Assembly: GCA_965223795.1 (NCBI GenBank)
Contig: CBDCXL010000002.1
Span: forward strand, 2,436,030 to 2,500,029
Reading direction: 5' to 3'
Length of the DNA stretch: 64,000 nt
Source: Nitrospinales bacterium
Lineage (GTDB): Bacteria; Nitrospinota; Nitrospinia; Nitrospinales; VA-1
Shown: in pieces, positions 1 to 64,000 of the stretch
How the letters are laid out: each line of letters opens with the position of its first letter
How positions within the stretch are numbered: position 1 is the stretch's first letter
Translations under genes and position numbers: made by a program
Notes under the pieces: model-generated
The model's database searches: none
What the model saw: only the letters and a program-made list of their open reading frames with translations
What the model was told of the DNA's origin: nothing

Positions 1-740
1 CCTCACCCGCCCGCATTCTGATTTTATCTTATGTCATTCAAACAATGACGCTTTTTTCGCTTCCGATTGATAGGGGAAACATGGTTCCGTCTATACCCTC
101 TTTTTTAAAAAAGGGTTAGTTTATCACCATCCCGAATGGAGAGATGAATGTCTTATCTATGAATCCATTCGCAAACAGGGGGACAGGCTATGAACATGGA
201 ATCGGTTTTCGTCATCGGCATCCCAGTGGTTTATTTCGTGGTTTGCCTTTTGGTCTTTTGGACTCGATGGTGAAACTTATAACAATGAGTTCAAATCATG
301 CTCCAGGGATTTCGGTTTCATCGGTCTTCATGGAATGCAGGAATGAATCAGACCGTTGTGAGGCAGATCGGATATCACTGAGATGAATGAAATGCGAGAC
401 CTGGAATGGGAGAGAGTTTTGTCAGGGGGGACGACGCTTTCCCATTCCGGGTTCTCTTTCCATACAGAGCGAACGGTGCAAGCGGGCGACGCGTTTCACC
501 ACGGGTGTTCTCTCCTCATCAATGAAAGGGAGTGCCTCCGAAAACCCGTTCAGGCCAGGAACGGGGAACTATGCCTATCACTTCAGGCCCATGAAATCTT
601 CATTGAAGGGAGAGGCGCCCGTGGTGAAATGGACTGTGCCAAAATAATACAGATGTGCAATGATTTGAAAAAGAGAGTTGAGAGATAATTGCAGGCCATT
701 AAGATCCAAGGATCGTATTGCAGAAAGGAAGGGGAACATC

Positions 741-1136
741 ATGCGTCGAAGTAAGATTCTGGTGATCGATGATGAAGAGGATGTGCGTGACATCCTTCAG
801 CATCATCTTAAAAAAGAAAACTATCCGGTGTTGGCCGCGGAAAACGGCGAGGAAGCCATCGCTCTGCTGCGGCAAGAACACAATCGAGAAAATATAGGTT
901 TGATCTTTTGCGACATCCGCATGCCCAAAGTGAACGGCATCGAGTGCATCGATTTTCTGAATAAGGTATTTCCTGAGATTCCGGTGGTGGTGCTGACAGG
1001 TTATCCGGACATGGAGCTTGCGGAATCTCTGCTGAACAAGGGAGTGAAGGAATATCTGGTGAAACCGGTGGAAAGAAATATCCTGATCCGAACAACCGGG
1101 GAGCTGGTTGAAGCGGGGAGAGAAACCCCCATCTAA
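741..1136 (+). CDS. single-domain response regulator (CheY-like receiver)
   Basis: Within ORF 678..1136. The ATG at 741 is preceded by AGGAAGGGG. The protein reads MRRSKILVIDDEEDVRD..., has the phospho-acceptor context LIFCDIRMPKVNG, and ends LVKPV. There is no output domain. Confidence 0.9.
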   Translation: MRRSKILVIDDEEDVRDILQHHLKKENYPVLAAENGEEAIALLRQEHNRENIGLIFCDIRMPKVNGIECIDFLNKVFPEIPVVVLTGYPDMELAESLLNKGVKEYLVKPVERNILIRTTGELVEAGRETPI

Positions 1137-1317
1137 TTGGTTTTACCATGTCGGGATATCAGCGCCTGTAAATGAGAGGAAATGGAATAAAGCTGCGTCC
1201 GGGTTTAAGGCGAAACGAATGACACGCTTTATATTTCCTGTTCAGGTATAAAAATCCATTAAGCACCAGGATCCAGTCTGCAACGGTATTTTGTCAATCA
1301 GACCGTAGGAAAAAATT

Positions 1318-1851
1318 GTGGACATTTGTATAGATCACAACATCCACGCCCACAACATCCATGTCCACAACGCCAGACCTTGTTGTGCCTGCGTGCATGA
1401 TTCAGCGGATTCCCTGCAAATCCGCGGTATCGGCACACAACTTTCGCAGCAACATGTTCATCGGATATTTCTGGCTCTGGGTTTTAATGCGACGGTCCCT
1501 GTTTATCATGGAGTTGTGGGCAGTGCGGCGGCCTACATCACAGACTCAAAAAGCTACATAGTCTACAATCGATTTTTTTTCAATCGCTGGCATCCGATCC
1601 ATCCTGAAATTCCGGTTACATATTTTGCCCATGAGGTCGGTCACATCGTCGGCCGGCAACAAAACGTCTCCGACTCCCATGTTCGGGAGCTGGAAGCGGA
1701 CACCATCGCGGGATGGGTCATGAGGAGACTGGGAGCCACTGCGGAACAAACAGTTTTACGGTTCGATCTGTTTCCGGACAACGGGTCGGAAAGGTATCCC
1801 GACAGCATAACGCGCAGAAAGGCGACCCTTGAAGGATACTATTCCGCATAA
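1318..1851 (+). CDS. hypothetical protein with HExxH zinc-metallopeptidase motif
   Basis: 177-aa ORF with a GTG start. It contains AHEVGHIV (HExxH) followed about 15 residues later by RELEADTIAG, a spacing reminiscent of ImmA/IrrE-type peptidases. The N-terminus is His-rich (HNIHAHNIHVHN). Confidence 0.6.
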   Translation: MDICIDHNIHAHNIHVHNARPCCACVHDSADSLQIRGIGTQLSQQHVHRIFLALGFNATVPVYHGVVGSAAAYITDSKSYIVYNRFFFNRWHPIHPEIPVTYFAHEVGHIVGRQQNVSDSHVRELEADTIAGWVMRRLGATAEQTVLRFDLFPDNGSERYPDSITRRKATLEGYYSA

Positions 1852-1977
1852 GGCGGGATTTTTTCTCACAAGCGGATCTATCGATCGATCATCGGTACCG
1901 CTTTATACATTGTTTGCTCACAAGCTTATTTTTATGAGTATTTATCAACTGATGGAGCGGCTCGGGGAGGGCTCATT

Positions 1978-2205
1978 ATGAATGTTGACGAACTTCGAAA
2001 AGCCTTGCATCAATTCCAAACGGATCTGGATTTTCAAAAGAAGGTCAGTGAAGATCCCACAAAACTAGTTGAAAATGTACCTGAAGAGCAGGCTAGGCTG
2101 ATTGCGCCCATCGACAGGTTCTACGGCTATTTTTATAGACAGAGAAGCAATAATCTAGGTGGAAATGCTTCTTTTGGAGGACCGCCGTTCTACTGGCCGG
2201 GTTGA
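1978..2205 (+). CDS. small hypothetical protein with NHLP/Nif11-like leader-type N-terminus
   Basis: 75-aa ORF with a strong RBS (GGGGAGGG, 6 nt before the ATG). The N-terminus DELRKALHQFQTDLDFQKKVSEDPTKLVE resembles leader peptides. The C-terminus is aromatic/Gly-rich (FYGYFYRQRSNNLGGNASFGGPPFYWPG). Confidence 0.45.
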   Translation: MNVDELRKALHQFQTDLDFQKKVSEDPTKLVENVPEEQARLIAPIDRFYGYFYRQRSNNLGGNASFGGPPFYWPG

Positions 2206-2250
2206 TCCTGAGACTTGGTTATTAGATTGATGAAAGCAAAATCCAACTGA

Positions 2251-2286
2251 GAAAAAAGGGCACCTCTATCGTTTTTTGAGGTGCCC
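2251..2286 (-). terminator. rho-independent terminator candidate (minus strand)
   Basis: Stem GGGCACCTC (2258-2266) pairs with GAGGTGCCC (2278-2286), 9 bp perfect. Read on the minus strand it is followed by TTTTTTC (plus-strand A-run at 2252-2257). Confidence 0.45.
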
Positions 2287-2375
2287 TGCCATTTTGCTGC
2301 ATAGGGACTGATTCGAAGCTCACGGCTGTGCCGTGAATGCATTGCCTGAAAAGGCAAGACCATGATGGATTTCGT

Positions 2376-2405
2376 ATTCCGATTCCCATTCCCATTCCCA
2401 TTCCT
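2376..2405. repeat. hexanucleotide microsatellite (ATTCCC)n, about 5 units
   Basis: Read directly as attccg attccc attccc attccc attcct. It lies in a low-GC intergenic region about 370 bp upstream of the TonB-dependent receptor gene. Confidence 0.85.
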
Positions 2406-2775
2406 CAAATGGCCTGCGTTTCCTTAGATCGGATTCCCGAAACTTTGACAGGACTCCTCTCAAGTCATGAATGGATTTACCGCCACGGATCAAACTCAAA
2501 TACTTCGGCGCTTGAAACGTTCTGTTAAAGTATGAAACACGAAGACAGGTGCTTAGAGGCATAACAATTTGAGAATGAAACGAGTGGAACTTTGAATTCG
2601 GAAATATAATCCCAAGCGCAGCCATCAGCGGTGCATTTAGAAAAATATCGATCTGGGAATATGGCGAAAATAATAAATAAATTTCTATCAATATGTTGAA
2701 ATATTGTCTATATGGTCATACAATTTCCTCGCATAAAAACCCCCCGAATACAAACGAACGATTGCTGGGAACGTC

Positions 2776-4827
2776 ATGCGGCCCATCCATCGGCGAATTC
2801 GATCTGTTTTTTTTCTGGTTCCTCTCCTCTGGGTTGTCTCCGTCCACCTGAGTTATTCAGAAACATTAGATACAGATGTGATTTTTGAAATGGGCATCAA
2901 CCAGTTGATGCAGGTGGATGTGCTGGTGACTTCGGTCAGCAAGCGGCCGCAGAAGCTGCATGAAACCGCTTCTGCGATTTATGTCGTGAGCCAGGAAGAC
3001 ATCCGGCGCACCGGGGCGGTCAATATCATGGAGGCTCTTAGGATCGTGCCGGGTGTCCTGGTCTCGAAAATCAACCAGAATCGCTATGTGGTGTCGATCC
3101 GCGGTTTCAACCGCAGGTTCGGGTCGGACAAACTGCTGGTTCTTATCGACGGTCGGTCCATATACAGTCAATCGGAAGCGGGCACGTTCTGGCGGGCTCA
3201 CGACACGGTCCTGGAGGACATCGACCGGATCGAGGTGATCCGCGGCCCGGGAGCGGCTTTGTGGGGCTCCAACGCGGTGGCCGGGGTGATCAACATCATC
3301 ACAAAAAGTGCGGATCAGACTCAGGGCATACTTGCATCCGCCGGCGGCGGAACCGAGGAAAAAGCGTTTGGCACCCTGCGGTACGGGGGCAAGATCAGCG
3401 AGAAATTCTTTTACCGGATTTACGGCAAATACCGGGACCGTGATGCGGGTAAGAATGTTGACGGTTCCGATGCGTTTGATAACAAGCAAATGGGGCAGGC
3501 CGGGTTTCGAAGCGACTGGAAGTTGACCGCTAATGATCATCTGACGATGCAGGGGGATTATTACAATCTGGACTCTCAGTTCGATATTTTCCGTCTGGTT
3601 TCCATCGAGGCGGGAAGCTCAAATTTCCAGGGCGGATTGATCCACAAGGGAGGCAATTTTCTCACGCGCTGGACGCATGCATTTCAGGATGCTTCCAAGT
3701 TTAAATTTCAGTTTTATTACGATTACGTGCAAAGACAAACCACCGCTCCTTTCAATCAAAGAGCCGATACATTTGATTTTGAAACCCAGTATGATTTCAG
3801 GCTCGGAACACGTCAGAAAGTGTCACTGGGTGCGAACTACCGCCACATCAAGTTCAATTCGGAAGAGAGCAACCTCAACCGCTTTGCCGACAGCACGACC
3901 AATATCAGCAGCGACCTGTTCGGGTTTTTCGTGCACGATGAAATCACTCTCATTCCCGACCGCTGGAATGTGATTGTTGGGTCTAAATTCGAACACAATA
4001 TCTTTTCTGGTTTTGAAATCCAGCCCAATATCCGCACGACTTGGACGCCGTACCCGAACCATATGTTTTGGGGGGCCATATCACGCGCCGTGAGGCTCCC
4101 CACCGTTCGCGAAGAACGGAGGTTTTCCGATGGTCAGGTGTTCAACGTGCCCGGTTTTCCGAATCCCATTCTGGTCCGACTGCAAGGCGACGGCAGGACG
4201 GAGGCGGAAGAACTCTTGGCTTATGAAATCGGGTACCGGCGCCAGTTCCCCGCACAAAAGGTCAGTTTTGATGTCACGACCTTTCTGTTTCAATACGACA
4301 ACATCATCGACGCGGTGTTTGAACCGCCCCTGTTTTTGGAAACCACGCCGCCGGGACCGCCGCGTCTGGTCAATCTGCTGCGCAATGATAACGCCATAAA
4401 AGGTGAGGCCTATGGCGTGGAGATGAGCACGGAATGGCAGGCGTTGGAACGGCTGCGTTTCGCTATCAGTTATACGTTTTTAAAAACGGATTTGCGGCAG
4501 AAGCTGCCGGATGCGTTTATCGGGCAGGGAGACTTTGAGGCCGAGGAGGAACCGGAGCACATCGTCACTGCCCGTTCCTATCTGAACCTGCCGCACAATC
4601 TGGAATTCGACACGATGTTGTATTATGTGGGTAAGAACGTGGCCCGGGATGTGCAAAACTACCTGCGTCTGGATCTGCGTCTGGGATGGAGGCCCGTCAA
4701 AGAGGTGGAACTGTCCCTGGTGGGGCAAAACCTGCTCGACGACCAGCATTCCGAACTCAATGAACTCGATGAGGCGAATTCAGAAACCGAGCGCAGTTTT
4801 TATGTAAAGGGCACGTTTCGGTTTTAA
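2776..4827 (+). CDS. TonB-dependent outer-membrane receptor
   Basis: 683 aa with a signal peptide. The plug-domain signature reads IYVVSQEDIRRTGAVNIMEALRIVPGV...IRGF...LVLIDGRSIY...IDRIEVIRGPGAALWGSNAVAGVINIITK. A long beta-barrel region ends in a terminal aromatic residue (YVKGTFRF). Confidence 0.93.
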   Translation: MRPIHRRIRSVFFLVPLLWVVSVHLSYSETLDTDVIFEMGINQLMQVDVLVTSVSKRPQKLHETASAIYVVSQEDIRRTGAVNIMEALRIVPGVLVSKINQNRYVVSIRGFNRRFGSDKLLVLIDGRSIYSQSEAGTFWRAHDTVLEDIDRIEVIRGPGAALWGSNAVAGVINIITKSADQTQGILASAGGGTEEKAFGTLRYGGKISEKFFYRIYGKYRDRDAGKNVDGSDAFDNKQMGQAGFRSDWKLTANDHLTMQGDYYNLDSQFDIFRLVSIEAGSSNFQGGLIHKGGNFLTRWTHAFQDASKFKFQFYYDYVQRQTTAPFNQRADTFDFETQYDFRLGTRQKVSLGANYRHIKFNSEESNLNRFADSTTNISSDLFGFFVHDEITLIPDRWNVIVGSKFEHNIFSGFEIQPNIRTTWTPYPNHMFWGAISRAVRLPTVREERRFSDGQVFNVPGFPNPILVRLQGDGRTEAEELLAYEIGYRRQFPAQKVSFDVTTFLFQYDNIIDAVFEPPLFLETTPPGPPRLVNLLRNDNAIKGEAYGVEMSTEWQALERLRFAISYTFLKTDLRQKLPDAFIGQGDFEAEEEPEHIVTARSYLNLPHNLEFDTMLYYVGKNVARDVQNYLRLDLRLGWRPVKEVELSLVGQNLLDDQHSELNELDEANSETERSFYVKGTFRF

Positions 4828-4992
4828 CCATCGTCGGATAATGCGAGTCTATTTATCATCCAACAATGCTTTCCACAAGTGATAGGCTGCGGCCTTGAAT
4901 TGCCGAACCGGTTCGGTTACCCTTAACTTTTTGCATCGACCACCGAGCCGCCGCATGGTTTCTGCCGATTCATCAGCTCTTTCGGACCCGTC

Positions 4993-6801
4993 TTGATCGC
5001 CCGCCTCAAAGCAAACGATTTCTTCTGGGTTTGCATCTGGTCGCTGCTCTGCCTGCTGGCTTTTTCCTACAAACTGCATTCGGTCCCGCCTTACGACATC
5101 GACGAGTATTACTACGTCCGCTCCGTCAAGTTCATGGTGGAAAACGGCGACTACATCACGCCCCGGTTCCACGACATCGTGGCCTGGGAGGACGTGCGCA
5201 CCAAACGTTTTGAAAAGCCCATTTTGACTTACTGGGCGATCGCCCTGTCGTACAAGCTGTTCGGCGTGGATTATGTATCCGCGCGGCTTCCCTCGGTGCT
5301 GGCCGGAGCGTTGTGCATTCCTTTCCTGTACCTGCTGGGCCGCCGGCTGTTCGGACAGGGGCCGGCGTGTTACAGCGCGCTCATCTTTCCCGGCCTGCTG
5401 CTGCATTTTGAAAAATCCCGGCTCGCCCGGCCGGACATGATCATGACGCTTTTGATCCTGGCGTCGATCTACTTTTTCGTGCGCGGCTTTCAGGAACCGG
5501 AATCGCGGAAGCGGAACTTCCTCCTGTTTTACCTGTGCCTGGGACTGGGGTTTCTCACCAAGGGGCCGGTGGCGGTGCTGCTGCCGCTTTTGCCCATCGG
5601 CCTGTTTCTTACCCTGCCGAAAAACCGCCTGCCGTTCGGCCAGATGCACCTGGGGACCGGTGCGCTGGTGTTTGTCGCGGTCAATCTGCCCTGGTTCGCC
5701 GCGGTGCTCGCCATCCACGGCCAGGAATACATCGATCATGTGCTGCAGGTCGAGATCAAGGGGCGCATGCTGCATTCGGATGGGTACAAATTGTTTTACC
5801 TCTACATGCCGTTCGTCTACACCCTGCCGTGGTCCGGCTTTTTTTTGGCGGCGCTGGTTTCCATTCTGGGCGGCGGCCGTGGAGAAGAGGTGTGGACATC
5901 CGGGGAACGGCCGTTCATTCGAGAGCAATGGGCGCGCGTTGTAAACAGACTGCGAATGCTTGCGGAGCCATCCAACCGCTGGATTTTATTCTGCCTCATC
6001 TGGTTCTGCGTGCCGTTGATCTTCTTCACCGTGTTTCAGAATTACCGCGCCCGCTACATCCTCACCGTGTGCGCGCCGCTGGCGATGCTCACCGGGACGT
6101 TTCTGCACCGCATGCTGGCGGATTCGGACAGGCTCAGGTCCAGGCTGTTCAAAGGTCCCTTGTACCTGTGCTTTCTCTATTATTTCGGCTTGGCGTTCTA
6201 CCTGGGTTTCATCTATGTTTTTTTCAGCCAGGTGCTGCATGCGCCGGTCTGGGTGACCGTGTTTCCCCTGCTGCTCGCGCTGGGGCTGTTGCGGCTCATC
6301 CATCTGTACCGCAAACGGCGCGGCGTGCCGCTGGTGGTGACCCTGGGCGTGTTCCAGGTGTTGATCCTGGCTCTGGTACACGGCGACATCCTGCCCTACT
6401 ACAACCACTATCCGCTCAAGAAGCTGGCACAGGCGATTCGCGAGCAGGGGACGGGCGAAGAGGAAGTGTACATCCTGAATCTGGGGAACGACGGTCCCAA
6501 GCTGGGCGTGCAGACCCTGCACTGGGTGCGCGTGTTCGGCGATCCCCAGGTGATCGAGCGTGCCATCGAGAAGGATAAAAAGATATTCGTTGTGCTCACG
6601 GAAACGGACTGGAAAGCGCATCTGCCCGATGCGCCGCTCATCGAGGTTGCCCGCGATTTCCGGTTGAAGAATATCAAGGTGAATGCCAAGCTGGTCCAGA
6701 CCGTGCGGGAGCGGGGCTTCGTCGAGACGTTTCAGGATTATCTGGAAGTGCGTATTTTGTTCGCCAACCGCCCTTTGCAACCGGTGGCGGCTTCGCCTTA
6801 A
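4993..6801 (+). CDS. ArnT/PMT-like glycosyltransferase (GT39/GT83-type, polytopic membrane protein)
   Basis: 602 aa with more than 10 hydrophobic helices. The N-terminal region FEKPILTYWAIALSYKLFGVDYVSARLPSVLAGALCIPFLYLLGRRLFG is typical of dolichyl/undecaprenyl-phosphate-sugar transferases. The start is TTG and uncertain. Confidence 0.8.
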   Translation: MIARLKANDFFWVCIWSLLCLLAFSYKLHSVPPYDIDEYYYVRSVKFMVENGDYITPRFHDIVAWEDVRTKRFEKPILTYWAIALSYKLFGVDYVSARLPSVLAGALCIPFLYLLGRRLFGQGPACYSALIFPGLLLHFEKSRLARPDMIMTLLILASIYFFVRGFQEPESRKRNFLLFYLCLGLGFLTKGPVAVLLPLLPIGLFLTLPKNRLPFGQMHLGTGALVFVAVNLPWFAAVLAIHGQEYIDHVLQVEIKGRMLHSDGYKLFYLYMPFVYTLPWSGFFLAALVSILGGGRGEEVWTSGERPFIREQWARVVNRLRMLAEPSNRWILFCLIWFCVPLIFFTVFQNYRARYILTVCAPLAMLTGTFLHRMLADSDRLRSRLFKGPLYLCFLYYFGLAFYLGFIYVFFSQVLHAPVWVTVFPLLLALGLLRLIHLYRKRRGVPLVVTLGVFQVLILALVHGDILPYYNHYPLKKLAQAIREQGTGEEEVYILNLGNDGPKLGVQTLHWVRVFGDPQVIERAIEKDKKIFVVLTETDWKAHLPDAPLIEVARDFRLKNIKVNAKLVQTVRERGFVETFQDYLEVRILFANRPLQPVAASP

Positions 6802-6809
6802 ATTTTAGC

Positions 6810-6930
6810 TCTTTGCATAAGTTCAAGTCTGTCATGCTGAGCTTGTCGAAGCATGATTCAATGCACCCTTCGACAGGCTCAGGGTGACAATGTGAGACCC
6901 GGATTCTCGTGCGATTGACTTATGCAAAGA
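6810..6930. repeat. nested inverted-repeat element (structured, MITE/REP-like)
   Basis: An outer 13-bp stem pairs 6810-6822 with 6918-6930 (tctttgcataagt / acttatgcaaaga). An inner 22-bp stem pairs 6830-6851 with 6868-6889, with 1 mismatch and 2 G-U pairs, around a 16-nt loop. Confidence 0.7.
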
Positions 6931-6981
6931 TCTGTTAATACGAGAGAGCGCGGTGTTTGCATTGAATCCAGAGGCGAAACC

Positions 6982-7485
6982 ATGAGCGTCCTATCGGGCA
7001 AATTGATTCTGGTCGCCATTCCCAAAAGCCAGTTTGAGGAAGGGGAGCTGTTGCCGCTGCGCGAGATCCTGATCGGCGCCGGGGCGCGGGTGTTCGTGCT
7101 TTCCAAAAGCGGGCAGGCGGCGCGGGGGATGGAAAAAACCTCTTTTCAGCCCGACGGGACCATCGTCGATTGGGACAAGCAGCCGGGAGTGGTTGGGAAA
7201 TACCATGCCGTCGTGGTGCTCGGCGGCCGGGGCGCGTCCAAGTCCCTGTGGGAGGATCCGATCCTGCCGCAGATCCTGACCGATCACTTCCGGGCGGAGC
7301 GGATCGTCGCCGCGATGGGGGAGGGCGCGCCGGTGCTGGTGCGCGCCGGGCTGTGCGGCGAAGACGATCTGCCCGAACCGGGATCGAGCGAGGCTTTGGT
7401 GGTGTCCGGCCGGGTGTTGCTGGCGGCGGGAAAAAACGCGATGGCGTCCTTTCTGGCGGCGCTGACCCGCCTGTTGACGGAGTGA
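6982..7485 (+). CDS. DJ-1/PfpI-like (class I glutamine amidotransferase-like fold) protein
   Basis: Within ORF 6922..7485, ATG at 6982. The layout GKLILVAIPKSQFEEGELLPLREIL..AGARVFVLS...YHAVVVLGG...IVAAMGEGAPVL follows the DJ-1/PfpI pattern. No nucleophile Cys is visible at the elbow. Confidence 0.55.
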   Translation: MSVLSGKLILVAIPKSQFEEGELLPLREILIGAGARVFVLSKSGQAARGMEKTSFQPDGTIVDWDKQPGVVGKYHAVVVLGGRGASKSLWEDPILPQILTDHFRAERIVAAMGEGAPVLVRAGLCGEDDLPEPGSSEALVVSGRVLLAAGKNAMASFLAALTRLLTE

Positions 7486-8732
7486 CTGCTGTGTGCTTTT
7501 CGAACCGCTGGATCTGGATGTTCATTTTCTTCGTCGCCGGTGTCCACTGCGCGCCCGCCCCACTGAAAGAGAGCGATTCCGTCCAATTGCCGCAGGTCGT
7601 CTTTGTGCCGGGTTATTACGGCAGCACGCTGATCCGGGAACGGGACGCCAGGACGATCTGGTTCACGGCGGCGCAGGCGTTGTTCGGCGATCAGACCCTG
7701 GCGCTCGATGACGGGGGAATCCGTATTCCCGGCGCCGCGACCATGCGGGTGGGGGAGGTGTTCCGCTCACTGGGTGTCTTGAAGGAGGTGTACGGACCGG
7801 TGCTGGACGGATTGCAGGCGCGGCTTTCCGGCCGGGCCGACGTGGTGCCGTTCGCGTACGACTGGCGGCAGGACATCACGCACAGCGCCGCAAGGCTGGG
7901 CCAACGGGTGGACGCGCTGAATGCCAAAGGGGCGCTCAAAGTGGCGGTGGTCGCGCACAGCATGGGCGGTCTGGTCACCGCGCATTACCTGCTATACGGC
8001 GGCCAGCCACAGGAAAACGCGCGCCTGAACCTGGCCGGGGCGGACCGGCTGCACGCGGTGGCGATGGCGGCCGCGCCGTTTGCGGGCACGCTGGCGGTGT
8101 TCCGCAATATGCAGCACGGCATCCGGTTCGGGCTCAACGCTCGGGCTCTGGAAGGGTTGGCGGTGGCTTCGTTCCCGTCCAGCTATCAGATTCTGCCGCA
8201 GTATCCCAATGCTCTGGTTGCGCGCGGCGGTGCGGATCTGTCGGACTGGATCTTCGATGCGGCGCGCTGGCAGGAACGGGAATGGAGCCTGCTGAAAAAT
8301 GCGGACGCGCTCGATCCAAAGACGCGCGAGAACCGCGAACGCACCACCCGCGCCCTGCTGGATGCGGCGCGGGCGTTTAATGAAAGCATGCGTCCCGCTG
8401 CATCGGATAGGGAAAGCGATCTGCCGTTTTTGTATTATTACAGCGATTCGGTGCCGACGGTGGAGCGCGCCCAATGGCACGAAAAACAGCGCACGCTGCT
8501 GTTTCCGGGCAGGGATGCAAAGCAATTGCAAGATCCGGCGTCCTATTATTCACCGGGAGACGGCACGGTCACACGGGCCTCGGCGCAGCCGCCGGAACGG
8601 CTCGCCGCGCTCTTTCCAGCCCTTGTGATCGAGAAAAAGCCGCAGGAGCATTTAGAGATGCTGCACGATGCGGACAACCTGAACGCCATCGTCGAATTTC
8701 TGGAAGACGCCCTGGAGCTTCCCGATGCCTGA
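7482..8732 (+). CDS. LCAT-like lipase / alpha/beta hydrolase, secreted
   Basis: This is the C-terminal 417 codons of ORF 7170..8732. The GTG at 7482 overlaps the upstream stop (GTGA). It has a hydrophobic N-terminus, VVFVPGYYGSTL, the nucleophile elbow VAHSMGG, and PFAYDWRQD, typical of the lecithin:cholesterol acyltransferase family. The start is uncertain (an ATG near 7518 is possible). Confidence 0.75.
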   Translation: MTAVCFSNRWIWMFIFFVAGVHCAPAPLKESDSVQLPQVVFVPGYYGSTLIRERDARTIWFTAAQALFGDQTLALDDGGIRIPGAATMRVGEVFRSLGVLKEVYGPVLDGLQARLSGRADVVPFAYDWRQDITHSAARLGQRVDALNAKGALKVAVVAHSMGGLVTAHYLLYGGQPQENARLNLAGADRLHAVAMAAAPFAGTLAVFRNMQHGIRFGLNARALEGLAVASFPSSYQILPQYPNALVARGGADLSDWIFDAARWQEREWSLLKNADALDPKTRENRERTTRALLDAARAFNESMRPAASDRESDLPFLYYYSDSVPTVERAQWHEKQRTLLFPGRDAKQLQDPASYYSPGDGTVTRASAQPPERLAALFPALVIEKKPQEHLEMLHDADNLNAIVEFLEDALELPDA

Positions 8733-9699
8733 TTATCCGACCTTGGAGGAGATCGAAGCGGCGCGCGAGCGGCTGGCGCCTTTCATCGTCGAAACGCCCA
8801 CCCAGCGCTGGACGGACCCGGACGGCAGCGAGGCGCTGGGAGCGGAAGTCCACGTCAAGCTGGAGCTGTTCCAGGTGACGGGAACCTTCAAGCCGCGCGG
8901 CGCGCTCAACAACATGCTGCACCTCACGCAGCAGGAGCTCAAACGCGGCGTCACCGCGGTGAGCGCCGGCAACCACGCCATCGCCACCGCCTATGCAGCG
9001 AAGGTATTGGGCAGCTCGGCGAAAGTGGTGATGCCGAAAAACGCCAATCCTCTGCGTAAACAGCGGGCGCGGGCGCTGGGCGCGGACATCGTCGAGGCGG
9101 ACGATTCGCACGACGCGTTCGCCAAAGTGGAAGCGATCGAACGGAACGAGGGCCGGCGCTTCGTCCACCCCTTCGAAGGCCCGATGACGCTTGCGGGCAC
9201 CGCCACCGCCGGGCTGGAGATGACGCGGCAGGCTCCGAAGCTCGACTGCATGATCCTGCCGATCGGCGGCGGCGGGCTGTGCGGCGGCTTCGCGGCGGCG
9301 CTCAAACAGGTGTGGCCGGGCATCCGTGTCTACGGGGTGGAACCGCAAGGGGCCGCCTGCATGAGCGAAAGTTTCCAGGCGGGAAAACCGGTGGCGCTGA
9401 CGCGCATCGACACGATCGCCGACAGCCTGGCCCCGCCCCGGGCGGAGCCTTACACCTATGCGGTGTGCCGCCGGTTTGTGGACGACATCGTCACGGTGGG
9501 CGATGCGGAGCTGAAGGTGGCCATGCGGCGGCTGTTCTACGGCATGAAGCTCGCGGTGGAGCCCGCGGGCGCGGCCGCGGCGGCGGGGCTTTTAGGTCCG
9601 CTCCAGGACAGGGTGCGGGGTAAAAAGGTGGGGATCATCGCCTGCGGCGCCAACATCGGCCTCGCCGATTTCTGCGGCCTGGTGGCCGGCGGCGGGTGA
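8725..9699 (+). CDS. PLP-dependent threonine/serine dehydratase family enzyme
   Basis: 324 aa. It contains the PLP-lysine motif TGTFKPRGA, SAGNHA, and the glycine loop PIGGGGL. It overlaps the upstream gene by 8 nt. Confidence 0.85.
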   Translation: MPDYPTLEEIEAARERLAPFIVETPTQRWTDPDGSEALGAEVHVKLELFQVTGTFKPRGALNNMLHLTQQELKRGVTAVSAGNHAIATAYAAKVLGSSAKVVMPKNANPLRKQRARALGADIVEADDSHDAFAKVEAIERNEGRRFVHPFEGPMTLAGTATAGLEMTRQAPKLDCMILPIGGGGLCGGFAAALKQVWPGIRVYGVEPQGAACMSESFQAGKPVALTRIDTIADSLAPPRAEPYTYAVCRRFVDDIVTVGDAELKVAMRRLFYGMKLAVEPAGAAAAAGLLGPLQDRVRGKKVGIIACGANIGLADFCGLVAGGG

Positions 9700-9894
9700 A
9701 TTCATGGAAAATGCGGGAAAAATCAGCATTTTAAATGCCCTGAAACCCCACGCCGAAAATTAAAAAAATTAATTTTTACAACGGCTTGACACTCCCACTG
9801 GCCGGTTTTATTTGACTCCCAGAGAGCTTGGGCTTCCTCGTAGAAGTACCCGGCGACAATTCATCAAATTCATTTGAAAGAAAGGAGGTCGTTT

Positions 9895-10404
9895 ATGAGA
9901 ACGACGCAAATGGCCCCCCATCCTTTGAATGGCAATGGTGAGGCCGCCCGTTCAACCGCCGAGTCGGATTTTTCCTGGTTTTCGAAGGAGTTCGATCGGC
10001 TATTCAATCATTTCCCTCCCAGAATCGCCGATTTTTTCAACAAACGGACGCTCCTGGATTCTCCGTCGCTGCAACCGGTCATGGATGTGCGCGAGATGAA
10101 GGACCACTGGCGCATCGACGCGGAACTGCCCGGTGTGGACGAAAAAGACCTGGAGGTCACCGTTTGCGACGGCGTTTTGATCCTCAAAGCCGAAAAACGG
10201 CCCGTGGACCTGAGTGACGCGGAATGCCGGATTTACAGGCAACAGAGGGTGTTCGGTCCGATTCATTCGACGCTGCCGCTGCCAGCAGAAATCGATCCGG
10301 ACAAGGTCAAAGCCCGGCTCCATCAGGGTGTCCTGACCGTCACCGTACCCAAAACCAAAAAAGCACAAGAGAGCAGACGAAAAATCGCTATCGGCACCGG
10401 CTGA
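9895..10404 (+). CDS. small heat-shock protein, Hsp20/alpha-crystallin family (cytoplasmic type)
   Basis: The ATG at 9895 follows AAAGGAGG. The alpha-crystallin domain reads PVMDVREMKDHWRIDAELPGVDEKDLEVTVCDGVLILKAEK...RQQRVFGPIHSTLPLPAEIDPDKVKARLHQGVLTVTVPK. Confidence 0.9.
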   Translation: MRTTQMAPHPLNGNGEAARSTAESDFSWFSKEFDRLFNHFPPRIADFFNKRTLLDSPSLQPVMDVREMKDHWRIDAELPGVDEKDLEVTVCDGVLILKAEKRPVDLSDAECRIYRQQRVFGPIHSTLPLPAEIDPDKVKARLHQGVLTVTVPKTKKAQESRRKIAIGTG

Positions 10405-10516
10405 TTGTTCGCTGTTCGACTCAATCGTTTAAATCGCATCGCTCCCGGTATGCGCCGCGAGGCGTCCGGCTGCGATGAATTCATATTCAACCTTTGTATT
10501 TTTTCGGAGGTGTGTC

Positions 10517-10609
10517 ATGGAACCGACTTCCTTGCTGATGGCTGTTATGGCAGGAGTCGCTGCCATCGGCTTCGTGAGTTTTTTCAGCACGGGTCTTTTC
10601 AACGAATGA
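10517..10609 (+). CDS. possible 30-aa single-helix membrane peptide
   Basis: Not in the ORF track because it is under 60 aa. GGAGGT lies 5 nt before the ATG. The product MEPTSLLMAVMAGVAAIGFVSFFSTGLFNE is followed by a 10-bp hairpin. Confidence 0.35.
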   Translation: MEPTSLLMAVMAGVAAIGFVSFFSTGLFNE

Positions 10610-10619
10610 CCCGGACTCA

Positions 10620-10645
10620 GGCGGCTTCCTGCATGGGAAGCCGCC
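10620..10645 (+). other. strong GC hairpin without a U-tract
   Basis: GGCGGCTTCC (10620-10629) pairs with GGAAGCCGCC (10636-10645), 10 bp perfect with a 6-nt loop. No T-run follows it. Confidence 0.4.
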
Positions 10646-10958
10646 GCATCGATGCCGCCATTCCATGACATGTTTCGAATCAATAGGAGTCCGATACCAA
10701 TGCCTATGTCTGCTGAGAATGAATTTCCCGCTCAAGTTGAAAACGAAACCCGCTCCGCGTTCGGCAGCGAATACCCGCAGTCCTTTCGCATCCGCAGACC
10801 CGCAGGCTCATCATTGTGGCTCAAGCGCAACGCAAGGCGCAATCCGGCGGGCTACCGGCACTGGAAAGATTATGTCAGCCGGTTTGAAGCGATGGCGGGA
10901 TGAAGGAGTGCGCGGTCGAACCGGCGTAAAAATGGAGTTCAATTCAATGGGGGCCACC

Positions 10959-11453
10959 ATGAAAACAATCACAGCCATGTTTGCCGGCGTCCTCATCATG
11001 ATGAGCGCCGGTGCCGTCCAGGCGGAAACCGCACGCCCGGTTGCGTATGGACCGGATGTTTTGTGCCAGGAATCGGGATTCAACGACTCCCTGGCGGGTT
11101 TACCGATCGGCTATTTCGGCGGGACCCTGCCTCGCGTCGACGTGAGGGAAACCCCCGAACGCATTCAGGTGTTCGCCGAAGTTCCCGGGTTGGGCAAAGA
11201 AGATATCGAGTACTTCATTCAAGACAACAAACTGACCCTGCGCGGTCAAAAGCCACGAGTGCCGGAGTCTTCGTCCGTAGAGAAATGGCATGCCTGCGAG
11301 CGGGCGTTCGGAGGCTTCGAGCGGATCGTTCCCATGCCGGTTCCCGTGGATGTGGATTCCATCACCGCTTCCATCGAAAAGGGAGTGATCCAGATAGACA
11401 TTGTCAAATCCATGCAGGCCCACGCGCAAACCAGGGCGGAGTCCCGGCGGTAG
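10959..11453 (+). CDS. Hsp20/alpha-crystallin family protein with N-terminal signal peptide (predicted exported)
   Basis: Within ORF 10665..11453. In-frame ATGs occur at 10932, 10947 and 10959. MKTITAMFAGVLIMMSAGAVQA|ETAR is a Sec-type signal. The ACD reads PRVDVRETPERIQVFAEVPGLGKEDIEYFIQDNKLTLRGQK...ERAFGGFERIVPMPVPVDVDSITASIEKGVIQIDIVK. Confidence 0.8.
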   Translation: MKTITAMFAGVLIMMSAGAVQAETARPVAYGPDVLCQESGFNDSLAGLPIGYFGGTLPRVDVRETPERIQVFAEVPGLGKEDIEYFIQDNKLTLRGQKPRVPESSSVEKWHACERAFGGFERIVPMPVPVDVDSITASIEKGVIQIDIVKSMQAHAQTRAESRR

Positions 11454-11531
11454 TGCGGGCCGTAAACGTTAAACAGGGAATCCTGTCATCTCATGCCATC
11501 CGTTCCGTGAATGAGTGAAAGGAGAGGTGTC

Positions 11532-11894
11532 ATGAAGAAGCGAGCGATTTTATTTTATGCATTTCTGATTTTTTTCTTAATGGCGGGCGCGGTTCAAGCC
11601 GGAGGGCCGGATGTGAATCCGGCTGCACAGAATCCAGCGGCTGCCGAGATTGAGCAGGGCAAACCGTGCGCCATGAGTTCTATAAAAAGCGCGTCCTGGG
11701 AAAATGTCGATCCCGAACTTCCGTATCTTTTGCAGCAGGATCTGAAAAGCTGCCTGGACAAATGCACTCAGGAATTCAATTCCTGCATGAACGGCGCGGG
11801 CGACAGCGATTCGGCGCAGTTTCGTTGCGGTGAAAAGCGCTGGATGTGCACCCGCAGTTGCGACAATCAGTGGGAGTCCAAACTGGAATCATGA
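11532..11894 (+). CDS. secreted cysteine-rich small protein (hypothetical)
   Basis: The ATG at 11532 follows AAAGGAGAGG. The signal peptide is MKKRAILFYAFLIFFLMAGAVQA. The mature part has 7 Cys, including the C-terminal run CLDKC..C...C...C..C. Confidence 0.6.
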   Translation: MKKRAILFYAFLIFFLMAGAVQAGGPDVNPAAQNPAAAEIEQGKPCAMSSIKSASWENVDPELPYLLQQDLKSCLDKCTQEFNSCMNGAGDSDSAQFRCGEKRWMCTRSCDNQWESKLES

Positions 11895-11975
11895 AAGCAA
11901 GAGCACGCATTAAAACGTTCAAGGGCAATTTGGGGATGACAGGGTTTTCGTTTCACTTTCAAGGAGTGAGAAGCG

Positions 11976-12617
11976 ATGAAACATTTTTACAAGCACATCA
12001 ATAAATATCTGCTGGGTCTGGTGGTGTGTCTCAGTCTGCTGGTTGGATTTCAGGCGGCGCTGCTGTACAAAAAGCCGGAGCCGCTGGCCGTGGTCACGAT
12101 GGCCCCGAAGAAAGCGGATGCAGGAATGTCCACGGGGAAACCTCCCTCCATTGCGTGGGACCCCGACCGGCAGTTTGAAATGATGCGGAAACGCATGGAC
12201 GCCATCCACGAAAACATGGAAAAGATGATGGCGCGTCCGTTCTCCGGTTTCGGCGGCAAGAATGCCGGATGGCAGGCGTTCTCCTTTGAAAATCCCTTCG
12301 CCGAGAACCTGCATTTGAAGGACGAAGGGGACCGCTACCGGGCGACGCTGAACATGCCGGGCCTGGATGATATGAGCGTCGACGTGAACGTGGAAGATCA
12401 GAGCCTGCGCATTTCCGGGACTCTGGATCACGAAGAGAAGAAACAGGACGACAAGGGCACGCGCATGCAGAGTTTTCACAAGGGGAAGTTCGAACGCTCG
12501 GTCAGCCTGGCGCATCCGGTGAAGCCGGAATCGCTCAAGGTCACGCGCGATGGCGGAAAACTCACGATCGAGGTCGAAAAGGAAACCGCTGCGTCATCGA
12601 ACCTGCCCACCGGCTGA
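11976..12617 (+). CDS. Hsp20/alpha-crystallin family protein with N-terminal membrane anchor or signal
   Basis: 213 aa with a hydrophobic N-terminal helix (YLLGLVVCLSLLVGFQAALL). The ACD reads ENLHLKDEGDRYRATLNMPGLDDMSVDVNVEDQSLRISGTL...GKFERSVSLAHPVKPESLKVTRDGGKLTIEVEK. Confidence 0.8.
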   Translation: MKHFYKHINKYLLGLVVCLSLLVGFQAALLYKKPEPLAVVTMAPKKADAGMSTGKPPSIAWDPDRQFEMMRKRMDAIHENMEKMMARPFSGFGGKNAGWQAFSFENPFAENLHLKDEGDRYRATLNMPGLDDMSVDVNVEDQSLRISGTLDHEEKKQDDKGTRMQSFHKGKFERSVSLAHPVKPESLKVTRDGGKLTIEVEKETAASSNLPTG

Positions 12618-12637
12618 CGGTCCGGGGGTGAGCGGCG

Positions 12638-14410
12638 TCAGTGGTGGTAGGCGCGGCCCGCTCCCTGCGGGATGCGGATGTCGTCCACCAGATCCTGGAT
12701 GTTTTCAGGCGGCGGCGGGGTGAACCGGCACACCAGAAGCGAAGCGGCGAAGTTGAACACCATGCCGAGGGTGCCGATGCCTTCCGGCGAGATGCCGAAC
12801 CACCAGTTCTCCGGATTGCTGGCCGCGGGGTTGATGAATTTGAAGTAGATGATGTAGGCCAGCGTGAAGGTGAGTCCGGTGATCATGCCGGTGATCGCGC
12901 CTTCGCGGTTCATGCGCTTGTAGAAAATCCCCATCAGGATGACGGGGAAAAACGACGAGGCGGCGAGCCCGAAGGCGAACGCCACCACCTGGGCGACGAA
13001 GCCGGGCGGGTGAATGCCGAACCAGCCCGCGATGCTGACGGCGCAGGCGGCGGAAAGGCGCGCGAACATCAGCTCCTGTTTGTCGGTGATGTCCGGCAGG
13101 ATGACTTTTTTCATCAGGTCGTGCGAGATCGAGGTGGAGATGACGAGCAAGAGCCCCGCCGCCGTGGACAGCGCCGCGGCCAGTCCGCCCGCCGCCACCA
13201 GCGCGATGACCCAGGCCGGCAGTCCGGCGATCTCGGGATTGGCGAGCACCATGATGTCGCGGTCGATGTACAGCTCGTTGCCGTTTCCGGTCGGCGCATT
13301 GTCGATCAGCCGCTCGCCGTTTTCGCCGCGAACGCCGAGGAACTGCGGTTTCCCCTCGAAGGCGGGTCCGGCGATGTATTGAATCTTTCCGTCCCTGTTT
13401 TTATCGGTCCAGGCGATCAGGCTGGTGTTCTCCCAGTTTTTGAACCATTCGGGGGTGGCCTTGTACTCCGCTTCCTGCACGGTGTCGAGCAGGTTGACGC
13501 GGGCGAACGCGGCGACGGCCGGGGCGGTGGTGTAGAGGATGGCGATGAACACCAGGGCGTAGCCCGCCGAGATACGGGCGTCGCGCACTTTGGGCACGGT
13601 GAAAAAGCGCACGATGACGTGCGGCAGCCCGGCGGTGCCGATCATGAGCGCGGCGGTGATGAAGAACACATCGACGGTGGATTTTTTGCCGACGGTGTAC
13701 GCGCCGAAGCCGAGCTGCTCGGACAGACCGTCGAGCTTGTCGAGCAGGTACACGCCCGACCCGTCCGCCAGTGGACTGCCGAAGCCGATCTGCGGGATGG
13801 GCTGGTTCGTCATCATCAGGGAGATGAAGATCGCGGGCACCATGAACGCGAAGATGAGCACGCAGTACTGCGCCACCTGGGTGTAGGTGATGCCCTTCAT
13901 GCCGCCGAGCACGGCGTAGAAAAAGATGATGGCCATGCCGATCAGCACGCCGGTGTCGATGTCCACCTGCAAAAAACGCGAGAAGACGATGCCCACGCCG
14001 CGCATCTGTCCGGCGACGTAGGTGAAGGAGATGAAGATCACGCAGACCACGGCCACCAGCCGCGCCACGTCCGAGTAGTAGCGGTCGCCGACGAAATCGG
14101 GCACGGTGTACTTGCCGAATTTGCGCAGGTAGGGCGCGAGCAGCAGCGCCAGCAGCACGTAGCCGCCGGTCCAGCCCATCAGGTAGACCGATCCGTCGCG
14201 GCCGACGAAGGAGATGATGCCGGCCATGGAGATGAACGAGGCGGCCGACATCCAGTCCGCCGCGGTGGCCATGCCGTTGGCCAGCGGGGACACGCCGCCG
14301 CCGGCCACGTAAAAGTCATCGGTGGACCCGGCTCTCGCGCGGATGGCGATGCTGATGTACAGGGCGAAGGTGACGCCGACGAAAATGTAGGTCAGGGTCT
14401 GGACATCCAT
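12638..14410 (-). CDS. sodium:solute symporter family transporter, large subunit (ActP-like cation/acetate symporter type)
   Basis: 590 aa and polytopic. The N-terminal signature is DDFYVAGGGVSPLANGMATAADWMSAASFISMAGIISFVGRDG...LAPYLRKFGKYTVPDF. It is paired with the small DUF4212-type subunit upstream. Confidence 0.93.
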   Translation of the reverse strand: MDVQTLTYIFVGVTFALYISIAIRARAGSTDDFYVAGGGVSPLANGMATAADWMSAASFISMAGIISFVGRDGSVYLMGWTGGYVLLALLLAPYLRKFGKYTVPDFVGDRYYSDVARLVAVVCVIFISFTYVAGQMRGVGIVFSRFLQVDIDTGVLIGMAIIFFYAVLGGMKGITYTQVAQYCVLIFAFMVPAIFISLMMTNQPIPQIGFGSPLADGSGVYLLDKLDGLSEQLGFGAYTVGKKSTVDVFFITAALMIGTAGLPHVIVRFFTVPKVRDARISAGYALVFIAILYTTAPAVAAFARVNLLDTVQEAEYKATPEWFKNWENTSLIAWTDKNRDGKIQYIAGPAFEGKPQFLGVRGENGERLIDNAPTGNGNELYIDRDIMVLANPEIAGLPAWVIALVAAGGLAAALSTAAGLLLVISTSISHDLMKKVILPDITDKQELMFARLSAACAVSIAGWFGIHPPGFVAQVVAFAFGLAASSFFPVILMGIFYKRMNREGAITGMITGLTFTLAYIIYFKFINPAASNPENWWFGISPEGIGTLGMVFNFAASLLVCRFTPPPPENIQDLVDDIRIPQGAGRAYHH

Positions 14411-14452
14411 CCCGGTTCTCCGGAAACGCAGTGTGCGCGCGGTGGGTTCAAG

Positions 14453-14746
14453 TCAATCGGCGTCGTGGTCCTCGTCCACGCCGTATTTGTGATCCAGCTT
14501 GTTCATTCGGTACGCGTAGATGAAGATGAGCGCCACGAACACGTAGATGGAACCCTGCTGCGCGAACCAGAATCCCAGGTTGAAACCGAAAAACCGGATG
14601 GCGTCCAGCTCGTTCGCGAACAGGATTCCCATGCCGTAGGAAACCACGAACCAGACGGCCAGCAGCGACAGCACGGTGCGGATGTTTTCCTTCCAGTAGG
14701 CACGGGCGTTCCGGCTGTGCGAGACGTTGTTTCCGGTTTCGTTCAT
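14453..14746 (-). CDS. DUF4212-type small membrane subunit of the solute:sodium symporter
   Basis: 97 aa with two helices. It reads AYWKENIRTVLSLLAVWFVVSYGMGILFANELD...GFNLGFWFAQQGSIYVFVALIFIYAYRMNKLD and lies immediately upstream of the SSF gene. Confidence 0.85.
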   Translation of the reverse strand: MNETGNNVSHSRNARAYWKENIRTVLSLLAVWFVVSYGMGILFANELDAIRFFGFNLGFWFAQQGSIYVFVALIFIYAYRMNKLDHKYGVDEDHDAD

Positions 14747-14804
14747 TTAAGAATCGTGGATGCTGTGGCAGGCATTTTGTGTGTTCGCTTGCAGGGCAGC
14801 GGTT

Positions 14805-15317
14805 TTAGAACTGCAGCAGAAAATCGTCATCCTGTTCTTCGTTGAGGTATTCGGGCAGGCGAGTGCTGCCGTCGATGCGCGCCGACTGGATCTGCATGGA
14901 GCTCAAGCCGGTGGCTTCGCTGAGGTCGGCGCCCGCGAGGTTAGCCTGGTCGAACAGCACATCCTCGTTGAACTGCGCCCCCGTCAGATTCGCGTTGGCA
15001 AGATCGGCGTTTTGTAAATTCGATTCCAGCAGTCCCGCGCCTTTCAGGCTCGCGTCCTTGAGGTTCGCGCTTTGCAGATTGGCTTCCTGAAGCTTGGCCT
15101 TGTCCAGCCGCGCCGCCTGCAGGTCGGCGCCGCCGAGGTGGGTGAACTGCAGCCGCGTGCCGGTGAGGCGGGCGTTTTTCAGGTTCGCCTTCTGCAGCTT
15201 GCGGCCCCTGAGATCGGCCTGGGACAGATCCGGGGTGATCTCGGGGTTGGTTTCCCGCCAGCGGTTCCAGGCCTCGACTCCCTGTTCGAGGTGTTTGAGA
15301 TGTGCTTCATCAGCCAT
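14805..15317 (-). CDS. pentapeptide-repeat protein
   Basis: Runs of A(D/N)LxX units: ADLRGRKLQKANLKNARLTGTRLQFTHLGGADLQAARLDKAKLQEANLQSANLKDASLKGAGLLESNLQNADLANANLTGAQF. I prefer the ATG at 15317 (GAGGA 7 nt upstream) over the ORF-track start at 15371. Confidence 0.85.
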   Translation of the reverse strand: MADEAHLKHLEQGVEAWNRWRETNPEITPDLSQADLRGRKLQKANLKNARLTGTRLQFTHLGGADLQAARLDKAKLQEANLQSANLKDASLKGAGLLESNLQNADLANANLTGAQFNEDVLFDQANLAGADLSEATGLSSMQIQSARIDGSTRLPEYLNEEQDDDFLLQF

Positions 15318-15429
15318 GCGTGCGTCCTCGTGCCCCGATGCGATTGTGCCATCGGGCAGCAAAGCGGTCATGATACCATTCCCGGCGGGCTTAAAGAAAT
15401 CCCTTGTGCCGAAACCGGCTGCGAGAGGA

Positions 15430-16659
15430 TTAGGGGGCGTTCTGCGGAAGGGAAGCGCCTTCTCCGGTGAAGTTGTAGGCGAAACAGCCGCTGGAACAGC
15501 GCACCATGTAATGCGGGCAGCTTTTACAGGGCTCCTTGGCCTGCGTGTCTTCGAACACGTGGCTCAGAAAGCGGGTGTGCATCTTTTTGATCGAAAGCTC
15601 GTTGACCTGGTCGAAGTCGCGCACGTTGCCCATCTTGAAGTTGTGGAAGGGGAAGCAGTTGAAGCAGTCTCCGTTGGCGTCGATGTCCATCGGGCTGTCG
15701 TCGGCGCAGCCAAAATAGAAATCCTTGTCCTGCCACTCGCGGACATCGGGAACCGACTGGCTGCCGTGATAGAGAAAGCGTTCGACCAGCGGGTACTCGT
15801 CTTCCCGGATCTCATCGAGCAGGCAGGGCGGAAACGAGCAGTCGAAGCGGAAGCTCAACTGCGGGAATTCGTTGAGCAGATCGAGCATCATCCGGCCCAT
15901 TTTGGGGTAGTGACGGATCGGCAGAGCGGTGTTGTCCTGCTCGCCCACGATGGGAAAGGCCGGGCTGACCCGCACTTTGTAGCGCTGTCCCGGCGGCAGG
16001 CCCATGTACTGGTAGATTTCGTCGATCTCACGAACCTGGGTGAACAGGTCCTGCTCGATCGAGTACAGATTGAGGCTGAACATGAGGCTGTAGCCGTTTT
16101 TTTCGATGACCGCCTCGGCCACCTCGCGGCAGCGGGCGTGGTTTTTTTCACTGATGTTTTCCATCGTCTGCCAGTTCAACAGCACAGTGAAGGTGATTTG
16201 TCTTTCCAGCGCGCCTTTCGGATCGACGGTATCCAGCAGCAGGTTGAGCGCGGAGTCGGGCATCAGTCCGTTGGTGAAGATCCCCAGATAGGAGAAGGGC
16301 TGCATGTTGTCGAGGGTGCGGTTCAAAATGTCGGTGAACCGGGGATGCAGGGTCGGTTCGCCGCCCATGAAATTGATCAGCGTGGCGCTGCGGATTCGGG
16401 GCAACAGTTCGCTCGTGAAAAAATCGAATTCCATGGATTTTCCGGGCGTCTTGACGGTCTCTTCCATGTATTCGTCCGCAAAGCAGTAGTTGCACTTCAG
16501 ATTGCAATAGCTGTTGAGAATGATGTTCAAGGCGATCCTCCTTTCAGGAGGCAGGGTGCGCTGTGTCAGGGCCGGGCCCGAAAGGTGCCGGGTTGTAAAT
16601 GCCTGCACCCAGGGGCCGGTTCGAAGGACCGCCGGGAGAAGGAATTCTGTTTCATTCAT
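15430..16659 (-). CDS. radical SAM enzyme with C-terminal SPASM/twitch-like Cys cluster
   Basis: 409 aa. The CxxxCxxC motif is NSYCNLKCNYCFADEY, followed by GGEPTL. C-terminal Cys clusters are GCADDSPMDIDANGDCFNC and CKSCPHYMVRCSSGC. Confidence 0.88.
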   Translation of the reverse strand: MNETEFLLPAVLRTGPWVQAFTTRHLSGPALTQRTLPPERRIALNIILNSYCNLKCNYCFADEYMEETVKTPGKSMEFDFFTSELLPRIRSATLINFMGGEPTLHPRFTDILNRTLDNMQPFSYLGIFTNGLMPDSALNLLLDTVDPKGALERQITFTVLLNWQTMENISEKNHARCREVAEAVIEKNGYSLMFSLNLYSIEQDLFTQVREIDEIYQYMGLPPGQRYKVRVSPAFPIVGEQDNTALPIRHYPKMGRMMLDLLNEFPQLSFRFDCSFPPCLLDEIREDEYPLVERFLYHGSQSVPDVREWQDKDFYFGCADDSPMDIDANGDCFNCFPFHNFKMGNVRDFDQVNELSIKKMHTRFLSHVFEDTQAKEPCKSCPHYMVRCSSGCFAYNFTGEGASLPQNAP

Positions 16660-16865
16660 TTTATAAGACTATTCCGGCGGAATGGATGTTTTTTCTTACA
16701 AACCGCCGGATTCCCACCGCTTTCGGAATGAGGAACCGTTCCGCATGCCGGCATTTCCGGGTTGCGCGGGATCTTGACTTGCGGCAGGAATTTCAATAAC
16801 CTTATGAATACCGCTTTACATCCCCGAGCCGGTCGGCAAGGATCGTATCCATCAACGAGGCCATC

Positions 16866-17744
16866 ATGCTAGCGTTCGCGAAAGACATCACGCACAACAA
16901 TCCGCAGCATCCTGAAGAGGAAAAAAACGACGAGCTGAAGCAATACATGGATTATCAGCGCAAGCTGGATCACGAGCGGCTGGTGTACCATTCGCTGGAT
17001 CACGCGAAAAGCTATCTGCAGCAGAACATTCAGGACAGCGCCGGAGACGCGGAAAAACTCGGAAAGTACCTCAAGCAGGCGTTCCCCAATTCCCACCGGT
17101 TCGCGGACGCCGACAGGCTGATGCTGATGCTGCGCAAGCTGGTCAACGGCCACAACTCCACCAACAACTGGTACCGCATGAACAGTTATTACCTTGCGGT
17201 GGTGTACGACAGCATGAAGCGGTTTGTGAAGATCTACAACCGCCTGCTCAATGAGTACCCGGAGAAGGCGAAGGAGTACCGGGTTTCCGAGGGGGTGGAA
17301 GTGGATTTCGACGACTGGGTGTATCTCTATTTCCCGGATCTGGATTTCCACATCGGCAAGCCTCTGGAGTACACGCATTACCCCTTCGCCAAGCGCAACA
17401 AGGCCATCGAGCAAGAAGTCGACAAAAAAGTGGCCGCGGGCGAATCCCGCGAGGAAGCCCTGAACGCCATCAAGGAAGAATACGAGATCGACAACATGTC
17501 GATCCGGCTGTTGCTCAACAAAGCGGCCGGCCCAAAAGAACTGGAGCTGTTTTACACTTCCGTCGAAAACCCCATCTACGAATACCTGATGCCCAAACAG
17601 GAAGGGCGCTGGGGATTCATGGACGGGGAATCCCTGCTGGATCATTCCTACTACATGGGCTCGCAGCTCAAGGTCTGGGTATGGAGGAAGCGGGAAGAGG
17701 TGGAAGCGATCATGGAAGAGATCAGCAAGGCGCAGAACAAGTAA
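16866..17744 (+). CDS. hypothetical acidic cytoplasmic protein (no family recognised)
   Basis: 292-aa ORF with GAGG 6 nt before the ATG. Composition is consistent with coding sequence. It is divergent from the radical SAM gene. Confidence 0.7.
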   Translation: MLAFAKDITHNNPQHPEEEKNDELKQYMDYQRKLDHERLVYHSLDHAKSYLQQNIQDSAGDAEKLGKYLKQAFPNSHRFADADRLMLMLRKLVNGHNSTNNWYRMNSYYLAVVYDSMKRFVKIYNRLLNEYPEKAKEYRVSEGVEVDFDDWVYLYFPDLDFHIGKPLEYTHYPFAKRNKAIEQEVDKKVAAGESREEALNAIKEEYEIDNMSIRLLLNKAAGPKELELFYTSVENPIYEYLMPKQEGRWGFMDGESLLDHSYYMGSQLKVWVWRKREEVEAIMEEISKAQNK

Positions 17745-18143
17745 TTCCCCCCTTTAAAATCCACGCGCTCACCCCATCGGGTGCCCCCTTTCGCGACGTG
17801 GTATTTCTACGACATCCATAGGAAGCATCGGCCAGCCTGTTTTGGCATTCCCCGCGATATTTTTTTTCCCGCCCAGGGTCTATTTTTAAAGTGTCTCAAG
17901 GATGAATGAGACTGCGGAAATGCAAAAGCGAATCCACACGCATCCGGTGCCACACCGGGAATCGTTTCCGGAAAGACACGCAGCACGGTTCACAAGTGCA
18001 TTTCGGCCGGTAAGGATATCGGACTTTAGCAATGGCAGGGCCCGCCGGTTCCGGTTCTCTAAATAATCCCGGCGGATCTTCTGAGATAAGGAATGGGCGG
18101 GTCCTCGCCAGATGAAATTCAATTCATGGATAAGGAGGGCAGC

Positions 18144-18539
18144 ATGGAAAAGGGAAAAATCATGATCGTCGATGACGAGCGGGAATCACGGGAAGCCTTG
18201 AAACTGAACCTGATGGAGGACCACTACAACATCATTGAAGCGGAAAACGGCCTGGATGCGGTGCAAAAGCTCGAATCCGGCGACAACCTGGTGAATCTGG
18301 GTCTGATCCTGTGCGACATCAACATGCCGAAGGTGAACGGCCTGGAGTGCATGCACTATATGCGCGAGAACGCGCCGGGGATTCCCATCATCGCGATCAC
18401 CGGGCACCCGGATACAGGCATGGCCACGGATTTGATCGCGCACGGCATCAAAGACTATCTGATCAAACCCGTGGAAAAGGAAACACTGCGCACCACGGTA
18501 AAAAAATGGGTGACCGCGGGAAAAGAATTCGACTACTGA
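18144..18539 (+). CDS. single-domain response regulator (CheY-like receiver), paralog of 741..1136
   Basis: The ATG at 18144 follows TAAGGAGGG. It reads KIMIVDDERESRE, LILCDINMPKVNGLECMHYM and YLIKPV, and is collinear with the 741..1136 product. Confidence 0.9.
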   Translation: MEKGKIMIVDDERESREALKLNLMEDHYNIIEAENGLDAVQKLESGDNLVNLGLILCDINMPKVNGLECMHYMRENAPGIPIIAITGHPDTGMATDLIAHGIKDYLIKPVEKETLRTTVKKWVTAGKEFDY

Positions 18540-18651
18540 GACTCGCGGGAAGTTCCGGTTCCTGCTTTCAAAATACGGGAACCGGGACGTGCCAAATTCA
18601 CAATGCAGCCTAAATTATAAATAGAGAATTATTTCGGGAGGCTTGAAGACC

Positions 18652-18870
18652 ATGAAATGCAACGTGGGAAAAACCGATCGGATTTTCAGAGTGATCGCCG
18701 GCCTGGTTTTGATCGGCGCCGGATTTTACACCGCAGGGACCGTGGGCTGGATCCTGGGCATCGTCGGCCTGGTTCCCCTTTTGACGGGAGCGACGGGGTA
18801 CTGCCCGGCCTACGCCCTGTTCAGGATCGACTCCTGCAAACGCGGGGGCAATCCCCTGCATCACGCTTGA
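18652..18870 (+). CDS. DUF2892 (YgaP-like) small membrane protein
   Basis: The ATG at 18652 lies 10 nt after GGGAGG. MKCNVGKTDRIFRVIAGLVLIGAGFY...GLVPLLTGATGYCPAYALF is the typical DUF2892 pattern. Confidence 0.75.
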   Translation: MKCNVGKTDRIFRVIAGLVLIGAGFYTAGTVGWILGIVGLVPLLTGATGYCPAYALFRIDSCKRGGNPLHHA

Positions 18871-18879
18871 GGCGCGGTC

Positions 18880-20157
18880 ATGAACATGAACGTATCCGAG
18901 CGCAATTTTCAGGAAGCGGAAACCGAAATCCGCCGCAGGACAGAGGAATACAAGGTTCTGCACGAAGTGGCGAAGATCCTGCATCACGCGGACGGCCTTG
19001 AATCGATGCTCAAAAACGCCATGATCGCTTTGACCCGGTTCAAGGAGCTGGAAGTGGAGTACAAGGCGGGCATCTTCCTGGCGGATGCGGAAAAAAGAGT
19101 GCTCAAGCTGTTCTGCACCGTGGGGGATTTCACCGAGGAGTTTCTTGAGAAGGAACGGGAGATCCCCTACGGGGCGTGCCTTTGCGGGCGCGCCGCGGTG
19201 AGCGGCGAAATGCTGATCAGCAACAGCTGTTTCAAGGATCAGCGGCACGAGCACAAATTCGACGGCATGACGGAGCACGGGCATTACATCGTGCCGCTCA
19301 AAAGTCAGGACAAACTGGTGGGCGTCCTGTTTCTGTACACCGATGAAAACCCGCCCTGGTACGTGCGCAGCGAGGAGATCCTGCTGTCGATCGGCGGTTT
19401 GATCGGCGACGCCATCGTTTCCAAGCAAAGGCAGCAGGAGATCCGCGAGAAAAACGAGGAGCTCAAGGAACTCAATGAAACGAAGAACCGGTTTCTCGGC
19501 ATCGCCTCGCACGATCTCAGAAACCCGCTGTACCTGATCCGCTCGTTCAGCGAAGTCATGCTGGAGGGCACGGTCGGGGAGGTCAACGACAGTCAGAAGG
19601 AGCTGCTGCAAAAGATCTTCAATGCCAGCGGTTTCATGCGCGGGCTGCTGAACAACCTGCTCGACATCTCCAAGATCGAAAGCGGCAAGATCGAACTGGA
19701 CCGCAAGGTGCAGGATCTCAACGCCACGGCCACGCAGCAGATCGAACTCAACCGGCTGCTGGCGGACAAGAAACAGATCGAGATCGAGGCCCGGCTCGGC
19801 GAGGTGCCGCCCGTGGCTTACGATCAGGACGCGATCACGCAGGTCATGGGCAATTTCATCGGCAACGCGGTCAAATTCTCGCCGCCCGGATCGAAAATCC
19901 AGGTGGTCACGGAGCATTGCCGGGACCGGATCCGGTTTTCGGTGATCGACGAGGGGCCGGGGCTGACGGAGGAGGACCAGAAACTTTTGTTTCAGGAGTT
20001 TCAGACTCTGAGCACGAAACCCACCGGCGGCGAAAAATCGACCGGTCTGGGGCTGGCCATCGCCAAGAAGCTCATCCATCTGCACGGCGGCGAAGTGGGG
20101 GCGGTCAGCGAGCCGGGGAAGGGGAGCACGTTCTATTTCACGCTGCCCTTATCGTGA
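18880..20157 (+). CDS. cytoplasmic GAF-domain sensor histidine kinase
   Basis: 425 aa with no TM segment. It has an N-terminal GAF-like region, the H-box FLGIASHDLRNPL, an N-box NFIGNAVKFSP, and G-boxes DEGPGL and GLGLAIAKKLIHLHGGEVGAVSEPGKGSTFYFTLP. Confidence 0.92.
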   Translation: MNMNVSERNFQEAETEIRRRTEEYKVLHEVAKILHHADGLESMLKNAMIALTRFKELEVEYKAGIFLADAEKRVLKLFCTVGDFTEEFLEKEREIPYGACLCGRAAVSGEMLISNSCFKDQRHEHKFDGMTEHGHYIVPLKSQDKLVGVLFLYTDENPPWYVRSEEILLSIGGLIGDAIVSKQRQQEIREKNEELKELNETKNRFLGIASHDLRNPLYLIRSFSEVMLEGTVGEVNDSQKELLQKIFNASGFMRGLLNNLLDISKIESGKIELDRKVQDLNATATQQIELNRLLADKKQIEIEARLGEVPPVAYDQDAITQVMGNFIGNAVKFSPPGSKIQVVTEHCRDRIRFSVIDEGPGLTEEDQKLLFQEFQTLSTKPTGGEKSTGLGLAIAKKLIHLHGGEVGAVSEPGKGSTFYFTLPLS

Positions 20158-20337
20158 AGCAGGATCGAGGGAGGAAAAACCCTTTCCCCTTTTTTCTTGC
20201 GAAAGCAAAGCGATACTGCGATCAGGAAGGCGAACTGAGCAAGGGCTGCGCGGGCGGTTTCCGCGATGCCTGCAGAACCCTAAAAAGACGCTGATTTTCC
20301 AGCGGCCTCACCCCCGAGGGGCGCGCGGAAAACAGCC

Positions 20338-20372
20338 GGGGCCCGTGGAGTGGCATCCACGGGCCCTTTTTT
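20338..20372 (+). terminator. rho-independent terminator
   Basis: GGGGCCCGTGGA (20338-20349), loop GTGGCA, TCCACGGGCCC (20356-20366), then TTTTTT (20367-20372). Confidence 0.65.
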
Positions 20373-20660
20373 ATGCTGACGCGGTGTGGCCGGTGGAGAA
20401 ATCCCGTTATCGGCTGCCAGATGCCGCGCCGCTGGCGGCAAGGTTGAAAGGCACAATGCGGGTCTGTACATCAGCGCACATCCTCGAGACGAACCGCGAT
20501 CGCCTTTGCGTTGTTTTTTTGTTCGGACAAGTGATAGAGAAATAAAGAAATAAAAGGGGGGAGCGCAAAAGCGGCTTGAAAATCGCGGCTCAATATTTCA
20601 CACTAGTCGCTCCGTTTTGACATTGAAACTTTTCATCCGCTTCACGCGCAGGACACTGGT

Positions 20661-21278
20661 ATGGATTCAGCATTGTTTTTTCTTGGAGTCGGCGGGCTGC
20701 TGGCCGTCATTTTATTTCTGGCGTTTGCCCGCTCTGAATGGAGGAACGAGACCAAGCGGGTCAACTTCCGCTATTCGCTGCTGCCTCCCGAGGAAAAACT
20801 GATCTATCTGGCCGAGCACGGCATGGACATGGGGGAGATGAACCGCCTCGTCAAGGTGGCGAGAGGCGATTACCAGAGCGCCACGGACGGAATTTCCCCG
20901 ATCATGGCGACGGTGCGCAAGCTTCCCGGACGCAAGCACGTCAACCCGCTCAGGCGCTTGAAAATCCTGTGCAAGCTGGCGCAGAGGATGCCGGAGGAGG
21001 AGCTGCGTGAAGCGCTGAACCTGCAGGATCATGAAGGCTACACGGCGCTGATGCATGCGGTGCAGAGCTCGGATGAGGAAGGCGTGCGCCTTCTGCTGTA
21101 TTTGGGGGCGGACAAGTCCCTGAAAAACAACAAAGGCGAAACCGCTTCCTCGATCGCGCAATTCCATCCCAAAATCTCGGAACTGGTGACGCAGGCCGCC
21201 GGCGAGGACCGCTCCGAAATCCTCGACCCCAAACTCGCCAAGATGCTGAAATCCTTCAAGGGCAGTCTCACCAACTGA
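20661..21278 (+). CDS. membrane-anchored ankyrin-repeat protein
   Basis: 205 aa with an N-terminal helix (LFFLGVGGLLAVILFLAF). The ankyrin unit reads DHEGYTALMHAVQSSDEEGVRLLLYLGADKSLKNNKGETA. Confidence 0.8.
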   Translation: MDSALFFLGVGGLLAVILFLAFARSEWRNETKRVNFRYSLLPPEEKLIYLAEHGMDMGEMNRLVKVARGDYQSATDGISPIMATVRKLPGRKHVNPLRRLKILCKLAQRMPEEELREALNLQDHEGYTALMHAVQSSDEEGVRLLLYLGADKSLKNNKGETASSIAQFHPKISELVTQAAGEDRSEILDPKLAKMLKSFKGSLTN

Positions 21279-21519
21279 CACGGCCGCCCCCTTCGTTTTC
21301 AATCCCTTTCCCTATGCCAGGGTTCCCGGATCCAGCGATCTGCTGATTTTTCTGCACTTTTTCAGCGAGCCCGCAGGTGACCGGTGTCACAGGCAAATGT
21401 GATACCGGTCTATTTGTTTTCAAAGGCAACGCATGTATCTTTTAAATGCCGATCTCAGATCACAATCCAAAAATACTTTTACTGTTAAAAAAATCGTATC
21501 CCCTTTTGGAATAAGGTTT

Positions 21520-22623
21520 ATGAAGACTTTTGTTGTTTCGTTTTGCTCGGGACTGGCGCTGGCCGCGATGTTTCTGGTCACGGTTCCGGGTTCTTCCCTG
21601 GCGGTGGATGCGTCCCTGCAGGGAATCACGGCGCGCAAAGCCACGGATTACCTGCATGCGGTGATCCAGGGGAGCCGGTCGTTCTACACCAAGCAGATCG
21701 TGGAGCGGCTGAACAAGGCCTTGTCTCTCAAGGCTTCGGAAAGCTGGAAAGAGGACAACACGCTGCCGCTGCCGGCCCAGTTTCTGCTGCTTTCCGCAAA
21801 GAACATCAACGACAAGGGGATGGGTCTGAAGATCCGCCTCATCGGGCTGAACCCGATCAACAAGAACAACGCGCCGGTCAGCGACCTGGAAAAACTGGGG
21901 CTGCACGGCCTGGTGTCCAACCCGGAAGAGCCGTTCACCTGGGTGGTGCAGACGGGCGGCCGCTGGAATTTTCAGTCCATCTATCCGGACATCGCGGTCA
22001 CGGAAGCCTGCGTGAACTGTCACAACAACCATCCGGATTCGCCGAAAAAGGATTTCAAGGTGGGCGACGTGCTGGGCGGGCTGGTCATCAACATCCCGCT
22101 CAGGCAGGAGGGGATCTCCGGCAAGGAGGACAATTTCCTGGTGCCTCCGGAAGTGATCTCCGACTACATCCACGCCATTCTCGATTCGGACCGGATGGTC
22201 TACGCCACGCTCATCGTCAACCGGCTGAAGCAGAAGAACATCGTCCAGGCCAAGGAAAACTGGCGCGAATCCAATTCGCTGCCGCTGCCGGCCCAGTTTC
22301 TGCTCAATTCGAGCGGGGTCGCGAGGAAGAAAAAACTGGGACTGGATTTCCGCCTGATCAGCCTGTGGCCCATCAATATCCGCAACGGAGCGGCGAACGA
22401 ATTTGAGCGCAACGCGCTGGAGGAGGTGTCCCTGCATCCGCTGCGGCCGTTCATCAGCAAGATCAAGCTGGGAAGGCGGCATTATTTCCAGGCGGTGTAT
22501 CCGGATTTCGCGGTGACGCAGGCCTGCGTCAACTGCCACAACGAGCACCCGAAGAGCCCGCGGCGGGATTTCACCCTCAACGATCTGATGGGAGCCATTG
22601 TGGTTTCGTTCCCCTATCAGTGA
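21520..22623 (+). CDS. periplasmic protein with two tandem DUF3365 (Tll0287-like) haem-c domains
   Basis: ATG at 21520, signal peptide MKTFVVSFCSGLALAAMFLVTVPGSSLA. The module LPLPAQFLL...IRLIGLNPINKNN...CVNCHNNHP...GDVLGGLVINIP occurs twice. Each copy has one CxxCH (CVNCH). Confidence 0.8.
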   Translation: MKTFVVSFCSGLALAAMFLVTVPGSSLAVDASLQGITARKATDYLHAVIQGSRSFYTKQIVERLNKALSLKASESWKEDNTLPLPAQFLLLSAKNINDKGMGLKIRLIGLNPINKNNAPVSDLEKLGLHGLVSNPEEPFTWVVQTGGRWNFQSIYPDIAVTEACVNCHNNHPDSPKKDFKVGDVLGGLVINIPLRQEGISGKEDNFLVPPEVISDYIHAILDSDRMVYATLIVNRLKQKNIVQAKENWRESNSLPLPAQFLLNSSGVARKKKLGLDFRLISLWPINIRNGAANEFERNALEEVSLHPLRPFISKIKLGRRHYFQAVYPDFAVTQACVNCHNEHPKSPRRDFTLNDLMGAIVVSFPYQ

Positions 22624-22714
22624 GCGCCATCCCGTTGCTGCAAGCCAATCCGATTTTTGAAACTGAAACGCCGCGGCCGCAAGGCCGCAACGGTCCAACA
22701 CGAGAGGAATGCCG

Positions 22715-23002
22715 ATGAGTCCGGATGAACGTGAACGAGTGAGATGCGAAATCGAAGGTGTGAAGAAACGGCTGGAGGCGACCACGCAGGAATTCATCCG
22801 CTTTGCGGTCGAGACCTATATCCGCCAGCATCACGGGGATCTGGACGCGGCGCTGAATCAGTTTCTCTGGGATGTGAAAAAACACCATTCCATGCAGGGG
22901 CCGCTTTTCAATTACATGGAGGGCCCGCACCCCAACCCGATCGAGCGGGACATCATCTCCGTGTTCCTGCTGATGAAGGACAGCACCGGACGGCCGCTCT
23001 AG
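22715..23002 (+). CDS. hypothetical small protein
   Basis: Within ORF 22709..23002. I prefer the second ATG (22715) because of its spacing from GAGAGGA. No family was recognised. Confidence 0.5.
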   Translation: MSPDERERVRCEIEGVKKRLEATTQEFIRFAVETYIRQHHGDLDAALNQFLWDVKKHHSMQGPLFNYMEGPHPNPIERDIISVFLLMKDSTGRPL

Positions 23003-23110
23003 GTTCTATTTTCGCGCGGAGGAGATATTTTCTTTGGCAATCGGCATTCGCTCATCGGGTGCGATCGTTTTTCCGCAAATTTCCTCAATCAAGAGAACAT
23101 CCTCACGCCG

Positions 23111-23140
23111 TTCCTCGCCGGAGGGGCGGTTCGCTCACAT
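23111..23140. repeat. divergent copy of the dispersed 'GGAGGG-N-TTTGCTCACGCC' intergenic repeat
   Basis: ttcctcgccggaggggcggttcgctcacat aligns with the copies at 36892, 38621, 38697 and 38729. Confidence 0.5.
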
Positions 23141-23385
23141 CGTGCAAAATTCTTTGCGGCGCTTCGAGCGTTGCCTTCGCGTGTGTCATTGTTGAAGTGG
23201 CGTCCTGCTTTTGCCATTCCCTGTTTTTGTCGAATGTATCCCCGCATTTGCCCCTGAGCCTGCACGCGCCGTTTCCTTCCGCTGGGACTCTCTGAAAAAA
23301 TAGCCTATAATCATCTGCTTTCAACCGCCGCGTCCGCTTTCGCGAATTGAAAAATGCGGGCGCGCTTCACTCTCATTGCAATCGT

Positions 23386-25110
23386 ATGATGGAAGAAATT
23401 CATGCTCTGGCGCCGGTCATCGTGCTGTTGTTGTCCGGCATCGCCGCCCTCACGCTGATGCGGCCGCTGCGCATGAGCCCCATCGTGGGGTATCTGCTGG
23501 CGGGAATTCTCATCGGACCGCACGGCCTGGGTTTGATTGAGGAAAGCGGTACGACCCACCTGCTGGCGGAGCTGGGGGTGGTGTTTCTGCTGTTCGACAT
23601 CGGCCTGCATTTCTCCATGCAGCACATCTGGGACGCCCGCCGGGAGATTCTGGGGCTGGGTCCGATTCAGGTGCTGTTCTGCACGGTGGCGCTGGCGGGG
23701 CTGGCTCTGCTGTTCGGCTTCGAGCCAGGGGTGGCCCTGCTCATCGGCACGAGTCTCGCGCTGTCCTCGACGGCGGTGGTGTTCCAGGTGCTGGCGGGCT
23801 ACAACCAGAGCCAGTGCCCGGTGGGTTCGGGCGCCATATCGGTGCTCATCTTTCAGGACATCTGCGCCATCTTCCTTCTGATCTTCGCCGGTTCCTACGG
23901 CGAGGGCAGCGCCTCTCTCGGCGCCACGCTGGGAACCGCGGCGCTGAAGGCGCTGGGGGCGTTTCTGCTGGCCATCCTGATCGCGCATTTTTTCGCGACG
24001 CCGGTGTTCAGGATGCTGGCGAAAAACAAGGACGAGGAGATCTTCACCGCGGCGGCGCTGCTGATGGTGCTGGCGACGGCGGCCGCGACCGGGGGGATCG
24101 GGCTGTCCCTCACGCTGGGGGCGTTTCTGGGCGGCATGATCATCGCCGAGACGCCGTACCGGCACATCATCAAGACGGAGGTGAAACCGTTCCGCGGCCT
24201 GCTTCTGGGATTTTTTTTCATCACCGTGGGCATGGGGCTCAACACGCACACGCTGCTCGCGTCCTGGTGGCAGGTGCTGCTGATCGTCGCGCTGATGCTG
24301 TCGGTGAAAATCCTGTTCGTGTTTTTCGCCGCGCTGGCGCTGCGCTCCCCGACGCGCACGTCGCTGCAGCTGGGCTTTCTGCTCTCCCAGGGCAGCGAGT
24401 TCGCGTTTGTTGTTTTTTCGGTGCCGGGGGTCGCGCAGGCCCTGGGGGCGGACCTGGCTTCGGTGCTGATCAGTGCGGTGGCGCTCAGCATGGCGCTGAC
24501 GCCGCCGCTGGCCGAGTTCGGCCACCGTTTCGCCGACCGCATCGCGCTCAAAAAAGCCGAGGCGCGTGTTGCCGAAGCGCGGCAGGAGACCGGCGAGGAC
24601 CGCAATGTCATCGTTCTGGGGATGGGGCCCATCGGCCGCACCGTCGCCGATGCGCTGGAAGCGCACGAAATCTCCTACCTGGCGGTGGAGATGCGCCACG
24701 ACCGCTTCATCCAGGCCAACACCGACGGCTATCCGGTGGTGTTCGGCGACCTCGCCGACTTGAGGCTGATGGAAACCGTCGAAATGGCGCACGCCGACAC
24801 GCTGGTGATCACCGAGCCGAGGCTGGAGGTCGCGAAAGAAGTGGCCCCGATCGCCAAGCAGCGCTACCCCAACCTCAGGCGGCTGGTTTCGGTGAAGGAT
24901 GAGGAACGGGCGCGGCCCTTCCGCGAGCTGTCGCTGGACCCGGTGATCGACCGCAGTTTCCCGCCGGGGCTCGATCTTTCGGTGGCCGTCCTGATGGCGC
25001 AGAACGTCTCCGATGAGAAGATCCAGAAATGGATGCAGCGCCAGCAGGCGCGCGCCCTGGATGAGAAAGCCGAGCTGGAGCCGTTCGCCTTTTCCTTCCA
25101 GAAAGCCTGA
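23386..25110 (+). CDS. CPA2 monovalent cation:proton antiporter with C-terminal RCK/TrkA-N domain (KefB/KefC-type)
   Basis: ATG at 23386. The membrane domain reads SPIVGYLLAGILIGPHGLGLI...LAELGVVFLLFDIGLHF. The Rossmann motif VIVLGMGPIGRTVADAL lies in the C-terminal domain. Confidence 0.92.
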   Translation: MMEEIHALAPVIVLLLSGIAALTLMRPLRMSPIVGYLLAGILIGPHGLGLIEESGTTHLLAELGVVFLLFDIGLHFSMQHIWDARREILGLGPIQVLFCTVALAGLALLFGFEPGVALLIGTSLALSSTAVVFQVLAGYNQSQCPVGSGAISVLIFQDICAIFLLIFAGSYGEGSASLGATLGTAALKALGAFLLAILIAHFFATPVFRMLAKNKDEEIFTAAALLMVLATAAATGGIGLSLTLGAFLGGMIIAETPYRHIIKTEVKPFRGLLLGFFFITVGMGLNTHTLLASWWQVLLIVALMLSVKILFVFFAALALRSPTRTSLQLGFLLSQGSEFAFVVFSVPGVAQALGADLASVLISAVALSMALTPPLAEFGHRFADRIALKKAEARVAEARQETGEDRNVIVLGMGPIGRTVADALEAHEISYLAVEMRHDRFIQANTDGYPVVFGDLADLRLMETVEMAHADTLVITEPRLEVAKEVAPIAKQRYPNLRRLVSVKDEERARPFRELSLDPVIDRSFPPGLDLSVAVLMAQNVSDEKIQKWMQRQQARALDEKAELEPFAFSFQKA

Positions 25111-25309
25111 TCGCCCCCTGTGGCGGCGTCATCCCAATTTTGTCAGACAGCACTGTCAAAAAAAAGCAAGTGTGCACAAATTGGTACAGGTGACGGGGTG
25201 GCCGGAATGCGGTAAACCTTTGGTAACTTGTTGATTTGTATGTGGTATTCCATTTGGCATGATGTTGGCACCTTTGAGGGTGACTGCCAACTTCAGAAGG
25301 ATGGAAACC

Positions 25310-25534
25310 ATGAAATGCGAATACTGGTTTATGAATCTGGCCCAGGAGGACAGCGAAATCGACGCCAATTTCACCATCAAGACGCTGATGGAAGCAGGCT
25401 GGGAATTTGTGGCCAACGGCGGTGAAGACAGCGGCGAAGTGCTGATATTCAAGAAAAAAGTGGACCGTCCCAACGCTCTGGAAGAGGATCTCAATGTGGG
25501 ATCGATCAACGAGATGGGCCAGCCCCTGGTCTGA
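25310..25534 (+). CDS. DUF4177-like small protein
   Basis: The ATG at 25310 lies 8 nt after GAAGGA. MKCEYWFMNL...LMEAGWEFVANGG...VLIFKKKV resembles the DUF4177 pattern. The start is uncertain. Confidence 0.5.
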   Translation: MKCEYWFMNLAQEDSEIDANFTIKTLMEAGWEFVANGGEDSGEVLIFKKKVDRPNALEEDLNVGSINEMGQPLV

Positions 25535-25713
25535 TACCCGATTTTTCCGGATTGCGTGCTTTTTTTACGCGATCCGTTGTTCCTGCTGACTGTCCGCTGT
25601 TTCGGCTTTGCGTGTGTGTGCAAAGCTTTCCCTTATGCTTCTCTTTTGAACTCCCGTTTGGATCGACGCCGGTTTTTGCGCCCGCCTGTTTCAATGAAAA
25701 CAGGCACGGGCAT

Positions 25714-27417
25714 TCACCCCGTATCGCGGGCTGAAGCGTCCGGTTTGCGCCGCTCCGTGACCGGCTGCTCTTCGTATTTGAAACCCTCCTCGATGATTCT
25801 TTGAATTCCCTGTTCCAGCCAGCGGGTCAGGTTCTCATGCGGGGCCAGACCATCACGGTTCATCTCATACGTCAGTCCCTCGAAAAATTCGTCGTAGCGG
25901 CCGCTGCCGTAGAGGCGGTTGGAGATGATGAGCGTGCGCCCGGTTTCGCTGCCTTCCTGAATGAGCGCGCGGATGTTCTTGAGCGCCTGCTCGCGTTTGT
26001 CCGGCCAGTCTTCCCGGACTGTCAGCCCCCGGATGTCCTTGAACGGGACTTCGGTGTTTTTTTGAATGTAGTCCGCGTGTATCTGCATGATGGTTTTCCA
26101 CTCGGCGTCCTTTTTGTCATCGCGCGATCCGTGCGCGATGAGCAGAACGCGTTCCCACGCAGGGTCGCGGCTTACGGCCATCACACGTTCCCGCAGGATC
26201 TCGCAGATCAGCGCATCCTCTTCATAGCCGCCGAATGTGGCGAACACCGCTCCGGAGCGCACCTGGGGCGGAGGCTCGGCTCCCCCTCTCTGGCGCGGGG
26301 GGTGGGGCGTCGATCCCAGTATGTAATCGACCTGTCCCCTGAACTGATCCTTGAGGGAATACATACGCACCACGACGACCTTGCGGATGCCTTCCCGCTC
26401 CAGCGTCTGGACCGCGTCCTGCAGCGTCCAGGCATCGGCCATGCCGTAAGCCATCTCTACGCGGTAATGCCGCTTGAGAGGCGCGATGACTTTTTCCACA
26501 GCGTCGTTGTAGGGTTTTTGCGCTCCATGCGGCATGATGACCACGCCCACCTGCTGCGGGGTTGTTGCGACATAAAGGTTGGCGGTTTTTCTCATCCAGT
26601 GCATGACGTTTGGATGCTGCAGAATCTCTTCGGAAGCGAAGGTCAGATCGTGGTCTTTGAATTTGTTCGCAAGCCAGTGGGTCAGAGACATGCGGTGAGA
26701 AAATTTGGGGCCGAGCGCAAAGGGGATCAGGATCGTATTTCCTTTTTTGGCGGCTGACTCGATGATCCGCCGGTCGGTCTCCTCGTTTTTCTGCTTGCGC
26801 AGTTTTTCCTCGGCGCCGTAGTTGTAATACAGCATCACTTCAGCTTTGCGGAACGGCAGCCGGTCTGTGGCGTATTGCAAAATGGGTTGCAGCTCCTTGC
26901 CGATGGCTTTTTCGGAGGCTGCGTCCATCGGACCCATTGCGAGTAAAATCAGCCGTTCTTTTTCAGGTTCGCGGCTCCATTGCCGGACCCGGTCGAGAAA
27001 AATCTGCGCGGTCAGATAACTGGCGGCCATCGGCTTTGCCCATTGCACTACGGGCTTGAATGCTTTTTTCGCCGCGACCAGCCCCCGCGCCACATCCAGA
27101 GCAGGATTGGAGGCGGTCAAATAAAGCGGAACGGCGACCACCCGCTCGACGTTCATGCCTGCCAGCCGGTTCATGGCTGCTTCGAAATAGGGCGCGTAAT
27201 CGCGGTCGGGCCCCCCGTAGCCCCGGCCCACGTAAGCAAGAGCGGCCGGGTAGTGGCGGGCGAATTCCGCGAACAAGGCGTCCACTTCACGGTTGCCCAG
27301 AAAGCCCCGGTCCGGCGCAACGACCAGGAATCCGGTTTTTGCAGGGGGGGCGGCAAATGAGGCACCGGTCCAGGAGAGCAGGACAGCCAGCATGGTGAGA
27401 AGAAAGGTCTTTTTCAT
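25714..27417 (-). CDS. periplasmic protein built from four CbiX/class-II-chelatase-like half-domains
   Basis: 567 aa with signal peptide MKKTFLLTMLAVLLSWTGASFA. Four repeats of the beta-strand-plus-loop pattern are present: GFLVVAPDRG, RLILLAMGPMD, VGVVIMPHGAQKP and RVLLIAHGSRDD. The last is the canonical CbiX HGS(R) motif. Each is followed by VVxVPL/VVVVRMY-type strands. Confidence 0.7.
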   Translation of the reverse strand: MKKTFLLTMLAVLLSWTGASFAAPPAKTGFLVVAPDRGFLGNREVDALFAEFARHYPAALAYVGRGYGGPDRDYAPYFEAAMNRLAGMNVERVVAVPLYLTASNPALDVARGLVAAKKAFKPVVQWAKPMAASYLTAQIFLDRVRQWSREPEKERLILLAMGPMDAASEKAIGKELQPILQYATDRLPFRKAEVMLYYNYGAEEKLRKQKNEETDRRIIESAAKKGNTILIPFALGPKFSHRMSLTHWLANKFKDHDLTFASEEILQHPNVMHWMRKTANLYVATTPQQVGVVIMPHGAQKPYNDAVEKVIAPLKRHYRVEMAYGMADAWTLQDAVQTLEREGIRKVVVVRMYSLKDQFRGQVDYILGSTPHPPRQRGGAEPPPQVRSGAVFATFGGYEEDALICEILRERVMAVSRDPAWERVLLIAHGSRDDKKDAEWKTIMQIHADYIQKNTEVPFKDIRGLTVREDWPDKREQALKNIRALIQEGSETGRTLIISNRLYGSGRYDEFFEGLTYEMNRDGLAPHENLTRWLEQGIQRIIEEGFKYEEQPVTERRKPDASARDTG

Positions 27418-27833
27418 TGGAAACCTCTAAAAATCAGGCGTGTTCGAGTTCCCTCCGATATCGGGGCCAGATTCTGTTCCTGCTCCCTTCAGGGAAAGCG
27501 AGCCGAAACCGGGCCCGTCCATGCTCGGACACGGCAGGCCCCGGGTGGAAGAGGGGGAGGTGCGGGGGGCTTTTTTAAATGAACTTGATTGTCATTTTCA
27601 AAAACTAGCACATTCTCTGCTTTTGTCAAACCTTTTTCATTTTCCCGGGCGGACGGCACCCCGCTTCAAAGGTTGCTCCCGGCTTCCAGGTTTGAGACCG
27701 GCGTGCGCGCGCCCGAGTGTTTTTTTGCTGACGCTGTCGCCCGGTTTGCGGGAGCCTGTGCGCATCAGCGCGGGTATATTCTTTATTTTTGACTTGAAGG
27801 CGGCAGGGATCGAACAACCTTAAATGCAAAAAA

Positions 27834-27854
27834 CGGAACCGGTTCCCGTTTTTT
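27834..27854. terminator. weak bidirectional terminator-like palindrome
   Basis: AAAAAACGGAACCGGTTCCCGTTTTTT has an A6 and a T6 flanking a short palindromic stem. It lies between divergently transcribed genes. Confidence 0.3.
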
Positions 27855-27925
27855 GTTCACAAGTGACTTGAAGGGTTATGCGAAGCGCAAGGCGGCAAAG
27901 GCCGTCCTCACTTTCCTGAATTCTC

Positions 27926-27934
27926 TGGTATAAT
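27926..27934 (+). promoter_or_regulatory. extended -10 promoter candidate for glnS
   Basis: TGgTATAAT at 27926-27934, about 44 nt upstream of the glnS ATG. The -35 region is weak. Confidence 0.45.
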
Positions 27935-27977
27935 CCCTCCATTCACAGCCCTTTCAACTCCATTTCTCCACACAGCC

Positions 27978-29675
27978 ATGAACGACGAGACTCCGACCGC
28001 CGAGAGCGAGACGACCCACTTCATCAGCAACCTCATCGATGAAGACTTAAAGACGAACAAATACGACGGCCGGGTCCACACCCGGTTTCCGCCGGAGCCG
28101 AACGGGTTTCTGCACATCGGCCACGCCAAGTCCATCTGCCTCAATTTCGGGCTGGCGCAGAAGTACGGCGGGGTCTGCAACCTGCGTTTCGACGACACCA
28201 ATCCGATCAAGGAAGAGGAAAAGTACATCGAGTCGATCCAGCAGGACGTCAAGTGGCTGGGCTTCGACTGGGGCGAAAAACCGTTTTACGCTTCCGACTA
28301 CTTTGATCAGCTGTACGACTACGCGGTGCAGCTCATCCAAGACGGCCTGGCCTACGTGGACGATCTCAACGCGGACGAGATCCGCGAGCACCGCGGCACG
28401 CTGAGCGAGCCGGGCAAGGACAGTCCCTACCGCAACCGCGGCGTCGAGGAAAACCGGGACCTGTTCGAACGCATGCGGGCCGGGGAATTCGCCGAAGGGG
28501 AGAAGGTGTTGAGAGCGAAGATCGACATGGCCTCGGGCAATCTCAACCTGCGCGATCCGGTGCTGTACCGCATCCTCAAGGTGGCGCATGTGCGCACCGG
28601 GGACAAGTGGAACATCTACCCGATGTACGACTGGGCGCATGGCCAGTCCGACTCGATCGAGCGCATCACCCATTCGATCTGCACGCTGGAGTTCGAAGAC
28701 CACCGGCCGCTGTACGACTGGTTTCTGGAAAAACTCAACATCTACCGGCCGCGGCAGATCGAATTCGCGCGGCTGAACCTCACCTACACGATGCTGAGCA
28801 AGCGCAAGCTCATCCAGCTGGTCAACGAGGGCCATGTGGACGGCTGGGACGACCCGCGCATGCCGACGGTGGCCGGGCTCAGGCGCCGCGGCTACACGCC
28901 CGAAGCGATCCGTGAGTTCTGCGAGCGCATCGGCGTCGCCAAGAGCAACAGCACGGTGGACCTGGCGCTCTTGGAATACTGCATCCGCGAGGACATGAAC
29001 AAAAAGGCGATGCGCGTGATGGCGGTGCTGAACCCGCTCAAGCTCGTGATCGACAACTACCCGGAAGGGCAGGTCGAGGAGCTGGAAGCGGAGAACAACC
29101 CGGAGGATGCGGGCATGGGCTCGCGCACAATGCCGTTTTCCAAAACGCTGTACATCGAGCGCGAGGACTTCATGGAAGACCCGCCGAAAAAATACTTCCG
29201 CCTCGCTCCCGGCAAGGAAGTGCGGCTCAAGCACGCTTTCATCATCAAGTGCGAAAACGTGGTGAAGGACGATAACGGCGAGGTGGTGGCCGTGCATTGC
29301 AGCTACGACCCCGAGACCCGCAGCGGCCAGGCGCCGGCGGGGAAAAAGATCAAGGGCACGCTGCACTGGGTGTCGGCCCAGCACGCGAAAACCGCCGAGG
29401 TCAGGCTCTACGACACACTGTTCACCAAAGAAAACCCGTCCGATGAGAAGGAATGTCCGGAGCTCACCTCCTGCCTCAATCCGGATTCGCTCAAGCTGCT
29501 CAAAGACTGCAAGATCGAGCCGGGCCTCGCCGCTGCGAAGCCGGGGGAGCGGTTTCAGTTTCTGCGCATGGGCTACTTCTGCGCCGACGCCACCTCGCAG
29601 GCGGACGCGCCCGTGTTCAACCGCACCGTGACCCTGCGCGACACCTGGGCGAAGATACAGAAAAAGGGCGGATGA
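27978..29675 (+). CDS. glnS: glutaminyl-tRNA synthetase
   Basis: 565 aa. It reads [62 protein letters not shown] (HIGH motif), TMLSKRKL (KMSKS equivalent), and has the C-terminal anticodon-binding domain. Confidence 0.97.
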
Positions 29676-29782
29676 TTGGATACAACGTACGCGTAAAGAA
29701 CCCTCCTATGACTTTCGATCACAAAATATTTTAATAAATCGGGACATCTGGAAAATTTTCATTTCGTAACAGGAGATCGAGG

Positions 29783-30517
29783 ATGAAGAAGTTGGTGCTT
29801 TTAATGGGAGTGCTCATGGTATCTGGAACGGTTCACGCTGGCAGCGGAACGCAGTGGGATTATTCTGGCGCGGAAGGGCCTGAAAACTGGGGCAAACTCA
29901 GCCCGGAATTCACCGCCTGTTCGCGGGGAAAGAATCAGTCTCCGATTAACCTGAGCGCTTTCGTTGAAGCCGATCTAAAGTCTATTGGAATTCACTATCA
30001 GTCTGGTGGAACGGAGGTTGTCAATAACGGCCACACGTTGCAATTGAACTATGCCCCCGGAAGTGAGATCTCCATAAATGGTCGCAAGTTTGAACTCAAG
30101 CAGTATCATTTTCACGCCCCGAGCGAGAATCACATCAATGGGAAATCCTATCCATTGGAAGCGCATCTTGTGCATGCGGATGAGGATGGAAACCTTGCTG
30201 TCATCGCTGTGATGTTTGAAGAAGGAAAACCGAACGAATCCCTCGCCAAAACCTGGGCTGAAATTCCCGACAAGGCCAACGACAAACACAAACTGTCCTC
30301 CCGTGTCACGGCTGAGGGTATTCTGCCTTCCGACAGAGACTACTACCGTTTCAACGGATCCCTCACCACGCCCCCCTGTTCCGAAGGCGTCGTGTGGCTC
30401 GTCATGAAGAAGCCCGTGACTGCGTCGAAAGATCAAATGGAGAAACTCATCCGGGTGATGCCGAAGCCGAATAACCGTCCGCTGCAGGCGATAAATGCGC
30501 GTCCGGTTTTGCAATGA
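29783..30517 (+). CDS. alpha-class carbonic anhydrase, periplasmic
   Basis: It has a signal peptide, WDYSGAEGPENWGKL, the zinc ligands QYHFHAPSENH...EAHLVH, and YYRFNGSLTTPPCSEGVVWLV. Confidence 0.95.
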   Translation: MKKLVLLMGVLMVSGTVHAGSGTQWDYSGAEGPENWGKLSPEFTACSRGKNQSPINLSAFVEADLKSIGIHYQSGGTEVVNNGHTLQLNYAPGSEISINGRKFELKQYHFHAPSENHINGKSYPLEAHLVHADEDGNLAVIAVMFEEGKPNESLAKTWAEIPDKANDKHKLSSRVTAEGILPSDRDYYRFNGSLTTPPCSEGVVWLVMKKPVTASKDQMEKLIRVMPKPNNRPLQAINARPVLQ

Positions 30518-30523
30518 GACCCT

Positions 30524-31585
30524 TTATCCAAACAACTTCATCTGCTTTTCATCGGCGTTGACGAAATGTTCGGTGGTCAGTTCCGGGCCCGGTCCGTCCA
30601 GCCCCGCCTTGCGGGCGGCCACGTCGAACATGTTTTCGATCTGCTCGGCAAAGACCCCCTCTCCGCGCATGCGCGACCCGAAGTTCGGGTCGTTCAGCTT
30701 GCCGCCGCGCAGAGCCTGTATGCGGTGCAGCACTTTGGTTTTTTTGTCCGGGTAATGCGTTTGAAGCCAGTCTGAAAAAAGATCCTTCACGCCGTAGGGC
30801 AGCCTGAGCACGGTGAAGCCCGCGGTTTCGGCTCCGGCTTCGGCGGCGGCATTCAGAATGTTCGGCAGCTCGTGGTCGGTGAGCGCCGGGATCACCGGGG
30901 CGGTCATGACGCCCACCGGGATGCCGGCCCGCTTCAGCGTTTTGAGGGCCGCCAGCCGTTGCGCGGGCAGCGAGGCGCGCGGCTCCATGTTGCGCGACAG
31001 CTCGGGATCGAGGGTGGTGATGGAGACGAACACCGCCACGCAGTTGAACTCGGCAAGCTGGGTCAGCAGGTCGAGGTCGCGGGTGACCAACTGGTTTTTG
31101 GTGATGATGCCGACCGGGTTGCGGAAGCGGAGCAGCACTTTCAGGCATTCGCGCGTGAGGCGCCATTTCTTCTCGCCCGGCTGGTAGACGTCGGTGATGC
31201 CGCTCAGGCCGATCGCCTGCGGTTTCCAGCGCGGGGCGCTCAGCTCCTGCTCCAGCAGCGACGGGGCGTTTTCCTTCACCAGGATTTTGGTCTCGAAATC
31301 CAGCCCGGCGGACAGCTCGAAATACTCGTGCGTCGGCCGGGCGTAGCAGTAGACGCAACCGTGCTCGCAGCCGCGGTAGGGGTTGAGGCCCACTTCTAGG
31401 CCCACATCGGGGCTGTCGTTGCGGGTCAGGATGCTGCGGCTGGAATCGGTGATGAAGACGGTTTCGAGGCGGGCGGGGGGCGGCGCGTCGTCCTCGGCGA
31501 TGCGTTCGCTGGGTTTGAAGCGGTTGGCCGGATTGCCGGCGGCGCCGCGGGCTTTCGGTCGTGGATTCTGGCGAGAATGGCTCAT
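30524..31585 (-). CDS. PA0069-family radical SAM protein (SplB/DNA-repair-photolyase-like)
   Basis: 353 aa. It reads GLNPYRGCEHGCVYCYARPTHEYF (CxxxCxxC), has a basic N-terminus (RQNPRPKARG), and then GLSGITDVYQPGE. Confidence 0.88.
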   Translation of the reverse strand: MSHSRQNPRPKARGAAGNPANRFKPSERIAEDDAPPPARLETVFITDSSRSILTRNDSPDVGLEVGLNPYRGCEHGCVYCYARPTHEYFELSAGLDFETKILVKENAPSLLEQELSAPRWKPQAIGLSGITDVYQPGEKKWRLTRECLKVLLRFRNPVGIITKNQLVTRDLDLLTQLAEFNCVAVFVSITTLDPELSRNMEPRASLPAQRLAALKTLKRAGIPVGVMTAPVIPALTDHELPNILNAAAEAGAETAGFTVLRLPYGVKDLFSDWLQTHYPDKKTKVLHRIQALRGGKLNDPNFGSRMRGEGVFAEQIENMFDVAARKAGLDGPGPELTTEHFVNADEKQMKLFG

Positions 31586-31769
31586 GTCCGGGCTCCTATT
31601 TTCGCTATATTTTCGCTTTTTGGGCCGGGCTTGTAAAGCAGAATTTAGCGAAACCGGAATCCCGCACCTGCCAGGCGGCTGGATGGAGATCGCGTGTATC
31701 CAGAGGGGGTTGTAATGGAAAACTTTAAGCGGATGTCGCGGAGTGAAGGGGAGCGTTCTGGCAGGCGGA

Positions 31770-32372
31770 TCAGAATCCCGCCACTCCGGTGACGGTGTCG
31801 GTGATGAGGCCCAGCGGGTCCTGCAGGAATCCCAGAGGATTGGTGTCTTCGGCGTTCTCTTCGATTTTAGGGTCGCCGCTGTGGATCTTGTAGACCACCT
31901 TCTGATTCTTCATGACGATGAAACCGACGAAGATCCATCCGCGCTTGCGGGTCTTGCGGTTGAACCGCAGAACATCGAGGATGATGTTGCCGTGGCGCTC
32001 CTTGTCGATTTTTTTCGCCGAAACGACATAGCCGTTGCAGAAGTCCTTCGCGTCCAGGCAATCCGCCAGTTCCGGGTCGAGATCTTTTTTGGTGATCGAC
32101 GGATTGGGCATGAATTTTTCGATCATTTCCAGGTAGGTGAGGACCTTGATGTTGGGCGTGTCGTAGGGATTGTAGCCCATTTTGTGGAGTTCCTGTTCGG
32201 AGGTGCGGTGCAGCTCGATGGCGTTGAAGGCGTTTTCCGCGTCCTCATAGGACTCCCACTGGGATTTATTATTTTCGTTGGTTTTGGGCAGAAACCAGTG
32301 CGAGCATCCGGCGGCACTCAGAGTCAGGCAGGCCAGTATGATGGAAACCCCTGTTTTTTTTAAGGTAACCAA
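31770..32372 (-). CDS. lipoprotein of unknown function (paralog A)
   Basis: Within ORF 31770..32408. I prefer the TTG at 32372 (AGGTGGA 5 nt upstream), which gives MVTLKKTGVSIILACLTLSAAGC with a lipobox. It is collinear with the product of 32467..33081. Confidence 0.75.
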   Translation of the reverse strand: MVTLKKTGVSIILACLTLSAAGCSHWFLPKTNENNKSQWESYEDAENAFNAIELHRTSEQELHKMGYNPYDTPNIKVLTYLEMIEKFMPNPSITKKDLDPELADCLDAKDFCNGYVVSAKKIDKERHGNIILDVLRFNRKTRKRGWIFVGFIVMKNQKVVYKIHSGDPKIEENAEDTNPLGFLQDPLGLITDTVTGVAGF

Positions 32373-32466
32373 TTGCTTCCACCTTTCGAGGACGCATTGC
32401 GCAAACAACTCCTATTATAGGATAACCGAAGTGATCCTGTTTGCCTTATGAATTTTTTAAGGTGCG

Positions 32467-33081
32467 CTAGAAAAGCAGTCCGGTGGTGGCGTTGGAAAGA
32501 TCGGAGAGGATGGATTCCGGTTCCTGCAGAAATCCCAAAGGATTGAAATTTGCCTGGTTTTCCTCGACGTTGGGCCGGCCGCTCCAGATTTTATAGACCA
32601 CCACGTCGTGCTTGAGCGCCAGAAATCCCTTGAATTCCCAGCCGGTCTTGCGTGTTTTGCGCTGAAAACGCAGGATGTCGAGGACGAAGTTGCCGTGCCG
32701 CTGGGAATGGATGCGCCGCACGGCCAGGCTGTACGCCTTGCAGCCCTTTTTGACTTTGAGGCAGTCGGCCAGTTCCTCGTCGAGGTCCTCCTTGGTGAAG
32801 CTCTGGTTGGGCATGATGGAGCTGATGATTTCCAGGTGGGTGAGGATGCGGATGTTGGGCGTGTTGAAGGGGTCGTAGCCCATTTTGTGCAGTTCCTCGA
32901 CGCGCGTGCGGTGCGGGACGATGGCTTCGAAGGCGTTTTTGGCGTCCTCGAAAGTCTCCCAGGAGGACTTCATGTTTTCCTTGGCGGTGGGAAGCATCGT
33001 CGCGCAGCCGGAAGCGAGCAGGGCCGCCCAGACGGTGCACGTCAACTTGAATGAGAGACTCACGGGAAAGGAAAGAAGCAA
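32467..33081 (-). CDS. lipoprotein of unknown function (paralog B)
   Basis: 204 aa with lipobox LLASGC. It shares blocks with paralog A: W.(S/T)(Y/F)EDA.NAF.AI.(L/P)HRT...ELHKMGY(N/D)P(Y/F).TPNI..LT(Y/H)LE, LADCL, RHGN..LD(V/I)LRF.RKTRK.GW.F.GF, and NPLGFLQ(D/E)P. Confidence 0.75.
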   Translation of the reverse strand: MLLSFPVSLSFKLTCTVWAALLASGCATMLPTAKENMKSSWETFEDAKNAFEAIVPHRTRVEELHKMGYDPFNTPNIRILTHLEIISSIMPNQSFTKEDLDEELADCLKVKKGCKAYSLAVRRIHSQRHGNFVLDILRFQRKTRKTGWEFKGFLALKHDVVVYKIWSGRPNVEENQANFNPLGFLQEPESILSDLSNATTGLLF

Positions 33082-33241
33082 AGCGCTGCCTCAATCAGCG
33101 TGATTCGATGGAATTTCAGGATCAGCCGATGATAACAGACCGGATGCGGTCTGACTTTATTATTTCACAAAAAATATGAACAAATGCCGGGTAAGTTCAG
33201 GCGTGCTTGCGAAATGAGGGCGAAGTGCGCGGTTCAAACCA

Positions 33242-33733
33242 TCACACGCTGCCGGGGGTTGCGGGCCGGGTGAGGGGCCATTCGCGCGTCAGGACAGGCG
33301 GCTTTGCAGGGTCGAGGTAGGCTTTGACGACGATTATCCCCTTCGCGTCGTCGGACTGCACGACCAGCTGCTTTTTCAAATCGGGATTGGATTGGCGCGG
33401 CACCAGGGCCACGTTTTTGGGGATGATGGGAGCGCGGATCGAGCGCGCCTGTTCCAGCTCGTAGGGATCGGCCGTGTTCTCGGAAGGCGGCCATTCGGCG
33501 GTGCCGAATGCGGAAAACATCCAGTTCACAAACTCGGACGGCCTGCCGTCCGGGTACAGGACCCAGAACGAAGAACGCTGAAGCTGTTTTTTGGCCGAGA
33601 GATAACGCACCACATGCGCCGCCCGGTCCAGTTCCGGCGGCGCCGAATTCCCGCACGACGCGATGAAAAAAGCCAGCAGGCAGGCGATGAAACAGCGCGG
33701 GTTTCGTTTTAAGCTTAAGGCAATGACGTTCAA
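33242..33733 (-). CDS. lipoprotein of unknown function
   Basis: 163 aa. The N-terminus CFIACLLAFFIASCGN carries a lipobox. Confidence 0.65.
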   Translation of the reverse strand: MNVIALSLKRNPRCFIACLLAFFIASCGNSAPPELDRAAHVVRYLSAKKQLQRSSFWVLYPDGRPSEFVNWMFSAFGTAEWPPSENTADPYELEQARSIRAPIIPKNVALVPRQSNPDLKKQLVVQSDDAKGIIVVKAYLDPAKPPVLTREWPLTRPATPGSV

Positions 33734-33743
33734 AGCCGCTCTC

Positions 33744-33845
33744 CTAGGGGTTCATGGCGTTCAGGAACAGGGCCTGCAGTCCCATGGCGATGGCGACCAG
33801 AATGGCCAACGCCAACAGGGCGTTTTTTCCTCTGCGATCGTTCAT
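33744..33845 (-). CDS. possible 33-aa single-helix membrane peptide
   Basis: Below the ORF-track cutoff. AGGAGA lies 6 nt before the ATG. The product is MNDRRGKNALLALAILVAIAMGLQALFLNAMNP. It ends 10 nt before the start of the downstream lipoprotein gene. Confidence 0.4.
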   Translation of the reverse strand: MNDRRGKNALLALAILVAIAMGLQALFLNAMNP

Positions 33846-34290
33846 GGGCCGTCTCCTACTTGTTGTGCGGGTTTCCACCTATTGGGAAGCAACCCCCGTT
33901 CCAAACGGTCAACATTCGGGATATCAGGGATTTTAATTTTCGGCCGGTTGGCACAGACCCGTTCGCCTGGTCACATTTGTGATCACCGCATTGCGTCTTT
34001 TCGGATCGGTCGAGCCGGTTTCAAGGCAACCGGCCGGTGGAGGCTGGAAGCGGCGGGTTCTTGCTCGGAATTTCACCGTAATTCCCTAATTTTTTAGTGC
34101 ATTTTTCAGTTTCATCCATTAATTTAGAACTTAGGAGAAAAGTGGTTGCGGAAGAGAAATCAGGCGGTTCGTTCCTGCCTTTTTCTCACGCAAAGTATAT
34201 TCGAATCCAATTTCAATCGGAGCTGTTTGCCTTTTTTCGCAGACGGATTGCCGGTTTCCCCCTCATTCTTGAACTTCGTGGTGATCTGAA

Positions 34291-36783
34291 ATGAACAAAC
34301 CCGAGCTGCCGCACGTGGACGACCCGACCAACGGAAAAAACGCCGAGGCCCTGAAACGGTCCTTCAACACCCACCTCAAATACACGCTGGCCAAAAACAA
34401 GAACCGGGCCACCAAACTCGACCTTTTCAAGAGCCTGGCTCTGGTGGTGCGGGACCATCTGGTGGAGAAATGGATCGACACCAAGAACCGGCAGTACGGT
34501 GAAGACGCGAGGCGGGTGAATTACCTGTCGATGGAATACCTGGTCGGACGGGTGCTGCGTCAGAACATGGCCAACCTCGGCCTGATGGATGAATTGCGTA
34601 AGGCCGTCGCCGAGCTGGGCTACGATTTTGAGGAGCTGGAAGCGATGGAGGTGGAAGCGGGGCTTGGCAACGGCGGCCTGGGACGGCTGGCTTCCTGCTT
34701 TCTGGAGTCGATGGCGACGCTCGATATTCCGGCGAACGGCTACGGCATGCGTTACGAGTTCGGCATCTTCCACCAGCGATTCGCCAACGGCTACCAGGTG
34801 GAGGAGGCGGACAACTGGCTCAGGCTCGGCAACCCCTGGGAGATCCCGCGGCCCGAGCACGTGTATCCGATCAAATTCTACGGCCGGGTGCAGCACGTCA
34901 CGCTGGCGGACGGGACCGAGACCTACGAGTGGGTGGACACGCACGACAACGTGATGGCGATGGCGCACGACATCCTCATTCCGGGATATCAGAACGACAC
35001 GGTGAACAGCCTCCGGCTGTGGGGCGCCCGCTCGATGAACGATTTCGATTTTCAGCATTTCAACGAGGGGGATTACATCCAGGCGGTGAGCGAAAAGCAG
35101 GACACCGAAACGATCTCCAAGGTGCTGTACCCCAACGACAAGTCGATCCAGGGACGCGAGCTGCGTCTCAAGCAGGAATATTTTTTCGTTTCCGCTTCGT
35201 TGCAGGACATCCTCGCGCGCTACAAACGCAGGCATTCCACGTTCGATGCGTTCAGCGACAAGGTCGCGGTGCAGCTCAACGACACGCATCCCTCGCTCGC
35301 CATACCGGAGTTGATGCGCATCTTCGTGGACGAGGAACGCATGACCTGGGACAAAGCCTGGGAGATCACCTGCCGGACGATGGGCTACACCAACCACACG
35401 GTGCTGCCCGAGGCGCTGGAAAAATGGTCGGTCGATCTCATCGGCCACGTCCTGCCGCGGCACCTGCAGATCATCTACGAGATCAACCACCGCTTCATGC
35501 AGCAGGTGGCCGACCGGTTCCCGAACGATCCCGAACGGCTGGCGCGCATGTCGATCATCGAGGAAGGGCCGACGAAGTTCGTGCGCATGCCGCAGCTTTC
35601 GATCGTCGGCAGCCGCGCGGTCAACGGCGTTGCGGCGCTGCACACGGAGATTCTGAAAACCAGCCTGTTCAAGGATTTTGAGGAGATGTATCCCGGCCGC
35701 ATCCACAACATGACCAACGGCATCACGCCGCGGATCTGGCTCAAGGAATGCAACCCCGAATTGTCCCAGCTCATCACCGACACGATCGGCCCTGGCTGGG
35801 TGCGCGACCTCTCGCGGCTCAAGCAGCTTCTGCCCTATGCCAAGGATCTGGCGTTCTGCGAACGCTGGGATCAGGTCAAGGAGAACAACAAGAAACATCT
35901 CGCCGCCTACATCGAAAAAACGCAGGGCATCCGCGTCAATCCGGATTCGATGTTCGACGTGCACATCAAGCGCATCCACGAATACAAGCGGCAGCTCTTG
36001 AACATCCTGCACGTCGTCACGCTGTACACGCGCATCAAGAAGAACCCGGCGGGCGACCACCTGCCGCGCACGGTGATCTTCTCGGGTAAGGCCGCTCCCG
36101 GTTACGCGATGGCCAAGCTCATCATCAAGCTGATCAACAGCGTTGCGAAAACCGTCAACGCCGACGCGGAGGTGGGCGACCGGCTCAAGGTGGTGTTTCT
36201 GCCCAACTACTCGGTGTCGCTGGCGGAAAAAATCATTCCCGCGGCGAACCTGTCGCAGCAGACCTCCACCGCCGGCATGGAGGCTTCCGGCACGGGCAAC
36301 ATGAAGCTTGCGCTCAACGGTGCGCTGACGATCGGCACACTGGACGGCGCCAACATCGAGATCCTCGAGGAAGTGGGCGAGGACAACATCTTCATCTTCG
36401 GGCTCAAGGCCGGCGAGGTGGGCGCCATGCAGGCGAACGGCTACCGGCCCAGGGATCTCTACCTGAAGTACCCGGAACTCAAGCAGGCCCTCGACATGAT
36501 CCAGGAAGGGTTTTTCACGCCCGAGGAACCGCAGGTGTTCCGCCCGCTCATCGAATCGCTGCTCGATCACGGCGACCGCTTCATGGTGCTGGCGGATTTT
36601 CATTCCTACAGCCAGACGCAGCAGAGGATCGAAGAGGAATACCGCGATCCTTCCCTGTGGACGGAAAAATCCATCATCAACGCCGCCAACATGGGGAAAT
36701 TCTCCAGCGACCGCACCATCAGCGATTACGCGCGCGATATCTGGAAGGTGCCGGTCAGGCAGCCCGAGACGTCAGATCCATAG
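34291..36783 (+). CDS. glgP: glycogen/alpha-glucan phosphorylase
   Basis: 830 aa. It contains LGNGGLGRLASCFLESMATL and the PLP site EASGTGNMKLALNGALTIGTLDGANIEI. Confidence 0.97.
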   Translation: MNKPELPHVDDPTNGKNAEALKRSFNTHLKYTLAKNKNRATKLDLFKSLALVVRDHLVEKWIDTKNRQYGEDARRVNYLSMEYLVGRVLRQNMANLGLMDELRKAVAELGYDFEELEAMEVEAGLGNGGLGRLASCFLESMATLDIPANGYGMRYEFGIFHQRFANGYQVEEADNWLRLGNPWEIPRPEHVYPIKFYGRVQHVTLADGTETYEWVDTHDNVMAMAHDILIPGYQNDTVNSLRLWGARSMNDFDFQHFNEGDYIQAVSEKQDTETISKVLYPNDKSIQGRELRLKQEYFFVSASLQDILARYKRRHSTFDAFSDKVAVQLNDTHPSLAIPELMRIFVDEERMTWDKAWEITCRTMGYTNHTVLPEALEKWSVDLIGHVLPRHLQIIYEINHRFMQQVADRFPNDPERLARMSIIEEGPTKFVRMPQLSIVGSRAVNGVAALHTEILKTSLFKDFEEMYPGRIHNMTNGITPRIWLKECNPELSQLITDTIGPGWVRDLSRLKQLLPYAKDLAFCERWDQVKENNKKHLAAYIEKTQGIRVNPDSMFDVHIKRIHEYKRQLLNILHVVTLYTRIKKNPAGDHLPRTVIFSGKAAPGYAMAKLIIKLINSVAKTVNADAEVGDRLKVVFLPNYSVSLAEKIIPAANLSQQTSTAGMEASGTGNMKLALNGALTIGTLDGANIEILEEVGEDNIFIFGLKAGEVGAMQANGYRPRDLYLKYPELKQALDMIQEGFFTPEEPQVFRPLIESLLDHGDRFMVLADFHSYSQTQQRIEEEYRDPSLWTEKSIINAANMGKFSSDRTISDYARDIWKVPVRQPETSDP

Positions 36784-36891
36784 CCCACCCCGTGCGCAGG
36801 CGCTGCGCGCGCCGGATGGGCCCGCGATCTCTCCTTTGAGGATGCCCATCGCGAAACCGCCGGTGATCCCGTTCGCGATCCCCTTCCGCTC

Positions 36892-36922
36892 CTCCCGCGC
36901 GGAGGGCGCGTTTGCTCACGCC
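36892..36922. repeat. dispersed intergenic repeat copy (CTCCyGCGCGGAGGG-N4-TTTGCTCACGCC)
   Basis: ctcccgcgcggagggcgcgtttgctcacgcc lies 110 nt after the glgP stop. It has a short CCTCC/GGAGG hairpin at its 5' end. Confidence 0.65.
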
Positions 36923-37199
36923 GCGCACCGGTCCCTGATATCAATCCGAACGTTTTCGTTCCGTCCGCAGTCTTTTCGCAGGGCGGATTTTTTTGAATAG
37001 CGGATCTGTGAGCCTGGAGTGCTGCCGGGATGCGCTGGCAGCGAACCCGCAATGCCCGCTCCCCAGCGTGGTCATCGGATGTTACAATGTGCGATCGAGG
37101 TTTGCGAGACTGCGTGATGCCTGCGTGCCCGTGCGGGTCCGTATTTTCGGAAGGCGTGAATCTGAGTCATGCGATTGAACTAGAGTGTTTGAGGTTGCG

Positions 37200-37709
37200 A
37201 TGATCGAATGCCCGTGCGGGTCCGTATTTCCCTACACCGACTGCTGCGCGCCGCTGATCCGCGGCGTGAGCCACGCCGACACGGCGGAGGACCTGATGCG
37301 TTCGCGCTACACGGCGTTCACGCAGCAGAACTGGCTGTACCTGCGCGACTCCTGCCACCCGGACGACCGGCCGGAGCTTGCGGAGCTGGAATCGGGAGGC
37401 GGCCTCAAATGGCAGCGCCTGGAGATTCTGGAGAGCAAGGGCGGCGGCCGCGGCGATCAGGAAGGCACGGTGCGGTTTCAGGCGTTCTTCAAAAAGGACG
37501 GCGAGGAGAAGGTCCTGCGCGAGGCCTCGAAGTTCATCCGGGAAGGCGGCCGGTGGTATTATTCTCCCAAAGACTCGCATGCCGAGCCCCAGCGCACCGA
37601 GGCGGCGCCGTCCGGCAAACCCTTCGTGCGGGAGAAAGCCAAGGTGGGGCGCAACGATCCGTGTCCCTGCGGCAGCGGCAAGAAATTCAAGAAATGCTGC
37701 GGCAAATGA
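37200..37709 (+). CDS. ychJ: YchJ-family (UPF0225) protein with SEC-C metal-binding motifs
   Basis: The ATG at 37200 follows GAGGT. The N-terminus is [19 protein letters not shown], followed by MRSRYTAF, and the C-terminal SEC-C motif is [18 protein letters not shown]. Confidence 0.88.
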
Positions 37710-37913
37710 AAATTCTGTTTGCGTGAAATGATGAAAGACGAGAAAAAGAAACCCGGTCCGCCGCCGGAAGAGGGCGGCAAACCCGGCGACAGCGAAGAGA
37801 AGGACGGCAAATCCCCGCCGGATGAAAAGGACTCGCGTCTGGCGCCGCGTTCCGGTCAGCGGCCGGCGCTGCCGTTCAAGCGCAAGCCGCCGTCGGTGAA
37901 ATGAATCCGTGCG

Positions 37914-38537
37914 TCACGGTGCGTTGAGCAGGGCGACGATGGCCGCTTCGGTTTCCTTGTAGCGGCCTTCGCCGAAATGGGTGAAGCGCACCACGCCGTC
38001 TTTGTCGATCAGGTACTTCGCCGGCCAGTAACGGTTGCGGTAGGCCCGCCACAGTTTGAAGCCGTTGTCCATCGCGATCGGGTACTGCAGTTCGTAATCC
38101 TTCACCGCCTTGACGACGTTTTTGGGAATGCGCTCGAACTTGAACTCGGGCGCGTGCACGCCGATGACCACCAGCCCCTTGTCGGCGTATTTTTTATGCC
38201 ATTTTTTCACGTAGGGCAGGGTGTTGATGCAGTTGATGCAGGAATAGGTCCAGAAGTCGATCAGCACGACCTTGCCGCGCAGTTTCTGCATGGACTCGAT
38301 GGGTTGGGTGTTCAGCCAGTTGGTGAGCCCGCGGAACTCGGGCGCTTCGTACAGGGTGGGCAGCTTCGCCTCGCCCGAAACGTTTGCCGGCGTCACGGAA
38401 AACACCACCGCCAGAATCACCGCCGCCAGCAGGCCGCATTGCAGGACAGGGGTCTTCTCCTGCAATGTTGACAGCAGACCGTTTTGTTTCCCGATCGGTT
38501 TGACGGCGCGTTGCGTTCGATTCCCGGGGCTGTGCAT
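37914..38537 (-). CDS. membrane-anchored thioredoxin-fold thiol:disulfide oxidoreductase (TlpA/DipZ C-terminal-domain-like)
   Basis: 207 aa with one N-terminal helix. It reads GKVVLIDFWTYSCINCINTLPYVKKWHKKYADKGLVVIGVHAPEF, where CINC is the CxxC motif. Confidence 0.85.
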   Translation of the reverse strand: MHSPGNRTQRAVKPIGKQNGLLSTLQEKTPVLQCGLLAAVILAVVFSVTPANVSGEAKLPTLYEAPEFRGLTNWLNTQPIESMQKLRGKVVLIDFWTYSCINCINTLPYVKKWHKKYADKGLVVIGVHAPEFKFERIPKNVVKAVKDYELQYPIAMDNGFKLWRAYRNRYWPAKYLIDKDGVVRFTHFGEGRYKETEAAIVALLNAP

Positions 38538-38620
38538 GCGTTCCTCCTCTTAGGGTGACGGCGGAAAATTGTCGATCGTTGCGGTTGGTGTCTGGATTCG
38601 GCCGCGAACCTTACATCCTC

Positions 38621-38759
38621 CTCCTGCGCGGAGGGCGAATTTGCTCACGCCGTGCGGCGTTTTCCGGCCTGAGCCACAGATTTTCCGCCGCATTGTCTCC
38701 TGCGCGGAGGGTGGGTTTGCTCACGCCGCTCCTCGCCGGAGTGGCGGTTTGCTCACGCC
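38621..38759. repeat. cluster of three copies of the dispersed repeat (CTCCTGCGCGGAGGG-N4-TTTGCTCACGCC)
   Basis: Copies lie at 38621-38651, 38697-38727 and 38729-38759. The last one is a variant (ctcctcgccggagtggcggtttgctcacgcc). The cluster sits in the intergenic region between divergent genes. Confidence 0.7.
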
Positions 38760-38935
38760 GGGCGGTGTTTTCTGATTGGCTCAAAATATTTTTGCCGCTT
38801 CGGCTTCTGCGTGGAGAGCCGGTCCTCCCGACACCGAAATTTAAATAAATTAATTGTAATTTTCTGATTGTATCGCATCGTTGCGGCGGGACAAGGGGTG
38901 CGCGTAAAAATTTTTTGTGAGCTTGGTCGGGTTTC

Positions 38936-39868
38936 ATGAAAACGCAAATAAAATCGGCGTATCTTGCAAGCGAGGGGTTTGAGGCGGCGCTGGTCCAGGA
39001 GCTTTCCGGCGGGGTGACGGTGCACGGGCGGCTGGTGCTCTCGGACCGCGCGGCGCAGCCGGTCTGCTGGGCGCAGAATGTGTGGCTGAATCCGGAAACG
39101 ATCGCCATCGACTCGATCTCCGACGCGGCGAAAAAGCTGAAGGCGCGGCAGCGCAACTGGTGCCTGTATTCGTATCAACTGCACCGGCGCGCGGCGCTGA
39201 TCGAAGAAAAACTGCCGCACGTTTCGGGAAAGGCGCTGCATTTTCCCGCGCCGCTGCCCGCCTCGCCGCTCGGGTCCTGGACGCTGCTGGACGCGGACAC
39301 GCTGCTGGCGGCGGGCGAGTGCTCCAGCCTGTTTCCCAACGGCGCGCTGCGTTTTGCCGAGGACAAGGATGGGCCGCCCAATCGGGCGTATCTAAAACTG
39401 TGGGAAGCGTGGACGCTGCTTCAGCGCCATCCGGAGCCGGGCGCTTTCTGCATCGACGCGGGCGCGAGCCCCGGCGGCTGGACCTGGGCCGCGGCGAAGC
39501 TGGGCGCGAACGTGCTGAGCGTGGACCGCGCGCCGCTGGATGCATCGCTATCCGGTCTCGACAACGTGACGTTTCGCAAGGGGGACGCGTTTGCGCTCAA
39601 GCCTGAGGATTTTTCCGGCCGGAACGTGGACTGGCTGTTGTGCGATGTGGTGTGCTACCCGGACAAGCTGTGGCAGTGGCTTGAGGCCTGGATCGCATCG
39701 GGGCTGTGCCGCAGCGTCGTGTGCACGATCAAGTTTCAGGGCGAAGGCGAATACGGGATCGTTGAGCGGTTTCAAAGTGTGCCGGGCAGCCGGGTGGTGC
39801 ATCTTTTTCACAACCGGCACGAACTGACGTTTCTGCTGCAGGAAGAGGGAATCACCCGTCCAGGGTGA
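38936..39868 (+). CDS. rlmM: RlmM-like 23S rRNA 2'-O-ribose (C2498) methyltransferase
   Basis: 310 aa. It reads PNRAYLKLWEAW, has the SAM motif CIDAGASPGGWT, then SVDRAPL and WLLCDVVCYPDK...VCTIKFQG, collinear with E. coli RlmM as I remember it. Confidence 0.78.
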   Translation: MKTQIKSAYLASEGFEAALVQELSGGVTVHGRLVLSDRAAQPVCWAQNVWLNPETIAIDSISDAAKKLKARQRNWCLYSYQLHRRAALIEEKLPHVSGKALHFPAPLPASPLGSWTLLDADTLLAAGECSSLFPNGALRFAEDKDGPPNRAYLKLWEAWTLLQRHPEPGAFCIDAGASPGGWTWAAAKLGANVLSVDRAPLDASLSGLDNVTFRKGDAFALKPEDFSGRNVDWLLCDVVCYPDKLWQWLEAWIASGLCRSVVCTIKFQGEGEYGIVERFQSVPGSRVVHLFHNRHELTFLLQEEGITRPG

Positions 39869-41126
39869 GGTCGGTCTTGGGCACGGAGATGCAGGTCAGG
39901 CAGGAGCGCGCTTCCGGCTTGCTGCCCGGTTCGACGACGTAGCTCACCAGGCCGCGCTTGATCGCGGTGAGGCAGGTGCCGCAGTTGCCGGCGCGGCAGC
40001 CGGACTCGAGCTGGATGCCGTTCTCCTCGGCGAAGGCGAGGATGGAGCCGGCGGCGGGGTTCCACTGCAGGGTTTTCTGGGAGCGGGCGAAGGTGACCTT
40101 GAGCGACGATTCGGTCGCGGGGTCGCCAGCTGTCAGTTTCTTGATGGTGACGGAGTTGAACGCTTCGTAGTGAATGTTTTTCTCGGACACCCCCCACTGC
40201 TCCAGATCCTGGCGCAGGGTCTCGATCATTTTCGGCGGCGCGCAGATGTAAAAGTCGAAATTGTTCGAGGGCAGCACCTCTTTCAACAGGCTGCCGGAAA
40301 TATGGCCTTCGTGATGGTAATCCTTCCCTTTCGCATCCTCGGCGCGCGGCCGGCTGTAACAGACGTTCAATTTTACATTGGGGTGGTTGCGGGCCACGTT
40401 TTCCAGGTGCTCTTTCATCATGTGCTCGGAACGGTTGCGCACTCCGAGAAAAAACCAGGTCTCTCTTTTGGACACGGCGCCGCGGGCGTCTTTTTCCGTG
40501 ATGGTGTTGAGCATGCTGAGCACCGGCGTGATGCCGACGCCGCCGCCGATGAGCACCACGGGACTGGTGCTGGCCATGTCGAGGTAGAAATGACCGCTGG
40601 GTGCCTTGACGTCGACGATGTCGCGTTCGTTGAGCATGTCGTGAAAGAAATTGGAGCCGAGCCCCGGCGGCGCGCTGTTGTTTTCGGGCGGCAGCAGGCG
40701 CTTGATGGTGACGCGGTAGTAATCCGGGTGGTTGGGGCTGTCCGACAGGGAATAGCAGCGGATCACCGGCTTCGGGTTGCCGGGAATGTTGAGTTTGAAG
40801 GTCAGGTACTGGCCGGGCTGAAACGGCGGCAGCGGTTTGCCGTCGTGCGGCGACAGGTAGAACGAGGAAACCTGATCGGTTTCCTTGACCTTGAGCACGA
40901 TCTGGAATTTGCGGAATCCGTTCCAGATCACGTTTTCGCTGCGCGAGTCCATGCGGATCCTGTCGACGATCTGGTCCACACGGGCGCGCAGCAGATCCGC
41001 TTCCAGTTCGCTGCTCCGCCGGGAAATTTTAAAGAAACGGAAATTGTTGCTGATCAGCTGGATGAGGTAGGCCATGAGGGCCAGAAGAAACGCGATAGCC
41101 GCAAGACTGATTGCAGCGTTGAGCAA
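39852..41126 (-). CDS. membrane-anchored FNR-like oxidoreductase (FAD-binding FR-type + NAD(P)-binding + C-terminal plant-type 2Fe-2S ferredoxin)
   Basis: 424 aa with an N-terminal helix (AISLAAIAFLLALMAYLI). It has RCYSLSD (RxYS FAD motif), LIGGGVGITPVLSML, and the C-terminal CRAGNCGTC...CLTC. It converges on rlmM with a 17-nt overlap. Confidence 0.9.
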   Translation of the reverse strand: MLNAAISLAAIAFLLALMAYLIQLISNNFRFFKISRRSSELEADLLRARVDQIVDRIRMDSRSENVIWNGFRKFQIVLKVKETDQVSSFYLSPHDGKPLPPFQPGQYLTFKLNIPGNPKPVIRCYSLSDSPNHPDYYRVTIKRLLPPENNSAPPGLGSNFFHDMLNERDIVDVKAPSGHFYLDMASTSPVVLIGGGVGITPVLSMLNTITEKDARGAVSKRETWFFLGVRNRSEHMMKEHLENVARNHPNVKLNVCYSRPRAEDAKGKDYHHEGHISGSLLKEVLPSNNFDFYICAPPKMIETLRQDLEQWGVSEKNIHYEAFNSVTIKKLTAGDPATESSLKVTFARSQKTLQWNPAAGSILAFAEENGIQLESGCRAGNCGTCLTAIKRGLVSYVVEPGSKPEARSCLTCISVPKTDLTLDG

Positions 41127-41205
41127 GGAGCCTCCTTAGAGAGTGTCGGACGCAATGTCACTATATTATAAACAAGGGCGTCGGAGATTCAGAACGAAAA
41201 AGTGA

Positions 41206-41733
41206 CTACGGGTCGTTGCGGGCCAGCAGCATTTCTTTTTTGAAGCCCGGTTTGTGGTGGTAAACGTGACACAGCTGACAGTCTTCTCTCACTTTTCCTT
41301 CCGAATGACATTCGAGGCAGGTTTTGCGTGTGATGGCGGAGAAGTTGCTTTTGAACACGGCCGGGTCGAACGAATCGAACGCGCCGAGGAAATCGGCCTT
41401 GGGATCGAGGACGTGGCAGTTCTTGCAGGTGTCGCCTTTGCCGAGCAGGTCGAGGTGGTTTTTATGGGAATATTTCAGGTAGGCGCGGTTGCGCGCGCCC
41501 TTGTAGCCCCAGTCGATGGTGAGCTGGCCGGGGTTTTCCGCGTCCGGTATGGCGGAAACCGCATGGCACTTGATGCAGCCGCCCACGCCTTCCTTTGAAG
41601 AGAGCATCAGGTCGCGCATCGCCTCGGCGCGTTCGCGCTTGTCGGGATCGGTCTCGGTGGCGGCGACGGTGAGCGCGAACTCGATCCAGCTTTGCGCCAC
41701 CGGGTCCTCATGGCCGGAGGGGGTGTAGCGCAC
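41206..41733 (-). CDS. multihaem cytochrome c, C-terminal part (4 CxxCH) of a frameshift-interrupted decahaem gene
   Basis: It contains CIKCH, CKNCH, CLECH and CQLCH. In this frame the reading frame stays open upstream to 41786 and reads SPAEASFGGWHADLLEVRYTPSG, joining the upstream ORF at the C5 run (plus-strand G-run 41776-41780). Confidence 0.85.
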   Translation of the reverse strand: MRYTPSGHEDPVAQSWIEFALTVAATETDPDKRERAEAMRDLMLSSKEGVGGCIKCHAVSAIPDAENPGQLTIDWGYKGARNRAYLKYSHKNHLDLLGKGDTCKNCHVLDPKADFLGAFDSFDPAVFKSNFSAITRKTCLECHSEGKVREDCQLCHVYHHKPGFKKEMLLARNDP

Positions 41734-43094
41734 TTCCAGAAGGTCCGCGTGCCAGCCGCCGAAACTGGCTTCCGCGGGGGATCGTATTCGACGTTGAGCC
41801 CCCAGGCGCAGGCCGCGCGTTTGAGTACTTCCGGGTTCAATCCCGCGAGCATTTTCTCGGCCACGGGTACGGGAGAATGCTCGTTGATCAGATCCGCGAT
41901 CGGCATCGTGCTTTCGACGGCGAGGTTGAGGATGAGGTCCTGCAGGCTTTCGCTGTAGCTTTCCGGATCGTCCTCGGGCACGTTCAAAAGATAGGCGCTG
42001 ATCAGGCTCGGCGATTCGGTGGAGATGCTGACGAATTCATCATCCTCTTCCTCAATCTTTTCGCCCCGGGTCCGCGGTAACCGGCAGGCTTCCTTCAGCT
42101 CTTCAACATCGATGCGGTTTCTGTCCAGTTCGGGCAGGCGCATGAGGACCAGCTCCTTGCGCGGAATCTGAAATTCGTGGCAGGAGGCGCAGACCCCTTC
42201 GAATTTGTCCGGGCTGACGATCTGCTCTTCCTGGGTCACTTTGTGGCAGACCATGCAGTCCTTGGGCGAGCGGTCTTCGAATTTGGGATCGACAAAGTAT
42301 TTATTCCAGTGCGAGATGTGGTCGAACTTGATCGTGTTCTTGCGGGTGTGCGGGTAGTTCTCCGGAAATTCCGGGTGCCCTTCGGTGAAGCTTTTGAACT
42401 GCTCTTCGTGACAGTGGTTGCACTGGGTGTTGTTGAAGGTGCGGATGGCCAGCCCGGGGCCGCGGTGCTCGCGGTGGCACATCAGGCAGTCGGTTTTCTG
42501 CAGCCGGGGAAACTGTCCGCGGTCGCCGTTGTGGGCGACGAGGGCCGGGCCGCCGAACAGGTGGCAGTCTTCGCATTTGGCGGAGATGTTGCCGGTGTGC
42601 AGCACCGATTTCAGCCACAGCACGGACTTGAGATTGTGGGTGGCGTGGCAGATTTCGCAGCCTTTGTTCTCGGCGAATTTGACGTGCGCGCTCGACATCG
42701 GGCCGGGATTGAAGCTCACGTGCCGGTGCTGCGCCTGGTCCACCACCCAGGAAAGGCAGAGCAAGGACACGATGGTGCCGAATGCGAGCAGGATCAGCCG
42801 GGCCCGGTAGACGCGCAGCGTGGCTTTGGGGACGCAGGGCGGGTGCCGCTGGGAGCACATCCCCTGGGGCAGCGGACCGTCGCCGCAGGGCCCGCCCGCC
42901 GCCTGGGGGCGGCTGCATTCCCAGTGGTTGCCTTTCAGCGTCGGCGCGCATTCGGCGGTGCCGCCGCAGGCGCCGTCGATGTCGGGGCCCTGATGGCAGG
43001 GTTTGAGCCAGAGCGCACCGCGGCCGCAGCGGTAGGGGAAATTCGGCCGTTCGTACTTGCTGCGGTTGTGCGCGAATTTTTTCTCATCCATCAT
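41607..43094 (-). CDS. multihaem cytochrome c, N-terminal part (6 CxxCH) with a Cys-rich cytoplasmic N-terminus and one TM helix; interrupted by a frameshift
   Basis: It contains CEICH, CEDCH, CLMCH, CNHCH, CMVCH and CASCH. The ATG at 43094 overlaps the upstream stop (ATGA). The last roughly 60 residues of the ORF (RKPVSAAGTRTFWKCATPPPAMRTRW...) look out of frame. Confidence 0.85.
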   Translation of the reverse strand: MMDEKKFAHNRSKYERPNFPYRCGRGALWLKPCHQGPDIDGACGGTAECAPTLKGNHWECSRPQAAGGPCGDGPLPQGMCSQRHPPCVPKATLRVYRARLILLAFGTIVSLLCLSWVVDQAQHRHVSFNPGPMSSAHVKFAENKGCEICHATHNLKSVLWLKSVLHTGNISAKCEDCHLFGGPALVAHNGDRGQFPRLQKTDCLMCHREHRGPGLAIRTFNNTQCNHCHEEQFKSFTEGHPEFPENYPHTRKNTIKFDHISHWNKYFVDPKFEDRSPKDCMVCHKVTQEEQIVSPDKFEGVCASCHEFQIPRKELVLMRLPELDRNRIDVEELKEACRLPRTRGEKIEEEDDEFVSISTESPSLISAYLLNVPEDDPESYSESLQDLILNLAVESTMPIADLINEHSPVPVAEKMLAGLNPEVLKRAACAWGLNVEYDPPRKPVSAAGTRTFWKCATPPPAMRTRWRKAGSSSRSPSPPPRPIPTSANAPRRCAT

Positions 43095-43894
43095 AACAGG
43101 TAGACGTGCACCACGACCATGTGCCACAGGATCACGGTCATGAGGGCGGTGGCCAGCGGAATGTGGATCATCAGCCAGCTTTTCAAAACCGTCTGCAGCG
43201 CGTAGTGCAGATCGATCTTGCGCTTAGTATCGGCCAGCGTGAACAGTTTTCTCAGGTAGCCGCGTTCCTGCACGTTGAGAAATTTTTCCAGGGTGGAAAA
43301 CTGCTGCCGCACCCAGAATTCGCCCTTGTGGCCGCCGAACAGGTAGCTGGTGAAAAACCGCGGCCGCTGGAAAAACCAGTGCAGCGATTCCAGGTAATGG
43401 GTCGCCAGGGTGTCGCGCCCGGTCTCGTGGGTGCAGGCGAGCAGTAGGTCCTTGGCCTTTTTACGCAGCTCGCTGATTTCCGCCGGGATGCGTTCGTAGA
43501 TGCACTCGAAGCCGCTCTGGGTCAGGCGGCTCGGGTAGATTTTCTGGATCAGGGTGCCGACGATGCCGGAGAGGGCGGAGGCGTAGAACAAGAACGCCAG
43601 GATCTGTTCGTACAATCCGTCGGGCCACAGCGTGCCGATGTGCAGCCAGAAAATGCCGATCGCCAGGAAGCCGCCCACGGTGTGGATGTTCAGCCAGTTC
43701 GAGGACGGCGAGAGCGGTAAAAACGGCAGCCGCTTGCGCAGATGAAACAGGGCCAGCACGATCAGGATGGAGAACAGGGTCCAGCCGGTGAGCGGCGAGG
43801 TGAACTCAAGCTGCTCATCCGCCTGGCTGGTGCGGTAGGTCATGAACACCAGAAATACGCTTGCGAAGATCCACAGGGCCCAGGATTTCACCAT
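43091..43894 (-). CDS. integral membrane protein with two His-x13-His helices (putative dihaem b-type electron-transfer subunit)
   Basis: ATG at 43894 (MVKSWALW...), AGGA upstream, 267 aa, about 5 TM helices. His71/His85 lie in NIHTVGGFLAIGIFWLHI and His244/His258 in MIHIPLATALMTVILWHM. Confidence 0.75.
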   Translation of the reverse strand: MVKSWALWIFASVFLVFMTYRTSQADEQLEFTSPLTGWTLFSILIVLALFHLRKRLPFLPLSPSSNWLNIHTVGGFLAIGIFWLHIGTLWPDGLYEQILAFLFYASALSGIVGTLIQKIYPSRLTQSGFECIYERIPAEISELRKKAKDLLLACTHETGRDTLATHYLESLHWFFQRPRFFTSYLFGGHKGEFWVRQQFSTLEKFLNVQERGYLRKLFTLADTKRKIDLHYALQTVLKSWLMIHIPLATALMTVILWHMVVVHVYLL

Positions 43895-43902
43895 CGAATG
43901 TC

Positions 43903-45618
43903 CTATCGGTCTATGCTTCCCTCGGGCCGCACGTGACGGAAATCGACCCGCTGCAGAGCTTCGTGAGAGCAGGCCTGCACGCAGGCGGGACCGGACAGTT
44001 GGCCGACGCAAAGATCGCACTTGGTCGCCTTGAGGATCGGCTTGCGCGTTTCGGCGTCGAGGATGGGTTTGCCTTTCTTGTCATTGATCTCCACCATGCG
44101 AATGTTCGAGTAGGGGCAGGAATTGGCGCAGGTCTCGCATCCGATGCAGGTGTCGTCGTTGATCACCACCGTCCCTTCGGAAAGGGTGCGGTGGATGGCT
44201 CCGGTGGGGCAGCCGATCAGGCAAACGGGATCGACACAATGCATGCAGGCGTTGGCCACCATCCAGCGGCCGAAGGTCTTGCCGTGCCGGATGAACCGGG
44301 GGTTGCCCTCATGCGCCGAGGCGCAGGCGTTGACGCAGTCGTCGCAGCGGACGCAGCGGTCCAGGTTGATCAGCATGGCCTGGGTGCCGTTGATGAACCG
44401 CTCCTGCACGGTCCATTCTACCAGAGCTTCGTCCGCCATGGTCTGTTTAAATAGATCGGTCATGCGCCTGTGGTTGCCGGTGGGCCTGTCGCTTGCGTGG
44501 CGGGTTCCGTGATGGATGGTCTCCCAATAGGGAAAGACGTATTTTTCCAGGATCTTCGCCGGGATCTGCAAAACATCTACGTAACCTAAAGCCGAGATCG
44601 ACACCTTGTAGGAGACATCCTTTTCCCCTTTCCAGGCGAGGTACAACTCATCGGCGCCGTAGAAATTGCCCATCCCCAGGTAGGTGAGGGTGTGGTCGCC
44701 GTCTTCCCGCTTGACCGAAACGCGGGCGAACCCGGCCCTGACCAGCAACAGGTCGTCGGGGTAATCGCCCTGCTTGGCGATCAGCGGCTCGTGCTGGATC
44801 CCCGCTTTGCCCATGTTGCGCAGGTTCTTGTAGGAAACCGTCCAGTCGTAGGTGCCGTAGGATTGGAAGCCGGTGTTCTGCGCCACATCGCGGAGCGCTT
44901 CTTCATCGAGATGCTCGAACAGCGAGATCTTGCGCAGAAAGGAAATGAGCGCGTTCTGGCTGTAGCGCTTTTCGATCATGCGGCGCCAGTTCTCGTCGTG
45001 TTTGCGCAGCTCGCGCAGTCCCTGCCAGCGGATTTCCAGCAGCTCGGAGTAGGTTTCGGAGAAGATCGTCGCGGTGCGCGGAATGCGCCCGAGCGCCGCC
45101 AGCTCGCCGAACAGATCGCCGGTTTCCAGGATCGCGGTCTTGTTGGCGTCGAGCACCGCGGGAATGTCCTGTAAAAACACGTGGCTTTGCGTCACGTCGC
45201 CGTTGGTGTGGATCGCCTGCTGGGTGTAGCGGGACGGGTCGCGCACTTCCGGGATCTTGCGGTTGGTGAACAGCTGCGACAGGGCTTCGAGCACGCTTTT
45301 GCGCGGCGTTTTCTTGCGGCCCAGAAGGTCGCTCGGCAGACCGGGAGACAGCACCACGCGCAGCCGGCCGTTGAGCGCGAGAAACGCGGAGTTGCCGTAG
45401 TCGCCCTCGCGGATCACGATGTCGCCGGGCTTGAATCGGACGATGCGGGTGTCGTTTTTGAGGATCCCCTCGAGCGGCGTGTCCGGCGGAAAGCGGTCCT
45501 TCTCGATCGCGGCGATCTCCGGAACCGCGAGCAGTTTCTGCACGTCGTATTCCGTCATTTCAGGACCGAAGGGGTTGTTCCACCGGTCCGGCTGTGAAAT
45601 TTGCGTGACGACTTCCAC
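43903..45618 (-). CDS. fusion protein: two cyclic-nucleotide-binding domains + four-cluster [4Fe-4S] ferredoxin (NrfC/DmsB/HybA-like)
   Basis: 571 aa with no signal peptide. The cNMP signature is GDLFGELAALGRIPRTATI, and there is a second beta-roll region. The Fe-S motifs are CVRCDDCVNAC, CMHCVDPVCLIGCP, CIGCETCANSCP and CDLCVGQLSGPACVQAC. Confidence 0.9.
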   Translation of the reverse strand: MEVVTQISQPDRWNNPFGPEMTEYDVQKLLAVPEIAAIEKDRFPPDTPLEGILKNDTRIVRFKPGDIVIREGDYGNSAFLALNGRLRVVLSPGLPSDLLGRKKTPRKSVLEALSQLFTNRKIPEVRDPSRYTQQAIHTNGDVTQSHVFLQDIPAVLDANKTAILETGDLFGELAALGRIPRTATIFSETYSELLEIRWQGLRELRKHDENWRRMIEKRYSQNALISFLRKISLFEHLDEEALRDVAQNTGFQSYGTYDWTVSYKNLRNMGKAGIQHEPLIAKQGDYPDDLLLVRAGFARVSVKREDGDHTLTYLGMGNFYGADELYLAWKGEKDVSYKVSISALGYVDVLQIPAKILEKYVFPYWETIHHGTRHASDRPTGNHRRMTDLFKQTMADEALVEWTVQERFINGTQAMLINLDRCVRCDDCVNACASAHEGNPRFIRHGKTFGRWMVANACMHCVDPVCLIGCPTGAIHRTLSEGTVVINDDTCIGCETCANSCPYSNIRMVEINDKKGKPILDAETRKPILKATKCDLCVGQLSGPACVQACSHEALQRVDFRHVRPEGSIDR

Positions 45619-45717
45619 GGTCGATGCCGCTCCTGTCAGTTTGGGTAACGATTCAATTTCTGCACCGTCTCAAGGCGCAGAACCACCCCACGCGCCTTGG
45701 CGCCTGTTTCGCTGCGG

Positions 45718-46701
45718 TTATTTGTAGTCGTCCTTTTTCGGCAGCAGCTTGCCCACCGCTTTGGACAAATCCTTGCCCTTGATGGCGGCCACCAGCTTGC
45801 GGGCGTTCTGATCGGTCGGTTTGGCGATCAGGGCCTGGGCCTCGGGTATGCCTTTCAGATGCGCCAGGGCGGCCTTGGCGTCCGCCACGCGCTTCTGCTG
45901 GGCCTGCACGTATTTTTCGTTGTCCGAGCGGGTCAGCACCGAGTTGGCCGACACCAGCTTGGCGGCCTGGCCGATGACGAAAAACTCGGCCAGCTCCTGG
46001 GGCGTCATCTCGGCGTTCACCTTCACGTTCGGCTCGTAGTAGCGGTGGCGCACCGTGCCCTGCGAGTACTTGACGATCTCGAAGTCCGGATTGATGGGAT
46101 GATCGGCCTCCAGCATCTTCGCCAGAAGCTCGGGCTTGAGATCGGGATTGGCCAGCCCGTGGCAGAACATGCAGTTGGCGGCGACGTCGTATTTCATGGT
46201 CGGCCAGATGAGACCGGCTTCGGTGGATTTTTTGATGCGCATCGCCTTGTGCTCGGGCGTCTCCTGATCTTTCTCCACATCTTTGCCGCCGTAATTGTCG
46301 TGAATCTCCAGGTAATCGGAGGAGGGCCCGTGGCAGCTTTCGCAGGACGTCCCCGATTTGGCCTTGGGTTTGTCACCGGCATCCTTCTGCACCATGGTGT
46401 AATGGCACAGGGTGCAGGTTTCGTTCTTCTTCATGTTTTTCGACCCGCCCACCGCCTTGAGGATCTTTTTCGGGGAGGGTTTCTTTTTTTCCTTGTTGTC
46501 CTTGGGTTCCCGGTGCGCGTCGCGGAAGGATTCGAAGTGCCGGGTTCCCTTCCAGACTTTGTATTCGGCTTCATGACATTCCGTGCAGACCTTCACCCCT
46601 TTGAAAAAGGGTTTGGCCGAAGCCGAAGACGCAAACAGGCAAACCAGAACAGAAAATAGCGCGATGAAAGAAAGTCGTGATGGACTCTTGATTGATTTCA
46701 T
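45718..46701 (-). CDS. periplasmic tetrahaem cytochrome c
   Basis: 327 aa with signal peptide ...VLVCLFASSASA. It contains CTECH, CTLCH, CESCH and CMFCH. The first motif context, CTECHEAEYKVWKGTRHF, is typical of cytochrome c554/NrfB-like multihaem proteins. Confidence 0.9.
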   Translation of the reverse strand: MKSIKSPSRLSFIALFSVLVCLFASSASAKPFFKGVKVCTECHEAEYKVWKGTRHFESFRDAHREPKDNKEKKKPSPKKILKAVGGSKNMKKNETCTLCHYTMVQKDAGDKPKAKSGTSCESCHGPSSDYLEIHDNYGGKDVEKDQETPEHKAMRIKKSTEAGLIWPTMKYDVAANCMFCHGLANPDLKPELLAKMLEADHPINPDFEIVKYSQGTVRHRYYEPNVKVNAEMTPQELAEFFVIGQAAKLVSANSVLTRSDNEKYVQAQQKRVADAKAALAHLKGIPEAQALIAKPTDQNARKLVAAIKGKDLSKAVGKLLPKKDDYK

Positions 46702-46919
46702 GATTTCAAGCGATTGAATTGAGCGTTTTTGCGAGTTTTGGGATCAGGATCGTCGTTTGCGGGCGGCCGCCGGGATTCCCCTATGTGCTGCCCAAATAGC
46801 GTTTTCGGTCATTCCGTACTCAAAGTTCCTAAAAAACCGCTGAAATGACAAGTGATTTTTCCAGAAATATAAGCAATTTCAGATTCGTATTTGTACTAAT
46901 TTTGACCCCAGACACAAGA

Positions 46920-46934
46920 GCAGAAAAAGTGCCA
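46920..46934 (-). promoter_or_regulatory. sigma-54-type -24/-12 promoter candidate for the minus-strand cytochrome operon
   Basis: The minus strand reads TGGCAC-TTTTT-CTGCT, with GG and GC separated by 10 nt. It lies about 220 nt upstream of the ATG at 46701. Confidence 0.35.
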
Positions 46935-47923
46935 AAAAGTGGGATACCGGCGAAAAAATTTTATTCGTGGTAAATCAATCGTTTTTAAAAGCGAGTTAAA
47001 ATAATTATAGAAAATTTGTTTAAAATCGAATAAATAAGTATCAAACGTTGTCAATGAATACAATGGATAAATGCTCCCATCACAAAGGCGTAAAGCGATT
47101 CCAGCCGAGCCTTTGACCTTTTTAAAACCCGGAAAGTGAAACAAAACCGATGCCAGCATTCTGAGATCCGTCCTGTGTGTGGACGAGCATACGACGGTGT
47201 TGGCTGGGTCGACAGTCACTGTATGAAATTAAAGACAATCCGGAAATGAATTGCTGAATTTGTGCCACGAAGGATGAAGTCCGCTTCGATTCCCTCGGTT
47301 TTCTTGCCGGCAGCAAAGAAAACACAGTTTGTTCTTTAAATTTCAATGGGTGACCCTATTCTAGCATCCTTTTTCCGTGAAACCTATCCCGCTGGTTGTG
47401 TTTTAGGTCACAGTCCGTTATTGCATTGATTCATTTCGATGCCAGCCGGGCTGCGTTCATAAATTTACATCTATGGTTAATTTATATGGGGGTTTGCAAT
47501 ATTGTGCGTTGATTCGGGGATGAAACTCTATATAAACCAATTATTTGATTTGTAGTTATCGAAAATTTGGGTAAATGAGTATAAATTCGTTATCATCGTT
47601 AAAAATGGGATAATTATCACAAAATTAACGGTGGGAATGGTTCCTGGATTGAGCTAGAATCAGAAAAGTTGATAAATAAAAATAAATTGCTACCTTCAGT
47701 GTAATTTTTCATGGCCTTCAAGTTGATGAATTCTAACTTCAACCTGATGGCTGTGGGGGAAATCTATGTTTTTCGTTCGTGAAGTGTGCGGCTATCCGGA
47801 CAGAAAAAATATTGCTAAGATTTTTAGATTTCTGGTTAAAAAAATATAAATATATTGAAGGTTTGGTTGCCAAGAATTGATGGAAAGGTTTGATAAGCCA
47901 CGACTTTAAATTTCAATTGATTC

Positions 47924-47938
47924 TGGCCTGTGTTTTGC
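47924..47938 (+). promoter_or_regulatory. sigma-54-type -24/-12 promoter candidate for the plus-strand cytochrome/porin pair
   Basis: TGGCCT-GTGTT-TTGCT, with GG (47925-47926) and GC (47937-47938) separated by 10 nt. It lies about 115 nt upstream of the ATG at 48055. Confidence 0.3.
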
Positions 47939-48054
47939 TTTGTTTTCATTATGGATACCGGAAACAAGGTAACGGCGGGGACGGGCGTTTCGCCGGTTTT
48001 GCCTTAAGGTCATAAAACAGAATCAAAGGGATGTTTTTTTGGGGAGAAAGAAAC

Positions 48055-50070
48055 ATGACCGGACAGAACAATACGATGCATTGCAGGTCTTTCATTTTTC
48101 GTGTGGCCAGCGCCGTGTGCCTGGCAGCGTTCGCCAGTGTCGCGCTGATTTCCTGTCAGACTCCGCTGATGGAAGCGGATAAGGACAAAATGGCGAACGC
48201 CGCGCTTGCCGATGGCGAAAAGAAGATGGATGGCGGGAAAATGATGGCGGACAAGATGTCCGACGGTGAAAAAATGGCCGAAGGGTCCGCAGACTCCGGA
48301 AAAATGATGGCGAAAAAGGTGATGGCGGACAAGAAAATGATGAAAGGCGAGGGCGATGCCTGGGAGGACAAGAAGGACGGCGGGAAAAAAGCCGAAACGC
48401 TTGAGGATGCGTTCGCGCAGCATGAAGCGCTGTTCGCGGAAAACCGCTATCCTTCCGCGGCCACCTGCCGGACCTGTCACCCGAAACACTATAAGGAATG
48501 GTCGGTGTCTCAGCATTCCTATGCTCAGATCAGTCCGGTCTACCTGTCTCTCAACAACAAGATCAATCAGTTGACCCAGGGCACCATGGGTGATTTCTGT
48601 CTGCGCTGTCACAGCCCGGTGGGCGCCAACCTGGGAGAATCTCCGTATCAGTCGAACCTCACCCGGCACCCGACCTCGCGCGAGGGCATCACCTGCGTGG
48701 TGTGTCACCGGCTGAACTTGGCCTACAACAAGGTCAGCGGCCGGCTGGCGCTGGAAGAGGGCGACCTGCTCACTCCGGTGTTCGGACCGACGGGCAATAA
48801 AGAGCTTTCCCGCGTTCTCGACAACAAGGACAAATACCGGGTGGTCACCAAGAAGGAAGGCAAGGGCCGCAAGATCCACACCCAGGCCAAGCAGTTCGCC
48901 GGCATCACCACGCCGACGTTCTGCGGTTCCTGTCACGACGTGACGCTGTTCAACGGTTTCCGGCTGGAGGAGGCGTTCAGTGAATACCGGCTGTCTCCCG
49001 CGGCCAAGAAGGGCGTGACCTGTCAGGACTGCCACATGGGCAAGATCCAGGGCATCCCCTCCGGTTACGAGCACGGGCCCGCGGCGGTCGTGGGCGGCAA
49101 GAAAACCAAGCCGCGCAAGATCACCAGCCACTTTTTCGCCGGTCCCGACTACTCCGTCGTGCATCCGGGCATTTTCCCGCACAATTCCGACGCCCAGGAA
49201 ATGGCGACGCTGGAAGAGTGGATCCAGTTCGACTGGAAGGCGGGCTGGGGCACCGATGATTTCGAGGACAACGTTTCCGAGGATCACAAATTCCCCGATC
49301 GCTGGCGTTCGGCGACGGACCGTTACGACGCCAGGGAGATCATCGAGTATCAGCTCAAGCGGCTGGAGCTCATCAAGGAAAAACGGATGGAAGTCCTGCG
49401 CAACGGGTTTCATCTCGGCAGCATCATGACCGAGAAAGCCGATAAGGACGGCATCCGCTTCAAAGTTCAGGTGAAAAACGCCACCGACGGCCACAACGTT
49501 CCCACCGGGTTCACCGGCGAACGGCTTGTGTGGCTGCACGTGATGGTGAAAGACAGCGACGGCACCGTGATCTTCCAGTCCGGCGACCTCGATCCCAACG
49601 GCGATCTGCGGGACCAGGAATCCTCCTACGTGCACAACGGCGAGGCCCCGCTGGATCACCAGCTGTTCAATCTGCAATCGCGATTTGTCGTCGATAACCT
49701 CAGGGGCGGCGAGCGCGAGCGCGTCATTCCCATTCCTTACCCCCAGACCGCGATCCCGTTTGTGCGGCCTTCCATTCAGTCTCTCATCCTGAGTGGCGAG
49801 CCGACTACGGAGCGCAACCACCGGAAAGGCATCGAGCCTTTGGGGCATCGCTGGGCCGAGTACAAGATCGACAAGGAAGCTCTCACCGGCAAGGGCCCCT
49901 ACATGGCTCACATCGAGCTCAAAATGGCTATGGTTCCCGCCAACCTGGTGGAAGCGATCCAGGATGTGGGATTTGATTTTCACATGACCCCCAGAGAAGT
50001 GGGCGACGCGGTGGCCGCAGGTCATGCGGTGCTCTGGGAAAGAGAAGTCGAGATCAGCGTGATCGAATAG
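48055..50070 (+). CDS. lipoprotein pentahaem cytochrome c with Met/Lys-rich linker
   Basis: The ATG at 48055 follows GGGGAGAAAG. The signal ends in the lipobox VALISC. It contains CRTCH, CLRCH, CVVCH, CGSCH and CQDCH. The C-terminal roughly 250 aa carry no haem motif (ATDGHNVPTGFTGERLVWLHV...). Confidence 0.9.
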   Translation: MTGQNNTMHCRSFIFRVASAVCLAAFASVALISCQTPLMEADKDKMANAALADGEKKMDGGKMMADKMSDGEKMAEGSADSGKMMAKKVMADKKMMKGEGDAWEDKKDGGKKAETLEDAFAQHEALFAENRYPSAATCRTCHPKHYKEWSVSQHSYAQISPVYLSLNNKINQLTQGTMGDFCLRCHSPVGANLGESPYQSNLTRHPTSREGITCVVCHRLNLAYNKVSGRLALEEGDLLTPVFGPTGNKELSRVLDNKDKYRVVTKKEGKGRKIHTQAKQFAGITTPTFCGSCHDVTLFNGFRLEEAFSEYRLSPAAKKGVTCQDCHMGKIQGIPSGYEHGPAAVVGGKKTKPRKITSHFFAGPDYSVVHPGIFPHNSDAQEMATLEEWIQFDWKAGWGTDDFEDNVSEDHKFPDRWRSATDRYDAREIIEYQLKRLELIKEKRMEVLRNGFHLGSIMTEKADKDGIRFKVQVKNATDGHNVPTGFTGERLVWLHVMVKDSDGTVIFQSGDLDPNGDLRDQESSYVHNGEAPLDHQLFNLQSRFVVDNLRGGERERVIPIPYPQTAIPFVRPSIQSLILSGEPTTERNHRKGIEPLGHRWAEYKIDKEALTGKGPYMAHIELKMAMVPANLVEAIQDVGFDFHMTPREVGDAVAAGHAVLWEREVEISVIE

Positions 50071-50133
50071 ATTCCTTTAAGCAAATCAAGGGTCTATCAC
50101 TCACAAACGTCAACGTACTGGGGGACGCAACGC

Positions 50134-51567
50134 ATGAGGTACGCCAAGCTGGAACGGGAATTTCTCTCAAAAACGGTTGCGGCGGCGATCCTGTGGCTCA
50201 TGATCGCCGCTCCGCAGGCGGCCCAGGCGGATAGCTGGTTCTCCGCGATCGGTGAAAAATCCGAGGTCAGCCGGCTTTCGGACGAGCAGATTCCGTTCGC
50301 CGGCGTGGAAGGCCTGCCGCCGCGGCCGGGACTGATCTGGGAGTTCGGCGACAATTTCCTCGACTCGGGGAACCTGTACTCCGGCTTCGAGCTGCCCACC
50401 GGAGCGGTGTGGCAGCCGCGCCTCTGGCTGTTCGCCACGCTGCGCAGCGCGGTGCAGACCTTTGACGACGGCGTCAACGACCGCAGCTCGGAATGGGTCA
50501 ACCGGCTGGATCTGTTCGCCAATCTGCAGCTCACCGGCACGGAAAAGCTGGTGTTCGGCATCCGTCCGTTCGACCGCAACCGTCCCGACCGGTTCTCCGG
50601 CTACCAGTTCGAACCCGACAACGACGACGGTTTTCAGGAAGATCTCAACGCGGACATCCGCACCTTCTTTTTCGAGGGCGATCTGGGAAGCCTGTTTCCC
50701 AATCTGGACCGGCACGGGTTCACGGCGCTCGACTACGGCTTTTCGGTGGGGCGCCAGCCGCTGCTGTTTCAGGAAGGCATCCTGATCAACGACACGGTGG
50801 ACGCGCTCGGGCTGGTGCGCAACAACATCCGCCTGCCGGGGGTGTCCAACCTCCGGGTGTCGTTCGTCTGGGGCTGGAACGAGTTGGGGCGCAGCGACGC
50901 GGTTCTGAGGGACACCACGCAGATGTTCGGGCTGTTCAACTCGGCGGACCTGAACGTCAGCACCGTCAACCTCGACATGGCCTATGTGCGCGACACCAAC
51001 CCCAACGGGCAGGACAGCTTCAACATCGGCCTCTCCTCGACCCAGCGCATCGGCCATTTGAACACCACATTCCGCGTCAACAGCTCGATCGCCGAGGACG
51101 GCGACACGCTGGCCGCTGCGGACGGGACGCTTATATCCGCGGAACTCTCCTGGACTCCCGAATCGTCCGACGACATCGTGTACCTGAACACATTTTATAC
51201 CATTGAGAACTACACCCAGGTGGGAAGGGAACCGGTCGTCGGTGGACCGCTGGGAACGCTGGGCATTCTGTTCGCCTCGCCCAGCATCGGCAACTTCCTC
51301 GCCGAACTCAATCCCTTTGCCAATGAAGTTGCCGGCGGCGCGCTCGGCTACCAGGCTTTCTGGGACAACCACAAGCGCAACCTGATTCTGGAAATCGCCG
51401 GACGCCAGGACACGAGCGGTGACAACAACTCTGATTTCGCTGTCGGTTTTCAGGTGCAGCAGCAGATCCATCAGCGCATTCAGCTGCAGCTCGACGGCCA
51501 CTACGCCATTCAGGAAGGCCGCGACAACGGCTACGGCGGACGCACGGAAATCCTGATCCAGTTCTGA
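50134..51567 (+). CDS. outer-membrane beta-barrel protein (porin-like)
   Basis: 477 aa with signal peptide ...LWLMIAAPQAAQA. It has many short amphipathic strands rich in G, Y, F, N and D, and the C-terminal signature GGRTEILIQF ends in Phe. Confidence 0.8.
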   Translation: MRYAKLEREFLSKTVAAAILWLMIAAPQAAQADSWFSAIGEKSEVSRLSDEQIPFAGVEGLPPRPGLIWEFGDNFLDSGNLYSGFELPTGAVWQPRLWLFATLRSAVQTFDDGVNDRSSEWVNRLDLFANLQLTGTEKLVFGIRPFDRNRPDRFSGYQFEPDNDDGFQEDLNADIRTFFFEGDLGSLFPNLDRHGFTALDYGFSVGRQPLLFQEGILINDTVDALGLVRNNIRLPGVSNLRVSFVWGWNELGRSDAVLRDTTQMFGLFNSADLNVSTVNLDMAYVRDTNPNGQDSFNIGLSSTQRIGHLNTTFRVNSSIAEDGDTLAAADGTLISAELSWTPESSDDIVYLNTFYTIENYTQVGREPVVGGPLGTLGILFASPSIGNFLAELNPFANEVAGGALGYQAFWDNHKRNLILEIAGRQDTSGDNNSDFAVGFQVQQQIHQRIQLQLDGHYAIQEGRDNGYGGRTEILIQF

Positions 51568-51876
51568 TCAACCCGCCCAGGGACGGGCGCGGCGCAGGAA
51601 CCCTTTCCTCGAAATCCAATCCAAAAAAATTTAGCGGCGAACCGAAGTGGGCAGGACGCTGCCATCCTGCGGTTCGGCTTTCACCGCATGCGTGTTGAAC
51701 GCTTATCTGTCGGCCTGTGCTGGCGGTTGCGAGGTTGTGGGATTTTCTGGCCCCCCGGAAAACCGGGGGCCAAAAAATAGATCCCATTCTGATGCGATGC
51801 GTTGATGCTTGCTGAATGTGAGGCAATGCCGCGAGGGTTTGTGGGCTCGCACTGCATGTTGAGTGTCGACGTTACA

Positions 51877-52122
51877 TCAACCCTCAACAAAAATCCGGGA
51901 ACGGTCCGACAACTTGAAACCCAACGCCAAAAGAATTTTTCGTTTGGTGTCCAAGCGGCAGTCGTATCCCTTTTCAATCCGATCGATCGTCTGAACGGTG
52001 ACTCCGGCTTTGCGCGCAAGCTCAGCTTTGCTCATCATCCTTGCTTCGCGTGTCTGCCGGACCTTGTTTTCCTTCTTGTCGTCCGAATCGACCCCTACTG
52101 CATTTTTAGAAAGCGTAGCCAT
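51877..52122 (-). CDS. XRE-family (Cro/C1-type HTH) transcriptional regulator
   Basis: 81 aa. MSKAELARKAGVTVQTIDRIEKG is the canonical HTH_3 motif. GGAG lies upstream of the ATG. Confidence 0.8.
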   Translation of the reverse strand: MATLSKNAVGVDSDDKKENKVRQTREARMMSKAELARKAGVTVQTIDRIEKGYDCRLDTKRKILLALGFKLSDRSRIFVEG

Positions 52123-52518
52123 AGTTTAAAACTCCAGTATCAATCCCTCCGGAATCCCCTGAGTTTTGATGGTTTTTGTTAATATTATTGAAAAAATTAC
52201 TATTAAATATCAACACCCTTTTTGGGGTAATTTTGACATCGGAAACGCGATTTATTTTTCGATTCCGAGGTGCGAAACCCGCGGTTATTCAACCTGAAAC
52301 GCAGGGGAATGACAGGTTCGCGCCGCCGGTGCGGGCAAAGTCCGCGAGCGCTGCGGAGCCCGCTGTCCGGGCGGGCTTGAGGAATGACCTTAAAAGTACC
52401 ACCTGTTATAAATTTGGATACATCCTGGCTGGAAGGGGGCGGGGCGGCCGCCGCGCGGGCTGTTTGAAAGGTGTTGAATATTTACCCTTTATTGAAAATC
52501 CCCGGCGGGGCTCCGGTT

Positions 52519-52533
52519 TGGCACTCATTCTGC
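52519..52533 (+). promoter_or_regulatory. sigma-54-type -24/-12 promoter candidate upstream of the LuxR-type regulator
   Basis: TGGCAC-TCATT-CTGCT has the same architecture as the site at 46920-46934. It lies about 255 nt upstream of the ATG at 52787. Confidence 0.3.
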
Positions 52534-52786
52534 TTATAACAGAGGGTATTCCAGCAGTTTTTTCTAAGGACATTTCATCGTGTGCGCATTGCAAGCGGCG
52601 TGGGTGGTCCACGGCAGAAAAAAAGCCTGAAAAACCGGCTTTTTTGGCTTCGGACCGGATCGGGAAAGTTCTATTTTGCCGCATCTACCCCATTCCGGCG
52701 AGTTCGGAAATCCGGTTTCGCAAAAGCGGCTGCTTTGAAAAACTGCTTTTTATCGCTGATTCGATAGGGGAAAGAAGGCCAACATC

Positions 52787-53902
52787 ATGGGAAAAATTCA
52801 ACTGCGTCCATCTCTTTCCGAGAAAGACACCGAGATTCTTGAGTCCATCGTCTCTCGACTGCAAGTCGCAGAGACGCGCGTTGCGCTCAAGGAAGTGGTG
52901 GCTTCACACATTCTGCCGCTCTTGAAAGCCGACTCGGCGCTGTACGCGTGGACCGATTCGAACCTCCTGCAACCGCAACTCATCGACTGCATTCACATTC
53001 CGGAAAAAGAGATTCCGGCGATCAAAAAATTCGTCTGCCAGGACCCGATGGCGGGTTACCTGTTGACGCACGAGTCGCCGGTGGTGGCGCGGGATGTCGG
53101 GTTGAACAACGGCAGCAAGCCCGCGACGGATCTGTTTTCGAAAGGAAAGTCCCGCATCAAAAAGGGATACAGTTATTTCAGCCTGAGCCGCTCCGAAGTC
53201 ATCACGCTGGCGCTGCGCGATCTCAACCTGGGCGCGGGTTTCCACCGCAAGCTGTCGGCGGGAAAACCCTGGACGGTGCGCGATGTGCGTCTGATGGAGC
53301 TGATCCGCCCGCACCTTTTGATGTGCATCAAGTCGATCGTGCTGAAGGAAGAGCTGGCCAAGCACCAGTCCATCGTCGAGATCCTGGCGGATTCGCCGAC
53401 AGCGATCGCGCTTGTGGATGAGGACATGCAGATCACTTACAGCAACCGCACCTGGAACGAATCGCTGGTCTACGAATCCGGGCAGAAACTGCCACAGGAT
53501 CTGACGGTGCTGCTGTTGAAAGAAAGGTACAAAACCGATTCCATGCTGGACCTCGAACCGGCGGGCGAGGAGGCGGCGAATTTCCGTTTCGGGGACCAGG
53601 ATTATCAATTGAGTTTCACGCCGGTCCGGCATCACGCCACCGGCGTCAACGGGACCTGGCTTTTGCAGCTCAAACCGGCGATCGAGCCCGATTCCAAGCT
53701 CGACGACCTGATGCGCAAGGCGGGTCTGACGCGCCGGGAGCGGGAAGCCTGCGGCCTGATCCGTCAGGGAATCGAGCTGGACGAAATCGCGAAACAGCTT
53801 TTTATCAGCCCGCACACGGTGCGGACGCATCTGAAGCGGATCCATCAGAAACTGGGTGTCCACACGCGGGCCCAGCTCATGGCCGCACTGAACCCGCGCT
53901 GA
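52787..53902 (+). CDS. LuxR/FixJ-type HTH transcriptional regulator with an uncharacterised N-terminal sensory region
   Basis: 371 aa. The C-terminus LTRREREACGLIRQGIELDEIAKQLFISPHTVRTHLKRIHQKLGVHTRAQL is a GerE/LuxR HTH. Confidence 0.88.
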   Translation: MGKIQLRPSLSEKDTEILESIVSRLQVAETRVALKEVVASHILPLLKADSALYAWTDSNLLQPQLIDCIHIPEKEIPAIKKFVCQDPMAGYLLTHESPVVARDVGLNNGSKPATDLFSKGKSRIKKGYSYFSLSRSEVITLALRDLNLGAGFHRKLSAGKPWTVRDVRLMELIRPHLLMCIKSIVLKEELAKHQSIVEILADSPTAIALVDEDMQITYSNRTWNESLVYESGQKLPQDLTVLLLKERYKTDSMLDLEPAGEEAANFRFGDQDYQLSFTPVRHHATGVNGTWLLQLKPAIEPDSKLDDLMRKAGLTRREREACGLIRQGIELDEIAKQLFISPHTVRTHLKRIHQKLGVHTRAQLMAALNPR

Positions 53903-53964
53903 GCGGAACCCGTTAAGGTAGAGCCTTAAAGAACCTCTGTTTGTCAGAAAGTGAGTGAATCAAG

Positions 53965-56829
53965 ATGTTTACCCCGATATTGAGCCGCAAGTTGAGCCTG
54001 AGCATTCTGGAGAAAACCTTCGGACCCGATCATCCCAAGGTGGCCGAGTCGCTCAGCAACCTGGTCAAGTCCTACAAACACAAGGCGGATTACGACAAAC
54101 TGGAGCCCTTGCTGCAGCGCGCTGTGGAAATGGCGGAAAAGAGCCAGGGACCCGACCATCCGGAGGTGGCGGTCGCGCTCAACGAGCTGGCGGAACTGTA
54201 TCGCAATAAGGGGGATTTCAACAAGGCGGAGCCGCTTCTGCAGCGTTCGCTGAAAATCCAGGAGAAAACCCTGGGCCCGGATCATCCCGATGTGGCCACG
54301 ACGCTCAACAATCTGGCGATCCTGTTCGAGGACATGGGCTTTTACTCCAAAGCCTATCCTCTGCTTTTGCAGTCGCTCAAGATCCGCGAAAAGTCCCTGC
54401 GTCCGGATCATCCGGCGGTGGCCGAATCGCTCAACAATCTGGCGGAACTGTATTATTACGACATGGGGGACTACGCCAAGGCGGAACCCCTGCTTTTGCG
54501 TTCCCTGAAACTGAGGGAAATGGCGCTGGGGCCGGACCATCCCGACGTCGCCTCGACCCTGACCAACCTCGCGGTGCTGTACAAGGCCATGCAGCAGTAC
54601 GACAAGGCCGAACCGCTGGTGGTGCAGGCGCTCGGGATCATCGAAAAGCAGTCCAACGATCTGGAAGTGGCGGAGGCGCTGAATTTTCTCGGCGATCTTT
54701 TGGTCGAGAAGGAGGAGTACTCGAAAGCCGAACCGCATTTTCAGCGGGCGATCAAGATCAAGGAAAAAGTCCTCGGCCCCAACCATGTGGAGGTGGCCGC
54801 GCTTCTGACCCAGCTTGCGGAAGTGTTCCGGCTCATGGGCACGTTCAAGAAGATGGAGCCCCTGCTCAAGCGGGCCCAGAAACTGTACGAGGACGCCCAG
54901 GGGATGGAGCACCCGGATGTGGCCATCGTGCTCAACCAGCTGGGCGACTATTACAAGAACCAGCAGGAATTCGGACAGGCCGAGCCGCTGTACTTGAGGG
55001 CTCTTAAAATCCGGGAAAAATCGCTCACTCCCGACCATCCGGACGTGGCCACGACGGTCAACGGCCTGGCCGGGCTGTACGACGCCCAGGGCAATCACGG
55101 CAAAGCGGAGAAACTCTACCTGCGCGGGCTGGATATCCGGGAAAAGGCGATGGGTCCGCACCATCCGGACGTGGCCCAGTCTCTGAGCAGCCTCGCCGCC
55201 CTGTACCAGGCGACGGGCGAATCCAAGAAGGCGGAGCCGATGCTGCGCCGCTCGCTCAACATCCTGGAAAAATCCCTCGGGCCGGACCATCCGTTCGTGG
55301 TCGAATCGCTCAACAACCTGGCGGAACTGCACAAAAAACTCGGCGATCTCGACAAAGTGGAGCCGCTGCTGCAGCGTTCCCTGAAAATCCAGGAGAAGAA
55401 TCTGGGCGAAAACCACGCCGACGTCGCGCAGGCGCTGCACAACCTGGCGGAACTGTATGAAGAGAAGGGCGATTTCGCCAAGGCGGAGCCGCTGTACACG
55501 CGCTGCCTCAGCGTCACCGAGAAGAACCAGGGCGCGGAACACACCGACGTGGCGTTTGCGATCGACCACCTCGCCGGACTGTACACCGCGATGGGCGATT
55601 ATGCGAAGGTGGAGCCGCTGTACCAGCGGGCGCTGAGCATCCGCGAAAAAGGGCTGGGGCCGGACCATCCGCAGGTCGCCGAATCGCTGTCCAATCTGGC
55701 GGAGCTGTTCCGCAACAAGGGCGATTTCTCAAACGCGGAGCCGCTGCTTCTGCGTTCTTTGAAGATCCGTGAAAAAAGCCTGCATTCAGACCATCCCGAA
55801 GTGGCGGTCACGCTGCACGCACTGGCGTCGCTGTACCGCAGCAAGGGCGAGCTGACGATGGGCGAGCCGCTGTTCCTGCGGGCGCTCAAGATCCGCGAGC
55901 AGTCTCTGGGCCCGGACCACTCGGACGTGGCGGACACCCTGAGCGGGCTGGCGGAACTGTACCGGCTGGGCCGCGAGTACGACAAGGCGCAGCCGCTGTT
56001 CCTGCGGGCGCTGGCGATCCATGAAAAGACGCTCGGCCCGGATCACCCGGAAGTGGTGCGCGCGCTGAACAATCTTGTGGAGCTGTACCAGTCGAAGGGG
56101 GACGTCGCGAAAACCGAACCGCTGCTCGTCCGCCTTCTGCAGATCGCCGAGCAGACGCACGGATCGGACCACATGGACGTGGCCGACGCGCTGTACAACA
56201 TGGCGCAGCATTACGGCGAAATCCAGGATTACAACAAGGCATACCCGCTGCTGCGGCGGGCGCTCAAGATCAAGGAGACGGCGCTCGGGGTGAATCACCT
56301 GGAAGTGGCGGCGGTCGTCAGCCTTCTGGGTGTGATGTACCGGGGCATGAAGGATTACAAAAAGGCGGAACCGTTGTACATCCGGGCGCAGAAAATCATC
56401 GAAAAGAACAAGGGCACGGATCATCCCGATCTGGTGGACCTGCTCAACGGCCTGGGCGAGCTGTACTACGAGATGGGCGACTACCCGAAGTCCGAACCGC
56501 TTTATCAGCGGGCGCTGGCGATCAAGGAAAACCACCTGCGCGTTTTCGAATCGAAGAACCCATCCAACGAAAAAGCTCCGGCCGTGGAGCCGCAAAAGAC
56601 CATTCAGATCGATTTTTCCGCCACAAAGGAACAGCTTTTGTCCATCCTGCCGGCGCTGGCGGAGCTTGCGGAAAAATCCGACGGCAAGACGATCAGCTTC
56701 AAAGTGGGCGCCCGGTCCGAAAACGGGTTCGACCCTTCCTGGTTGTCCTCGGACATTCAGGAACCCCTCCTGACCGCGAAGATCGAGTACGAACTGAAAA
56801 ACCAGAACGGCGGCAAAGGCAAGAAGTGA
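53965..56829 (+). CDS. large TPR protein (about 19 kinesin-light-chain-type 42-aa repeats) with a unique C-terminal domain
   Basis: 954 aa. The repeat unit is LGPDHPDVAxxLNNLAxLYxxxGDYxKAEPLxxRxLxIxEKx. The last roughly 110 aa are not TPR. Confidence 0.92.
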   Translation: MFTPILSRKLSLSILEKTFGPDHPKVAESLSNLVKSYKHKADYDKLEPLLQRAVEMAEKSQGPDHPEVAVALNELAELYRNKGDFNKAEPLLQRSLKIQEKTLGPDHPDVATTLNNLAILFEDMGFYSKAYPLLLQSLKIREKSLRPDHPAVAESLNNLAELYYYDMGDYAKAEPLLLRSLKLREMALGPDHPDVASTLTNLAVLYKAMQQYDKAEPLVVQALGIIEKQSNDLEVAEALNFLGDLLVEKEEYSKAEPHFQRAIKIKEKVLGPNHVEVAALLTQLAEVFRLMGTFKKMEPLLKRAQKLYEDAQGMEHPDVAIVLNQLGDYYKNQQEFGQAEPLYLRALKIREKSLTPDHPDVATTVNGLAGLYDAQGNHGKAEKLYLRGLDIREKAMGPHHPDVAQSLSSLAALYQATGESKKAEPMLRRSLNILEKSLGPDHPFVVESLNNLAELHKKLGDLDKVEPLLQRSLKIQEKNLGENHADVAQALHNLAELYEEKGDFAKAEPLYTRCLSVTEKNQGAEHTDVAFAIDHLAGLYTAMGDYAKVEPLYQRALSIREKGLGPDHPQVAESLSNLAELFRNKGDFSNAEPLLLRSLKIREKSLHSDHPEVAVTLHALASLYRSKGELTMGEPLFLRALKIREQSLGPDHSDVADTLSGLAELYRLGREYDKAQPLFLRALAIHEKTLGPDHPEVVRALNNLVELYQSKGDVAKTEPLLVRLLQIAEQTHGSDHMDVADALYNMAQHYGEIQDYNKAYPLLRRALKIKETALGVNHLEVAAVVSLLGVMYRGMKDYKKAEPLYIRAQKIIEKNKGTDHPDLVDLLNGLGELYYEMGDYPKSEPLYQRALAIKENHLRVFESKNPSNEKAPAVEPQKTIQIDFSATKEQLLSILPALAELAEKSDGKTISFKVGARSENGFDPSWLSSDIQEPLLTAKIEYELKNQNGGKGKK

Positions 56830-56881
56830 TCCCGGGCTGGCGTTCGATTTCATTTCACCCATTCCCAATGCGAGGTGTTCT

Positions 56882-57493
56882 ATGATGAAGCGCGCGAATC
56901 GAAAGCGGTTGTTCCCTGTTGTGCTGGCGTTCGGTATTTTTATGACGGCGCCTCAACTGAGTCCGGCCACGGCGGAAGCGCAGTGGAGCCGGGCGGGCAA
57001 GGCCGATGTGTTCGCGTTTTTCCGCCACTCCGGCGGCGACGACGTGCGGGCGCCGGTGGTCGGAACCCTGGAAGTTTCCGACTTCAATGTGTTCGGCGCG
57101 GGCGCGGGGTACAACATCAATTCGCATTTCAACGTCAACGCCAATCTGCATTATGGAGGCGCGGACTTGAAAGGGAGGGTGATCAGCAGCACCATCACCG
57201 CCGATTCCGATGTAGTCGGCGGGGATTTCAATGTGGATTTCAATGCGCTCAAAACCCGGTTCACGCCCATGTTCTCCGGCGGTATCGGGTTTCTCAACTT
57301 TCATGGCGACGTGAACGGCGTCGATTTCAACGAGACGAACTTTTCCTACAATCTGGGCGGCGGGCTGCGCTGGGATTTCACGGACAAACTGATGCTGAAA
57401 GCGCTGTACCGGCTGACCTGGACGGAGCTGGAAGACACGCGCGAAACACTTCTTCTCGACGCCGTCGAGGTGAAGGTCGGGCTCATGTTTTGA
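56882..57493 (+). CDS. small outer-membrane beta-barrel protein (OmpW/OmpA-barrel-like)
   Basis: 203 aa with a signal peptide. It has GAGAGYNINSHFNVNANL and GGGIGF strands, and the terminal VKVGLMF ends in Phe. Confidence 0.85.
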   Translation: MMKRANRKRLFPVVLAFGIFMTAPQLSPATAEAQWSRAGKADVFAFFRHSGGDDVRAPVVGTLEVSDFNVFGAGAGYNINSHFNVNANLHYGGADLKGRVISSTITADSDVVGGDFNVDFNALKTRFTPMFSGGIGFLNFHGDVNGVDFNETNFSYNLGGGLRWDFTDKLMLKALYRLTWTELEDTRETLLLDAVEVKVGLMF

Positions 57494-57564
57494 CCGGAAT
57501 ATTTTTTATACATCTTGCATGCTCCGCTGATCTGGGAAGCATGTTCAAGGAGTGAACGTAAACA

Positions 57565-58137
57565 ATGGCAAACGCCAACTTCAATCGACAGAAAGTCGAC
57601 CGCAACGGTTCCGACCGCAGGAAGTCGGAGAACCGGAAATCTGACCGGCGCAAGTCCGACCGCAGGAAATCGCGGCGCGGCGCGGCGGAACGGAGGATCG
57701 CGGACCGCAGGTCCCAGGAAAGACGGACTTCCGGCCGGAGAAAAAAGAGGGCGCTGCTGAAAACCACGCTCCAGGGACGAAACCTCAGCGGTCTGAACTT
57801 GAGCGGCAAAAACCTGAAGGGCGTGGACCTGACCGGAGCGGATCTCAGCTACGCCAATCTCAGCGGACTGGATCTGTGGAACACGGTGCTCAGGGACGTG
57901 AACCTCATGGGCGCGGATCTGACCTGGACGGATTTGAAAGGCGCGGATCTTTCCGGCGCGCAGCTTCTGGAAACCAACCTGGCCGAAGCCGATCTGCGCT
58001 TCGCAAAAAATCTCACCGCAGAACAGCTTGAAGGAGCGTTCCTCGATCTCAAAACGCAGCTTCCCGAGCGCATGGAGATCCACTGGATCAATGATGCGGA
58101 ATTTGAAGTGCGGGAAGCCGCCGCCTCGGGAACGTGA
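57565..58137 (+). CDS. pentapeptide-repeat protein with Arg-rich (DRRKS)n N-terminus
   Basis: 190 aa. The N-terminus reads DRRKSENRKSDRRKSDRRKSRRGAAERRIADRRSQERRTSGRRKKR. It is followed by LQGRNLSGLNLSGKNLKGVDLTGADLSYANLSGLDLWNTVLRDVNLMGADLTWTDLKGADLSGAQLLETNLAEADL. Confidence 0.85.
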   Translation: MANANFNRQKVDRNGSDRRKSENRKSDRRKSDRRKSRRGAAERRIADRRSQERRTSGRRKKRALLKTTLQGRNLSGLNLSGKNLKGVDLTGADLSYANLSGLDLWNTVLRDVNLMGADLTWTDLKGADLSGAQLLETNLAEADLRFAKNLTAEQLEGAFLDLKTQLPERMEIHWINDAEFEVREAAASGT

Positions 58138-58432
58138 ATTTTTCCTTTTGTTTTCTTTTTAGATCGTTCTGATTTTGCTTCTCCGATTTTTTTTAATCGG
58201 ATTCCAGCCTTTTCCTGAATCCAACCCTACCTGCATTCTTTTCATCTTCCTCGTCAAGCGGATGAAGGTTTTTCCCTGAATTCCCAATCCTTGCCTTTTC
58301 GGGCATGATTTTTTTTCTGTAATTTTGACTCAATCGTGACACGCGGTTGACGTGCCTGTGACCGTGCGGGCTTATACTTGCGCCTTGGGTCCCGGATGGA
58401 TGGACGACCTGGATACCCGGATTGGAGCAGGT

Positions 58433-59065
58433 ATGTACCCCAAACAGGCAGCGGTCCTTTTCACTTCCCTCATGTTGCTGGCGGCGTGTTCCTCGCAGGA
58501 ACCCGTTCTGGAAAACGCCGGCAACCCCGAACCCGTGCAGGCGCTCGCCACGGACGCCCAGCTCCCTGAAGAAGGCGAGGCGGCGGTCGAAACCGAGCTT
58601 GCGGCACTGCCGCCCGCGGAGACGGAATCCGTCACAGCGGATACAGAATCCATAGAACTTGAAAAAGCGCTCGATCCGATCGAGACGGTGCGCGCGGAAA
58701 TCAAGATCCTCGAAGCGGATCTCATGAAAGCGCCGTTCGATGCGGACATCCGTTTCATCCTGGCGTCGGACTACTGGCGCATCGACGAGCTGGACAAGGC
58801 GGTGGAGTATTTCAACGAAACGCTCAGGCTCGATCCGATGTACCACGCGGCGCACTGGAACCTGAGCGTGCTGCACGACCAGAGAGGGCAGGGGCCGGAG
58901 GCCATCCTGCACATGCAGGCGGCGGAACGGATTTTCTTGGAAAAAGAAGACGTGAAGTCTCTGGCCAAGGCCAGAAGGCTGCTGCGCGGGTATTTCAGCA
59001 AGTACGGGTTTGAGCCTGAGGATTTTGCAATGCCGAAGGGTTTTTTCGCGCGGCTTTTCGATTAA
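58433..59065 (+). CDS. lipoprotein with TPR-like C-terminal region
   Basis: The ATG at 58433 lies 5 nt after GGAG. It has the lipobox LMLLAAC, an acidic linker, and the TPR-like DYWRIDELDKAVEYFNETLRLDPMYHAAHWNLSVLHDQRGQGPEA. Confidence 0.7.
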   Translation: MYPKQAAVLFTSLMLLAACSSQEPVLENAGNPEPVQALATDAQLPEEGEAAVETELAALPPAETESVTADTESIELEKALDPIETVRAEIKILEADLMKAPFDADIRFILASDYWRIDELDKAVEYFNETLRLDPMYHAAHWNLSVLHDQRGQGPEAILHMQAAERIFLEKEDVKSLAKARRLLRGYFSKYGFEPEDFAMPKGFFARLFD

Positions 59066-59098
59066 GAGCGCGCACTCACTTTACAGGAGCGGGATGTC

Positions 59099-59404
59099 AT
59101 GAAGCGTCACACACTGTTCGCCGCGGCTGCGTTCGCCGCGTTCATCGGTATCGGAGTTTTTCTGACCACGGGGTTTGCGCAGGAGAAACACTACGGAGAC
59201 CGGCATTATGGCTATTCTCCGGATCTTTCCAGCTGTGTGTGTTCGGCTCCCCTGGATCTGACCACGCGGGCGAACCGCAGCGTGGGCCGCACATCGAGCC
59301 TGCGTTCGGAGCTGGAACCGAAATTTTTGATGAGCCTGTACAACTGCCAGTGCGGTCCGCTCTACTGCGCCGTTTCGGCCCAGTCGATTTCCTGCCGGAA
59401 ATAA
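59099..59404 (+). CDS. small secreted Cys-containing hypothetical protein
   Basis: 101 aa with signal peptide MKRHTLFAAAAFAAFIGIGVFLTTGFA and six Cys in the mature part. Confidence 0.5.
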   Translation: MKRHTLFAAAAFAAFIGIGVFLTTGFAQEKHYGDRHYGYSPDLSSCVCSAPLDLTTRANRSVGRTSSLRSELEPKFLMSLYNCQCGPLYCAVSAQSISCRK

Positions 59405-59445
59405 TAATTCATCACGCGGTCATTGCCTGGTGCATGGTCCGGCTG

Positions 59446-60669
59446 TCAGGGCTGGATGTCCGTTTCAGGGTTTTCGGCGGTGAGGGTTTCTTCCTGGATG
59501 TCGTCGTTGGTATTTTCCATGTTCATCCCGATGCCGCTGAACGCGTTCAGGGGAACGTTGGAGGTGAGCGTGGCTTCACCGAAAGAATCGGGCGAGGGTG
59601 AAAACGCGTCGAATTCACCGGCCTCATTATCAGGACGTGCCGCGGCTGCTTTTTCTTCATTCTGTCCGGCCTGAACCGTGTCCTCCACGGTTTCTTCGGC
59701 GGCCTCCTCAACAGCCGGTTCGGGCGCGGACGTTTCGGGAACGACCGGGTCCTCGGTCGCCACTGCGCCGCTGTCCACAGGGGCGGAACGTGAAAGAACG
59801 TCCGTTCCTTCCTTGCTTTCTCCGCTCATATCGTTCTCAACCACAGGCGGTTCCTGCGTTTCCGGTTCCAGCTTCGCCACATCGGCGGTGGATTTCTTCA
59901 GCTCGGTCACGATGCTTTTGAGCGCCACCACTTTCGGGTCGTCGGACGGGTGCGACTCTTCGGTCAAAGTCAGCAGGCGCTGGTACAGGGGCAGGGCTTT
60001 TTCGTAGGATTCCTGAATCCGGTACAGGTCGGCAAGATTATGAACGGCAATGCCGATGTGGGCGTGCCCCGGCTCCAGCACGCTTTCGAAAATCTCCAGC
60101 GAGCGCTGGTACAGCGGCTCGGCCTGGGCGTACATTTTGTTCTGTTTGTACAGCTCGCCAAGGTTGTTGAGGGTGCTGGCGACGCTCTGGTGGTCGCTTC
60201 CCAGAGTGTCTTCGCGGATGCGGATGGCCACCCGGTAAAACTGCTCGGCGCGCGAGAACACGCCGGTTTTGCGGTACACGTCTCCCAGGCTGTGCAGCGT
60301 GGACGCCACGTGCGAGTGGTTGGTGCCGAGGATCTTTTTAAACAGGTTGAGCGCTCTCAGAAAATAGATTTCCGCGTCGGAGTAGTTGTTGTCCTTGAAA
60401 TGGATTTCACCGATCTTGTTGATCGTCTTGGCGACTTCAAGGTGGTCGGTGCCGTGGATCTTGATTTTCAGTTCCAGAATGTCCGCCGCGTAGGGAATCG
60501 CTTCCTTATAGTTTCCGGTATCGTAATGCCGGGTGAGTTCCGCTTGCAGTTTTTCCAGCCGCTCTGTGTTTGCCTGCACCGTTTGAAGACTGACGAAAAA
60601 GAGGAGGATCCCGATTGTTAAAATCGTGGATGTCTGTTTTGTGTGCCGAAGAAGGATGCGGCGGGTCAT
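59446..60669 (-). CDS. secreted or anchored TPR protein (KLC-type repeats) with acidic C-terminal tail
   Basis: 407 aa with an N-terminal hydrophobic segment. The repeats read HGTDHLEVAKTINKIGEIHF..., LGTNHSHVASTLHSLGDVY... and LGSDHQSVASTLNNLGELY. Confidence 0.88.
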   Translation of the reverse strand: MTRRILLRHTKQTSTILTIGILLFFVSLQTVQANTERLEKLQAELTRHYDTGNYKEAIPYAADILELKIKIHGTDHLEVAKTINKIGEIHFKDNNYSDAEIYFLRALNLFKKILGTNHSHVASTLHSLGDVYRKTGVFSRAEQFYRVAIRIREDTLGSDHQSVASTLNNLGELYKQNKMYAQAEPLYQRSLEIFESVLEPGHAHIGIAVHNLADLYRIQESYEKALPLYQRLLTLTEESHPSDDPKVVALKSIVTELKKSTADVAKLEPETQEPPVVENDMSGESKEGTDVLSRSAPVDSGAVATEDPVVPETSAPEPAVEEAAEETVEDTVQAGQNEEKAAAARPDNEAGEFDAFSPSPDSFGEATLTSNVPLNAFSGIGMNMENTNDDIQEETLTAENPETDIQP

Positions 60670-61065
60670 GTCACTCTCCCTATATAGGATATAAAATGAA
60701 CCGGTTTAAGGTTGGGGCCTGGCGTTCGCCGGTTGCGGGCTGGGGTCCGGAAAGGCTTGGCGTTTCGGGATGGAATCAGGGTGGAGTGCGCCATGCCCGG
60801 GTGTGTCCGGAATTCCCGCCGGTTCTTGGAAAAATACATTAACTTTCAACATGTTTAAGGTTGATTATTGACACTGTATTCCTCAATATAATCCTTGTCA
60901 ATGTATTCATAATTAAATTTTTTTAAGCATTATCGGAAAGGCTGATATTTAATAAGGTAGCGGGGTTTTTATTTGCCGCCCGGTAGTGAAAATCTAATCC
61001 GGTTTTGACAAAACTGCGTATTTTTAATGCTTTTCAATCTATCTTAATGAAAAGGAAAGGAGTGC

Positions 61066-61596
61066 ATGAACCCCTGGCACGACGTTGATCTCGGCAATGA
61101 GGTTCCGTATCGGATTCCCGCCATTATCGAGGTTCCGAAAGGATCGAAAACCAAGTACGAGCTGGACAAGGACACGGGGCTGATCCGGGTGGACCGGATT
61201 CTCTACAGCTCCGTGCAGTACCCCGCAAATTACGGTTTCATTCCCAGGACGCTGTGCGAGGACCACGATCCTCTGGATATCCTGGTTCTGGGGCAGGAGC
61301 CGGTGTATCCTCTTTCCATCGTGGTCGCCAAGCCCATCGGGCTGATGAAAATGGTCGATCATGGGGAAGCGGATGATAAAATCATCGCGGTGCACGAGCA
61401 CGACCCGGAATACTCGCATTACCAGTGCATGGATGAACTGCCGCCGCACCGGATGAAAGAGGTGAAAAAATTTTTTGAGGATTACAAAGTTTTAGAGAAG
61501 AAACTTGTGGTGGTGGAAGACTTTCTCGGGCAGCAGGAAGCGCTGCAGGTGATCGACGAATCGCTCGAGATTTACCGAAACTCGGTCGCTCCATGA
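61066..61596 (+). CDS. ppa: inorganic pyrophosphatase, family I
   Basis: 176 aa. It reads [41 protein letters not shown] and [12 protein letters not shown]. Confidence 0.96.
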
Positions 61597-61680
61597 GGGG
61601 TTGAACGCCCACGCAGGTGTGGTGTTCCGGCGTGGACGGAGCGGCCCAGGATGCCGTTTCGTTCTGTTATTGCGCACACC

Positions 61681-61708
61681 CGGCCGGCATTTCCGCCGGC
61701 CGTTTTTT
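61681..61708 (+). terminator. rho-independent terminator downstream of ppa
   Basis: CGGCCGGC (61681-61688), loop ATTTCC, GCCGGCCG (61695-61702), then TTTTTT (61703-61708). Confidence 0.7.
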
Positions 61709-61723
61709 AAAGGAAGTCAATCG

Positions 61724-61990
61724 ATGGAAGAAAGTTCGTCTGAAAACCGGATCAACGATCCGGACAAGGAGCGGTTCATCCTGAAGTTTCAGGCCGCCAC
61801 CGGGTTCACGGTGGTGCTGGAGTATCCGGGGCCGAAAAAGCTGGAGGCCGACCGCAAAAGGATCGAGGAAGCGGGGCTCACCTGCGAACGCATCCCGAAA
61901 TGGCATGCCAAGTTCGACAGCGCCGACCTGTATATGGACATGCGCAGCCCGGTCTGTGCCGGTCAGTTTGAACTGGAAGACTGGATATAA
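61724..61990 (+). CDS. hypothetical small protein
   Basis: Within ORF 61601..61990. The ATG at 61724 follows AAAGGAAG, just after the ppa terminator. The 88-aa product is MEESSSENRINDPDKERFILKF.... Confidence 0.5.
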   Translation: MEESSSENRINDPDKERFILKFQAATGFTVVLEYPGPKKLEADRKRIEEAGLTCERIPKWHAKFDSADLYMDMRSPVCAGQFELEDWI

Positions 61991-62105
61991 CGTCCGGGTC
62001 TCGTTTGCCTGCCGGGATTCGACTGTTTGCGGAAACGCCGTTTTCCACTCGCGCAAAGCATTGCATGAATGGATAGCGAATTCAGAATGGATTCGTTCAA
62101 ACACG

Positions 62106-62134
62106 TTGACTTCCACCGGGTCGTTTCCGATAAT
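62106..62134 (+). promoter_or_regulatory. sigma-70-type promoter candidate
   Basis: TTGACT (62106-62111), a 17-nt spacer, then GATAAT (62129-62134). It lies about 120 nt upstream of the GTG at 62256. Confidence 0.4.
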
Positions 62135-62255
62135 TAATACAGAAGCCCGTTGTTGAGGGATTGTGTTTCCCGCCTCCGTTCTCAACTCCGCGACCGCTCT
62201 GTCATCCCTCTCAACCCCTCCAGAACTGAACCCTGCCTTTTGAAGGAGGTTTGCC

Positions 62256-63488
62256 GTGAAGCGCTTGTCCGGTTTCTTCCGTTTGGGCCTGTGTCTGCTG
62301 CTTTTTCCGGTCTGTACGCTTGCCGGGGCTCCGGCGATTGCCCTGGGGGAGGGCATTTCGGTGCCGGTCCGGGATCTCGACCGCAAGGCGGCGGATCTTT
62401 TCCGGTCCGGCCGCTACAACGAGGCGCTGCCTCTCGCTTTGCACGCCTTTCGCCTGAAAGAGAAAAAGCTGGGGCCCGGTCATCCGGATCTGGCCGCGCC
62501 GCTCATTCACCTGGGCGACCTGCACCGCAAGCTCGCGCAATACGATGCGGCGGAACCGTTGTACCGGCGCGCGCTGGAAGTGCTGAAGCCGCTGTTGTCG
62601 AAGCGCAACCCGAAACGCGCCGCGGCGATCAACAGCCTGGCGCTGATCCATTTTCAAAAGGGCGAGCACGGCAAGGCGGAAACGCTGTTTTTCCAGTCCC
62701 TGCGCATGTTCGAGCAAATCTACGGCATGCGGCACCCCAACCGCGCGGCCTCCATCAACAATCTGGCGCGTCTTTACGAGAGCATGGGCGAGTACGACAA
62801 GGCCCGCGAGCTGTACGAGCAGAGCCTCAAACTGCTGAAGCGGGCGCTGGGACCGGAACATTCTTATGTGGCGGCTGCGTACAACAACCTGGCCCTGCTG
62901 CATCGAAAAACGGGAGAGCCGGGCGCCATCGAAGGTCTCTATAAAAAAGCGATCCGCATCTATGAAAACGCGGAACTGACGGAGCACCCGCATTTCGCGA
63001 CCACGCTCAACAACCTCGCGGACCATTACCTGGCCTCCCACGTGTACGGTCCGGTCGAACCGCTGCTCCTGCGGTCGCTGTCGATCCGGGAAAAGATTCT
63101 GGGGCGGGAGCATCCCGACCTGGCGTACACCCTGGACAGCCTCGCCGCTTATTACCAGGACGTCGGCCGTTTTTCGCGGGCGAAGGCGCTGGTGACGCGT
63201 TCCCTGACCATCCGGGAAAAAGCGCTGGGCCCGCACCACCCCTATGTGGCGCGCTCTCTGGAAACCCTGGCCGCGCTGCATCAGGAACTCGGCCGCTACG
63301 AGGAGGCGGCGCCGTTGCTCACGCGTTCCTTGAGGATCAAGGAAGACGCTCTGGGGGCGGGGCATCCCGAGGCGGTTGAGGCGCTTAAAAAGCTGGCCGG
63401 GCTGTATGAGGAAAAAGGCGACCACCAGCGCGCCGAACAACTGCACTACAGCGCTCTCAAACTCCAGCGCGGCAACGAAACTCCCTGA
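62256..63488 (+). CDS. secreted TPR protein (KLC-type repeats)
   Basis: The GTG at 62256 lies 6 nt after GAAGGAGG. It has a signal peptide (MKRLSGFFRLGLCLLLFPVCTLAGAPA) and repeats LGPGHPDLAAPLIHLGDLH..., LGPEHSYVAAAYNNLALLH... and LGPHHPYVARSLETLAALH. Confidence 0.9.
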   Translation: MKRLSGFFRLGLCLLLFPVCTLAGAPAIALGEGISVPVRDLDRKAADLFRSGRYNEALPLALHAFRLKEKKLGPGHPDLAAPLIHLGDLHRKLAQYDAAEPLYRRALEVLKPLLSKRNPKRAAAINSLALIHFQKGEHGKAETLFFQSLRMFEQIYGMRHPNRAASINNLARLYESMGEYDKARELYEQSLKLLKRALGPEHSYVAAAYNNLALLHRKTGEPGAIEGLYKKAIRIYENAELTEHPHFATTLNNLADHYLASHVYGPVEPLLLRSLSIREKILGREHPDLAYTLDSLAAYYQDVGRFSRAKALVTRSLTIREKALGPHHPYVARSLETLAALHQELGRYEEAAPLLTRSLRIKEDALGAGHPEAVEALKKLAGLYEEKGDHQRAEQLHYSALKLQRGNETP

Positions 63489-63495
63489 CCGGGCC

Positions 63496-63566
63496 CCGCC
63501 CGGTGGGAACGGGTCGGGCGGCCAGGAGCGGTCTTTCCCTGTTTGCATATGGCGAAACGTTCACGC
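63496..63566 (+). repeat. 71-nt structured repeat, copy 1
   Basis: It is 66/71 identical to 63690-63760. It begins with the hairpin CCGCCCG-N12-CGGGCGG and starts 8 nt after the TPR gene stop. Confidence 0.8.
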
Positions 63567-63689
63567 CCACCTGCTCAGCCATCGGCCGGGCCATGCCCGG
63601 TGAGGACAGGATGAACCGTGAAGGCTCTTCTTTTTTTACTTCCCAGAAAAAAGCGGGCTTCAACTCCGGGTTCGGCGCTGCGCCGGACT

Positions 63690-63760
63690 CCGCCCGGTGG
63701 GAACGGGTCGGGCGGCCAGGAGCGGTCTTTTCCTATTTGCATACTGCGTAACGTTCACGC
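63690..63760 (+). repeat. 71-nt structured repeat, copy 2
   Basis: The first 41 nt are identical to copy 1, with 5 mismatches in the remaining 30 nt. A degenerate third start (ccgggcccctgccggtgg) lies at 63781. Confidence 0.8.
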
Positions 63761-63808
63761 TTGCCCGCTTAACCCTTGTACCGGGCCCCTGCCGGTGGCG
63801 TGAAGCGG

Positions 63809-63834
63809 GGCAGGGCGGGCGTCCTGCCTTTTCT
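63809..63834 (+). terminator. terminator-like hairpin after the repeat array
   Basis: GGCAGG (63809-63814), an 8-nt loop, CCTGCC (63823-63828), then TTTTCT. Confidence 0.4.
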
Positions 63835-64000
63835 CGAAGCAGTTTCTTTTTTTCTTTCCTGATAGTATCGGTTCCCCGATAGTTTGTCCGAATCCCTGCG
63901 AAAATTTTACTGTTTTGCACCGTCCCGGTTGCCTTTCCACGCGTGGTTTTCGCTCTGAAATATAAATGTCTTAAAGATTCCTTGGATTAATTTTAATTAA

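Follow-up and report, generated by a model that had tools for sequence, protein, structure and literature searches.

The ptd genes of a Nitrospinaceae bacterium probably build a quinone-independent, outward-directed electron-transfer chain across the cell envelope

The closest described system is the operon that Elbon et al. (2023; bioRxiv 10.1101/2023.11.21.568154) named ptdABCDEFG, with a function they call "completely unknown". Its hosts are marine Alphaproteobacteria of the oxygen-deficient zone (UBA11136), and also Gammaproteobacteria, Nitrospina/"Nitrospirales" and Planctomycetes; their Table S7 includes the Nitrospina MAG SI053_bin49, and ptdAB transcription is high in an oxygen-deficient zone. 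[quoted passage not shown]

The stretch of DNA analysed here, the window, is 64,000 nucleotides from a Nitrospinales bacterium, and its genes match the seven ptd families one for one. A preliminary description had proposed a new electron-transfer operon at 39852-46934. The cluster is real, with its ORFs and coordinates correctly given and the same gene set recurring in 42 loci; it is not new, the same seven genes having already been named in the preprint, where they are described though not characterised. It was also right to set the module apart from bc1, ACIII, Nrf, Qrc, Mtr, CbcL/ImcH and Dsr/Hmc. The extent holds for five genes, but the unit also takes in two divergent ones, at 48031-50070 and 50134-51567. 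The features are:

39852..41126, minus strand: ptdC, membrane-anchored FNR-type reductase with an N-terminal TM helix, FAD_binding_6, NAD_binding_1 and a C-terminal plant-type [2Fe-2S] Fer2 domain
41206..43094, minus strand: ptdG, decahaem cytochrome c: 8-Cys N-terminal domain in the cytoplasm, a single TM helix (~residues 95-121), 10-haem domain in the periplasm
43091..43894, minus strand: ptdF, 267-aa integral membrane protein, predicted dihaem cytochrome b, with two H-x13-H motifs
43903..45618, minus strand: ptdE, cytoplasmic CNB/four-[4Fe-4S] protein with CNB domain 1, CNB-like domain 2 and a C-terminal ferredoxin module (Pfam, NCBIfam and PDB matches)
45718..46701, minus strand: ptdD, Sec-exported periplasmic tetrahaem cytochrome c of the c554 family (Cytochrome_C554 match 2.3e-13, signal-like N-terminus)
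46702..48030, no strand: divergent intergenic region between the ptdD block and ptdAB, 1.3 kb, AT-rich, with patches conserved with locus L004
46919..46934, minus strand: candidate sigma-54 (-24/-12) promoter, TGGCACTTTTTCTGCT, ~218 nt upstream of ptdD
48031..50070, plus strand: ptdA, pentahaem lipoprotein cytochrome (homology to a gene of the L025 operon, five CxxCH, lipobox)
50134..51567, plus strand: ptdB, outer-membrane beta-barrel of roughly 18-19 strands (homologous to a gene of the L025 operon)

In the direction of transcription, the minus-strand block 39852-46701 runs ptdD, ptdE, ptdF, ptdG, ptdC. Six ORFs had been counted in it (45718-46701, 43903-45618, 43091-43894, 41607-43094, 41206-41733 and 39852-41126); the coordinates stand, but the genes number five, the decahaem gene being split by a 1-nt deletion. 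ORFs 41607-43094 and 41206-41733, with 6 and 4 CxxCH respectively, are a single ptdG: DNA alignment with L004 and L005 places the deletion at ~41775/41776, and inserting one base yields a 629-aa decahaem protein on three-frame translation. The gene is intact as one ORF in 33 other loci, and none of the 33 homologous loci has the deletion. If the frameshift is genuine, the electron chain would be broken in this strain. The tight junctions reported earlier are present—the ptdF ATG starts 8 nt past the TAG stop of the upstream gene, and ptdF and ptdG share a stop/start overlap, ATGA, at 43091-43094. Upstream of ptdC is a 79-nt gap with a TATAAT-like sequence, and its TTG start is preceded at 4 nt by an AAGGAGG ribosome-binding site. 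The divergent region matches no Rfam family and has low GC (0.446 in bin 46001-48000 vs ~0.6 in the flanking bins). The sigma-54 pattern occurs twice in the window (0.41 expected); the site upstream of ptdD, a candidate by its match to the consensus, is kept at the orthologous position in L004 and L005.

All seven genes occur together, in shuffled order, in 24 of the 42 loci, from Nitrospinota, Alpha-, Gamma- and Betaproteobacteria and Zixibacteria; the remaining loci either run into a contig end or belong to defined variants, and a truncated Phycisphaerae contig (L036) carries ptdF-ptdG only. Co-conservation of the neighbourhood across phyla is very strong, and because the same set recurs in 42 loci of several phyla the arrangement is far beyond chance. 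The proposed cofactor ligands have likewise all been kept, being invariant across 26-36 homologues (PtdF 4 His, PtdE 16 Cys, PtdG 8 + 20 Cys, PtdC Fer2 Cys). The commonest order in Nitrospinota loci, A-B-D-E-F-G-C, is the accession order of SI053_bin49 in Table S7; the window differs in its frameshifted ptdG and in having ptdAB inverted and divergent, an arrangement common to L004-L006.

The inversion bears on whether this is one system at all. ptdC, or ptdAB, could be an unrelated neighbour of a unit limited to the closely packed ptdE-ptdF-ptdG with or without ptdD: ptdAB lie on the opposite strand here, 1.3 kb away, the gap and TATAAT-like sequence separate ptdC, and the position of ptdC varies by lineage. 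We consider this very improbable. ptdC is found with the remaining ptd genes in 29 loci, and adjoins the cluster wherever a locus extends far enough to show it, across five gene orders and several phyla; ptdAB are inside the operon in proteobacterial loci. Linkage that survives shuffling of gene order is a classic sign of functional coupling. The overlapping and 8-nt junctions, and a natural PtdE-PtdF fusion protein (P0209), also argue for one physical unit.

The domain assignments and topology proposed earlier fit the Pfam/NCBIfam matches, the hydrophobic segments and the signal-like N-termini: TM segments are found in PtdF, PtdG and PtdC, and signal-like N-termini in PtdD, PtdA and PtdB. In the route we propose, NAD(P)H would reduce the FAD of membrane-tethered PtdC, and electrons would leave through its [2Fe-2S] cluster. 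PtdC scores 253 bits to the reductase part of flavohaemoprotein (Pfam/NCBIfam searches), carries RCYS and GGGVGITP motifs, and begins with a hydrophobic segment (residues 1-29); its Fer2 cysteines C377, C382, C385, C409 and C412 are invariant (n=26 sequences). Electrons would then pass along four [4Fe-4S] clusters of PtdE, a protein with no Tat or Sec signal and no hydrophobic segment. Its ferredoxin module is of the four-cluster DmsB/HydN/HycB type (Pfam/NCBIfam), and to judge from 16 invariant cysteines in four groups it holds four clusters, not two as in the preprint. Both N-terminal domains are cNMP-like, as claimed, but the canonical phosphate-binding cassette is confined to the first (FGELAALGR.PRTA conserved; Gly/Phe/Gly, Glu, Arg and Thr positions at least 80% conserved), that of the second being degenerate. 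Since one domain retains an intact cassette, cyclic-nucleotide gating is plausible, and the N-terminal domain would probably control electron flow. Four-[4Fe-4S] modules of NrfC/DmsB type also work with multihaem cytochromes in Hmc, Qrc, ACIII, Dsr and Nrf; PtdE differs in being cytoplasmic, without a Tat signal and fused to cNMP domains, and Ptd has no NrfD-type quinone-interacting subunit, its membrane subunit being a small dihaem-b-like protein.

That subunit, PtdF, would carry electrons across the membrane through two bis-His b-haems, ligated by H71 and H244 on the cytoplasmic side and by H85 and H258 on the periplasmic side. The four histidines are invariant (n=36 sequences), H71/H85 lying on TM3 and H244/H258 on the last helix, TM5, of about five; a helical insert (~residues 127-237) is cytoplasmic, and the AF2 model has a pLDDT of 91. 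PtdF itself reaches threshold with no Pfam/NCBIfam family, and neither Foldseek with the model nor profile search finds a match in the PDB; its homologues weakly match DUF4405 (21/42), Ni_hydr_CYTB (10/42) and Ferric_reduct (5/42), and these matches, with the invariant histidines, underlie the prediction of a dihaem b. NADPH oxidase/ferric reductase (NOX/FRE) and the two-component Fre-MsrQ system work alike, a cytoplasmic-side FNR-type flavoprotein feeding two stacked bis-His b-haems and electrons moving outward, and PtdF shares with NOX/FRE the His pairs separated by 13 residues on two parallel helices. In contrast to these, PtdF has its five-helix architecture with the insert, stays below the Ferric_reduct threshold and finds no NOX, STEAP or MsrQ structure with its model; Ptd interposes a four-cluster ferredoxin and a [2Fe-2S] domain, and its acceptor is a chain of 19 c-haems rather than O2, Fe(III) or MsrP directly.

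On the periplasmic side the ten c-haems of PtdG would receive the electrons; 32/33 homologues have ten CxxCH. The preprint makes PtdG simply periplasmic, whereas here it is TM-anchored and includes a cytoplasmic domain of two C-x9-C-x9-C-x5/6-C repeats, whose cysteines (C23, C33, C43, C49, C60, C70, C80 and C87) are invariant among homologues and which has no Pfam or PDB match. Its probable role is to dock PtdE or to provide it with an additional metal site. The 8-Cys domain is also missing from a lineage without PtdE that was assembled in two independent samples, and is retained by that lineage's nearest PtdE-bearing relative; such a variant indicates that PtdE is not obligatory for the wire. 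From PtdG, soluble PtdD (four CxxCH plus H55, H134, H201 and H219 invariant, n=28 sequences) would serve as periplasmic carrier to the pentahaem lipoprotein PtdA, partner of the barrel PtdB. The path proposed earlier, from NAD(P)H, FAD and [2Fe-2S] through [4Fe-4S] and two b-haems to c-haems, fits these data, but it was not complete, PtdA and PtdB having been missed.

For an electron, passage from the negative to the positive face of the membrane is downhill both in redox terms (NAD(P)H, -320 mV) and electrically. We infer that outward, NOX-like flow is the sole bioenergetically plausible direction, because a donor for the reverse would have to lie far below -320 mV. The preliminary description had allowed the reverse. 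Run that way, the chain would take up electrons from an external or periplasmic donor (Fe(II), nitrite, a cathode) and pass them to NAD(P)+ or ferredoxin to support autotrophy; in principle multihaem chains are reversible, and the reductive TCA cycle of Nitrospinaceae depends on low-potential reductant. We nevertheless hold it highly unlikely: inward transfer through a two-haem wire opposes the membrane potential, Pfam/NCBIfam searches find no proton-coupling module (no NrfD-, Nuo- or bc-type subunit), and the module is also present in presumably heterotrophic Alphaproteobacteria, Verrucomicrobiota and SAR324. A point against the outward chain is the very high price in NAD(P)H that a nitrite oxidiser would pay, for no obvious physiological gain.

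What lies at its end depends on PtdA and PtdB, found together with other ptd genes in 28 loci. PtdA is 38% identical to a gene within the proteobacterial operon of L025; its five CxxCH are invariant (n=26 sequences), the lipobox Cys42 is present in 69%, and a further 7 His are at least 96% conserved. It matches PDB 5ze8 (E 2.7e-9) over both its haem part and its HxxPTG part, and weakly the ExtKL model and the MtrC/MtrF domain II/IV model. PtdB belongs to no Pfam family and has 1322 homologues, none named; its AF2 model is all-beta (pLDDT 71), and Foldseek matches it to the 18-strand barrels AlgE, OprD/Occ and MOMP (E 1e-12 to 1e-10).

At one possible end, to which we give limited credence, PtdA and PtdB would form a porin-cytochrome conduit for extracellular electron transfer, passing electrons through the outer membrane to Fe(III) or Mn(IV), insoluble or chelated, in respiration or reductive iron acquisition, as Elbon et al. 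suggest. Extracellular electron transfer has likewise been raised for these clusters in a study of Nitrospinaceae MAGs. As in MtrCAB, Geobacter OmaB/OmbB/OmcB and ExtHIJKL, a barrel gene adjoins a multihaem lipoprotein gene, here in 28 loci, and there are periplasmic multihaem carriers; ExtKL is a pentahaem lipoprotein, and the weak ExtKL and MtrC/MtrF matches of PtdA point the same way. The conduits differ, however, in their inner-membrane entry, a quinol dehydrogenase (CymA, ImcH, CbcL) rather than NAD(P)H, Fe-S and haem b, and Ptd has no MtrA-type insert. An 18-strand barrel leaves a lumen too narrow to take an MtrA-like decahaem insert. Because the modelled PtdB, with no MtrB_PioB family match, resembles 18-strand substrate channels and not 26-strand MtrB, a cytochrome-in-porin arrangement appears doubtful; core modules in Limisphaerales, SAR324 and another lineage have no PtdA/PtdB within 10 kb, and the hosts are mostly pelagic.

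The likeness of PtdB to substrate-specific channels suits a second possible end, no less tentative: a periplasmic reductase driven by NAD(P)H, in which a small solute enters via PtdB and is reduced by PtdA in the periplasm, following the logic of Fre-MsrQ-MsrP. Candidate solutes are nitrogen oxides and hydroxylamine, selenite and tellurite, iodate, and oxidants that call for detoxification. In the preprint PtdA falls in the NrfA COG, PtdC resembles flavohaemoprotein reductase, nitrite oxidisers have the module, as do bacteria transcribing nod, and the core-only variants would suit a periplasmic task. All five haem motifs of PtdA are CxxCH, however, with no CxxCK, and since its 7 further conserved His suffice for five bis-His haems no open catalytic site is evident in its sequence; neighbouring genes point to no substrate.

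Whichever end applies, the window holds a Nitrospinaceae copy of ptd, and we consider it likely that its products carry electrons outward through the cell envelope independently of quinones. To the named module the comparison adds the cluster count of PtdE, a PtdF with no solved relative, a cytoplasmic 8-Cys domain in PtdG that disappears along with PtdE, outward flow as the one direction that is bioenergetically plausible, and, beyond the preprint's description, variants without the porin pair or without PtdE.

The seven genes of the cluster are the ones that Elbon et al. (bioRxiv 10.1101/2023.11.21.568154) have named ptdABCDEFG, as judged from their domains, synteny, described products and gene order, so that the module is not new, contrary to what the preliminary description had proposed. 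In the same work PtdB is described as a porin, PtdC as an FAD/NAD(P) oxidoreductase, PtdD as a periplasmic tetra-haem protein, PtdE as a cyclic-nucleotide-binding protein with 4Fe-4S clusters, PtdF as a ferric-reductase-like membrane protein and PtdG as a deca-haem protein; ptdAB are highly transcribed in an oxygen-deficient zone; the hosts are Alpha- and Gammaproteobacteria, nitrite oxidisers and Planctomycetes; and the function is called 'completely unknown'. Table S7 of that study includes Nitrospina SI053_bin49, whose gene order is that of most Nitrospinota loci. The ptd name appears in no other paper of the literature searched, and the literature on Nitrospina combined with multihaem, decahaem or porin yielded passing mentions only. 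A 2025 study of metagenome-assembled genomes (MAGs) reports multihaem clusters, of a role called unclear, in the Nitrospinaceae MAGs OFTM6, OFTM387 and OFTM96; among the homologous loci surveyed here these are L005, L016 and L020. This kind of cluster is thus already known: it has been named, and described by computation and transcript abundance alone. Its genes in the window are:

39852-41126, minus strand: ptdC, FAD/NAD(P) oxidoreductase
41206-43094, minus strand: ptdG, decahaem cytochrome
43091-43894, minus strand: ptdF, membrane subunit
43903-45618, minus strand: ptdE, cyclic-nucleotide-binding (cNMP) and Fe-S subunit
45718-46701, minus strand: ptdD, tetrahaem cytochrome
48031-50070, plus strand: ptdA, pentahaem cytochrome
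50134-51567, plus strand: ptdB, predicted barrel

ORF calling returned the six minus-strand ORFs reported initially at the same coordinates, along with the short junction between ptdE and ptdF (the TAG stop of ptdE, 8 nt, then the ptdF ATG at 43894) and the ATGA overlap of ptdF and ptdG at 43091-43094; ptdC begins with TTG at 41126, with AAGGAGG 4 nt before it. The six ORFs stand, but they represent five genes, as 41607-43094 and 41206-41733, which overlap each other in different frames, form one. Alignment with the two closest loci, L004 (a Nitrospinales MAG and the closest of all, with 94% PtdF identity) and L005, locates one missing base in GATCC(C/T)CC-G-GCGG, at about 41775/41776 inside a C/G run, and restoring it yields a protein of 629 aa with ten CxxCH motifs. 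In 33 other loci one uninterrupted ORF of 600-850 aa encodes PtdG; the L004 gene is intact and its product 87-89% identical to that of the window. Programmed frameshifting was considered and rejected, there being no slippery motif and an intact gene in all 33 relatives; to judge from its appearance the break does not look programmed, and it is either an assembly error in the C/G run or a strain-specific mutation or inactivation.

Downstream of ptdC (minus strand) an FtsJ-like methyltransferase gene (38936-39868, plus strand) converges on it, the 3' ends overlapping by 17 nt; synteny of this gene, and of the genes for a redoxin (37914-38537) and a YchJ/SEC-C protein (37185-37709), is limited to L004-L006. 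Further away lies a glycogen/carbohydrate phosphorylase gene (34291-36783, plus strand; Pfam Phosphorylase, 1117 bits), opposite which an antisense ORF of 796 aa (34213-36603) is almost certainly non-coding, one of many such shadow ORFs that the high GC content produces across the window.

The genes originally flagged do belong to one unit; its boundaries had been drawn too narrowly, without ptdAB. Proteobacterial loci have two additional genes between ptdG and ptdC, to which 48031-50070 and 50134-51567, transcribed divergently in the window, are homologous: ptdA shows 38% identity over 523 residues to its proteobacterial counterpart, and ptdB, whose 477-aa product belongs to no Pfam family, matches its own at E 1e-25. 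We surveyed synteny by tblastn in 42 loci. All seven genes occur together in 24 of them, from several phyla, the remainder being cut by contig ends or defined variants, which bears out the expectation of a conserved neighbourhood. The orders found are:

A-B-D-E-F-G-C: most Nitrospinota loci
B<A< D>E>F>G>C>: the window and L004-L005
the same ptdAB inversion, with the locus cut within ptdA: L006
D-E-F-G-A-B-C: most proteobacterial loci
A-B-C-D-E-F-G: Zixibacteria and L040
E-F-G-C-A-B-D: L027

That linkage is kept despite such shuffling across phyla is strong evidence for a single functional unit. Core modules with no PtdA/PtdB pair within 10 kb are seen in Limisphaerales, SAR324 and L041. Nearly every Nitrospinaceae species sampled carries the ptd module, and an exhaustive profile search puts the PtdF family at 2,656 cluster representatives at 50% identity.

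Divergent ptdD and ptdA are separated in the window by a 1.3-kb spacer (46702-48030) with a GC content of about 0.45, as against about 0.6 in the flanks, and with patches conserved in L004. Its sole ORF (46896-47219, 107 aa) is of low complexity; an Rfam search of the spacer gave no match, and scans of it for sigma-70 promoters and terminators gave nothing above shuffled expectation. The sigma-54-type motif TGGCAC-N5-CTGCT occurs twice in the window, where 0.41 would be expected by chance:

46919-46934, minus strand: candidate sigma-54 -24/-12 motif, about 218 nt upstream of ptdD
52519-52534, plus strand: candidate sigma-54 -24/-12 motif, about 250 nt ahead of the gene for a LuxR/GerE-type regulator

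Both are kept at orthologous positions in L004 and L005. The regulator gene itself (52787-53902, plus strand), downstream of ptdB, specifies a protein whose N-terminal part, some 300 aa long, is uncharacterised; since the gene also adjoins ptdB in L004 and L005, its product may control the ptd cluster. Two TPR proteins are encoded nearby, one downstream of ptdB (53965-56829, plus strand; 954 aa, 17 or more repeats), the other at 59446-60669 on the minus strand.

Profile searches confirmed the domains initially assigned to the products, hydropathy agrees with their proposed topology, and the predicted cofactor ligands are invariant in alignments of 26-36 homologues per protein. PtdE matches cNMP_binding at 78 bits (cut-off 27.5), in a fusion with a DmsB/HydN/HycB-type four-cluster ferredoxin that has relatives in the PDB. 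Sixteen invariant cysteines in four ferredoxin-type groups (C422/425/428/432, C458/461/466/470, C491/494/497/501 and C534/537/546/550) predict four [4Fe-4S] clusters. Domains of the CAP/PKA type (CNB) are recognised by a beta-roll and the cassette F-G-E-x-A-x(n)-R-[ST]-A: the phosphate-binding cassette of the first PtdE domain, FGELAALGRIPRTA, conforms, its Phe, Gly, Arg and Thr being kept at at least 95% and its Glu at at least 80%, and the second domain has lost the Arg-Thr/Ser pair. Cyclic-nucleotide gating through PtdE is, on this sequence evidence, plausible. One homologous protein of the representative library, P0209 (843 aa), combines PtdE and PtdF in one polypeptide, and could be a natural fusion or a gene-calling read-through. 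Membership of the NrfCD-type modules (CISM; Hmc, Qrc, ACIII, Nrf, Dsr) was rejected, equivalog scores falling far below cut-offs. Unlike the Tat-exported NrfC-like subunit of those modules, PtdE has cNMP domains fused to it and no signal peptide, and Pfam and NCBIfam searches found no NrfD-family protein in the ptd cluster.

The membrane subunit, PtdF (267 aa), matched no family in the profile search, and a search with its single sequence retrieved 65 relatives only, mostly from Nitrospinaceae; the PtdF family is large but unannotated. Its AF2 model (pLDDT 91) begins with four TM helices, continues with a helical insert on the cytoplasmic side and ends in a long TM helix. In this model H71-x13-H85 lies on TM3 and H244-x13-H258 on the last helix, and all four histidines are invariant in 36 sequences. 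With the NOX/ferric-reductase (FRD) proteins PtdF thus shares two His pairs 12-14 residues apart on parallel TM helices, from which two stacked b-haems are predicted, but it lacks both a Ferric_reduct (PF01794) profile match and a match to a solved NOX, STEAP or MsrQ fold. If the conserved R53-K54 loop is taken as cytoplasmic, H71 and H244 would lie near the cytoplasmic face and H85 and H258 near the periplasmic face. Foldseek with the model against the PDB returned nothing at E < 1, and the family profile against all PDB sequences gave noise only. DUF4405, Ni_hydr_CYTB and Ferric_reduct are families of dihaem cytochromes b. Membership of the DUF4405/prokaryotic cytochrome b561 clan was judged by a profile match exceeding the Pfam gathering threshold. 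Weak matches to DUF4405 appear in half of the PtdF homologues (21/42) and to Ni_hydr_CYTB in 10/42, with a best E of 2.5e-4, and the window protein matches neither; some homologues match Ferric_reduct in profile searches, and two have a precomputed PF14358 match.

PtdD belongs to the Cytochrome_C554 family, its four CxxCH motifs and four distal histidines being invariant. PtdC contains FAD_binding_6, NAD_binding_1 and Fer2, with invariant Fer2 cysteines, and scores 253 bits against the reductase part of flavohaemoprotein. The two ORFs of ptdG carry six and four CxxCH motifs, all ten invariant in the alignment, as are eight N-terminal cysteines; these fall in the first 90 or so residues, as two C-x9-C-x9-C-x5/6-C repeats before a single TM helix. 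Positive residues on the N-terminal side of this helix place the 8-Cys domain in the cytoplasm, and Pfam and PDB searches found no relative of it. A lineage with the order ptdC-ptdD-ptdF-ptdG and no ptdE is represented by L042 and L043, assembled from two different metagenome samples. Their PtdG begins at the TM anchor, and that of L044, the nearest relative with ptdE, keeps the eight cysteines: the domain thus co-varies with PtdE, through what amounts to a single loss event. It probably docks PtdE or extends its cluster chain. L042 also has a separate cNMP_binding-patatin gene near its ptd cluster.

PtdA is a pentahaem lipoprotein cytochrome with five invariant CxxCH motifs. Its haem part and its C-terminal HxxPTG part each match 5ze8, the low-potential pentahaem c552 of Thermochromatium tepidum, and PtdA also matches the ExtKL model weakly; a cable-bacteria study puts c552, ExtKL and GSU2801 in one pentahaem family. 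For PtdB the AF2 model (pLDDT 71) shows a barrel made entirely of beta structure, with about 19 strands; its best PDB matches in Foldseek are the 18-strand AlgE, OprD/Occ and MOMP (E 1e-12 to 1e-10). The ptdB gene adjoins ptdA, as described for the porin by Elbon et al. MtrB is not among these best matches and there is no MtrB_PioB profile match: PtdB is modelled in the 18-strand class, whereas MtrCAB has the 26-strand MtrB/PioB barrel together with a decahaem of the MtrA/DmsE type and, at the surface, one of the MtrC/OmcA type. Scores for the decahem_SO and OmcA/MtrC models lie well under the cut-offs. Mtr and CbcL/ImcH-type membership was likewise rejected on model scores far below cut-offs; like the NrfCD-type result, this agrees with the earlier impression that no such complex is matched.

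Domains, topology and ligands together make the redox-chain reading sound. Electrons from NAD(P)H would enter PtdC (FAD, 2Fe-2S) and pass to PtdE (4 × 4Fe-4S), to PtdF (two haems b), to PtdG (ten haems c), to PtdD (four haems c) and finally to PtdA (five haems c), with PtdB. Since a PtdE-less variant exists, PtdC can probably also pass electrons straight to PtdF, in the manner of NOX or Fre-MsrQ. An outward, electron-exporting chain is the best-supported interpretation, since transfer in that direction is favoured by the redox potentials as well as by the membrane potential. The reverse, which had been left as an option, is very improbable: delivery to NAD(P)+ would oppose the membrane potential, and a coupling subunit is absent. 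The chain would bypass quinones and conserve no energy, which makes a regulatory domain on PtdE sensible. Its terminal task is about equally likely to be extracellular Fe/Mn reduction via the porin-cytochrome pair or periplasmic reduction of a solute admitted by the 18-strand channel; a classical conduit of the Mtr kind is slightly disfavoured by the class of the barrel and by the variants that lack the porin pair.

More speculatively, and we would not bet on the whole of it, ptd may be a new regulated class of quinone-independent 'bacterial NOX-plus-haem-wire', in which a cyclic nucleotide opens an Fe-S gate in PtdE, docked on the PtdG 8-Cys domain, and NAD(P)H electrons reach the cell surface by way of a dihaem membrane protein not classified before. 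Pelagic bacteria, the ocean's main nitrite oxidisers included, might use these electrons to acquire iron reductively, or to carry out some other extracellular or periplasmic reduction of importance in oxygen-deficient zones. To the published description we add the four predicted clusters of PtdE, the PtdG 8-Cys domain that co-varies with it, the 18-strand-class barrel, the variants that lack PtdE or the porin pair, and the argument for outward flow. The module is widespread and occurs in key organisms of the marine nitrogen cycle, and also in abundant bacteria of oxygen-deficient zones; should NAD(P)H electrons indeed be exported to the envelope by this route, the organisms dominating nitrite oxidation and nitrogen loss in the sea would have an electron sink or tool that has gone unrecognised.

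What the first reader, a model, noticed from the sequence alone, without database searches (positions are those of the whole stretch)
41600..41800. A 1-nt frameshift in a C5/G5 homopolymer splits a decahaem cytochrome c gene
On the minus strand the upstream frame reads ...GLNVEYDPP and then runs into implausible sequence (RKPVSAAGTRTFWKCATPPPAMRTRW...). The other frame, read from the same point, gives AEASFGGWHADLLEVRYTPSGHEDPV..., which continues into the 4-haem ORF 41206..41733.

The switch coincides with GATCCCCCGCGG (plus-strand G-run at 41776-41780). One additional C would fuse the two parts into a roughly 629-aa protein with 10 CxxCH motifs.

Possible explanations are a homopolymer sequencing or assembly error, a recent inactivating mutation, or phase-variable or programmed frameshifting.
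Basis: seen in the sequence. Interest (0 to 1): 0.55.

Follow-up and report, generated by a model that had tools for sequence, protein, structure and literature searches.

The report
One-base deletion splits decahaem cytochrome gene
A conserved ten-haem cytochrome gene (ptdG) of a Nitrospinales genome is cut in two by one missing base; this is most likely a consensus sequencing error, or else a very recent disabling mutation, so the finding is ordinary.

Summary
On the minus strand the cytochrome gene at 43094..41206 changes reading frame at the C5 run (plus-strand G5, 41776-41780). Adding one base gives a 629-aa protein with 10 CxxCH motifs.

This is one gene with a single missing base. It is not two genes and not a programmed frameshift. 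More than 100 orthologue clusters are single proteins of about 625-650 aa. All 75 genomic loci that carry the junction motif read through it in one frame. The deletion hits the third base of a Pro codon that is invariant in the 28-sequence alignment. It is the only gap in the gene that is not a multiple of three.

dN/dS is the same on both sides of the break (0.120 and 0.125), so the lesion is very recent or not real. No other gene in the 64-kb window is split.

The gene is the decahaem ptdG of the already described ptdABCDEFG cluster, whose function is unknown.

My estimates are about 0.65 for an assembly indel in a long-read MAG, 0.28 for a genuine recent mutation, and 0.04 or less for recoding or phase variation. 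Only raw reads or resequencing can decide. Interest is low.

The parts
41776..43094 (-). ptdG 5' part in the upstream frame. It encodes residues 1-439 plus the first two bases of Pro440. It comprises an N-terminal Cys-rich region, one TM helix, six CxxCH motifs and the first half of the non-haem middle domain.
   Evidence: tblastn of the L001 orthologue covers residues 1-440 at window 43091..41775 in frame -3. The codon-usage segment runs 41769-43094.
41773..41783 (-). Junction, minus strand GAT CCC CC|GCG. One base is missing from the third position of the second Pro codon (Pro440, invariant in alignment A1). The plus-strand G5 run is at 41776-41780.
   Evidence: The DNA alignment reads window GATCCCCC-GCGGAA against L001 GATCCTCCGGCGGAA and L002 GAGCGTCCTGCGGAA, and this is the only non-multiple-of-3 gap in the gene. 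P440 is invariant in 28 sequences. All 75 orthologous loci with the motif read through in frame.
41206..41775 (-). ptdG 3' part in the downstream frame. It encodes residues 441-629, that is the second half of the middle domain and four CxxCH motifs. The first possible start codon in this frame is GTG at 41733. There is no signal peptide.
   Evidence: tblastn of the L001 orthologue covers residues 418-629 at 41844..41209 in frame -2. Codon-usage score is +19.9 in this frame. dN/dS against L001 is 0.125.
41607..41775 (-). Out-of-frame tail of the upstream frame as called in the public record (P0001, 495 aa): 55 non-native residues RKPVSAAG...RRCAT and then a stop.
   Evidence: Codon-usage score is -15.1 in this frame.
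43091..43894 (-). ptdF-like membrane protein of 267 aa, intact. Its stop overlaps the ptdG start.
   Evidence: 94% aa identity, full length and a single frame against L001. No Pfam or NCBIfam hit. Its role is named.
43903..45618 (-). ptdE-like protein with cyclic-nucleotide-binding domains and a 4Fe-4S dicluster, intact.
   Evidence: Pfam cNMP_binding 4.8e-22 plus Fer4 families. 93% identity, full length, against L001.
45718..46701 (-). ptdD-like tetrahaem cytochrome (c554-like), intact.
   Evidence: Pfam Cytochrome_C554 2.3e-13. Four CxxCH motifs. 83% identity, full length, against L001.
39852..41126 (-). ptdC-like FAD/NAD(P)-binding oxidoreductase with a C-terminal 2Fe-2S domain, intact, directly downstream of ptdG.
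   Evidence: Pfam NAD_binding_1, FAD_binding_6 and Fer2. NCBIfam match to the reductase part of flavohaemoprotein, 4e-75. 89% identity, full length, against L001.
48031..50070 (+). ptdA-like pentahaem cytochrome, divergently transcribed, intact.
   Evidence: Five CxxCH motifs. Pfam cytochrome families. 88% identity, full length, against L001.
50134..51567 (+). ptdB-like protein of 477 aa (the putative porin of the cluster).
   Evidence: It sits directly after ptdA. No Pfam hit. The assignment rests on gene order only, as described.

Best explanation
The minus-strand gene 43094..41206 is a single gene. It is the decahaem c-type cytochrome ptdG of a complete ptd (penta/tetra/deca-haem) cluster in a Nitrospinales genome. 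In the deposited sequence one base is missing from the third position of the Pro440 codon, at the C5 run followed by G. Gene callers therefore report a 495-aa product with a 55-residue nonsense tail and a separate C-terminal fragment.

I consider it most likely that the missing base is a consensus (assembly) indel error in a long-read metagenome-assembled chromosome. On that reading the organism makes the normal 629-aa protein.

Shown: the deletion, its exact position, the one-gene status, and the lack of any decay on either side of the break. Inferred: that the cause is technical rather than biological.
For: One gene:
- More than 100 orthologue clusters are single proteins of about 625-650 aa.
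- 75 of 75 genomic loci with the junction motif read through it in one frame.
- The nearest relative, P0122/L001, encodes exactly the repaired junction, DPPAEASFGGW.
- A 1-nt gap is the only frame-breaking difference in 1.9 kb.
- The break lies in the most conserved stretch of the family, where C429, W431, N434, E436, Y437, P440, G446, G447 and W448 are invariant.
- It also lies inside the only confidently modelled domain, residues about 360-510 with pLDDT 84-93.

No decay:
- dN/dS against L001 is 0.120 upstream and 0.125 downstream. The restored 189 codons contain no stop or second indel.
- All six neighbouring ptd genes and the other syntenic genes are intact, full length and in a single frame.

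Technical origin (inference):
- The public copy sits on a single 3,250,952-bp contig of an uncultured lineage.
- The sister genome is a MAG whose contig is named ctg321976_9x_l. From memory, not a tool result, this looks like a metaMDBG/nanoMDBG-style name indicating 9x coverage.
- Long-read metagenome assemblers leave about 4 indels per 100 kb on a mock community (PMC13087279), and bins below 40x need polishing (PMC9262707). One frameshift in 64 kb matches that background.
- Many annotated bacterial pseudogenes are assembly artefacts (PMC11017572).
Against: No reads, coverage figure or platform information for this record could be obtained. The technical origin is therefore an inference from base rates.

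The tract is short (C5/C6 or GG). Modern long-read consensus usually resolves homopolymers shorter than about 10 bases. The window contains 237 coding homopolymers of 5 bases or more, 64 of them 6 or more, and none of the others is broken. There is thus no sign of a systematic homopolymer problem.

A genuine, very recent mutation would produce exactly the same sequence picture.
Confidence: 0.65

Rival explanations
1. The deletion is real. It is a very recent loss-of-function mutation, or a variant captured in the consensus of the sampled population. The cell would make a membrane-anchored 6-haem fragment with a nonsense tail. It would lose the 4-haem C-terminal part, because that fragment has no signal peptide or anchor and could not reach the periplasmic haem-attachment machinery. 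This would disable ptdG and probably the whole Ptd chain.
For: The sequence as deposited carries the deletion. Slipped-strand deletions at short runs are a common natural mutation. One broken gene among about 50 is also within the normal pseudogene load of bacterial genomes. The rest of the window shows no evidence of a poor assembly. The downstream frame has no start codon before GTG 41733, and the fragment has no hydrophobic N-terminus.
Against: dN/dS is equal and low on both sides (0.120 and 0.125) and there is no secondary lesion, so the event would have to be extremely recent. The gene is kept intact in every other genome examined. All its operon partners in this genome are intact. The hit falls on an invariant codon in the most conserved segment, where such an allele should be removed quickly in a large free-living population.
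Confidence: 0.28
2. The frameshift is biologically used. Either a programmed -1 ribosomal frameshift (tRNA-Pro slipping from CCG back onto CCC) yields full-length PtdG together with a shorter 6-haem isoform, or the C tract acts as a phase-variation switch through slipped-strand mispairing.
For: A -1 slip of the P-site tRNA-Pro at CCC CCG would give D-P-P-A-E, identical to the orthologue sequence (direct reading). A hairpin can be drawn immediately after the run.
Against: Programmed shifts are conserved among orthologues, but here 0 of 75 loci and none of the full-length orthologue proteins are shifted.

The site is not an X XXY YYZ heptamer (U CCC CCG). The downstream fold is not significant (z = -1.45; 24 of 200 shuffles fold at least as well). 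It starts 0-1 nt after the run, and it is ordinary coding sequence identical in the unshifted relative. There is no zero-frame stop near the site; the tail runs 55 codons. No Rfam element was found.

From general knowledge, a 5-6-nt tract is below the length at which phase-variable tracts operate. G/C runs of 5 occur 60 times in the window.
Confidence: 0.04
3. The two ORFs are two genuine, separately translated genes: a 6-haem gene and a 4-haem gene.
For: Both frames are open, and a public annotation calls two products, P0001 (495 aa) and P0121 (137 aa).
Against: No orthologue is organised this way. Coding signal in the downstream frame begins 30 nt upstream of its first possible start codon. 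The upstream frame's last 55 codons score as non-coding. The downstream fragment lacks any export signal, which haem attachment needs. The break bisects a single confidently modelled domain.
Confidence: 0.01

Closest known systems
PtdG, the periplasmic decahaem protein of the ptdABCDEFG cluster (Elbon, Stewart & Glass, bioRxiv 10.1101/2023.11.21.568154)
   Same: It has ten CxxCH motifs. It sits in the same gene set: pentahaem PtdA, PtdB, tetrahaem PtdD, cNMP/4Fe-4S PtdE, membrane PtdF, decahaem PtdG and FAD/NAD PtdC. The order D-E-F-G-C matches that listed for a Nitrospina MAG in the paper's supplementary table. Full-length homologues occur in the same groups, marine Alphaproteobacteria and Nitrospinota.
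   Different: In this record the gene is interrupted by a 1-nt deletion. Separately, the alignment shows an N-terminal region with 8 invariant Cys ahead of a TM helix, which the preprint's label 'periplasmic' does not mention. The function of the family is unknown.
Gene-fragmenting indel errors in long-read (metagenome) assemblies
   Same: A single-base deletion at a short run in an otherwise intact, highly conserved gene on a megabase-scale MAG contig. The frequency, 1 in 64 kb, falls within published residual indel rates.
   Different: The tract is shorter than the homopolymers that usually cause trouble. The platform and coverage of this record are unknown.
Programmed -1 ribosomal frameshifting (for example dnaX, copA, IS elements) and homopolymer phase variation
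   Same: A -1 shift at a run of identical bases would restore the full-length protein.
   Different: The shift is not conserved among orthologues. There is no canonical slippery heptamer, no significant stimulatory structure at the right spacing and no nearby zero-frame stop. The tract is much shorter than contingency-locus tracts.

Membership tests
PtdG (decahaem cytochrome of the ptd cluster) | Ten CxxCH haem-binding motifs in one polypeptide | tested here: met
   There are 10 motifs after repair of the 1-nt deletion, 6 upstream and 4 downstream. All ten Cys/His positions are invariant in 28 orthologues. As deposited, the motifs are split over two frames.
PtdG (decahaem cytochrome of the ptd cluster) | Located in a cluster with pentahaem PtdA, PtdB, FAD/NAD PtdC, tetrahaem PtdD, cNMP + 4Fe-4S PtdE and membrane PtdF | tested here: met
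   All partners are present around 39852-51567, with haem counts of 5 and 4 and the expected domains. The order D-E-F-G-C is as in the paper's Nitrospina entry. PtdB and PtdF are assigned by position only, because they have no Pfam hit.
PtdG (decahaem cytochrome of the ptd cluster) | Sequence homology to the reference PtdG proteins listed by the authors | not tested
   I did not compare directly with the accession numbers in the paper's table. Indirect support comes from full-length homologues (about 40-50% identity) in Saanich Inlet Nitrospina and Rhodospirillaceae/Alphaproteobacteria MAGs of the kind listed there.
Programmed -1 ribosomal frameshift site | Frameshift conserved in orthologous genes | tested here: not met
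   0 of 75 orthologous loci are shifted at this site. The orthologous proteins are full length.
Programmed -1 ribosomal frameshift site | Slippery heptamer X XXY YYZ with a stimulatory structure 5-9 nt downstream | tested here: not met
   The site is U CCC CCG. The downstream fold has z = -1.45, begins immediately after the run, and is the same sequence as in the unshifted relative.
Phase-variable homopolymer (contingency) locus | Long tract (typically 7-8 or more G/C) whose length varies between close relatives or reads | tested here: not met
   The tract is 5 nt here. The closest relative has CCTCCG, with no tract at all. 60 G/C 5-mers occur in the window. Variation among reads was not testable.
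Assembly or sequencing indel artefact | Disagreement between the consensus and the underlying reads or an independent sequence of the same strain | not testable with these tools
   The source record and reads were not retrievable. No same-species DNA was found in the metagenome collection.
Old (decaying) pseudogene | Relaxed selection and additional lesions downstream of the first disruption | tested here: not met
   dN/dS is 0.125 downstream against 0.120 upstream, with no further stop or indel.

The most novel reading that the evidence does not exclude
The C5 sequence is real, and the cell makes both a 6-haem truncated PtdG and, by low-level -1 slippage of tRNA-Pro at CCC CCG, some full-length decahaem PtdG. 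That would be a lineage-specific recoding or regulatory split of a multihaem electron-transfer protein.
Probability: 0.03. Interest if true: 0.5.

Novelty: already known. Interest (0 to 1): 0.1.

Why it matters
The finding matters mainly for annotation. The two ORFs, which the public record calls as 495-aa and 137-aa proteins, should be treated as one 629-aa ptdG. The site should be flagged for read-level checking.

If the deletion is real, this Nitrospinales population has just lost a component of the Ptd multihaem system, whose function is still unknown. That would hint weakly that the system is dispensable under some conditions. Neither outcome opens a new question.

The Ptd system is the more interesting object here. 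It is a conserved seven-gene set with haem, Fe-S and flavin components, found in marine nitrite oxidisers and Alphaproteobacteria and of unknown function. It is not the subject of this finding, and it has already been described.

Tried and rejected
- Retrieving the source record or reads. An exact-protein look-up of P0001 and of the neighbouring 424-aa protein found nothing. The genome-collection scan did not return the window's own genome.
- Looking for the same population elsewhere. An exact DNA pattern that allowed either allele (0 or 1 extra base) found nothing in the JGI metagenome contigs. A protein-seeded scan of the same collection found no relative.
- Recoding signals. The RNA fold downstream of the run was not significant. 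Rfam gave no hit anywhere in the window. The promoter/terminator scan gave nothing informative: 0 promoter-like sites, and terminator-like sites at chance level.
- Searching for other split genes as a measure of assembly quality. I used an unsupervised codon-usage segmentation, a Pfam comparison of five adjacent same-strand ORF pairs and tblastn of 13 genes of the sister genome. None found another split gene, so there is no evidence of a generally error-ridden assembly.
- Sequence search of solved structures with the family profile gave only marginal cytochrome c3 hits. NCBIfam has no model for this family.
- The AlphaFold2 model was too poor overall (mean pLDDT 56.7) to justify a fold search, so I did not run one.

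Full report
**Observation.**
The minus strand between 43094 and 41206 carries a cytochrome gene whose reading frame changes at the run GATCCCCCGCGG (plus-strand G5 at 41776-41780). The upstream frame reads ...AACAWGLNVEYDPP and then 55 residues of low-complexity sequence (RKPVSAAGTRTFWKC...) up to a stop at 41607. The frame shifted by one base reads AEASFGGWHADLLEVRYTPSGHEDPV... and runs to the stop at 41206. Inserting one base after the C run gives a 629-aa protein with ten CxxCH motifs, six before the junction and four after it.

**The frame switch is real coding behaviour.**
I trained a codon-usage model on the long ORFs of the window.
- The 55 codons after the run score -15.1 in the upstream frame and +19.9 in the downstream frame.
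- The 57 codons before the run score +17.9 and -32.6 in the same two frames.
- An unsupervised segmentation of the whole window places the change of coding frame at 41763/41769.
- In the downstream frame the coding signal starts 30 nt before the first possible start codon, GTG at 41733.

**It is one gene.**
- A search with the repaired protein returned 172 proteins. The best 120 are almost all single polypeptides of about 625-650 aa covering 97-100% of the query. They come mostly from Nitrospinota, and also from Alphaproteobacteria and other MAGs.
- The public copy of the window's own gene is called as a 495-aa product (P0001) and a 137-aa fragment (P0121), both on a 3,250,952-bp contig.
- The same 90% cluster contains a 629-aa protein (P0122) from a different 3.37-Mb contig, labelled MAG, Nitrospinales bacterium.
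- At DNA level the window reads GATCCCCC-GCGGAA. The relative L001 reads GATCCTCCGGCGGAA, and a 68%-identical orthologue, L002, reads GAGCGTCCTGCGGAA. This 1-nt gap is the only gap in the 1.9-kb gene that is not a multiple of three.
- Among 80 genomic loci fetched from species-representative genomes, all 75 that contain the CxW..N.EY motif read through the site in one frame.
- The junction lies in the most conserved stretch of the family. C429, W431, N434, E436, Y437, P440, G446, G447 and W448 are invariant in 28 sequences, and the damaged codon is the invariant P440.
- An AlphaFold2 model is poor overall (mean pLDDT 56.7). That is as expected for a multihaem protein modelled without cofactors and from a shallow alignment. 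It is confident for residues about 360-510 (pLDDT 84-93). This is a non-haem middle domain, and the junction at 439/440 cuts it in half.

**Which base is missing.**
The lost base is the third position of the P440 codon. Orthologues use CCG (34), CCT (16), CCC (9) and CCA (7) at this position. The nearest relative has CCG, and L005 and L008 have CCC CCG G... The ancestral sequence may therefore have been C6 (loss of a C) or CCCCCGG (loss of a G). The homopolymer explanation is plausible but not proven. Runs of 5 or more identical bases cover only 3.3% of the window, so the position is unlikely to be random with respect to such runs. However, 237 runs of this kind lie in coding sequence and no other one is associated with a frame break.

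**Age of the lesion.**
Nei-Gojobori estimates against L001 give dN/dS of 0.120 for the 438 codons upstream and 0.125 for the 189 codons downstream. In the restored frame there is no further stop or indel. The downstream part has therefore evolved under the same purifying selection as the rest. The deletion is either evolutionarily instantaneous or absent from the organism.

**Context and assembly quality.**
- tblastn of 13 genes of the sister locus against the window shows full-length, single-frame matches for all genes except this one. This gene splits into frame -3 (residues 1-440, down to 41775) and frame -2 (residues 418-629, from 41844).
- Pfam comparison of five other adjacent same-strand ORF pairs found unrelated families in each pair, so none is a split gene.
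- This is therefore the only broken gene found in 64 kb (about 50 genes).

**What the gene is.**
Pfam and NCBIfam recognise only generic multihaem signatures, and there is no solved homologue. The literature search turned up a preprint that describes this gene set as the ptdABCDEFG cluster (bioRxiv 10.1101/2023.11.21.568154). Its components are:
- pentahaem PtdA;
- porin PtdB;
- FAD/NAD(P) oxidoreductase PtdC;
- tetrahaem PtdD;
- PtdE, with cNMP-binding domains and two 4Fe-4S clusters;
- ferric-reductase-like membrane protein PtdF;
- decahaem PtdG.

The function of the cluster is stated to be completely unknown. The preprint's supplementary table lists a Saanich Inlet Nitrospina MAG with the accession order A, B, D, E, F, G, C, which is the order found here.

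The window holds the complete set:
- ptdA at 48031-50070 (+), with 5 CxxCH;
- ptdB at 50134-51567 (+);
- on the minus strand, ptdD at 45718-46701, with 4 CxxCH;
- ptdE at 43903-45618;
- ptdF at 43091-43894;
- ptdG at 41206-43094;
- ptdC at 39852-41126.

**Rival mechanisms.**
*Programmed -1 frameshifting.* This would give the native sequence, because a tRNA-Pro slipping from CCG to CCC is followed by GCG. The case against it is strong:
- the site is not an X XXY YYZ heptamer;
- the downstream fold is not significant (z = -1.45);
- the fold begins directly after the run, and it is the same conserved coding sequence present in the unshifted relative;
- there is no nearby zero-frame stop;
- no orthologue is shifted.

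*Phase variation.* This is unlikely for a 5-6-nt tract that is not even present in the closest relative.

*Two independently expressed genes.* This is contradicted by the absence of such an arrangement anywhere else and by the coding signal upstream of the first start codon. It is also contradicted by the lack of any export signal on the C-terminal fragment. The fragment needs export because c-type haem attachment takes place in the periplasm (established knowledge).

**Artefact or real mutation.**
The sequence alone cannot decide. I favour an artefact, at about 0.65, for these reasons.
- The gene is universally intact in relatives. It is under strong constraint, and all its operon partners in this genome are intact.
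- The record is a single 3.25-Mb contig of an uncultured lineage.
- The sister genome's contig is named ctg321976_9x_l. From memory, not a tool result, this looks like a metaMDBG/nanoMDBG-style name that encodes 9x coverage.
- Published residual indel rates for such assemblies are about 4 per 100 kb on a mock community (PMC13087279), and bins below 40x need polishing (PMC9262707). These rates predict roughly one to two frameshifts in a window of this size.
- A large survey concluded that many annotated bacterial pseudogenes are assembly errors (PMC11017572).

Three points count against an artefact. The tract is short. No other error is visible in the window. I could not obtain the reads, the coverage or the platform, nor any second sequence of the same population. 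A genuine, very recent mutation therefore keeps about 0.28.

**Verdict.**
The thing itself is ordinary: a single-base indel in a member of an already described, though functionally uncharacterised, cytochrome family. For annotation, the two ORFs should be merged into one 629-aa ptdG and the site flagged for read-level verification.

Noticed in passing
window 39852-51567: The window holds a complete ptd cluster: ptdA and ptdB on the plus strand, and ptdD-E-F-G-C on the minus strand. This is the gene set described by Elbon et al. (bioRxiv 10.1101/2023.11.21.568154), whose function is unknown. It is conserved in synteny with the sister Nitrospinales MAG (L001) and with a Nitrospinaceae MAG (L002).
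   Followed up: partly
window 42810-43094 (-), PtdG residues 1-95: Ahead of the single TM helix (about residues 97-119) PtdG has a region of about 90 aa with eight invariant cysteines (C23, C33, C43, C49, C60, C70, C80, C87 in alignment A1) and no signal peptide. This suggests a cytoplasmic metal- or Fe-S-binding domain on a protein the preprint calls simply periplasmic. AlphaFold2 confidence in this region is low.
   Followed up: no
window 46702-48015: A 1.3-kb AT-rich spacer (39% GC against 57% for the window), free of ORFs, separates the divergent ptdD... and ptdA... genes. Three blocks are 72-80% identical to the equivalent spacer of L001. There is no Rfam hit. It is probably a large regulatory region.
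   Followed up: partly
window 52787-53902 (+): A LuxR/GerE-type transcription regulator (GerE 8e-15, with a weak PAS-like signal) lies about 1.2 kb downstream of ptdB. It is a candidate regulator of the cluster.
   Followed up: no
window 39852-41126 (-): The PtdC-like protein matches the reductase half of NO-inducible flavohaemoprotein Hmp (4e-75) but has no globin domain. Instead it has an N-terminal hydrophobic segment and a C-terminal 2Fe-2S ferredoxin domain.
   Followed up: no
L001 (ENA ERZ25072999, contig ctg321976_9x_l; the same contig as CBDCWG010000012.1 in L003): The closest relative, at 85% nucleotide identity over ptdG, is a 3.37-Mb MAG contig whose name appears to encode 9x coverage. 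The window's own genome was not returned by any collection search, so its organism name and sequencing platform remain unknown.
   Followed up: partly

Follow-up and report, generated by a model that had tools for sequence, protein, structure and literature searches.

PtdF of the ptdABCDEFG cluster is a predicted dihaem b-type membrane protein between cytoplasmic Fe-S/flavin proteins and a decahaem cytochrome c

Introduction

In the cytochrome b of the bc1 complex, the ligands H83/H97 and H182/H196 form two H-x13-H pairs on two parallel helices. The ligands of NOX2 are H101/H115 (H-x13-H) and H209/H222 (H-x12-H). The FRD superfamily, which comprises NOX/DUOX, FRE/FRO, MsrQ (YedZ) and STEAP (PF01794), has a core of six transmembrane (TM) helices with the N-terminus inside and the His pairs on TM3 and TM5, takes its electrons from an FNR-type FAD/NAD(P)H module and passes them to O2, Fe(III) or MsrP. 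NarI and FdnI are quinone-coupled dihaem b subunits that are docked by a four-cluster ferredoxin-type subunit and carry electrons via two stacked haems. CymA, ImcH and CbcL, the inner-membrane components that feed periplasmic and outer-membrane multihaem cytochromes, are quinol dehydrogenases, either of the NapC/NirT type or cytochrome b + c fusions. DUF4405 (PF14358) has been described as a 2-TM, 2-His half-cytochrome-b unit (PMC5898192).

The ptdABCDEFG cluster was named in 2023/24 in UBA11136, Alphaproteobacteria of marine oxygen-deficient zones (ODZ) (bioRxiv 10.1101/2023.11.21.568154). According to this preprint, the abundant ODZ Alphaproteobacteria transcribe the cluster highly and it also occurs in nitrite oxidisers. 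PtdB is called a porin there, PtdF is given one phrase, "ferric reductase-like", and function is said to be "completely unknown".

We analysed a 64,000-nucleotide window of the genome of a Nitrospinales bacterium (GCA_965223795.1, contig CBDCXL010000002.1, positions 2,436,030 to 2,500,029), in which an initial annotation had pointed out a membrane protein with two pairs of histidines.

Results

The ptd cluster of the window

The protein in question is PtdF, an assignment that was made via the matching composition of the cluster and via closely related loci in Rhodospirillales/Alphaproteobacteria metagenome-assembled genomes (MAGs). The window carries the gene set described in the preprint, and the haem counts of 5, 4 and 10 agree. 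The CXXCH motifs of the three cytochromes c add up to 19 haems c (Table 1). In the same cluster, Pfam, NCBIfam and synteny identify genes for a porin-like protein and for a FAD/NAD(P) oxidoreductase, and next to ptdF one for a cNMP-domain 4Fe-4S protein.

The PtdF family is found in at least six phyla. Across loci, the gene order is ABCDEFG or a rotation thereof (locus L001 is exactly ABCDEFG), and in the window ptdAB is inverted. All seven genes are present in 39 of the 42 full-length loci; ptdE, ptdF and ptdG are contiguous in 42/42, with ptdG directly downstream of ptdF each time, and ptdE adjoins ptdF in 83/84 loci. The placement of the gene between those of an Fe-S protein and a decahaem cytochrome, which the initial annotation had reported, therefore holds well beyond the window. 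The stop codon of ptdF overlaps the ATG of ptdG (ATGA). The preprint describes all hosts as saline, whereas MAGs from Lake Baikal and from groundwater are among the record titles collected in this analysis.

Table 1. Location of the ptd genes and of their mapped features in the window
Feature	Coordinates	Strand	Description	Basis
ptdC	39852..41126	-	N-terminal TM helix, FAD/NAD(P)H module (flavohaemoglobin-reductase-like), C-terminal 2Fe-2S	Pfam, NCBIfam
ptdG	41206..43094	-	decahaem cytochrome c, 6 + 4 CXXCH	haem motifs
PtdG TM anchor	42744..42806	-	single TM anchor	sequence, AlphaFold2
PtdG N-terminal Cys-rich module	42834..43094	-	8 Cys (YERPN..RCGR..PC..GxCGG..C.P..CxR..GGPC..GxC..PPCxPR)	
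ptdF	43091..43894	-	267 aa, 5-TM predicted dihaem b-type membrane protein; ATG 43892-43894, TGA 43091-43093	ORF, AlphaFold2, conserved His
PtdF TM5	43097..43180	-	residues 239-266, W240-x3-H244-x13-H258	conservation, profile comparison
PtdF insertion	43181..43540	-	residues 119-238, about 120 aa, all-helical, cytoplasmic	AlphaFold2, conservation, DCA
PtdF TM4	43541..43615	-	residues 94-118, invariant G110 and G113	conservation, DCA
PtdF TM3	43631..43705	-	residues 64-88, W67-x3-H71-x13-H85, conserved G75	
PtdF TM1 + TM2	43730..43891	-	residues 2-55, invariant cytoplasmic R53-K54 at end	hydropathy, AlphaFold2, conservation, charge
PtdF His codons	H71 43682-43684; H85 43640-43642; H244 43163-43165; H258 43121-43123	-	predicted haem ligands	
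ptdE	43903..45618	-	571 aa, three cNMP-binding-like stretches, C-terminal four-cluster ferredoxin domain	Pfam, NCBIfam
PtdE Fe-S domain	43933..44367	-	16 Cys, four ferredoxin-type motifs (422-432, 458-470, 491-501, 534-550)	
PtdE second CNB domain	45067..45111	-	canonical phosphate-binding cassette FGELAALGRIPRTAT, residues 170-184	
ptdD	45718..46701	-	periplasmic tetrahaem cytochrome, c554-like, signal peptide	PF13435 E = 2e-13, 4 CXXCH, 1BVB cytochrome c554
ptdA	48031..50070	+	pentahaem lipoprotein, Met/Lys/Asp-rich linker	5 CXXCH, lipobox LISC, 5ZE8 cytochrome c552
ptdB	50134..51567	+	probable outer-membrane beta-barrel, signal peptide, C-terminal Phe	sequence

Two invariant histidine pairs on TM3 and TM5

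The translation contains NIHTVGGFLAIGIFWLHI as residues 69-86 and MIHIPLATALMTVILWHM as residues 242-259, and the AlphaFold2 model of PtdF (pLDDT 92.5, pTM 0.83) places both H-x13-H pairs on helices (64-86 and 208-266), which confirms that H71/H85 and H244/H258 of the 267-aa product lie in TM helices, the second being the last. The latter is also a hydropathy peak, and TM3, being rich in Gly and His, falls slightly under a strict Kyte-Doolittle cut-off. For two helices of this composition, the chance of finding H-x13-H on both is about 0.004. Among the 138 six-frame ORFs of at least 150 aa in the window, only ptdF has two hydrophobic H-x13-H segments.

The conservation analysis was carried out on 214 relatives with a median identity of 33% and a minimum of 26%. 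H71, H85 and H244 are found in all 214 and H258 in 213, whereas the other seven histidines of the protein (H51, H156, H166, H172, H189, H230 and H263) are not conserved and hence serve as an internal control. Around these histidines, W67 and G75 of TM3 are conserved in 99% and 96% of the relatives and W240 of TM5 in 100%. Both glycines of TM4 are present in 214/214, and G37 is another conserved small residue. The TM4 pair probably leaves room for the packing of a cofactor. The profiles of TM3 and TM5 align without gaps, W/H/H onto W/H/H (P = 4e-4), and are the most similar of all the helix pairs.

This symmetry bears on the number of cofactors. Single-haem proteins are known in the FRD superfamily (STEAP with one haem and FAD, and MsrQ in earlier models), and PtdF might likewise contain one haem, or one haem and some other cofactor, with one of the His pairs being structural. 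We regard this as very unlikely, as all four histidines are equally invariant, W-x3-H-x13-H is repeated on both helices, and one haem cannot bridge the membrane core of roughly 30 Å that separates the cytoplasmic Fe-S clusters from the periplasmic haems c.

Topology and helix packing

Positive-inside statistics across the family assign net charges of +1.7 to the N-terminus and +3.5 to loop 2-3, compared to about 0 (loop 1-2) and -0.5 (loop 3-4). This pattern corresponds to an N-in topology, in which both TM3 and TM5 run from the inside to the outside. Together with the AlphaFold2 helix boundaries, it makes the His helices parallel, so that H71 and H244 are predicted to be in register in the cytoplasmic leaflet and H85 and H258 in the periplasmic one. 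Hence, the histidines are neither outside the membrane core nor confined to one leaflet.

Direct coupling analysis (DCA; Neff about 236) showed couplings between TM2 and TM5, TM3 and TM4, TM2 and TM3, and TM4 and TM5, and the top 60 pairs contained none between TM3 and TM5 or between TM2 and TM4. This pattern is consistent with His helices that stand diagonally in a TM2-3-4-5 bundle and do not couple directly. Four conserved histidines, two on each of two TM helices and 12-14 residues apart within a pair, are the mark of a dihaem cytochrome b, and the predicted helix arrangement is the geometry of a bis-His protein of this class. The initial annotation had compared the ligand geometry to that of bc1 cytochrome b and NOX; this comparison, which concerned geometry and not family membership, is supported.

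The cytoplasmic insertion

The helical domain between TM4 and TM5, which the initial annotation had described as cytoplasmic and had not recognised, is larger than the roughly 100 aa given there (Table 1). It is predicted to be cytoplasmic and has no match in Pfam, NCBIfam or the PDB. The AlphaFold2 helices comprise residues 133-158, 162-176, 181-185, 190-203 and 208 onward, and the conserved motifs are E130-x-I-Y-E-R-I-P137, F-F-Q-R-P-R-F (175-181), K224, D228, Q234 and K238. In the DCA, E130, I132 and E134 co-vary with H230, Q234 and K238. The insertion is probably a docking surface for PtdE, for the N-terminal module of PtdG, or for both.

Searches against known families and folds

PtdF gave no significant match to Pfam, NCBIfam or PDB sequences, and a Foldseek comparison of its model to PDB folds was similarly negative (best E = 1, TM <= 0.33), with no match to the FRD structures of the NOX5 TM domain, DUOX or STEAP. 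The PtdF profile scored about 0 bits against E. coli MsrQ, NarI, FdnI and CybB, and hhalign gave a probability of 0.1 for MsrQ. Membership in the bc1 cytochrome b or NOX families could therefore not be demonstrated by HMM, profile or fold search.

Below the thresholds, 15 of 39 family members matched DUF4405 (best E = 0.0075; 8-14 bits in individually scanned members) and four matched Ferric_reduct (PF01794; E = 1.3-7.6, 7-10 bits). None of the 39 reached the curated cut-offs of 26.7 bits for DUF4405 and 28 bits for PF01794, and the window protein itself matched neither. The DUF4405 matches map to TM2-TM3 and TM5, and those of both families fall exactly on the His helices. The recurrence of the DUF4405 matches suggests remote relatedness and nothing closer. 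One of the 39 members matched PF01292 (E = 4.3), and PF00033/PF13631 gave no match in any of them even at E <= 10.

One of the 39 members also matched Cytochrom_C_asm (E = 0.0033). Taken with the three multihaem cytochromes c encoded in the cluster, this match could mean that PtdF handles haem or assists the maturation of cytochromes c, being dedicated to loading PtdA, PtdD and PtdG with their 19 haems, and that its TM histidines carry haem transiently, as CcsBA and CcmF use two TM and two periplasmic histidines. Such a CcsA/CcmF-like role is highly improbable. The match does not recur, PtdF has no WWD motif and only five TM helices, its histidines form two equivalent trans-membrane pairs instead of a TM pair and a periplasmic pair, and the genes with which it shares invariant synteny and translational coupling are those of the Fe-S protein and PtdG.

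The partner proteins

PtdE, the gene of which lies upstream of ptdF, has no recognisable signal sequence and is therefore presumed to be cytoplasmic. Its residues 418-562 align with HycB3, NarH, FdnH and NrfC, and all 16 Cys of the four [4Fe-4S] motifs are invariant in 74/74 orthologs, while the preprint gives the protein two 4Fe-4S clusters. The cassette of the second CNB domain is also conserved (G171 in 74/74, E172 in 72/74, R181 in 74/74 and T/S182 in 70/74). As this canonical cassette is reminiscent of cNMP-gated channels, one could imagine that the PtdF histidines serve as a binding site or conduit for a non-haem metal ion (Fe2+, Zn2+ or Cu+), or form the lining of a cNMP-regulated pore, with PtdF importing the product of an extracellular reduction; a path for Fe(II) uptake would be useful if Ptd reduces Fe(III). 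We give this idea very little credence indeed. The histidines are arranged in two layers about 21 Å apart on two helices and are surrounded by conserved Gly and Trp, which fits planar haem sites and not an ion path, and the four invariant motifs of PtdE indicate electron transfer rather than ion transport.

PtdG is called "periplasmic" in the preprint, whereas we find a conserved Cys-rich module N-terminal to a positively flanked TM anchor, which places this module in the cytoplasm by prediction. It has no Pfam match and is conserved across phyla, typically with 8 Cys and in a few loci as a 4-Cys short form. AlphaFold2 was uninformative about it, the anchor being the sole confident part of the modelled N-terminus. 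In this assembly, ptdG lacks 1 nt at a C-run near 41776 relative to loci L005 and L006, and its reading frame is thereby broken in two. If the deletion is real, the Ptd system of this strain could be defective. Neither this frameshift nor the existing name of the cluster was part of the initial annotation.

The flavin module of PtdC is nearest to flavohaemoglobin reductase (3OZU, E = 1.6e-49), the native target of which is haem b. An N-terminal hydrophobic helix followed by positive charges is found in 52/52 PtdC orthologs and is predicted to be N-out. PtdB has no Pfam match. The PtdC N-out helix, the four motifs and canonical cNMP cassette of PtdE and the Cys module of PtdG are not reported in the text of the preprint.

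Discussion

Comparison with known systems

PtdF agrees with the FRD superfamily in being N-in and in carrying its His pairs on TM3 and TM5, and the Ptd system agrees with it in its proposed electron source. The N-out helix of PtdC and the flavin domain behind it mirror TM6 and the dehydrogenase domain of NOX, so that PtdF (five TM helices) and PtdC (one) would by analogy resemble a NOX split after TM5. Unlike the FRD core, PtdF has five TM helices and the large domain in the TM4-TM5 loop, and a sixth helix might come in trans from PtdC or PtdG. In Ptd, a four-cluster Fe-S protein and a 2Fe-2S domain would also stand between flavin and haem b, and the acceptor would be a multihaem cytochrome c.

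The best recurrent similarity, though weak, is to DUF4405 and cytochrome b561 (PF01292, CybB). A half-unit of the DUF4405 kind fits the internal similarity of TM3 and TM5, but these proteins have no counterpart to the insertion and to the partner proteins. The cytochrome b of bc1/b6f (PF00033/PF13631) shares with PtdF the two H-x13-H pairs and conserved Gly on the flanking helices, and its His helices are parallel and diagonal in a four-helix bundle, as is predicted for PtdF. However, its His helices are the second and fourth, and not the third and fifth; counted from an N-in start, their direction is from positive to negative, opposite to that in PtdF; and PtdF has no Qo/Qi sites and differs in size and partners.

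With NarI and FdnI, PtdF shares a four-cluster ferredoxin-type partner and transfer via two stacked haems, both of which are predicted on the PtdF side. The four-cluster ferredoxins that align with PtdE include NarH, FdnH and HycB, and some of these work with a dihaem cytochrome b. The His distribution differs, however: it is H56/H66 and H187/H205 in NarI, and one each on TM1 and TM2 and two on TM4 in FdnI. The second partner is the quinone pool in NarI and FdnI and a periplasmic decahaem cytochrome in PtdF. A place for PtdF at the start of a route to multihaem cytochromes is also reminiscent of CymA, ImcH and CbcL, except that PtdF is apparently fed by cytoplasmic Fe-S and flavin proteins.

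These likenesses raise the question of quinones. The known extracellular electron transfer (EET) conduits of Gram-negative bacteria begin at a quinol dehydrogenase such as the three just named, and the Fe-S domain of PtdE is of the NarH/FdnH type, the membrane partners of which bear quinone sites. PtdF could therefore be a quinone-coupled dihaem cytochrome b similar to NarI, FdnI or the b-domain of CbcL, exchanging electrons between (mena)quinone and PtdG, with PtdE and PtdC as a second input or a regulatory branch. We think this unlikely. PtdF shows no profile similarity to NarI, FdnI or CybB apart from the single PF01292 match, the membrane-anchored NAD(P)H oxidoreductase encoded in 39/42 full-length loci makes a quinone input unnecessary, and PtdF is predicted to have its largest conserved soluble surface on the cytoplasmic side, towards PtdE.

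Proposed electron path

PtdF is probably the dihaem b subunit of the seven-gene Ptd system in the cytoplasmic membrane, wiring the cytoplasmic Fe-S and flavin proteins to PtdG. The label "ferric reductase-like", which the preprint gave it independently, agrees with this reading. H71 and H244 would ligate a haem b on the cytoplasmic side and H85 and H258 a second one on the periplasmic side, and with their irons about 20 Å apart the two haems would form a two-step wire across the membrane. Electrons would pass from NAD(P)H to FAD and [2Fe-2S] within PtdC, then to the four [4Fe-4S] clusters of PtdE, where they may be gated by a cyclic nucleotide, and, possibly via the Cys-rich module of PtdG, to the inner and then the outer haem b of PtdF. 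From there, they would reach the ten haems c of the membrane-anchored PtdG, the tetrahaem PtdD and lastly the outer membrane with its pair of PtdA, the pentahaem lipoprotein, and PtdB, the barrel. The insertion of PtdF would be the docking platform for PtdE.

We infer that the electrons flow outward, independently of quinones, and that the insertion serves in docking. Outward flow through the stacked haems would be electrogenic and would dissipate the membrane potential, as in NOX. Ptd thus looks like a quinone-independent electron-export system, an assimilatory or defensive reductase, and not like an energy-conserving respiratory branch. As for the system as a whole, it is possible, but in our estimate rather doubtful, that Ptd is a quinone-independent, cyclic-nucleotide-gated electron exporter, in which a NOX split into PtdF and PtdC, the PtdE relay and 19 haems c leading to an outer-membrane barrel spend NAD(P)H and membrane potential on external reduction.

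Implications

PtdF is a real and supported prediction within a named, uncharacterised family. The one-phrase annotation of this protein can now be replaced with specific residues to mutate, namely H71, H85, H244 and H258, R181 of the PtdE cassette and the Cys module of PtdG, and a testable wiring diagram for Ptd has been obtained. As PtdF is the sole Ptd component able to carry electrons over the cytoplasmic membrane, its nature fixes what the system can do. If it is a dihaem b protein fed by NAD(P)H via flavin and Fe-S proteins, Ptd exports electrons, consumes membrane potential and bypasses quinones, unlike the quinol-fed Mtr and Pcc conduits. Instead of energy-conserving respiration, one would then expect roles such as acquiring iron by reduction, producing superoxide outside the cell or reducing nitrogen oxides in the periplasm.

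In the ocean, nitrite oxidation is dominated by Nitrospinota. Should Ptd be an exporter of the kind outlined above, it would give extracellular electron transfer a new route around the quinone pool. Its hosts would be marine bacteria with an aerobic or microaerobic life, among them the main nitrite oxidisers of the ocean, and the candidate targets would be particulate Fe(III) for iron acquisition, O2 reduced to superoxide, or a nitrogen oxide.

The histidine pairs of PtdF

The 267-aa product of ptdF carries H71, H85, H244 and H258, and in its translation both pairs have the spacing H-x13-H. The initial annotation had assigned four histidines to two transmembrane (TM) helices, two in each, with this spacing; their positions are as placed, and both peptides quoted for the helices are present in the protein. 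For two helices of this composition, the motif would occur in both by chance with P ~0.004, and among 138 six-frame ORFs of at least 150 aa in the window PtdF is the only one with two hydrophobic H-x13-H segments. Another ORF (see table) contains one such segment, but it matches no family, is overlapped by a long antisense ORF and is probably a spurious frame.

A word-indexed search yielded 65 clusters of PtdF homologs, all unannotated. In an exhaustive profile search, 2,639 representatives at the 50% identity level reached E ≤ 1e-3, and 444 of them reached E ≤ 1e-30. The 214 members that were aligned have a median identity to the query of 33% and a minimum of 26%. H71, H85 and H244 are present in all 214 sequences and H258 in 213, and none of the remaining seven His residues of the query is conserved. 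Conservation is 100% for G110, G113 and W240 and ~99% for D228, K224, G37 and W67. The motif W-x3-H-x13-H is common to both His helices (TM3 and TM5), whose profiles align without gaps with a score of 16.5 (P = 4e-4); the scores of either helix against TM1, TM2 and TM4 are lower (2.4–10.4). This likeness of the profiles suggests an internal repeat or a shared constraint. Four longer homologs considered as possible fusions (P0066, P0125, P0201 and P0078) turned out to be assembly duplications or to have mis-called starts, and a search of PLSDB found no plasmid copies.

Predicted fold and topology

The AlphaFold2 model of PtdF, built on 39 homologs, has a pLDDT of 92.5 and a pTM of 0.83. Its helices span residues 2–27, 33–55, 64–86, 94–126, 133–158, 162–176, 181–185, 190–203 and, in one long helix, 208–266. 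This layout corresponds to five TM helices, the last two of which (TM4 and TM5) are separated by a soluble helical insertion of ~120 aa (residues 119–238). According to family-wide statistics, the net charge is +1.7 for the N-terminus, about 0 for loop 1-2, +3.5 for loop 2-3 and -0.5 for loop 3-4. Hence, a cytoplasmic location is predicted for the N-terminus, for the R53-K54 loop and for the insertion, and the helical cytoplasmic insertion that had been proposed to precede the last helix is recovered. TM3 and TM5 are both predicted to run from the inside to the outside, with H71 and H244 5–7 residues from the cytoplasmic boundary and H85 and H258 near the periplasmic side. The charge statistics thus put one His pair in each leaflet of the membrane and not all four residues in the same one.

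Mean-field DCA of co-evolution couplings was performed with 284 sequences and is noisy because of the Neff of ~236. Among the top 60 couplings, six connect TM2 with TM5 in a consistent antiparallel register (38/263, 48/248, 50/245), four connect TM3 with TM4, and TM2-TM3 and TM4-TM5 have two each; none of these noisy top 60 pairs connects TM3 with TM5 or TM2 with TM4. Such a pattern, noisy as it is, would fit a four-helix ring 2-3-4-5, in which the His helices are diagonal and lack direct side-chain coupling, as expected if haems occupy the space between them. The conserved E130-x-I-Y-E-R-I-P motif co-varies with H230, Q234 and K238 of the helix preceding TM5. With invariant histidines in parallel helices, the initial reading of this site as the ligand geometry of a dihaem cytochrome b holds, the haems being predicted.

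Comparison with known families

No significant match to PtdF was found in Pfam or NCBIfam, or in the PDB by either phmmer or profile search, and the best Foldseek hit in the PDB had E = 1 and TM ≤ 0.33. In a sub-threshold scan of 39 PtdF members at E ≤ 10, DUF4405 recurred in 15 (best E = 0.0075), with isolated matches to Ferric_reduct (4), PepSY_TM (1) and Ni_hydr_CYTB (1). We take all four families to belong to the Pfam clan of dihaem transmembrane cytochromes. These weak matches map to TM2-TM3 and TM5. According to PMC5898192, DUF4405 corresponds to one half of cytochrome b561, with 2 TM helices and 2 His.

Comparison of the PtdF alignment with a single MsrQ sequence by hhalign gave a probability of 0.1; the MsrQ homologs listed were all enterobacterial and at least 77% identical (almost all at least 84%), a set too shallow for a useful profile. 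The PtdF HMM scored ~0 bits against E. coli MsrQ, NarI, FdnI and CybB, and the collected loci contain no homologs of the ferric-reductase-domain superfamily (NOX, MsrQ, STEAP), CybB, NarI or FdnI. Any kinship of PtdF with these families must therefore be very remote, and, judged by such sequence comparisons, the protein fits in none of those tested.

The ptd gene cluster

The seven-gene system is ptdABCDEFG of bioRxiv 10.1101/2023.11.21.568154 (hereafter the preprint), and the protein described here adds a new member, from Nitrospinales, to the PtdF family, which had been named but not characterised. The haem counts found here (5, 4 and 6+4) agree with the naming of the Ptd cytochromes as penta-, tetra- and decahaem. 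The function of Ptd "remains completely unknown" according to the preprint. Other papers in the literature searched do not use the name Ptd, and public databases hold no names for the Ptd proteins of the window.

We collected 84 loci with PtdF homologs from Nitrospinota, Alpha- and Gammaproteobacteria, Verrucomicrobiota, Planctomycetota, Burkholderiales and Zixibacteria. The neighbours of ptdF include a cNMP/Fe-S gene (83/84), a large multihaem cytochrome gene (81/84), a c554-like tetrahaem gene (72/84), a second multihaem cytochrome gene (66/84), an FNR-like gene (62/84) and a gene for a barrel-like protein (61/84). All seven ptd genes are present in 39 of the 42 loci of at least 14 kb, most commonly in the orders DEFGABC (22) and ABDEFGC (11). 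E-F-G is contiguous in all 42, in line with the earlier placement of ptdF between the Fe-S and decahaem genes. The stop codon of ptdF and the start codon of ptdG share nucleotides (ATGA), which implies that the dihaem b subunit and the decahaem cytochrome are translationally coupled.

PtdF could also be a quinone-coupled cytochrome b, a single-haem protein, a haem-handling factor, or a metal-binding or channel protein. A dihaem cytochrome b agrees better than any of these four with the symmetry and invariance of the His pairs, with the Fe-S partner and with the synteny.

In the window, ptdA-ptdB is inverted and divergent from ptdDEFGC. The same is true of its closest relatives, L005 and L006 (order B'A'DEFGC), and apparently of L007. 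The order ABDEFGC is collinear in other Nitrospinota (compared in L008–L027), and DEFGABC is found in most Alphaproteobacteria. Judging by record titles, complete or near-complete clusters occur in freshwater and groundwater MAGs, namely from Lake Baikal (L044, L067), groundwater (L060, L083), a river (L063) and lake 'DeepCast'/'Offshore' samples (L042, L056, L068); Verrucomicrobiota and Zixibacteria records contain them too. According to the preprint, the hosts that it depicts all come from saline environments.

Features of the ptd region, in window positions
Feature	Position	Strand	Remark
ORF with one H-x13-H segment	15094-16731	+	
Thioredoxin-like protein, 207 aa	37914-38537	-	CxxC motif WTYSCINCINTLPY
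ptdG, second frame	41206-41733	-	
ptdG, first frame	41607-43127	-	
ptdG 1-nt deletion	41772-41780	-	GATCCCCC-GCGG
PtdG Cys-rich module	42834-43094	-	
ptdF	43091-43894	-	ATG 43892-43894, TGA 43091-43093
ptdF/ptdG overlap	43091-43094		ATGA
PtdE C-terminal Cys motifs	43933-44367	-	
PtdE cassette, residues 170-184	45067-45111	-	FGELAALGRIPRTAT
ptdD/ptdA divergent spacer	46702-48030		
Palindrome in spacer	47609-47618		GATAATTATC
ptdA-ptdB	48031-51567		
PtdA linker, residues ~45-110	48163-48360	+	e.g. DKMANAALADGEKKMDGGKMMADKMSDGEKMAEGSADSGKMMAKKVMADKKMMKGEGD

Partner proteins and flanking sequence

The C-terminus of PtdE, the cNMP/Fe-S protein, contains 16 Cys in four ferredoxin-type motifs, all of them invariant in 74/74 orthologs, and its residues 418–562 align over their full length with HycB3, NarH, FdnH and NrfC, which are four-cluster proteins. 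Hence, PtdE probably has four clusters and not the two 4Fe-4S clusters given in the preprint. Its second CNB domain has a canonical phosphate-binding cassette (FGELAALGRxPRTAT), which is almost invariant across the 74 orthologs, with G171 and R181 present in all; the remaining two CNB-like stretches have no obvious cassette. The cassette suggests real cNMP binding, which would be unusual for an Fe-S electron-transfer protein.

PtdG begins with a conserved Cys-rich module of ~90 aa (YERPN..RCGR..PC..GxCGG..C.P..CxR..GGPC..GxC..PPCxPR). Because it precedes a positively flanked TM anchor, the module is predicted to be cytoplasmic; the preprint describes PtdG as a 'periplasmic decahaem'. In a comparison of the window with L001 and L004–L084, most orthologs have 8 Cys, and a short form with 4 occurs in L039, L056, L057, L059, L063 and L075. 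The module has no match in Pfam, only two homologs of it were obtained, and its AlphaFold2 model is uninformative (pLDDT 54.6, with the TM helix alone confident). The module may form an Fe-S or Zn site on the face where PtdE and the inner haem of PtdF are also placed. In the window, a 1-nt deletion breaks ptdG into two frames; it lies at or after a C5 run, where L005 has GATCCTCCGGCGG and L006 has GAGCGTCCTGCGG. The tblastn matches to the N- and C-terminal parts share one reading frame in L005. Either the 3.25-Mb contig contains a homopolymer assembly error at this point, or PtdG is really truncated after haem 6.

The flavin module of PtdC is closest to flavohaemoglobin reductase 3OZU (E = 1.6e-49). 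An N-terminal TM helix is present in 52/52 PtdC orthologs, and the positive charges that follow it indicate an N-out/C-in orientation. This arrangement resembles NOX, in which TM6 is followed by the dehydrogenase domain. PtdD resembles cytochrome c554, and PtdA resembles the pentahaem c552 structure 5ZE8. After its lipobox (..ALISC), PtdA has a low-complexity linker rich in Met, Lys, Asp and Gly, whose Met-rich stretches are reminiscent of regions that bind Cu(I) or act as flexible tethers.

The 1.3-kb ptdD/ptdA spacer is AT-rich within an otherwise GC-rich region and contains a perfect palindrome that is Fur-like in appearance. Across 127 orthologous upstream regions, matches to the Fur and CRP consensus were no better than in shuffled ones, and an Rfam search over 46600-48100 found nothing. 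Thus, iron regulation of ptd gains neither support nor counter-evidence. A TTGA-N6-TCAA palindrome (e.g. TTGAGTTTCGTCAA) lies upstream of ptdD in five Nitrospinota loci (L010, L011, L012, L017 and L020) and may be a CRP/FNR-family site or reflect the shared ancestry of close genomes; the window, with its inverted ptdAB, lacks this palindrome. A gene ~1.3 kb from ptdC encodes a membrane-anchored thioredoxin-like protein, which could be a thiol-disulfide oxidoreductase of the cytochrome c maturation kind.

Proposed electron path

The ptd cluster includes a self-contained NAD(P)H oxidoreductase, and the partners of PtdF are an Fe-S protein predicted to be cytoplasmic and a multihaem cytochrome predicted to be periplasmic. 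We propose that PtdF would bind two bis-His haems b, an inner one at H71 and H244 and an outer one at H85 and H258. Electrons would pass from PtdC and PtdE through these haems to PtdG and then to PtdD and PtdA/PtdB. The insertion may serve as the docking site of PtdE, and electron entry would possibly be gated by cyclic-nucleotide binding. As outward flow via stacked haems would be electrogenic and dissipate the membrane potential, an export or assimilatory reductase appears likelier than a respiratory branch. Reverse transport of electrons by PtdF, from nitrite to NAD(P)+, is ruled out thermodynamically, since inward transfer opposes the membrane potential and would add to a redox gap of ~750 mV.

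In summary, the dihaem assignment, the topology, the four-cluster PtdE, the cNMP cassette, the Cys module of PtdG and the analogy to a split NOX refine the description of Ptd and make the system directly testable.
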